The notes beneath the pieces were generated by a model. That model had not been told where the DNA came from and ran no database searches. It saw only the letters and a list, made by a program, of their open reading frames with translations. The position numbers and the translations under genes were made by a program. From Candidatus Caenarcanales bacterium (GTDB taxonomy: Bacteria > Cyanobacteriota > Vampirovibrionia > LMEP-6097), in the NCBI GenBank assembly GCA_044351165.1, contig JBILGG010000001.1:1-24502 (forward strand): a DNA stretch of 24,502 bases, read 5' to 3'. This document shows, piece after piece, positions 1 to 24,502 of the stretch; positions within the stretch are counted from its first letter, which is position 1, and every line of letters starts with the position of its first letter.

Positions 1-427
1 GATAGGCTGCTTGACTATGCCTATCGTCAGTCTTTTTTATTTTTTCTGTAATGTGTGCTAACAGATCATTAGCTTTTTTTTCTGCTTCATATTGCTGAGT
101 AGCACTTCTAGCTGGGTCAGTTAGAACGGTATCAAATAATCGGGTAGTTGTTTTTTTAGGATCTTGACTAGCTAGATTAGCTTCTTTTTTTGGTGTTGTA
201 TCACTAGTAGTGTCATTAGATTGTGTTGTCCCGTTGGTACCAGGTAAGCTTGTTCTTGCTTGTGCAGTTTGTTCTTTAGAAGTTTGAGCAGCACTTTCAG
301 CCCTCTGAGTATCAGATGCTGTATCTAGTTTATTTGATTTTTCGGACTCTAGCTCTTCTCTTCTTCTTTTTTCTTCAAGAGTTTCAGATGGTGAAAAGCT
401 AGCTCCCCCGCTGCTCACAGAAACCAT
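1..427 (-). CDS. Hypothetical protein, 5' part only (runs off window start); S/T/Q/K/E-rich low-complexity N-terminus
   Basis: Manual translation from ATG 427: MVSVSSGGASFSPSETLEEKRRREELESEK...; frame stays open for 142 codons to position 1. Absent from the ORF track because no stop lies in the window. Confidence 0.7.
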   Translation of the reverse strand, partial: MVSVSSGGASFSPSETLEEKRRREELESEKSNKLDTASDTQRAESAAQTSKEQTAQARTSLPGTNGTTQSNDTTSDTTPKKEANLASQDPKKTTTRLFDTVLTDPARSATQQYEAEKKANDLLAHITEKIKKTDDRHSQAAY

Positions 428-600
428 AGATCTTAAATAACAATCAAATATTATTGTTATGTTAAATTCCTAATTTCTTCTCATTATTTTAAACACCACC
501 TTTTACAACAATATCTTAAAATTAAATGAAAATCTTTCTCAATAAGCTCCAAATTAATACATAATATTAATGAGAATAATTCGCAATAAATCTTATTTCT

Positions 601-1641
601 TTGCAAATCAATCAACCAGTACTAACAGATCCATTTTTGGCCAATTTATCAGCAATGGCTGAAAATCTATCGCCCTCGCTGGCTCCGACTCAAGCTCCGC
701 AAATAACACTCCCTCCTCAGCCTGTTGCTCCTGTTATTACAGCGACCCAGAACCTTCTACATCAACCCCCAAGCGAAAAGCTTATAAAAACTCTTGGCGA
801 TTTTGGCACACTTGTCGATAAAGCTTCTACCTTCGAAATGGTTATGGCGGGCTTGGGCACGGTGTTTAGTGGGTTTCAAGCTGATTGGATAGCTTATTTT
901 TTAGAATCCTTCGGTGAAAAATCTGAAAATGCTTTTGTCTCTGATCGGCAAATACCCGATTATATTGCTAAGCCGCTTAAGTTTTTGGCAAAAGTCTATG
1001 GTATTAAAACCGAGTCAGGGACTGAGATTCAGACTAGTGATGATCTTAAAAAATCTCAAGAAAAACTAATCGGTGCGATAAATACTACTTTTTCAAGTTT
1101 TTCACTTCTCAATATTGTGTTTAGAACTATTCCTCACGCCCTAAAAAATATTTTTGGTAAAGCTCAGTCAGAGAGCGGATCTGGTGTCTTTAATTTTATA
1201 TCTACTAAGATTTTACCTTTTGCAAATGCTGGCTTGATGTGGGGCTCAGGCGCTGGCAAGCGCCAGTTAGCAGGCGCGATCCAGAAGCTTGATTATAATT
1301 CTTACCGTCATCAAGTCGATGGCGCGTGGGCATCTGGAGTGCAGGATTATCTCTGCGGTATGAATTCATTTGCCTTAATGGCTCGCCAAGCGATTTCTAG
1401 TTTTAGTCCTAAGCTTGCTAAACTGCTCGAGCCTGTTTTAGCATTATGGATCTCAGGATCCAGTCTAAAAGAGGGTTTGCACGCTCTTAATGGACACGAA
1501 GAAGAAACTCCTAAATATGAATTTGGATTTTTGGATAAATCTTTATTTGGTAATTTATCTTATAAACTCGCTCAGTTTTTAGCAGATAAGTTTCAAGTAA
1601 AATTACCAGAACTAAGCGCTAATGGTCTTAAGCATTCTTAG
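601..1641 (+). CDS. Hypothetical protein (346 aa), P/Q-rich N-terminus, several hydrophobic or amphipathic segments
   Basis: Long ORF, TTG start uncertain; no family motif recognised. Confidence 0.7.
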   Translation: MQINQPVLTDPFLANLSAMAENLSPSLAPTQAPQITLPPQPVAPVITATQNLLHQPPSEKLIKTLGDFGTLVDKASTFEMVMAGLGTVFSGFQADWIAYFLESFGEKSENAFVSDRQIPDYIAKPLKFLAKVYGIKTESGTEIQTSDDLKKSQEKLIGAINTTFSSFSLLNIVFRTIPHALKNIFGKAQSESGSGVFNFISTKILPFANAGLMWGSGAGKRQLAGAIQKLDYNSYRHQVDGAWASGVQDYLCGMNSFALMARQAISSFSPKLAKLLEPVLALWISGSSLKEGLHALNGHEEETPKYEFGFLDKSLFGNLSYKLAQFLADKFQVKLPELSANGLKHS

Positions 1642-2086
1642 TCATGTTCATCGCTTCTTGACTTGCTTTTTTAGCCATTTCTACGATACTTAAATTAGCT
1701 TTATACTGCCTAACAGCATTCATCATTTTGAGCATTTCGCCCGCCCCATCGACGTTTGAAGTCTCTACATTACCGTCTTTATCGGCAAGTGGGTGATTAG
1801 GCATAAATACTTTCATCCCTGGTGTTTGGTCTTCAACAATTTTTGCTATTTGCGGGCCAGCACCTTTGTGATCACCTTTTAAAAGATGCGAAACACCCTC
1901 ATGATCACCAAGTCCAGCCAGGATGGTCGAAAAACTTTCGTCTTGAGATCTAGCTGAAAACACCGGGCTTTTTGCTTTGTAGCCTGGAGTTAGCATATTG
2001 GACACATTCTCAGAAGCCAGTTCCATTGCGCCTCGCGTGGTAGTTAATCCATTGTGTGCGATGTGATAAATATCAAATATACTCAT
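1628..2086 (-). CDS. flgC: Flagellar basal-body rod protein FlgC
   Basis: N-terminal ENVSNMLTPGY (ANxxTPGY-like), NHPLADKDGNV, and C-terminal NVD..EM..M..A.R.Y.AN; directly downstream of flgB with a 1-nt TAATG overlap. Confidence 0.9.
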   Translation of the reverse strand: MSIFDIYHIAHNGLTTTRGAMELASENVSNMLTPGYKAKSPVFSARSQDESFSTILAGLGDHEGVSHLLKGDHKGAGPQIAKIVEDQTPGMKVFMPNHPLADKDGNVETSNVDGAGEMLKMMNAVRQYKANLSIVEMAKKASQEAMNMTKNA

Positions 2087-2436
2087 TATGCTGCCCTTCC
2101 TGATTGTGTTGCTTCTTCTAGACCTTTATAATAATCACCATTGATTTTCACTAAAAGTAAGTACTTCAAATGGTTTTCTGTCATTTCTGCTAATTCTTTT
2201 TCAAAACTTGGTTTAGTGCTGTGATCCTCATAGGTAGCGTTTTCTATGATGCGCTCGCCGTTAATTTCATTGATGCCTTTGCTGTTAAGATCTTTTATAA
2301 CCATTCCAAAATCCAGGTCCTGTCTAACGAAGCCCGGTGTACTAACGTTGGTTAGGTTATTGGATAGTAGCTGTTGCCGGTCAGCGACTGCATTTAATAG
2401 GACGTTGACGGTTTTTTCGTGGTGTGTTTTTAGCAT
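2086..2436 (-). CDS. flgB: Flagellar basal-body rod protein FlgB (divergent)
   Basis: RQQLLSNNLTNVSTPGFVRQDLDF matches the FlgB N-terminus; C-terminal EKELAEMTENHLKY; position before flgC. Confidence 0.8.
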   Translation of the reverse strand: MLKTHHEKTVNVLLNAVADRQQLLSNNLTNVSTPGFVRQDLDFGMVIKDLNSKGINEINGERIIENATYEDHSTKPSFEKELAEMTENHLKYLLLVKINGDYYKGLEEATQSGRAA

Positions 2437-2449
2437 AGGCTTGACTCTG

Positions 2450-2487
2450 TGCCTTAATATAAATAACCAGATTTAAGGTTTGGTTAA
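2450..2487 (-). promoter_or_regulatory. TTAAC-N6-TTAA-N4-GGTTATTTATA-N3-AGGCA motif upstream of flgB
   Basis: Minus strand reads ttaac caaacc ttaa atct ggttatttata tta aggca; the same fixed positions occur at 10431-10468 upstream of the M23 gene. Confidence 0.6.
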
Positions 2488-2500
2488 AGCCTCTTGCTTT

Positions 2501-2509
2501 TGTTATAAT
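2501..2509 (+). promoter_or_regulatory. Extended -10 promoter (TGtTATAAT) for proA operon
   Basis: Perfect TGnTATAAT, 8 nt before ATG 2518. Confidence 0.6.
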
Positions 2510-2517
2510 TCTTGATT

Positions 2518-3819
2518 ATGTCTAGTGATTGTTGCGATGATTCAGCTCTTGTTCAGGACCCTGATTTACAGTTATTATCAGCCCTAACCGACCAAATAAA
2601 AGAAGCTAAAACAGCTTCTTATCAAATGTCCATTTTAGCGGAGTCCCAAAAAAACTACGCTCTTGAGCTTATCGAAAGAGAATTGCGCGAGTCGGTTTCT
2701 ACTATTATTGAAGCTAATAAAAAAGATCTTGAAAACCCCGAAAACGCCAGTCTCACCCCTGCCATGAAAGACAGGCTTATGCTAAATGCCGAAAGAATTA
2801 TGGCGATTGCTAATAGCGTTAGAAAAATTACCGCCATGAAAGATCCCGTCGGTAATGTACTTGATGGCTGGCAGCACCCAAATGGTATGCGCATCACAAA
2901 AGTAAGAGTGCCGCTTGGCGTCATTGGCATTATTTACGAAGCGCGTCCAAATGTTACAGTCGATGCGATAGCTCTTGCCATCAAATCCGGTAATGCAGTG
3001 GTTTTGAGAGGCTCTAAGCAAGCTTGGTTTACTAATCATGCGATAGTTCAAGTAATTTTAAAAGCCCTAGAACAAACAGAAGTCCCGTTAAAAGCAATTC
3101 AATATCTAAAAGATCGCACTCGTGAAGGCTGTAAGCTGATACTGCGCGCTGAAGGTTTGATTGATTTGGTTATTCCGCGCGGCGGCGAAACTCTTAATAA
3201 ATTTGTTACTGACAATGCCATCATTCCCGTTCTGGGAGCGGGTGGCGGGACTTGCCATGTTTTTATCGATCAGTTTGCTGATATAGAAAAATCTATTGCG
3301 ATCTCGATTAATGCTAAGGTTTCGCGACCGAGTGTTTGTAATTCTTGCGAGACTATCTTGGTTCACGAAAATATAAAAGATATAATTCTGCCACGCTTGG
3401 TCGATGCTCTTCTATCCAAAAACGTCGAAATCATAGGCGACCAGAGCGTTGTAGCTCAGTTCCCATTTGTTAGCATGGCTCAAGAAGCTGATTGGCATAA
3501 AGAATATCTCGATTTAAAAGTCTCAATTAAAATTGTCCAAGATATCCACGAAGCTATTAGTCATATTAATCGTTACTCCACAGGTCACTCAGAAGCCATT
3601 ATTACTGAGGATTTGCAGAGCGCTGAGCTGTTTAAACGCATGATTAATTCAGCTTGCGTCTATGTGAATGTCAGCACTAGATTTACTGATGGCGAGGAGT
3701 TTGGTTTTGGGGCGGAGATGGGAATTAGCACAGTTAAAATGCACGCTCGCGGACCTATCGGCGCAAAAGAACTCTGCACCTATAAATATCTAATAGAGGG
3801 TAATGGACAAATCCGATAA
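2518..3819 (+). CDS. proA: Gamma-glutamyl phosphate reductase (glutamate-5-semialdehyde dehydrogenase)
   Basis: RVPLGVIGIIYEARPNVT, KSGNAVVLRGS, catalytic VCNSCET, STRFTDGEEFGFGAEMGIST, HARGPIG. ORF track starts at TTG 2512; ATG 2518 preferred. Confidence 0.97.
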   Translation: MSSDCCDDSALVQDPDLQLLSALTDQIKEAKTASYQMSILAESQKNYALELIERELRESVSTIIEANKKDLENPENASLTPAMKDRLMLNAERIMAIANSVRKITAMKDPVGNVLDGWQHPNGMRITKVRVPLGVIGIIYEARPNVTVDAIALAIKSGNAVVLRGSKQAWFTNHAIVQVILKALEQTEVPLKAIQYLKDRTREGCKLILRAEGLIDLVIPRGGETLNKFVTDNAIIPVLGAGGGTCHVFIDQFADIEKSIAISINAKVSRPSVCNSCETILVHENIKDIILPRLVDALLSKNVEIIGDQSVVAQFPFVSMAQEADWHKEYLDLKVSIKIVQDIHEAISHINRYSTGHSEAIITEDLQSAELFKRMINSACVYVNVSTRFTDGEEFGFGAEMGISTVKMHARGPIGAKELCTYKYLIEGNGQIR

Positions 3820-4411
3820 AATAGGGCTTTTGGGCGGTACTTTTGACCCGATCCATAATGGTCATATCGAGATGGCCCTTTATGCCCAAGCTCATTTTCA
3901 GCTCGATAAAATATTTTTTATCACCGCCAAAAATCCCCCTTTTAAATCTCAAACAGTTTTATTACCTGCTAATTTTCGTCACCGACTTGCTGAACTTGCG
4001 ATAAGTAATTATCCTAATTTTTTTGCAAGCCCCGTAGAACTCAATCGGGAAGGGGTTTCTTACGCTTACCAAACAGTCGAATATTTTAAATCTCAAAATC
4101 CTGATGCTGAATTGTTTTGGATTATGGGAATGGATGCCTATCAAACTCTTGACCAATGGAAAAACTCTGATTACATTAAATCTCAAGTAAAATTTATTGT
4201 GTTCGCGCGTGGCCCAAAATCTCCGCTATCAGAAGATGTTTTTTTAGTTGAAAATTTTGCCAATGCTACGAGCTCTACTCTCGTTCGTCAGATAATAGGA
4301 GACTGCGGAACTAACCAGATAACAAAAAAATCACTTTTAAAAGATCTTATCCCAGAATCTATTATTTCAATTTTGCTCAACCAAGCCCCAAAACCAGTAA
4401 TTAAGCACTAA
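3803..4411 (+). CDS. nadD: Nicotinate-nucleotide adenylyltransferase
   Basis: GGTFDPIHNGH (HxGH motif), PPFK, FWIMGMDA...W, SSTLVR; overlaps the proA end by 17 bp. Confidence 0.93.
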   Translation: MDKSDKIGLLGGTFDPIHNGHIEMALYAQAHFQLDKIFFITAKNPPFKSQTVLLPANFRHRLAELAISNYPNFFASPVELNREGVSYAYQTVEYFKSQNPDAELFWIMGMDAYQTLDQWKNSDYIKSQVKFIVFARGPKSPLSEDVFLVENFANATSSTLVRQIIGDCGTNQITKKSLLKDLIPESIISILLNQAPKPVIKH

Positions 4412-4475
4412 TTTTTACATCATTTAATTGAGTTAATGGTTAGCCCCTAGATTAATTCTGTGGAATAATAGAATT

Positions 4476-5018
4476 ATGGCAGATGATAAAAAATCAGCAC
4501 CCGCGGCCACAGGTGGTAATCCACCTAACATGATCATTTTGATTGTGTTTATTTTTATTGCCGCGTTTGGTGGAACTTTTTTGGCTTTTCAATTAGCCCC
4601 TAAGACAATCACCGTCAATCAAACTCTAAAAGAAACTCGCGAACCCAATGAAGGAGACCATTTGCCGATTTCTCCGCTTGGCGATTTTGTGGTGAATTTA
4701 GCAGATGTTAGCGGAAGTAGATTTTTAAAAATTTCAATTACAGCAAAACTTTATTCTGAAGATTTTGAAGAGTATTCTAAGCTTAAAGGTGAAGAAAAAC
4801 ACGCTTACCATTTAAGAATAGATGAAGAGCTTCAGCCGATGATGCCCGCTATTAAAGATGTGGTCATAACCACGCTTTCACGCAAAAAATCAGATGAAGT
4901 GATAGGCTACGAAAATAAAATCGCCCTAAAAGCTGAATTAAAAGAGCAGTTAAGCAATATCATGCACGGCGAATTCAAGATTTACGATATTTATTTTACA
5001 GATTTTATAGTTCAGTAA
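4476..5018 (+). CDS. fliL: Flagellar basal body-associated protein FliL
   Basis: Single N-terminal TM segment, then LGDFVVNLAD..RFLKISI, IKDVVITTLS, and C-terminal IYFTDFIVQ; upstream of fliM. Confidence 0.9.
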   Translation: MADDKKSAPAATGGNPPNMIILIVFIFIAAFGGTFLAFQLAPKTITVNQTLKETREPNEGDHLPISPLGDFVVNLADVSGSRFLKISITAKLYSEDFEEYSKLKGEEKHAYHLRIDEELQPMMPAIKDVVITTLSRKKSDEVIGYENKIALKAELKEQLSNIMHGEFKIYDIYFTDFIVQ

Positions 5019-5078
5019 ACTTAGCACCTAGGCTATTTGACCTATTTAGCTTACTTAGAGCTAGGGAATAATTTATAT

Positions 5079-7075
<1,997 letters not shown>

Positions 7076-7092
7076 TTAGAGCGGTATTGCTG

Positions 7093-7323
7093 TTAAATTA
7101 AAGTGCTCGGAATGAATCTTCGATTGTATTCTTCAGATCCCAAATTAAATTTTGTTCTCAAAAGATATATCCCGGTGCCGCTAGGAGGGGCTCCATAGGC
7201 TTTTTTATAAAGACCTGATAAAAACTTATAAGCTGATTCATCGTCCAAAGATTCTATTTGTAAGAGGTCTGCCTCTTCGATGCTTTCAATAAAATTATTA
7301 ATTATTCCTTCAGACAAAAACAT
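7093..7323 (-). CDS. Hypothetical protein (76 aa)
   Basis: ATG-started ORF filling the gap in a run of minus-strand genes; protein-like composition; no family recognised. Confidence 0.55.
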   Translation of the reverse strand: MFLSEGIINNFIESIEEADLLQIESLDDESAYKFLSGLYKKAYGAPPSGTGIYLLRTKFNLGSEEYNRRFIPSTLI

Positions 7324-7460
7324 CTTAAATATTATTTGCCCAAATTTCCAAAATATTATCTAAAATACGACGATAAATTTTTATTATCTTGGGCTATGAT
7401 AGCGGCTTTTGAGGATAATATTAAAAAAAATTAATGTTATCTACTGGTGAAAAGCGCAAT

Positions 7461-7877
7461 TTAGCGAAGAAGATAATTTATAGCCTGGGAAATTTTTGGG
7501 ATATAAGTATATTTGCCGCGTAAAGTCCAAATAATGGCATATAAAGTAAGTACCTGAGCTAGTAAGCTATATGCTTTTAGTAAACTTTGGCTAAGGTAGC
7601 CTAGTAGCGAAATGCTATTTTCAAACACCGTAAAAATTCCTAGAAAATTTGATAAAAAACTTATTACTAAGCTAAAAAAACTTGGCAAGAAAAAAATTAT
7701 CATATTGAGCAAAACCGCTTGGTAACAGTGATACTTCACAAAATCTTTTTGGTAAATTTTTCTAATGTTCGAGACAATAATCCATATTATCGGCACAAAA
7801 GTCATCAATGGAATAAAGTAACTGCTATATAGTATGGAGCAGAGAATCTTGTCTTTTGTGGTGGGAATATTTACCAT
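7461..7877 (-). CDS. Tic20/DUF4870-like membrane protein
   Basis: Hydrophobic helices, FVKYHCYQAVLL motif, and C-terminal G.Y..IP.IS typical of this family as I recall it; overlaps the hisS stop. Confidence 0.65.
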   Translation of the reverse strand: MVNIPTTKDKILCSILYSSYFIPLMTFVPIIWIIVSNIRKIYQKDFVKYHCYQAVLLNMIIFFLPSFFSLVISFLSNFLGIFTVFENSISLLGYLSQSLLKAYSLLAQVLTLYAIIWTLRGKYTYIPKISQAINYLLR

Positions 7878-9136
7878 AAATGTTGTTTTATAAAATCACC
7901 TAGCTCGTTTAGATTTCTAAATTCCGTTTCCTGAGTGGTTTTGGTGTTTTTGAGTTTGATTATGCCAGAGTTTCTTTCATCCGCCATAAAAAATATTATC
8001 CAATCGCAGTTTTTTTTCAGAGCTTTTTCAAGCTGTTTTTTAAATTTACTTAATTCATAATCTAATTCTACGGTAAGCCCTGGAATCAAGTCCCTAACCT
8101 GGTTTGCTAGGTTTAGAGCTGGCGTGCCCTCGTCGCTTATAATATATAACTTAGGAGTTTTTTCTGGCTGAAACTCGTTTTCTTTTAGCAGTTCAATAAT
8201 TCTTTCTTGCCCGCAAGCCCAGCCGCAAGCCGGTGTAGGAGCGCCTCCTAAGTAGCTCACCAGATTATCATATCTTCCACCAGCCAGAACAGTGCTTTGG
8301 TTAGCAAGCTTGATGGAGCTGGTTTTGATTTCAAAGACACAATGATTATAATAATCAAGACCCCTAACTAATTTAGGATCCACTACAAAATTTATATTTA
8401 GTGTCTTTAGTCCTAATAGAACCTCTTGCCAAATACTCTTGGATTCTTCATCAAAAAAATCTTGGATCAAGGGTGCATTTTTATAGAGTTCTTGATCTGC
8501 TTCCACCTTGCAATCCAGGCATCTGAGCGGGTTTTGGGTCATTCGGCGCTTGCAATCTTCGCAGACTTGCTCGGAGTATTGATTTAGAAAATCTTTTAAT
8601 GCGCTAGTGTAGTTAGCTCTAGAGTTTTTATTGCCGATCGAGTTTATATATAAAGTAAGATTTTGCAAACCTACGGACTTTAGAAATTTTATAGCTAAGT
8701 TAATTATTTCTAGATCTATAAAAGGTCCGTCGCTGCCGAGCGCTTCAGCACCAATTTGATGAAACTGTCTGTACCTGCCGGTTTGAGGACGCTCGTAGCG
8801 AAACATAGGTCCTTGGTACCAGAGCTTGATGGGCTTTTGGTTACGATCTAGATTATGTTCGATGTAGCTTCGAGCAACTCCTGCTGTGCCCTCGGGTCTA
8901 AGGGTCATAGATCTATCGCCACGATCTAAAAAAGTATACATTTCTTTATTGACGATATCGCTATCTTCTCCGACAGCTCGACTAAAAAGTTCCGTCGCTT
9001 CAAAAATTGGTGTGCGGATTTCTTTAAAGCCAGCACTCTTAAAAACCGCTTGGCTAGTGCTTTCTAGGTATTGCCATAGATCAGACTCTTCTAAAATCAC
9101 ATCATGAGTGCCTCTAGGCGCTTGGATTTTATTCAT
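7871..9136 (-). CDS. hisS: Histidine--tRNA ligase
   Basis: PRGTHD, LRPEGTAGVAR, motif 2 FRYERPQTGRYRQFHQIG, LVRGLDYY, motif 3 GGRYDNL; C-terminal anticodon-binding domain. Confidence 0.98.
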   Translation of the reverse strand: MNKIQAPRGTHDVILEESDLWQYLESTSQAVFKSAGFKEIRTPIFEATELFSRAVGEDSDIVNKEMYTFLDRGDRSMTLRPEGTAGVARSYIEHNLDRNQKPIKLWYQGPMFRYERPQTGRYRQFHQIGAEALGSDGPFIDLEIINLAIKFLKSVGLQNLTLYINSIGNKNSRANYTSALKDFLNQYSEQVCEDCKRRMTQNPLRCLDCKVEADQELYKNAPLIQDFFDEESKSIWQEVLLGLKTLNINFVVDPKLVRGLDYYNHCVFEIKTSSIKLANQSTVLAGGRYDNLVSYLGGAPTPACGWACGQERIIELLKENEFQPEKTPKLYIISDEGTPALNLANQVRDLIPGLTVELDYELSKFKKQLEKALKKNCDWIIFFMADERNSGIIKLKNTKTTQETEFRNLNELGDFIKQHLW

Positions 9137-9139
9137 GAC

Positions 9140-9961
9140 TTACCCTTTTATTTCTGGTATTTCTTCTTCTTGTTCTATGTCAGTAAATCCATCGGCGGCT
9201 TTTACATTAGGCTCAGGGATTGAGGTGTAGGCTAGCAAAGTAAAGCTAACATTTAGATCAGTATTTTGCGCTTCATCAAGCGGACTGCTTGATCTTTTTG
9301 CTCCAGAAAATCTTTTATCAGCACCCATCTGAGCCGCTACACCGCTTCTGGTGATAGTAAGATTAGATACTTCCACAGCTCGATAATAAGTAATAATGTC
9401 AGAAAAGAATTTATTATAGCTAGCGAATTTGCCGCGAGACTCAATATTGATGATGGTTTTGAGCACCATGGCGTGCTGTTCTTCTAGCTGTAGAGTTTTT
9501 CTTTTGGAGTAAGATTTTTTATTGGGCATTATTTCCTTGCCCGCGATCGTAATGGCCAAGGCGTCTTTAGGCATAAAGCTGATAATTTCTATATTGTTTT
9601 CTTTAGCCAGTAACTCAAGATCCCTAACTAAAAACCCCCTTTTTTCCGATAGCGGTAACTGGTCTTTTAGTGTGGCGATGTCTTTTATGATGCTATCTAA
9701 GTTATCTCTAGTTTCTTGAATTTTTTCTCTTGTTACCTGAGGCTCTCTGAGCTGATCTTGCAGGGATTGAATTTCAGTGTTGAGTTTGTTTGATTCATCT
9801 AAACTGGGTTTTAAAACATATAAAAAAACAACTACCGCAATAGCGACACTCAAAATAGCAAGAATATTTTTTTCTCTTTCTTGAATTATCATAAACTCTA
9901 AGGCTTTAAACCTATGTTTACATTCTATACCTGTTTTTGTGTTTTTGTGTTTTGAAGACAT
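9140..9961 (-). CDS. pilO: Type IV pilus assembly PilO-like protein
   Basis: N-terminal TM anchor (ILAILSVAIAVVVFLYVL), coiled coil, QLP...L..L..LA..N.I.I.SF.P, I...G.F..Y..F, then a beta-rich C-terminus. Start could be ATG 9892. Confidence 0.65.
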   Translation of the reverse strand: MSSKHKNTKTGIECKHRFKALEFMIIQEREKNILAILSVAIAVVVFLYVLKPSLDESNKLNTEIQSLQDQLREPQVTREKIQETRDNLDSIIKDIATLKDQLPLSEKRGFLVRDLELLAKENNIEIISFMPKDALAITIAGKEIMPNKKSYSKRKTLQLEEQHAMVLKTIINIESRGKFASYNKFFSDIITYYRAVEVSNLTITRSGVAAQMGADKRFSGAKRSSSPLDEAQNTDLNVSFTLLAYTSIPEPNVKAADGFTDIEQEEEIPEIKG

Positions 9962-10048
9962 TCCTACGAATTACGCAAAATTCTAAATAACACCAAGCGC
10001 CCAAAGCTTTTCAGGTAAAACCCCCACCCAAGAAGCATTTAGCGAATC

Positions 10049-10180
10049 CTAAATCATATCCAAAAACTCTTTCCAAGGATATACCGTAATATCTCCCAGG
10101 GCTCTGAAGCGAGGTACTCGAGCGATGCAGATCAGTTCTGCAGAAGGACAAATTTCTCGAAAAGAAAAAAGCCCTTTAAG
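10049..10180 (-). pseudogene. 3' remnant (about 43 codons) resembling the C-terminus of AAA+/DUF4143 ATP-binding proteins
   Basis: LKGLFSFREICPSAELICIARVPRFRALGDITVYPWKEFLDMI* resembles, from memory, the LKGL..F.E..P....I.......R..G.I...PW.EFL tail of that family. Bounded on both sides by repeat ends. Confidence 0.5.
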
Positions 10181-10321
10181 GATTCGCTGAAAAACGAAGT
10201 TTTGAGGCGGAATCCGCTTAACAAAAATATTAAGGATCTGCAAATCCACTCCCTGAGCCAAGATTCTTTCTTGGCTCAGGGTTGAAAAATTGACGAAGTC
10301 GAATTTTTCAGTGGATCCTTA
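10177..10321. mobile_element. MITE/REP-like element, 145 bp, 18-bp imperfect terminal inverted repeats, TTAA at both ends
   Basis: Left end taaggattcgctgaaaaa; right end (reverse complement) taaggatccactgaaaaa, 16/18 identical. Internal hairpins at 10205-10219, 10251-10281 (13-bp perfect stem) and 10283-10310. Confidence 0.6.
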
Positions 10322-10430
10322 AGATCGGCTTTGCTCCTATGAGAGTATCTTCTTTATATCAAATTTATATCAAAATATAAAAAGTGCTTTTCTAAGTCTG
10401 TTTTTGGTCGGGGTCTGAAAATAAGTGAGC

Positions 10431-10468
10431 TTAACTTATTTTTAACCCAGGTTATTTATAAATAGGCA
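10431..10468 (+). promoter_or_regulatory. TTAAC-N6-TTAA-N4-GGTTATTTATA-N3-AGGCA motif upstream of the M23 gene
   Basis: ttaac ttattt ttaa ccca ggttatttata aat aggca; matches the flgB upstream motif without gaps. Confidence 0.6.
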
Positions 10469-11346
10469 TGAGCATTGGCGGTTCACAAATCCCAGCAGAA
10501 CAAAGAGTAAACCAGATTATTCAGCGCATAGATACGCTCTCTGGTTCAGTCGAGCACAATGACTATAATCCGCAAAATAATTACGATAATTCTAACGCTC
10601 AAAACTTTAAGGCTATTGCAACCATGATGCAGGCAAACATGCTTGGACAGGCACTTTCAGGCGATAAAGATTCTTCTGGTCCATTTGATGGCATGATGAA
10701 TGGCCTGATGGGCATGAATTATCCTGGCGGGGCAATGGGTCAAATAGGTCAAATAGGTCAAATTGGCCAAATGAATCCCATGATGCAGATGATGAATATG
10801 TCGAATCCCATGTGGAACCTTATGCAAGGGCAAGGTTCAGGCGCGCAGTTTAATCCGCTAAACCAGCTCCAAAACTCTATCCCTAAGTCTTTTAATGATT
10901 CTGATATGGTAATGCCCGTTCAGGGACGGGTTTCTAGCGAGTATGGTCATCGCCACCACCCTATAAAAGGACATTCACATTTCCATTCAGGAGTCGATAT
11001 CGCCGCTCCCTTAGGAACACCTATTAGAATGCCGTGGGCCGGTAAGGTAGTCTTCGTGGGACATGTCCAGGGTTTTGGTGATAACACCGTCATTGTCGCT
11101 CATGAAAACCAAAAGCAACCTGATGGCAAAATTATTTATTCTGTGTTCGGGCATAATAGTGATGTTTTTGTTAGAGCCGGTGATACGATGGCTCAAGGTG
11201 AAATCGTCGCCGCGGTAGGCTCTGAGGGTAATTCCACTGGTCCGCATCTTCATTGGGAAACACGGCTTGGTGAGCCTGGATTACAGGGCACGCAAGTCTT
11301 TAATCAAAACCTTGCCATGACGGTTAATCCGATGAATTATGCGTAA
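10468..11346 (+). CDS. M23-family zinc metalloendopeptidase (peptidoglycan hydrolase) with N-terminal helical region and M/G/Q/N-rich linker
   Basis: HSGVDIAAP (HxxxD) and STGPHLHWE (HxH) zinc motifs, GRVSSEYG.R.HPI, YSVFGH; no signal peptide seen. Confidence 0.92.
   Translation: MSIGGSQIPAEQRVNQIIQRIDTLSGSVEHNDYNPQNNYDNSNAQNFKAIATMMQANMLGQALSGDKDSSGPFDGMMNGLMGMNYPGGAMGQIGQIGQIGQMNPMMQMMNMSNPMWNLMQGQGSGAQFNPLNQLQNSIPKSFNDSDMVMPVQGRVSSEYGHRHHPIKGHSHFHSGVDIAAPLGTPIRMPWAGKVVFVGHVQGFGDNTVIVAHENQKQPDGKIIYSVFGHNSDVFVRAGDTMAQGEIVAAVGSEGNSTGPHLHWETRLGEPGLQGTQVFNQNLAMTVNPMNYA
10738..10773 (+). repeat. 9-bp tandem repeat x4 (GGTCAAATA), encoding GQIGQIGQIGQM
   Basis: ggtcaaata ggtcaaata ggtcaaatt ggccaaatg. 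Confidence 0.85.
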
Positions 11347-11393
11347 GGATCCACTAAAAAATCGACGAAGTCGAATTTTTCAGCGAATCTTTA
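11344..11393. repeat. 50-bp palindromic copy of the same MITE/REP family, beginning at the M23 stop codon; may act as terminator
   Basis: taaggatccactaaaaaatcgac-gaa-gtcgaatttttcagcgaatcttta; each end is 17/18 identical to an end of the 145-bp element, and the 27-bp core matches 10285-10311 at 26/27. Confidence 0.8.
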
Positions 11394-11450
11394 ATTATCA
11401 ATTTTTTTAAATTCGCTCTTTATATATCTAGAGGGATATAGGGAATAGTC

Positions 11451-12536
11451 ATGAGCCTTTTGAATTTTTCAACGGCAAATAGTTTTTTTGCCCCTGGTTT
11501 AGCTTACGCGGGTCCGTCTTTTACTTCTCGTACAGGCACTGTCACGAATATTGCTAATAAAGCCAGCGAAATGCTTGATAATCTTGGTTATTGTGGATTT
11601 TTTCAATCTATAGTCGAGGGTGTTAAAAGTTTTTGTAAGAATATTAGAGAGTCATCTCTTTTTTCATGGATGTTTGATTCGGTTCAGTATGATTCTGAAT
11701 CCCGCTCTGTGATTGATAAAGCTAAGTGCCGCAATAATTCATGTACGCCTGATGAACATATTAAATATCATAAAGATCTTGAGTTTAGCGATACTAATCC
11801 TAATGGCATTTATAAATCACATTTTGCTCCGCCTGGAAAAGCTAAAACTCAAGTTTATCTACTTCTTGGTCACTGTCAGGGTTTTAAAGATAAAGAAGAA
11901 GAGACTGGCGTGCTCCGTCTTTATAATAAATTGGTAAAAGATAATGATTGTGATGTAGTTTTGTTTAGGGTAGGTTGCGCGATGACAGATCTTAAACATG
12001 TTTCAGGCTTATCTGATAAAGCGGATCTCAAGCCTGAAGTTGTAAAAGAACACATCACTAATATTATTGAAGATAGGAATCATAGTCGAGGAGTTTTTGC
12101 AGGTCATGCTAAGCCAGCTAATGTGGTGATTGCAGGATACAGCTGGGGAGCAGGTTTGAGCAAAGAAATTTTAGACAGATGGAAGAAGATTGGTAACGAT
12201 ACCAAAGTTAGCACGAGTCTAACTTTAGATGCAGTTCAGTATGGTGTAGATAATTTTGCTACCAGTCTAAAAGAGCGTCCAGCCTATTCTGAAAAGCACG
12301 TCAACATTTATCAAAACAATGATTTATTTATTAATGGTAGTGATCTAAAGGGCATGGATCCCAGTAAACAAGATGTTTCTATGGATGTTGATAAATTAAA
12401 GCCTGGTACTAGCTTACAACATACTGAGATAGATGATGATCCTAATATTATTGATTCGATGTATCGAGAAATTCGAGAATCGGTTATTAACAGCCCCGCT
12501 TCAAAACCTGGTAATTTAGTTTTGCAAAAAGTCTAA
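11451..12536 (+). CDS. Alpha/beta-hydrolase-fold protein (putative lipase/esterase) with N-terminal extension
   Basis: VVIAGYSWGAG nucleophile elbow (GxSxG), following strand TLDAV, candidate catalytic His in LQHTEIDDD; AGGGA RBS. Confidence 0.65.
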   Translation: MSLLNFSTANSFFAPGLAYAGPSFTSRTGTVTNIANKASEMLDNLGYCGFFQSIVEGVKSFCKNIRESSLFSWMFDSVQYDSESRSVIDKAKCRNNSCTPDEHIKYHKDLEFSDTNPNGIYKSHFAPPGKAKTQVYLLLGHCQGFKDKEEETGVLRLYNKLVKDNDCDVVLFRVGCAMTDLKHVSGLSDKADLKPEVVKEHITNIIEDRNHSRGVFAGHAKPANVVIAGYSWGAGLSKEILDRWKKIGNDTKVSTSLTLDAVQYGVDNFATSLKERPAYSEKHVNIYQNNDLFINGSDLKGMDPSKQDVSMDVDKLKPGTSLQHTEIDDDPNIIDSMYREIRESVINSPASKPGNLVLQKV

Positions 12537-13118
12537 AAGTTTTTTTAGGGCTTGGCTGCGGTGACTTAGTGAGTTTTTTAGTTCGTTTCCTAATTCAGCT
12601 ACAGTCTGGTCAAACCCAGTAGGGACAACGATCGGATCGTAACCAAATCCATTAGAGCCTTTGGCTTGATAGCTAATTTTTCCAGGCCAATATTCCTCAG
12701 TCTCAAAAACTTTTTGGCCACTTTGATCAAGCGCAGTGATATTACAAACAAATCTACACTCTCGGTTCTCTTGGTTTTGCATTTCTGCAAGCACGCCTTC
12801 AATCCCGCCACCAGCTTGCTTTAGGTATCTTCCAGAGTAGATTCCTGGTCTGCCACCGAGTGCAGAAATTTCAATACCACTGTCATCAGCGATCACCAAA
12901 AAACTTTCGTCAAGTAATTTACTAGTGATATCAAAACCTGCTTGAGCCTTTATAAGAGCGTTTTGGCTGAAGCTCAGACCATTTTCTTCGGGGTCGAAGA
13001 CCTCGTTATATATTTCACTAATAGCTCTAAAGCCTGCGCCAGCATTGGAGATGGAGTTAAATTCTTTGATCTTGCCTTTGTTGGAACTGCAAATTATCAG
13101 GTTTTGGTATTTATTCAT
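12516..13118 (-). CDS. rdgB: Non-canonical purine NTP pyrophosphatase (dITP/XTP), RdgB/HAM1 family
   Basis: SSNKGKIKEF, F..NA..KA, ADDSG....ALGGRPGIYSGR, GFGYDPI, SHRSQA. ATG 13118 preferred over 13139. Confidence 0.95.
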   Translation of the reverse strand: MNKYQNLIICSSNKGKIKEFNSISNAGAGFRAISEIYNEVFDPEENGLSFSQNALIKAQAGFDITSKLLDESFLVIADDSGIEISALGGRPGIYSGRYLKQAGGGIEGVLAEMQNQENRECRFVCNITALDQSGQKVFETEEYWPGKISYQAKGSNGFGYDPIVVPTGFDQTVAELGNELKNSLSHRSQALKKLLDFLQN

Positions 13119-13156
13119 AGCTTGATCAAATGTTATCATTAATATTGATAAATCCT

Positions 13157-13828
13157 ATGTTTAAAACCATAAAGCGCGAATTGCAAAACATCTACCAAAA
13201 AGACCCTTCTTGCAATAATTGCTTTGGTATATTTTTGTATTATCCTGGTTTTCAAGCGGTTTTGGCTCATAGATTTTTGCATAAACTTTGGAATCAGCCG
13301 ATAAAAGCTCTGCGACCTTTTGCTCAATTTTTGGCTAGGTTGTTTCAATACTGGATTAAAATCCTTACTAATATTGAGATTCATCCTTCAGCAAAAATTG
13401 GTAATAATTTTTTTATTGATCATGGTTCAGGTGTAGTTATCGGTGAGACTACGATTGTTGGTGATGATGTGGTTTTGTATCAGGGAGTCACTCTGGGAGG
13501 CGTTTCCACCAAAAAAGAAAAACGTCACCCGACTTTAGGCTCTAATATTGTGGTTGGTGCTGGTGCTAAAATTCTTGGTAATATTCATATTGGTGATTTT
13601 GTGCAAGTCGGCGCAAACTCTGTGGTGGTGCGGGATGTACCTTCGCATAGTACTGTTGTAGGGATCCCGGGCAAGATTATCAAGATGAATATTGAGCTTG
13701 AAGAAGCCATTAAGAACCTCGAGCACAACAACACCCCAGATTATATCGGCGTTACTCTTGAATTGTTATTAAAACGGGTCGCTGAGCTTGAAGAAGAGCT
13801 TAAATTGCTTAAATCTAAGTCTGCATAA
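13157..13828 (+). CDS. cysE: Serine O-acetyltransferase (short type)
   Basis: DPS.....LYYPGFQA...[51 protein letters not shown]-like hexapeptide repeats, GIPGK; C-terminal coiled coil. ATG 13157 preferred. Confidence 0.96.
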
Positions 13829-15063
13829 ATTAGCCAATTGCTGGTAAATTCGTTACTCACCAAAGATTTAACTACATGAGAGATTTTAGAAATTTCTTCT
13901 AGCTTCCCGTCATCGGTCGCCACAAAAATCGCTTTTTGATAATCACTAGAATCAGGGTTATAAAAACTATACGGCTTGTTTGCTATTGACACTGTATCTA
14001 GATAGTAGTCAGGATCAAGGTTTTGTTTCATCAGCTCTTTTGATTTTTCAGCTTGGACGTCTTCTATGCTGGCATCTTTCAGGATTTTTTCTGCTTTGAA
14101 AATTTTTCTTGACATAAATCTTTTTGCCAAATCTTTTAGCACCACATCTTGCTCGTTTGCCCAGCGCTTGATGTGATGAATAATCAAAGTATCATCTAAC
14201 TGTAAAAAATTATCTAAGCTTAGCTTCTCAGGCTGGCTAACCCAGTCAAAGACAGGGGTTTCGATAAATGCGATTCTGCGATTTCTGATCAATAATTTTA
14301 CTCTTTTAAAAAGTTTAAGAAGTAAGCTATCGCTTGCTAGGCATTTTTTATGTTGGTAGACCTGCATATACATTGAGTAGCGTGCGTATAAGTAATCTTC
14401 AACTGCCAGCATTCCTTTTTCGCCACTGACTACAAGGCAGTCATAGAGCGGATTTACGGTAATGCTGTTAATTACTCGTGTCAAATCAAAATTCCCGTAT
14501 GCTGTTCCGGTGTGAAAACTATCCCTAAGTAGATAATCAAATCTATCGCAGTCCAATTGACTCGTAACGATACTTGATAAAAATTTTACTGGATAAGTTT
14601 TTTGTAGAACCGAAATAACTTTTTCACTGAAGCCTGTCTCAAACCTTTCCAGCACTTGGTTTACCTCGGTTTCGGGGCTGGCAATAATTTTTTCAGTCCA
14701 GATTTCGTGCTTGATATTGTTTATAGCCTCGCTTGAATGACTAAATGGTGCGTGCCCCAAATCATGTAACAGAGCGCTACTTAAGACAAGAGCCTTGTAT
14801 TCGTCTTTTAGAGTGGGTTCTAGATCCATTTCTTTTGTGAGCTTCTCAAACATCAATCGCGCGACGTGCATAGTACCAAGGCTATGCGGGAATCTAGATG
14901 CTTCCGCGCCGTGAAAAGTAAACCAACCAGTCCCTAGCTGGCGGATCCAGCGGAGTCTTTGCATTTCTTTTGTGTCGATCAGCGCGATAATAAGGTTTTC
15001 GGCTTTATCTTCGCTATCGAGCTGAATTTCTTTATGGATGGGGTCTCTATAAGTGCGTGACAT
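13741..15063 (-). CDS. HD-domain phosphohydrolase (COG1078/YwfO-like, dNTP triphosphohydrolase-related)
   Basis: [59 protein letters not shown]. Confidence 0.92.
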
Positions 15064-15107
15064 TTGATTTTAAATAATCGTAAATTTAATTTTTGGCCCT
15101 GCTGGCC

Positions 15108-15123
15108 TTAACTTCATCTTAAC
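15108..15123 (+). promoter_or_regulatory. TTAA-N7-TTAAC box
   Basis: ttaa cttcatc ttaac, just upstream of the candidate sRNA and 45 bp from the HD gene start. Confidence 0.45.
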
Positions 15124-15137
15124 AACAAAATGATTAA

Positions 15138-15257
15138 ACATATACAGCTTGAGTTACGAATAGCCCAGATTCAAGGCTCTTGCGTATGTAGGACTAGTTT
15201 ATCCAAGACCGCAGGTGTTATTTAAGTGTAAGTCGGTCTTGGCTAGTCTATTTTTTT
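15138..15257 (+). ncRNA. Candidate small RNA: two stem-loops ending in a terminator-like hairpin with T7
   Basis: Imperfect stem 15138-15189; stem ggactag/ctagtct plus ccaagaccg/cggtcttgg (15191-15249) followed by A-TTTTTTT; no upstream + strand gene for it to terminate. Not recognised as any known family. Confidence 0.4.
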
Positions 15258-15281
15258 GAAATTAATATTATCTAGAAAGAC

Positions 15282-15332
15282 TAGTGCATTCGTAGACAAT
15301 GTCTTCCATAAACATTGTCTACGAATGTACTA
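15282..15332. repeat. 21-bp inverted repeat with 9-nt loop
   Basis: tagtgcattcgtagacaatgt / acattgtctacgaatgtacta; 20 Watson-Crick pairs plus one G-T. Confidence 0.85.
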
Positions 15333-15422
15333 CTAGTTCAAAATAATAGCCCTGAAAACGCCAATCTCATCCAGATTATTAAAAAAATATAATGTGCAGT
15401 AACGCATTTGCTTTAATATTTA

Positions 15423-15431
15423 TGTTATAAT
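15423..15431 (+). promoter_or_regulatory. Extended -10 promoter (TGtTATAAT)
   Basis: Perfect consensus 48 nt before the small ORF at 15480. Confidence 0.55.
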
Positions 15432-15479
15432 TACGAAAGGAGTTTATCACACTTTTTTTAACCTAAGCTTAGGAGGGTT

Positions 15480-15563
15480 ATGTTTTTTAAGATAATGGGA
15501 TTAATATTAAGAGTCGATTATGAAATTTCTTGTCAAAAAAATCAAGCCTTCTTCGTTAACTAG
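15480..15563 (+). CDS. Candidate small protein or leader peptide (27 aa: MFFKIMGLILRVDYEISCQKNQAFFVN)
   Basis: AGGAGG at 15471-15476 close to the ATG; downstream of an extended -10; stop lies just before the next RBS. Confidence 0.4.
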   Translation: MFFKIMGLILRVDYEISCQKNQAFFVN

Positions 15564-15583
15564 TTTAAGGAGATTTTCTTAGG

Positions 15584-15835
15584 ATGGATGTTAGTAAGTT
15601 ACAAGGTTTTTTTAACACTATAGTTCCGAAGATTGTTGTTGGAACTGAACACAATACTAGAAACGTACAAAGACCCTCTGTTTTTCAGAAACGAGATTCT
15701 TTTAGTAAATCAGACTTACATGTTTCAGGTAAGGCATTAGCATCTGCAACGGATGAATCTAAGTCTGTTAAGGAATCTGGACCTCGATTATCTCGATTGC
15801 TCCAAGATGCGGCAAACTATTATAGCGCAGCATAA
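15584..15835 (+). CDS. Hypothetical protein (83 aa), weak FlgM-like features
   Basis: AAGGAG RBS at 15567-15572; followed by an intrinsic terminator. Confidence 0.7.
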   Translation: MDVSKLQGFFNTIVPKIVVGTEHNTRNVQRPSVFQKRDSFSKSDLHVSGKALASATDESKSVKESGPRLSRLLQDAANYYSAA

Positions 15836-15866
15836 AAATTTTTCACTCACACCCTGTTTATTCATC

Positions 15867-15895
15867 AAGGACTCACATTGTGAGTCCTTTTTTTT
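15867..15895 (+). terminator. Rho-independent terminator
   Basis: aaggactcac-att-gtgagtcctt followed by a T run, 31 nt after the stop at 15835. Confidence 0.85.
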
Positions 15896-16002
15896 GAGTT
15901 AGTTTAGTAAGACCTTAACCCTAAAAAGTTTCAATATAAATATCAATTTTAAGTCAAAAAAATCTTTATATTAATACAGCAATTTTAGGGAGTTAAATTT
16001 TT

Positions 16003-16407
16003 ATGGTAAACATCAATGGATTAAACGGTTTTGGATCTTTAGGCGGGCCCGATAAACCAGAAATCAAGGCTCAAACTCCGGCTAATAACCAGCCAGTATT
16101 TAATCCAAATGCGCAAGTTATGCAAGCCCAGAGTCAGGCTGCTGCGATGGCGCGTCTTCAGTTTAAAAAATCCAAATCAAGCTCTGCGATTGATGATGAG
16201 ATGGAAGAATTTGAGAATTCAGAAATCGAAGTGGATGTAGAAACTATCGGCTTGATAAAAATTTCTGATGAGCAATTAGAGCGCTTCAAAGAGCGTGTAG
16301 AAAAGGGTCTTAAGGATCAAGAAGAGCAGATTATGTCAGCGGTTAATATGTTCGGTGGTAATGAAAAAGATTTGCGGCATGTGATTAGCTCGATCATGCT
16401 TTTTTAG
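16003..16407 (+). CDS. Hypothetical protein (134 aa), N/P/Q/A-rich N-half and acidic helical C-half
   Basis: AGGGAG RBS and ATG start; no family recognised. Confidence 0.75.
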   Translation: MVNINGLNGFGSLGGPDKPEIKAQTPANNQPVFNPNAQVMQAQSQAAAMARLQFKKSKSSSAIDDEMEEFENSEIEVDVETIGLIKISDEQLERFKERVEKGLKDQEEQIMSAVNMFGGNEKDLRHVISSIMLF

Positions 16408-17621
16408 TCAGATAAATATTTTTTATGCCTAAGTTCTTCAGGTAGATATTCTTGCTCTACCCAATTGCCCGGATAATCGTGCGGGTATTTATAAAGTGTT
16501 TTAGGGTTGGTTTGTGCGTTATCGCTTTTGGCTGGACAAGCATCCAGATGAAGACCTCTAAGGTGCTCTGGGACTGGGTATGGAGGGTGGTTCCTGGTGT
16601 CTTGCAGAGCTTTTTCTAGAGCCTTATAGCTTGAATTAGATTTGGGTGCAAGTGCGATATAGCTAACAGCCTGAGCCAGCACGATTCGCGCTTCGGGCAT
16701 GCCCAGTCTTAAAGCCGCTTGGTAAGCGGAGTTAGCCAGAATAAGAGCTTGCGGGTCGGCTAGCCCTACATCCTCTGAAGCAGTTACTAAAATTCTTCTA
16801 GCAACACTTTCTAATTCCGCTCCGCCTTCAAGTAACCTAGCTAACCAATACAGCGACCCATCCACGCTAGAGCCGCGCATGGATTTTTGGAGTGCTGAAA
16901 CGCAGTCATAGTAAGAGTTTGGATCGCCAGCAAAAATCTTGCGCCCGATCAGATCTTGGCAGGTAGAGAGCTCTATTGGGTTTTGATCAGTGCTATTAAT
17001 TACTAGTTCTAGGCTAGAAAGTAAATTACGAGCATCTCCCCAGCTGGCTTTGGCGAGATAACTAATAGCAGATCCATTCATAGAGCGTTTTTGGTGGCTT
17101 AGAGCGCGCCCAACAAGCGCCTCTAGATCAGTTAGTGTGTGTGGCTTAAGTTCGAATCTAAGAGTTCTACTGAGAAGCGCGCGATTAATAGAAACCGCTG
17201 GATTTTCTGTGGTCGCGCCGATAAAGATCAGGATCCCGCTTTCGATGGCGTTTAGCAAAATATCTTGCTGAGATTTATTAAAATTATGCACCTCATCTAC
17301 AAACAATAGAATCGAGTTAGGAATTTTTTCTGCGCGGTTAATAATATCTCTTAAATCTTTTACGCCAGAATTAAATGCTTGGAGTTTTATAAATTCTTTA
17401 TTGCTCTGGCGCGCGCAGAGCTCAGAAATAGAGGTTTTGCCGGTTCCAGGCGGGCCCCAAAATATCGCCGATTGTTTGATTCCGTTTTTAAACCACGCCA
17501 AAAAAGCTTGATTAGTTTTTAGGTTACCTACTATATCTTCGATACGATCCGGTCTTAGTCTGTGTGCTAGGGGTTTAAACTCAGTTGCGCTGTTATAAAA
17601 GATGTTTTCCTGACTAAGCAC
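16404..17621 (-). CDS. rarA: Replication-associated recombination protein A (RarA/MgsA AAA+ ATPase)
   Basis: PLA.RLRP, Walker A WGPPGTGKT, Walker B LFVDEVH.FNKSQQD, IGATTENP, SALQKSMRGS, ASEDVGLADP, YKYPHDY; GTG start. Confidence 0.96.
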   Translation of the reverse strand: MLSQENIFYNSATEFKPLAHRLRPDRIEDIVGNLKTNQAFLAWFKNGIKQSAIFWGPPGTGKTSISELCARQSNKEFIKLQAFNSGVKDLRDIINRAEKIPNSILLFVDEVHNFNKSQQDILLNAIESGILIFIGATTENPAVSINRALLSRTLRFELKPHTLTDLEALVGRALSHQKRSMNGSAISYLAKASWGDARNLLSSLELVINSTDQNPIELSTCQDLIGRKIFAGDPNSYYDCVSALQKSMRGSSVDGSLYWLARLLEGGAELESVARRILVTASEDVGLADPQALILANSAYQAALRLGMPEARIVLAQAVSYIALAPKSNSSYKALEKALQDTRNHPPYPVPEHLRGLHLDACPAKSDNAQTNPKTLYKYPHDYPGNWVEQEYLPEELRHKKYLSD

Positions 17622-17628
17622 TCTAAAG

Positions 17629-17637
17629 ATTATAACA
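17629..17637 (-). promoter_or_regulatory. Extended -10 (TGtTATAAT) for rarA
   Basis: 7 nt before GTG 17621. Confidence 0.6.
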
Positions 17638-17653
17638 AATACCTATAGAGCCC

Positions 17654-17668
17654 TTAACTAAAGCTTAA
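17654..17668 (+). promoter_or_regulatory. TTAAC-N6-TTAA box upstream of the 283-aa orphan
   Basis: ttaac taaagc ttaa, 34 nt before ATG 17703. Confidence 0.45.
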
Positions 17669-17702
17669 TTTGTTTTTCTTAAATTGAGATGTAGTAAATT
17701 TC

Positions 17703-18554
17703 ATGAGATATTTAGGCATAGATCAAGCTTCTAAACCACAGCAAAGGGCTGTAAAATCTGGGCCGCAATCTAGTCCTCAACTGCCTAACAGTGAAATTAA
17801 AAGTTTAGCTAGTAATTTAAAAACAGAGCTTTCTAATAAGCAAACAGAGCGAGGAATAATTGTCGCTCAGTTACTTCAAGCACAAAATTCCAAATCAGCA
17901 ATTTCAGAGCAAGATCAGTGCCGAAATCTTCGTAAACAAGTAAAAGATTTACATCAGCATGGTTCGGTTGATCCAGATCAGTTTCAAACTTTGCAAGATG
18001 ATTATAAAGACTTCGTAGCAAATAAGAATTTGGATGAAAAGCCGTACCTGAGACCTTTTGTGGCTTTTATGGATGATCAGATCCAGGAGCTGTGGGCAAA
18101 GTCAAAAGTAGAATTCACACCCAAGCAAATTTTTGCGATGTATGAAACAAAAGATCAAGCTGTTTCAGTGCTTGATGTAGCTGGCGCAAGCTTAAATCTC
18201 GAACAATTAACTCTTAGTGAGCTATCTAAAATGTCAAAAAGTTTAGAGAAGATGAGAGATGGTTTTGCTGGTCAAGCCACCAGGCTGTTTCCAGAGCTAA
18301 AACCAGTTTTAGCTAAAATAGATGATCAGGTCTCTCAAGCAATAGATCCTGAAAAAGCCAAATTTGATTTTTCTTTAGCTAAAAAACCAGCAGATATGGC
18401 AAAGCAAATAGTCGATATTACCACAGGCAAAGCCACTCCTATCGCTGATGCTAAATTAGAATTAAAAAAATCAATGGTTGGTTATTATGACAATGTTGCT
18501 AATTTGGGTGCTGATCTAAAAAAGCGTGTTGTCGGTGCTTCTGTCGCTAGTTAG
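17703..18554 (+). CDS. Hypothetical helical/coiled-coil protein (283 aa), P/Q/S-rich N-terminus
   Basis: Long ATG-started ORF; no family recognised. Confidence 0.75.
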   Translation: MRYLGIDQASKPQQRAVKSGPQSSPQLPNSEIKSLASNLKTELSNKQTERGIIVAQLLQAQNSKSAISEQDQCRNLRKQVKDLHQHGSVDPDQFQTLQDDYKDFVANKNLDEKPYLRPFVAFMDDQIQELWAKSKVEFTPKQIFAMYETKDQAVSVLDVAGASLNLEQLTLSELSKMSKSLEKMRDGFAGQATRLFPELKPVLAKIDDQVSQAIDPEKAKFDFSLAKKPADMAKQIVDITTGKATPIADAKLELKKSMVGYYDNVANLGADLKKRVVGASVAS

Positions 18555-19974
18555 TAATTTTATTTAAATAATATTGCCATTGTTTATAAGCTTGATCTAG
18601 ATTGGTTTTGGGTTCAAATATTTTTTGTGGTTGTAAACTTAGTTCTACTAATCCAGTCATTTTGGCAGAGCCAAGAGCCGTCATTTCGGTTTCTGTGTAA
18701 CGCTGGAGAGGTTTTTTGATGAGGTCTGCTTGAAATTGCAACAAAAAATCATTTTTACTAGCACCGCCATCTACATTTATATATTCAATAGAATTTAAAT
18801 CCAAGATTTTAAAAACATCAGCCACTTGATAGGCAATAGCTTCCAAGCCAGCGCGCGCGATATGGTTTTTATTGGCGGATCTTGTCAGCCCAAAAATCGC
18901 TCCTTGAGCGGATTCTATCCAGTGAGGTGCTCCTAGTCCTGTGAGCGCTGGGATAAAATAAACTCCAGCATTATCACTAACACTCAGTGCCATAGCTTCA
19001 ATCTCAGAAGAACTAGATATAATTCCTAGATTATCTCTTAGCCACTGCACTATAGAACCGCCCATGAAAATACTTGCTTCTAGTGCGAAATTAATTTTTC
19101 CGTTTTTACTATAAGCGACACTAGTAAGCAGTCCTGGACAGGGTTCTAGGCTTTTAAGCGGGACAAGTGCAAAAGTCCCAGTGCCGTATGTGATTTTGGG
19201 CTGGTTGTTATAAGCGTAAAGAGCAGATTGTTGATCACCAATTACAGCTAGTATCGGCAATTCTCTGTCGAGTAAATCATAAAAACAATTACTAAACCCA
19301 AAATCTGATTGAGAATCTTGTACTTGCGGCAATTTGATAGAACTCAGTCCCAGAGCGGATATGATCTCTTGTGACCAAGATCCTGTAGTAATGTCGTAAA
19401 GTAAAGTCCTACTAGCGTTAGTGCTGTCTGTTAGATGTTGTGTTCCATTTGTGAGCTTCCAAATCAGCCAGCTATCTATAGTCCCAAAATATAATTCTTG
19501 ATTAGATAGTGCAGAATTGGCTTTAATAATATTTTCTTTCAGCCATTTTATTTTTGTGCCAGAAAAGTAAGAATCAATCAGTAAGCCAGTTTTAGAGCTA
19601 ATAAGATTTTTTAGTACTGTATTTTTCTTCACTTCGGTGCAGATTTCACCAGTGCGTTTACACTGCCAGACTATAGCGTTATAAATTGGCTTGGACGTGA
19701 TAGGATCCCAGATGATGGTGGTTTCTCTTTGGTTGGTTATTGAGATGCCTTTTATATCGGATTTGGAGATTTTTTTTGAGGCTAGAAGCTCTGTAATTAG
19801 CTCTCTAGCTGAGTTTAAGGAAGCTTGCCAAATTTCTTCTGGATCGTGTTCTACCCAGCCTGGCTTAGGATAGATTTGCTGGATTTCTTTTTGTTTGATT
19901 CCGAGTATCCGTCCTGCTTGGTCGATCACTAGTGCCCTTGTTGAGCTAGTGCCTTCATCAATTGTTAAAATCAT
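18547..19974 (-). CDS. glpK: Glycerol kinase (FGGY family)
   Basis: IDEGTSSTRA, GWVEHDPEEIW, ITNQRETT, AIVWQCKR, YFSGTKIKWL, TDSTNASRT, GDQQSAL, TYGTGTF, PALTGLGAPHW, VDGGAS.NDFLLQFQAD; downstream of glpD. Confidence 0.93.
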   Translation of the reverse strand: MILTIDEGTSSTRALVIDQAGRILGIKQKEIQQIYPKPGWVEHDPEEIWQASLNSARELITELLASKKISKSDIKGISITNQRETTIIWDPITSKPIYNAIVWQCKRTGEICTEVKKNTVLKNLISSKTGLLIDSYFSGTKIKWLKENIIKANSALSNQELYFGTIDSWLIWKLTNGTQHLTDSTNASRTLLYDITTGSWSQEIISALGLSSIKLPQVQDSQSDFGFSNCFYDLLDRELPILAVIGDQQSALYAYNNQPKITYGTGTFALVPLKSLEPCPGLLTSVAYSKNGKINFALEASIFMGGSIVQWLRDNLGIISSSSEIEAMALSVSDNAGVYFIPALTGLGAPHWIESAQGAIFGLTRSANKNHIARAGLEAIAYQVADVFKILDLNSIEYINVDGGASKNDFLLQFQADLIKKPLQRYTETEMTALGSAKMTGLVELSLQPQKIFEPKTNLDQAYKQWQYYLNKITN

Positions 19975-21646
19975 TGATCAAAACCTCTTCTTGGTATTTA
20001 TCTCGGTTCCTGCCTTGTAGATCAAACTCTTCTTTTATGTGATAGCTAATGGTTTTGATGATATCTCGATCAAATTTATTAGTGCTCAGTCCGATACTTA
20101 TTCTTCTTAGCAAAATATCCTCTACTGTGTAAGCTTGTTCATAGCGAATTGCATAAACAATTTGCGCTTCGATATCCTCAAAATCTTTATTGATCTTAGA
20201 TTTTAGCAGAGGATTTTCTAGAGTGAGATCCAGTACTTTAGAGGTATTAGTTCCATAGAGCATCAACAGATGCAAAATAGTATGCGCGTCGATATCGTAT
20301 TTTTGACTATATTCTTTTGTGATTTCTTTTATATAGTCATAAAAATTTAAATAGCTTGGATACTGCGAGCCGACTGTGTTTCGGCTGTCAGTAAAGCATC
20401 TATTAGATGTAAATAAATCAACGACTTCTTTAGCAAGGCTTCTAAAAGTAGTTAACTTGCCGCCTACGACTGAATAATAATTATCGACAAGTTCTTTATT
20501 ATGATTAATCACAAAATGTCTTCTGGTAACAGCACCTGCGTTTTTGCCTTTTTTGGTGGGCGGTAGGGGTCTTACACCGCAGTAAGTGTTTAAGATGTCC
20601 TCTTCTTTTAGATGTGCATCTGGAAAAAGCTCATTAGTTTCATTTAGCAAATAATTGATTTCTTTTTGACTAATACCGATAGAGTCTAGATCCTCACCGG
20701 GTTCTAAAAAAATATCAGTAGTCCCTATCAAATAAACTTCATCGTTCATACCAATTTTATAAGGCAAAATAAAAAATGGTCTTCCATCACTTTTGGCTTC
20801 GTTATAAATCCCAAACTCATAAGGAGCTCCGCGGAATTTTTTTACAACAATGTGACTGCCTTTTGTGCCGCCGATGCGCCTTTCAAGCTTAGCTAAAATT
20901 GGAAAGCTATTAGTTTCTTTTAGGCGATTATTTAGTTTATCTACCCAAGGGCCGGCCATATTGATTATATTTTTGGCAAAAACAGAATAAGGACGTTTGC
21001 TATTTAGTAGGTCTTTGAATTTCACTCCCTGAGCGTGATAGCTGCCGTGAACTTTTGAACAAATTATTTCTGATACTTCGCAGTGATTAAGACAAATCGC
21101 ACCTTTGCTTTGGGCAGTTAGAATGTTTTCTAGTACAAGCCGCTCAGCAAAACTAACTTGAGCATCATAATAAAAAGCGGCTCCCAAAAAGTTTATTGAT
21201 TCTATTCCAGCTTGAATAAGATTGTGTTGGTTTTCTTTTAGGACTTGGTGACTTGGCAGAGACTTACCTGCTGAAAGCCAGTCATAGAGTAGCATCCCTA
21301 GTCTTAGCTTCCACATCTTGATTTTATTGCCGGCATAAACCGGAATCATTAATCTAAGTGGACTTACTAAATGTGGATAATTTCTAAGTAAGGTTTCTCT
21401 TTCGTGTAAGCTTTCTTTTACCAAATCAAACTCAAGATGCTCGAGATATCTCAGCCCGCCATGAACTAATCTAGTCGAGTGCGCGGAACAGCCCGAACCA
21501 AAATCATTTTTTTCGAGCAACAAAACTTTTAGCCCACGTTCGGCCGCATCTCTTGCGACCCCGGCTCCGTTTATCCCGCCGCCAATAATAACCAGATCAA
21601 AACTCTCGTCAAAATTATATTTATCAAGCCGATTTTCAAGACGCAT
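19958..21646 (-). CDS. glpD: FAD-dependent glycerol-3-phosphate dehydrogenase
   Basis: IIGGGINGAGVARDAAERG, DFGSG.S..STRLVHGGLRYLE, GTKGSHIV, IGTTD, GVRPL, GGKLTTFR, EQA.TVED.L.RR. Confidence 0.95.
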   Translation of the reverse strand: MRLENRLDKYNFDESFDLVIIGGGINGAGVARDAAERGLKVLLLEKNDFGSGCSAHSTRLVHGGLRYLEHLEFDLVKESLHERETLLRNYPHLVSPLRLMIPVYAGNKIKMWKLRLGMLLYDWLSAGKSLPSHQVLKENQHNLIQAGIESINFLGAAFYYDAQVSFAERLVLENILTAQSKGAICLNHCEVSEIICSKVHGSYHAQGVKFKDLLNSKRPYSVFAKNIINMAGPWVDKLNNRLKETNSFPILAKLERRIGGTKGSHIVVKKFRGAPYEFGIYNEAKSDGRPFFILPYKIGMNDEVYLIGTTDIFLEPGEDLDSIGISQKEINYLLNETNELFPDAHLKEEDILNTYCGVRPLPPTKKGKNAGAVTRRHFVINHNKELVDNYYSVVGGKLTTFRSLAKEVVDLFTSNRCFTDSRNTVGSQYPSYLNFYDYIKEITKEYSQKYDIDAHTILHLLMLYGTNTSKVLDLTLENPLLKSKINKDFEDIEAQIVYAIRYEQAYTVEDILLRRISIGLSTNKFDRDIIKTISYHIKEEFDLQGRNRDKYQEEVLINDFNN

Positions 21647-21771
21647 AAGAAAAAATTAGGTTAAAACCCTGGATGGGTATTAGAGTTATACCCAAAATAA
21701 TCATTTTTAATTTATTTAAATATAATAAAAACTAAACTTTTGAAGAATCAAAGTGTTAAAATAATAATTAC

Positions 21772-22326
21772 ATGAGAGCGAATTTAATCCCTAACCTTTT
21801 ATCTGAAACTTTTACCAAGGCTGAATCTACAATTAAAGCCGCTAATGATAATCCTAATGTATTGAGAGCCTCTCTTCAAGAAAGTATTAACCAACTAGTG
21901 GATAGTATAAATGCAAATATAGTCAATGCCACTGATTGTTCACAGGAGATATCTAACATTCATAATGATTTAAAACCTATTTTTCAAGTTTTAGATGAGA
22001 TGATCTCGTTAGCTATTACTAGTGAATCCCTTACTAATACAAGGTCCCGCAAACAGAAACTTAAAGTTAATGCCGAACTTGATTCCATTAATAAAGCCTT
22101 AGTATTTTATAAGGATGATTTTATAACCCCTTTGGCTCAAGCTTTAAGAATCGTTTTTGATGATGTTGGGGATTTTATTAAACCATTAATTGACTCAATA
22201 ACCCAAGACACTATGTCTAAATATAATCTGATAGGTAAACAAGATCTTAAGAAATACAAATCTAAAATAAATGATTTCTTTGAGCCATTTAGTTATCAGA
22301 TTTCTAGTTCAGCTAATGGTCACTAG
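21772..22326 (+). CDS. Hypothetical protein (184 aa), possibly the N-part of a frameshifted gene
   Basis: ATG preceded by TGtTAAAAT (21754-21762); overlaps the next ORF by 56 bp in the +1 frame. Confidence 0.6.
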   Translation: MRANLIPNLLSETFTKAESTIKAANDNPNVLRASLQESINQLVDSINANIVNATDCSQEISNIHNDLKPIFQVLDEMISLAITSESLTNTRSRKQKLKVNAELDSINKALVFYKDDFITPLAQALRIVFDDVGDFIKPLIDSITQDTMSKYNLIGKQDLKKYKSKINDFFEPFSYQISSSANGH

Positions 22327-22747
22327 TTCAAGTTTCCAAAACCAACATTTTTATAGATTTTTTCTTGTATATGGGTTTCAAGAATATCCTAGAAATATCG
22401 ACACTTGTTATTACCTTAAAAAAATAAAAACTAGTTCTTTAGCTTTAGGTAAGTATCTAGCTAATCAAGAGAATTTTTTATCTTGTGATGTTATTTTATT
22501 GGGTTTCTTTAATTACTTTAACGAGCTTATTGGTAAGAATAAGAATGTTTCAAATCCAGCTAAGACTCAAAATGCCTTAGATTTTTTTAAAACCCAGATT
22601 ATTATTCCCATAAAAGAAGGTATTAATAATGACTCCGTTTTTGAAAAATTTCTTGATTATTTAAAAACAAAACTTGATAAACCAGATTTTTTAGAGGCAT
22701 TAAAACCTAATCCAGATCCTGGTAAACCGGAATCTTCTCCAAGCTAA
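22271..22747 (+). CDS. Hypothetical protein (158 aa), possibly the C-part of a frameshifted gene
   Basis: No RBS seen before ATG 22271; helical composition like the upstream ORF. Confidence 0.5.
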   Translation: MISLSHLVIRFLVQLMVTSSSFQNQHFYRFFLVYGFQEYPRNIDTCYYLKKIKTSSLALGKYLANQENFLSCDVILLGFFNYFNELIGKNKNVSNPAKTQNALDFFKTQIIIPIKEGINNDSVFEKFLDYLKTKLDKPDFLEALKPNPDPGKPESSPS

Positions 22748-24502
22748 CCTCAGTCTCTATAAATCCCCCACCTTGATAAATCTCTCCGCTAAAAATATCT
22801 TGCCATTTTTTGTTTTTGCCTGGTAGATAAAAGCTTCTTATAGACTGGGTTTGCAAGTTTTGGTAAATGGGCGCTACAAAATATTTATCCCCAAACATAT
22901 ATTCAAAACTTTGATTATAAGTCTCAGGCTCGTCCTGAAAATCATAAACCGTAGGCCGCATAATCGGTATACCTGATTCACTGGCTCTCTTGCTAGCATC
23001 CTTGATATAAGGGATGAGCTCTTGGCGGAGTTTTAGGAATTTTTGGATTAGCTGGAATATCTCCGGATGCGAATCTTTATACATATCGGGCTCGCTTGGA
23101 GTGGGTTTGTAGGAGTGGATGCAGAACCTTGGACTAAATACGCCTGTTTGGATCCAGCGTAAAAACAGCTCAGGATCTGGGTTTGGGCCGTAAAAACCAC
23201 CGATATCTACGCCCATATGGATCAAGCCTGATAGCCCGCAAGAAGCAAGAATGGCATTATCGTATTTGAGAGATTCCCAGCTAGTGTAGTTATCACCGAC
23301 CCAGCTTGCTGAATATTTTTGGATCCCAGAGTAACCAGATCGACTTAAAATCCAAGGAGCTCTTTCTGGGTGAGCCTCAAGACTGGCTTGGTAAGCGAGT
23401 TTGGACATGATGAGCGCCATTTCGGTTTCGTATCCTTGACAAGAGTGAGGCTCAAAAATTTCATATTCATTATTATCATTCCAAATCCCATAAATGCCAT
23501 TTGCAAGTAAATGAGTTTTTATTTTTTCCTTCCACCAAGCTTGAGCAGCAGGATTTTTAAAATTCAGATAGCTTCCCGCCCCGCCCCAATAATCCACTAT
23601 TAGCGGCTCATCGCTCGCTGTGCTTCGGAACCAATCCCAGATCGAGACACTATCCTCACCATCAGTTTTTTGGATAAATAATTTTTTTTGTTTAGCTTCT
23701 TGGTACCAAGGATGGCTTAGAAGTAAAACAGGTTTGAGATTGGCGCAGAGATTGACTCCCAGCGCTCGCGCGGAATTACTAAATTCAAGCGGGTTAGGAA
23801 ATTTTTCTCGGTTCCATATAAATTGCTGTCTAAGCCCGTTTGAGTCTTGAATATATCCAGAAGATAAATGAAAAGCGGTCGCGGGTACTGCATTAGCTTG
23901 AAACCTTTTAAATAACTTAAGTAATTTTTCGCTTGCTGACTGGGTTTGGTCACTATCGTTTTCGGTATATGACATGCCCGATGATAAATATCCAAAACAA
24001 AAATCTGGCAGTTCTGGAGGTTTGCCAGTTAGATTCAGATACTCACTGGTGATAGATTTTATATCAGGCCCATAAAAAAAATAATAATTTAGTTCTCCAG
24101 CTTCAGCCCCGAAATAGTAATAGGGACTGGGTTTGCGCTCTTTACCAAAATCAAAAAACTTAGCATTAAAATTATCAAAAAATATTCCGTGAGCTTTTTT
24201 AGAGCTGGGCTCCAAGTGAATAAAAAAAGGAATGTCTTTATAAAGAGGATCAGTAAATTTACCATCGTAGCCTAGCGCGTCTAGCGGAGCATTGCGAAAC
24301 CTTTTCCCCCAGCGGTTTATATCGCCCGTCTTGTCTCCTAGCCCGTAGATAATTGGCGGAGCTGTTAATTCTTGGTATTTTTGATAACAGCGAATTTCTG
24401 CTGACTGAGGTTTTTGGGTTTTGTATTCAAGCGCTCGTGACCAAAACCCCAGCCCTGGCTCATCTTGGCTGATAAGAGTTTCCTTATCATCTAGAACCCG
24501 CA
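22707..24502 (-). CDS. Glycoside hydrolase family 31 (Aec37-like alpha-glycosidase), 5' end beyond the window
   Basis: Frame is open from 24500 (YGLGDKTG...LDALGYD...DPLYKDIPFFI, read manually upstream of the ORF-track TTG 24215); FHLSSGY, nucleophile WNDNNEY, acid/base WVGDN, PRFCIHS. Confidence 0.93.
   Translation of the reverse strand, partial: RVLDDKETLISQDEPGLGFWSRALEYKTQKPQSAEIRCYQKYQELTAPPIIYGLGDKTGDINRWGKRFRNAPLDALGYDGKFTDPLYKDIPFFIHLEPSSKKAHGIFFDNFNAKFFDFGKERKPSPYYYFGAEAGELNYYFFYGPDIKSITSEYLNLTGKPPELPDFCFGYLSSGMSYTENDSDQTQSASEKLLKLFKRFQANAVPATAFHLSSGYIQDSNGLRQQFIWNREKFPNPLEFSNSARALGVNLCANLKPVLLLSHPWYQEAKQKKLFIQKTDGEDSVSIWDWFRSTASDEPLIVDYWGGAGSYLNFKNPAAQAWWKEKIKTHLLANGIYGIWNDNNEYEIFEPHSCQGYETEMALIMSKLAYQASLEAHPERAPWILSRSGYSGIQKYSASWVGDNYTSWESLKYDNAILASCGLSGLIHMGVDIGGFYGPNPDPELFLRWIQTGVFSPRFCIHSYKPTPSEPDMYKDSHPEIFQLIQKFLKLRQELIPYIKDASKRASESGIPIMRPTVYDFQDEPETYNQSFEYMFGDKYFVAPIYQNLQTQSIRSFYLPGKNKKWQDIFSGEIYQGGGFIETEVSLEKIPVYQDLD

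Follow-up and report, generated by a model that had tools for sequence, protein, structure and literature searches.

Box copies and the genes that they precede

The window (the whole analyzed stretch of 24,502 nucleotides) carries a flgB'-flgC' operon, an M23 peptidase gene, a candidate sRNA, and a gene for a 283-amino-acid (aa) orphan, each preceded by an exact copy of TTAAC-N6-TTAA (Table 1). These were the four copies listed by the sequence-only reading, and all four were intergenic and, as it had stated, directed at the downstream unit. FlgC' contained a Flg_bbr_C domain, and flgB' and flgC' were paralogs of the canonical flgB-flgC pair in a cluster on another contig, C241 (FlgB' paralog at C241:6190-6636). 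Metatranscriptome contigs spanned flgC-flgB up to position 2440 and stopped short of the promoter (a weak hint, from assembled contigs in which transcript starts are unreadable); the promoters of the M23 gene, the sRNA, and the 283-aa orphan were likewise outside all such contigs. The start codon of the M23 gene coincided with the predicted transcription start site (TSS), and the transcript is thus predicted to be leaderless; its ortholog in genus G008 (52% identity) had a box at the same distance (d = 40). The 283-aa orphan had neither a signal peptide nor a Pfam family.

TABLE 1 Box copies and associated features of the window
Feature	Position	Strand	Details
flgB'-flgC' operon	1628-2436	-	flgB' 2086-2436; flgC' 1628-2086
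Box copy 1 promoter		-	-10 TATATT 2461-2456; predicted TSS near 2449; ATG 2436
Box copy 1	2473-2487	-	CTTTAACC-aaac-CTTAA; flgB'-flgC' promoter; exact match; profile score 24.0
Box copy 2	10431-10445	+	Exact match; profile score 19.4; -10 TATAAA 10457-10462
M23 peptidase gene	10468-11346	+	Downstream of box copy 2; Peptidase_M23 (E = 1.1e-23)
Box copy 3	15108-15122	+	Exact match; profile score 24.4; TG 15131-15132; weak -10 TTAAAC 15134-15139
Candidate sRNA (~112 nt)	15146-15257	+	Downstream of box copy 3; 5' hairpin; intrinsic terminator
Degenerate copy	15458-15472	+	TTAACC-taag-CTTAG; profile score 18.9; upstream of 83-aa ORF 15584-15835; -10 poorly placed
Box copy 4	17654-17668	+	Exact match; profile score 24.6; -10 TAAATT 17680-17685; ATG 17703
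283-aa orphan	17703-18554	+	Downstream of box copy 4; S/P/Q-rich N terminus

The candidate sRNA region contained no ORF and matched no Rfam family. Its predicted fold had an energy of -31.7 kcal/mol (z = -1.94), the RNA part was 79 to 94% identical in five other genomes, and RNAalifold returned 16 pairs, 6 of them with compensatory changes. The stretches GCCCAGAUUC and UAUGUAGGACUAGU were conserved and single-stranded. Box, TG, and downstream RNA were kept together in five genera (G001, G003, G007, G009, and G011).

Two one-mismatch copies had also been proposed. The degenerate copy in Table 1 was a true one-mismatch match; the other (15904-15919) gave no one-mismatch match in this orientation, fell below the profile threshold, and was not accepted as a box site. 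A weak site upstream of fliL (position 4390; score 12.3) was likewise not accepted. Two boxes elsewhere in the genome (C82:7864-7878 and C138:2199-2213) sat inside a REP/MITE-like family that was also present at positions 10177 to 10321 of the window.

Enrichment and conservation of the box

All genome-wide box counts refer to a genome that is 77% complete. TTAAC-N6-TTAA matched at 61 places, with 42 intergenic matches against ~6.3 expected from composition (about sevenfold; Poisson P near 1e-20) and 19 matches in coding DNA against ~38 expected. Patterns of the same composition gave 2 to 14 intergenic matches, and a start codon lay no more than 100 nt ahead of 29 intergenic matches to the real pattern versus 0 to 6 for these controls. 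Only the N6 spacing was enriched (6 to 13 intergenic matches each for N4, N5, N7, and N8). Among enriched upstream heptamers, GTATAAT ranked first and CTTAACC second, and the total number of sites was about 50 to 80. Within the window, where 0.72 copies were expected, four were reached in 1 of 100 shuffles.

The box was also found at the promoter whose conservation the sequence-only reading had named as the test of its proposal: it lay upstream of flgB orthologs in 13 of 13 genomes of the family, and in the sister family it lay ~156 nt upstream of flgB. A strict 12-position pattern matched 2 to 30 times per genome within the order versus 0 to 2 times for a reversed control, and 0 to 3 times in other families of the class. 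In genus G008, 11 of 28 box-driven genes were orthologous to box-driven genes of this genome (28 to 68% identity).

An origin of the copies as random A/T-rich matches, or as fragments of a repeated mobile element, is highly improbable. Such an origin would suit the two matches inside the REP/MITE-like family and the one-mismatch copies of the window, which as a class were at chance level (21 versus 18.1 expected); against it stand the sevenfold intergenic enrichment, the strict orientation and start codon distance, the unrelated flanks of all copies apart from the two REP/MITE-like cases, and the retention of the box at orthologous promoters across genera. The repeated box is a real, conserved two-repeat promoter element. 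Its regulon is shared across a Caenarcaniphilales-like order within the Melainabacteria, the uncultured, nonphotosynthetic sister lineage of cyanobacteria.

Promoter architecture

Aligned sites yielded a consensus of direct repeats, cCTTAACC-nnnn-CTTAAyc, with an 11-bp period and a position of about -39 to -18, and most sites had two repeats, the second, 11 bp downstream, as conserved as the first. The second 8-bp repeat ended at offset 17 and the -10 began at about offset 26; between them, T at offset 21 (70%), T at offset 23 (69%), and G at offset 24 (56% versus 17% background) preceded an A/T-rich -10. The full motif was therefore cCTTAACC-N4-CTTAA-N6-T-n-TG followed by a -10 box, with an extended -10 at a fixed distance from the direct repeat and TG at the extended -10 position in 46% of sites. 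Measured from the first base of the box, start codons clustered at 36 to 45 nt (20 genes) and at 46 to 70 nt (22 genes), and about half of the box-driven orphans were on predicted leaderless mRNAs. A recognizable -35 was not found in box promoters, and TTGAC-N17-19-TAnnnT had only 4 to 7 intergenic matches genome-wide.

The flgB and M23 copies had been described as sharing an extension of 25 fixed positions over 38 nt; this gap-free match was reproduced (27 identical positions were counted), and its GGTTAT part was not conserved in other genera. The sequence-only reading had offered, as an alternative, a group 3 sigma factor that reads TTAA...GGTTAT. In this type of explanation, TTAACC would be the -35 of a SigF-like group 3, FliA, or ECF sigma factor, with no response regulator involved. 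The genome does encode SigF-like, FliA/WhiG, and ECF sigma factors, and (C/G)TTTAA-N15-GGTTAT in the flgB and M23 copies resembles SigB/F-type promoters. We nevertheless regard a sigma factor reading as very unlikely. In this genus, GGTTAT occurred in no copies other than those of flgB and M23, and it was not conserved in orthologous flgB promoters, unlike T-n-TG and the -10, which were conserved in other genera. The downstream element, T-n-TG plus a TATAAT-like hexamer, is of the kind that primary sigma factors typically use. The 20 bp between TTAACC and the -10 are too many for a -35, the second repeat is as conserved as the first, and N6 is the only enriched spacing. The sigma-28/group 3 consensus used for comparison is TAAA-N15-GCCGATAA or a GGGTAT-type -10; neither form was conserved at box sites, which lacked a GCCGATAA-type sigma-28 -10.

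Genes downstream of the box

The proposal of a flagellar regulon held insofar as the box precedes some flagellar genes and orphans, but it does not mark a general flagellar or pilus regulon. The FlgG, hook, FlgK/L, flagellin, and fliA genes had no box. The box-marked flagellar genes were a paralogous second rod/MS-ring set (flgB'C', fliE'-fliF'-fliH', and flgF'), scattered among housekeeping genes. Each genome encoded a pair of FlhA export gates, and its rod/MS-ring genes were duplicated, with the box on one set only; a second FlgC was present in every genome of the family. The other box-marked units were the M23 peptidase, the sRNA, and about 40 orphans, mostly Pfam-less and lineage specific, hydrophilic, and without signal peptides. 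Atlas searches with two conserved orphans produced YwqH/EsxC-like helical proteins as leads, all below 0.9, or no lead at all. No phosphate genes were among the 33 first genes downstream of boxes. The regulon thus consists of the paralogous second basal-body set, the M23 peptidase, the sRNA, and orphans and is not "the flagellum."

Candidate regulator and mode of action

An 11-bp-period direct repeat is what is expected for the OmpR family, in keeping with the OmpR-type regulator suggested by the sequence-only reading, and each genome encodes only three OmpR-family proteins (RR1, RR2, and RR3). RR1 (228 aa; G000:C135:7114-7800, minus strand) had PhoB (TIGR02154) as its top model, at 233.6 bits, below the cutoff of 296. 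Its best named cyanobacterial homolog (47% identity) is in a pstSCAB-RR-HK-phoU cluster, in which CTTAACCT-aaa-CTTTACGT lies upstream of pstS. The recognition helix TVDVHI(C/R)WLR(Q/E)KIE was common to RR1 and this homolog; those of RR2 and RR3 differed.

The phyletic pattern singled out no one regulator. Each of the three was missing from a single incomplete genome, and two of them, RR1 and RR2, were present outside the order as well. RR1 was not found in G008 (89% complete), the genome with the most perfect boxes, and G019 had RR1 with an identical recognition helix yet showed no box enrichment. RR3 was the most conserved (81 to 94% within the family). Profile scores reached at most 5.7 in the regions preceding the three RR genes and fliA, so that no box was found upstream of the RR genes and no clue to autoregulation emerged. 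PstB was above the cutoff in 0 of 14 genomes of the order, and neither PhoU nor pst genes were found in this 77%-complete genome. In G018 and G019, relatives at the class level, the PstB-like genes had no box upstream and lay outside standard pstSCAB operons. From the recognition helix and homology, RR1 is the most likely box-binding protein and would be a melainabacterial descendant of cyanobacterial SphR/PhoB.

The box is probably the operator of an OmpR/PhoB-family response regulator, with RR1 favored, that acts within the core promoter by class II activation. In this mechanism, the two 11-bp-spaced direct repeats (about -39 to -18) would stand in for the -35 hexamer, a regulator dimer bound head-to-tail would recruit RNA polymerase with the primary sigma factor, as PhoB does in class II activation, and transcription would begin ~38 nt downstream of the box's first T. 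The regulator would thereby switch on the second basal-body set, the M23 peptidase, the sRNA, and the orphans.

The bound protein could equally be a repressor, given that the box reaches -18 and that a TG-extended -10, present in 46% of sites, can work without a -35; the regulon would then be off until a signal releases the protein. A repressor on the same operator, or RR2 or RR3 in place of RR1, is nonetheless the less favored explanation and appears unlikely. Box coverage of the spacer fits a repressor, and the presence of RR3 in box-rich G005, G008, and G010, together with the apparent absence of RR1 from G008, fits another regulator. Conversely, the promoters have no recognizable -35, the placement of the box mirrors PhoB-activated promoters, and the RR2 and RR3 recognition helices are unlike the SphR type.

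Implications

To our knowledge, nothing is known of flagellar regulation in Melainabacteria, and a literature search returned no paper that connects PhoB with flagella in Melainabacteria. The box makes an entire regulon accessible at the sequence level. It tells which of the two flagellar-type gene sets is coregulated, flags a functional link of about 40 uncharacterized proteins and one sRNA to the second basal-body set, and comes with candidate regulators narrowed to three proteins, one of them favored. It also points to regulon rewiring, in which an operator of the Pho-box type has been kept in an order that apparently lacks Pst, where it now precedes motility or secretion genes.

A more speculative scenario, to which we give rather little credence, is that a SphR/PhoB-lineage regulator in this Pst-less order was rewired to govern, as master switch, a second type III export apparatus of flagellar origin, equipped with an FlhA, MS ring, rod, and M23 cell-wall hydrolase of its own, the 40 or more orphans, many on leaderless mRNAs, being exported substrates or effectors and the sRNA part of the circuit. 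If true, nonphotosynthetic cyanobacteria would possess a secretion regulon that serves an epibiotic or predatory lifestyle.

Comparison with known systems

Among known elements, the cyanobacterial SphR/PhoB Pho box, CTTAACCT, and not the CtrA box, comes closest. The consensus cCTTAACC matches this literature half-site and a cyanobacterial pstS promoter. SphR recognizes 8-bp CTTAACCT repeats that are arranged in tandem and separated by 3-bp linkers, three or more repeats have been reported at its sites, and PhoB boxes lie ~10 bp upstream of the -10 (PMC1906773). The Pho boxes of Synechocystis sphX, pstS, and phoA have in common with the box described here the core, the head-to-tail arrangement, the 11-bp period (8 + 3), and the phylum Cyanobacteriota, whereas the box here mostly has two repeats, is fixed in position within the core promoter, and, in place of phosphate genes, precedes basal-body paralogs, an sRNA, and orphans.

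In E. coli PhoB class II promoters, an OmpR-family dimer binds a box that replaces the -35. The two 11-bp direct repeats a few base pairs upstream of the -10 are common to both systems; the E. coli half-site is CTGTCAT rather than CTTAACC, and the TG-extended -10 and many leaderless mRNAs are features of the promoters described here.

The CtrA box of Alphaproteobacteria is TTAA-N7-TTAAC, with the half-site TTAACCAT. TTAAC-N6-TTAA equals TTAA-N7-TTAA with a C after the first half-site and so fits the CtrA binding motif; the TTAACC half-site and 11-bp period are almost identical, and an OmpR-family regulator (a probable one here) and early flagellar gene control are further common points, so that half-site, period, and target class parallel the CtrA box in an unrelated phylum. 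CtrA controls motility in Ruegeria (PMC3692519). The geometry differs: in the box described here, the C-bearing half-site is the promoter-distal one and the spacer holds the second repeat. The earlier remark that this lineage is not known to use CtrA is supported: the OmpR-family proteins scored 140 to 154 bits on the CtrA model NF045991 (cutoff, 350), with PhoB and cyanobacterial RR models as the best matches of all three, and searches of the 77%-complete genome turned up no CtrA ortholog, ChpT (PF10090), or GcrA (PF07750). Named homologs and a split rpoC place the lineage in Melainabacteria/Caenarcaniphilales and not in Alphaproteobacteria; IlvC loci and an atlas search with FliM gave no taxonomic information. 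Given these absences, the cyanobacterial lineage, and the reversed geometry, the likeness to the CtrA box would be convergent or reflect a shared ancestral OmpR-family half-site.

Rhodobacter sphaeroides has a second flagellar system, fla2, that is CtrA dependent. Such dual systems with separate regulators resemble the present case in having two gene sets with an OmpR-type box on one only; they differ in that the box-marked set here is scattered and accompanied by dozens of orphans.

Distribution of the box in the window and its genome

A pattern search of the window for TTAAC-N6-TTAA (the box) returned the same four exact copies that the sequence-only reading had placed there, compared to 0.72 expected; four or more copies were reached in 1 of 100 dinucleotide-preserving shuffles of the window. 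All four were intergenic and oriented toward the downstream unit, as had been claimed, and the extended pattern common to the flgB and M23 copies was confirmed in the sequence. One-mismatch copies as a class were at chance level in the window (21 versus 18.1 expected), and one of the two named earlier was backed by the profile.

The genome containing the window (G000; 1.45 Mb in 259 contigs, 76.6% complete, with the window as contig C254) was divided into coding and intergenic sequence by simple ORF calls, the latter making up 9% of the genome. The box had 61 matches, including 42 intergenic matches (versus ~6 predicted by composition) and 19 coding matches (versus ~38 predicted). Enrichment was found for N6 spacing only, with N4, N5, N7, and N8 giving 6 to 13 intergenic matches each, and same-composition control patterns gave 2 to 14. 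Matches facing a start codon no more than 100 nt away numbered 29 for the box versus 0 to 6 for controls. Among heptamers upstream of genes, GTATAAT was the most enriched, followed by CTTAACC. Profile scanning yielded 52 intergenic versus 8 coding sites at scores of at least 16 and 81 versus 41 at scores of at least 10, from which roughly 50 to 80 box promoters are read.

A REP/MITE-like repeat (core GAATCCGCCTCAAAACTTCGTTTTTCAGCGAATCC) has TTAAC-N6-TTAA-like ends and is the source of two of the genome-wide matches, which are not promoters. Its window copy was spanned by a metatranscriptome contig (depth, 62) with an 8-nt deletion.

Locations of features in the window and in contigs of G000
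Feature	Location	Strand	Remark
Exact box	window 2487-2473	-	flgB downstream
Exact box	window 10431-10445		M23 peptidase gene downstream
Exact box	window 15108-15122		ORF-less stretch downstream
Exact box	window 17654-17668		283-aa orphan downstream
One-mismatch copy	window 15458-15472		profile support
One-mismatch copy	window 15904-15919		one mismatch according to the sequence-only reading, but not in this orientation; no profile support
REP/MITE-like repeat	window 10176-10321; G000:C82:7864-7940; G000:C138:2150-2213		
Leaderless starts (examples)	window 10468; G000:C65:12720; C82:6725; C165:2108		
rpoC1-like frame	G000:C1:305-2251	-	closed, 648 aa
FlhA genes	G000:C101:2169-4298; G000:C168:1536-3641		
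GAF-GAF-GGDEF protein	G000:C59:874-3249	+	791 aa
EF-hand protein	G000:C210:1340-2968	+	543 aa
Coiled-coil orphans	G000:C150:5165-9792	-	469 and 317 aa
cdaA and RR3	G000:C232:5881-7578	-	

Lineage and conservation across genomes

Against the cyanobacterial rpoC1 model, the rpoC1-like frame scored 882 bits; rpoC is therefore split, as in cyanobacteria, which supports placement in the Cyanobacteriota. Homologues of RR1, one of three OmpR-family proteins (RR1 to RR3) of G000, carry the names Candidatus Caenarcaniphilales and Candidatus Melainabacteria (87% and 68% identity, respectively). The class is known to include flagellated members (PMC4040986).

Lack of conservation before flgB orthologues had been named beforehand as a refuting outcome; the box was retained there in 13 of 13 family genomes (12 genera), with the -10 adjoining every time. 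The sister family (G013) also has a copy, ~156 nt upstream of flgB. Strict CTTAACC-N4-CTTAA had 2 to 30 matches in each genome of the order (versus 0 to 2 for the reversed control) and 0 to 3 per genome in other families of the class. Downstream of 28 box sites in genus G008, 11 proteins were orthologues (28 to 68% identity) of box-driven proteins in G000: FlgB', FliE', the M23 protein, the PDZ protein, and seven orphans.

Promoter anatomy

Aligned copies share cCTTAACC-N4-CTTAA, followed by T at offsets 21 and 23, G at offset 24, and an A/T-rich -10 near offsets 26 to 31. The element is therefore a direct repeat of 11-bp period (approximately -39 to -18) at a fixed distance from a TG-extended -10, and a -35 hexamer is absent. 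Given the placement of the box over the spacer and the TG-extended -10, repression by the box-bound protein instead of activation is a live alternative.

The start codon lay 36 to 45 nt from the box start in 20 genes and 46 to 70 nt in 22 genes. In the former, it falls at or within a few nucleotides of the predicted transcript start, so these ~20 mRNAs would be effectively leaderless; the same arrangement was seen in G008. Metatranscriptome contigs from four studies covered flgC'-flgB' up to 2440, and none crossed the promoter; this edge is compatible with a flgB' transcript start near 2449, a weak hint.

A candidate sRNA of ~112 nt is headed by the copy at 15108. Five other genomes, belonging to four further genera, have kept the box and its TG as well as two single-stranded stretches and an intrinsic terminator, and pairing was maintained by two-sided changes in 6 of 16 predicted pairs.

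Genes downstream of the box

A solid Pfam family was assigned to only three of the 33 first genes that follow a box (FliE, a PDZ protein, and the M23 protein), compared to 28 of 46 neighboring genes (Fisher P = 2e-6). Many box-driven orphans were hydrophilic and without signal peptides. The box-driven FlgB', FliE', and a FlgF-like rod protein (primes denote a second basal-body set) were paralogues of genes within or close to a boxless cluster on contig C241, the canonical flgB-flgC-fliE-fliF cluster. A box-headed operon on contig C62 contained fliE', fliF' (YscJ_FliF domain), a 123-aa gene, and fliH'. In upstream regions of G000, boxes were absent from genes for FlgG, hook protein, FlgK/L, flagellins, fliA, and response regulators. 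The box is therefore a marker of one of the two flagellar-type gene sets and of many hydrophilic orphans. The general flagellar or pilus regulon is rejected, since FlgG, hook, FlgK/L, flagellin, and fliA genes are boxless; the earlier interpretation was partly right, and its proposal of a putative OmpR-type element with flagellar genes and orphans is retained.

Every genome of the order, including all of G001 to G013, encoded two full-length FlhA proteins (FHIPEP), and rod and MS-ring genes were duplicated; these duplications imply that each cell has two type III export systems of the flagellar type.

The GAF-GAF-GGDEF protein is encoded next to box-driven flgF' and divergently from it, and a box-driven 115-aa orphan has downstream of it the gene for a protein with many EF-hands. 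Two box-driven coiled-coil orphans are mutual paralogues (E = 1e-17).

Candidate regulators and known operators

The CtrA consensus of Alphaproteobacteria is strikingly similar to the box (PMC3692519). As a family assignment, CtrA is excluded: none of the three OmpR-family proteins reached the CtrA model cutoff. ChpT and GcrA were not found in the 76.6%-complete G000.

RR1 is, by sequence, the best candidate regulator of the three. PhoB was its top-scoring model, and its nearest named cyanobacterial homologue sits in a pstSCAB-RR-HK-phoU cluster with CTTAACCT upstream of pstS. The recognition helix of RR1 is almost identical to that of this homologue, and those of RR2 and RR3 differ. No RR1 was detected in the 89%-complete G008, and RR1 was present in a class-level relative (G019) where the box shows no enrichment. 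The gene for RR3, which is conserved throughout the class, immediately follows cdaA (diadenylate cyclase) in the same orientation.

PstB was above the family cutoff in 0 of 14 order genomes (G000 to G013), and PhoU was not found in G000; PstB was detected in two class-level relatives. A high-affinity phosphate transporter may be absent from the order. Should RR1 be the regulator, an operator of the Pho type would have been rewired to a different regulon.

The box is a putative OmpR/PhoB-type class II operator, in a variant form not previously known. Among known elements, it is closest to the Pho box of cyanobacterial SphR/PhoB, in which 8-bp CTTAACCT repeats stand in tandem, separated by 3-bp linkers; a PhoB box precedes the -10 by ~10 bp (PMC1906773).
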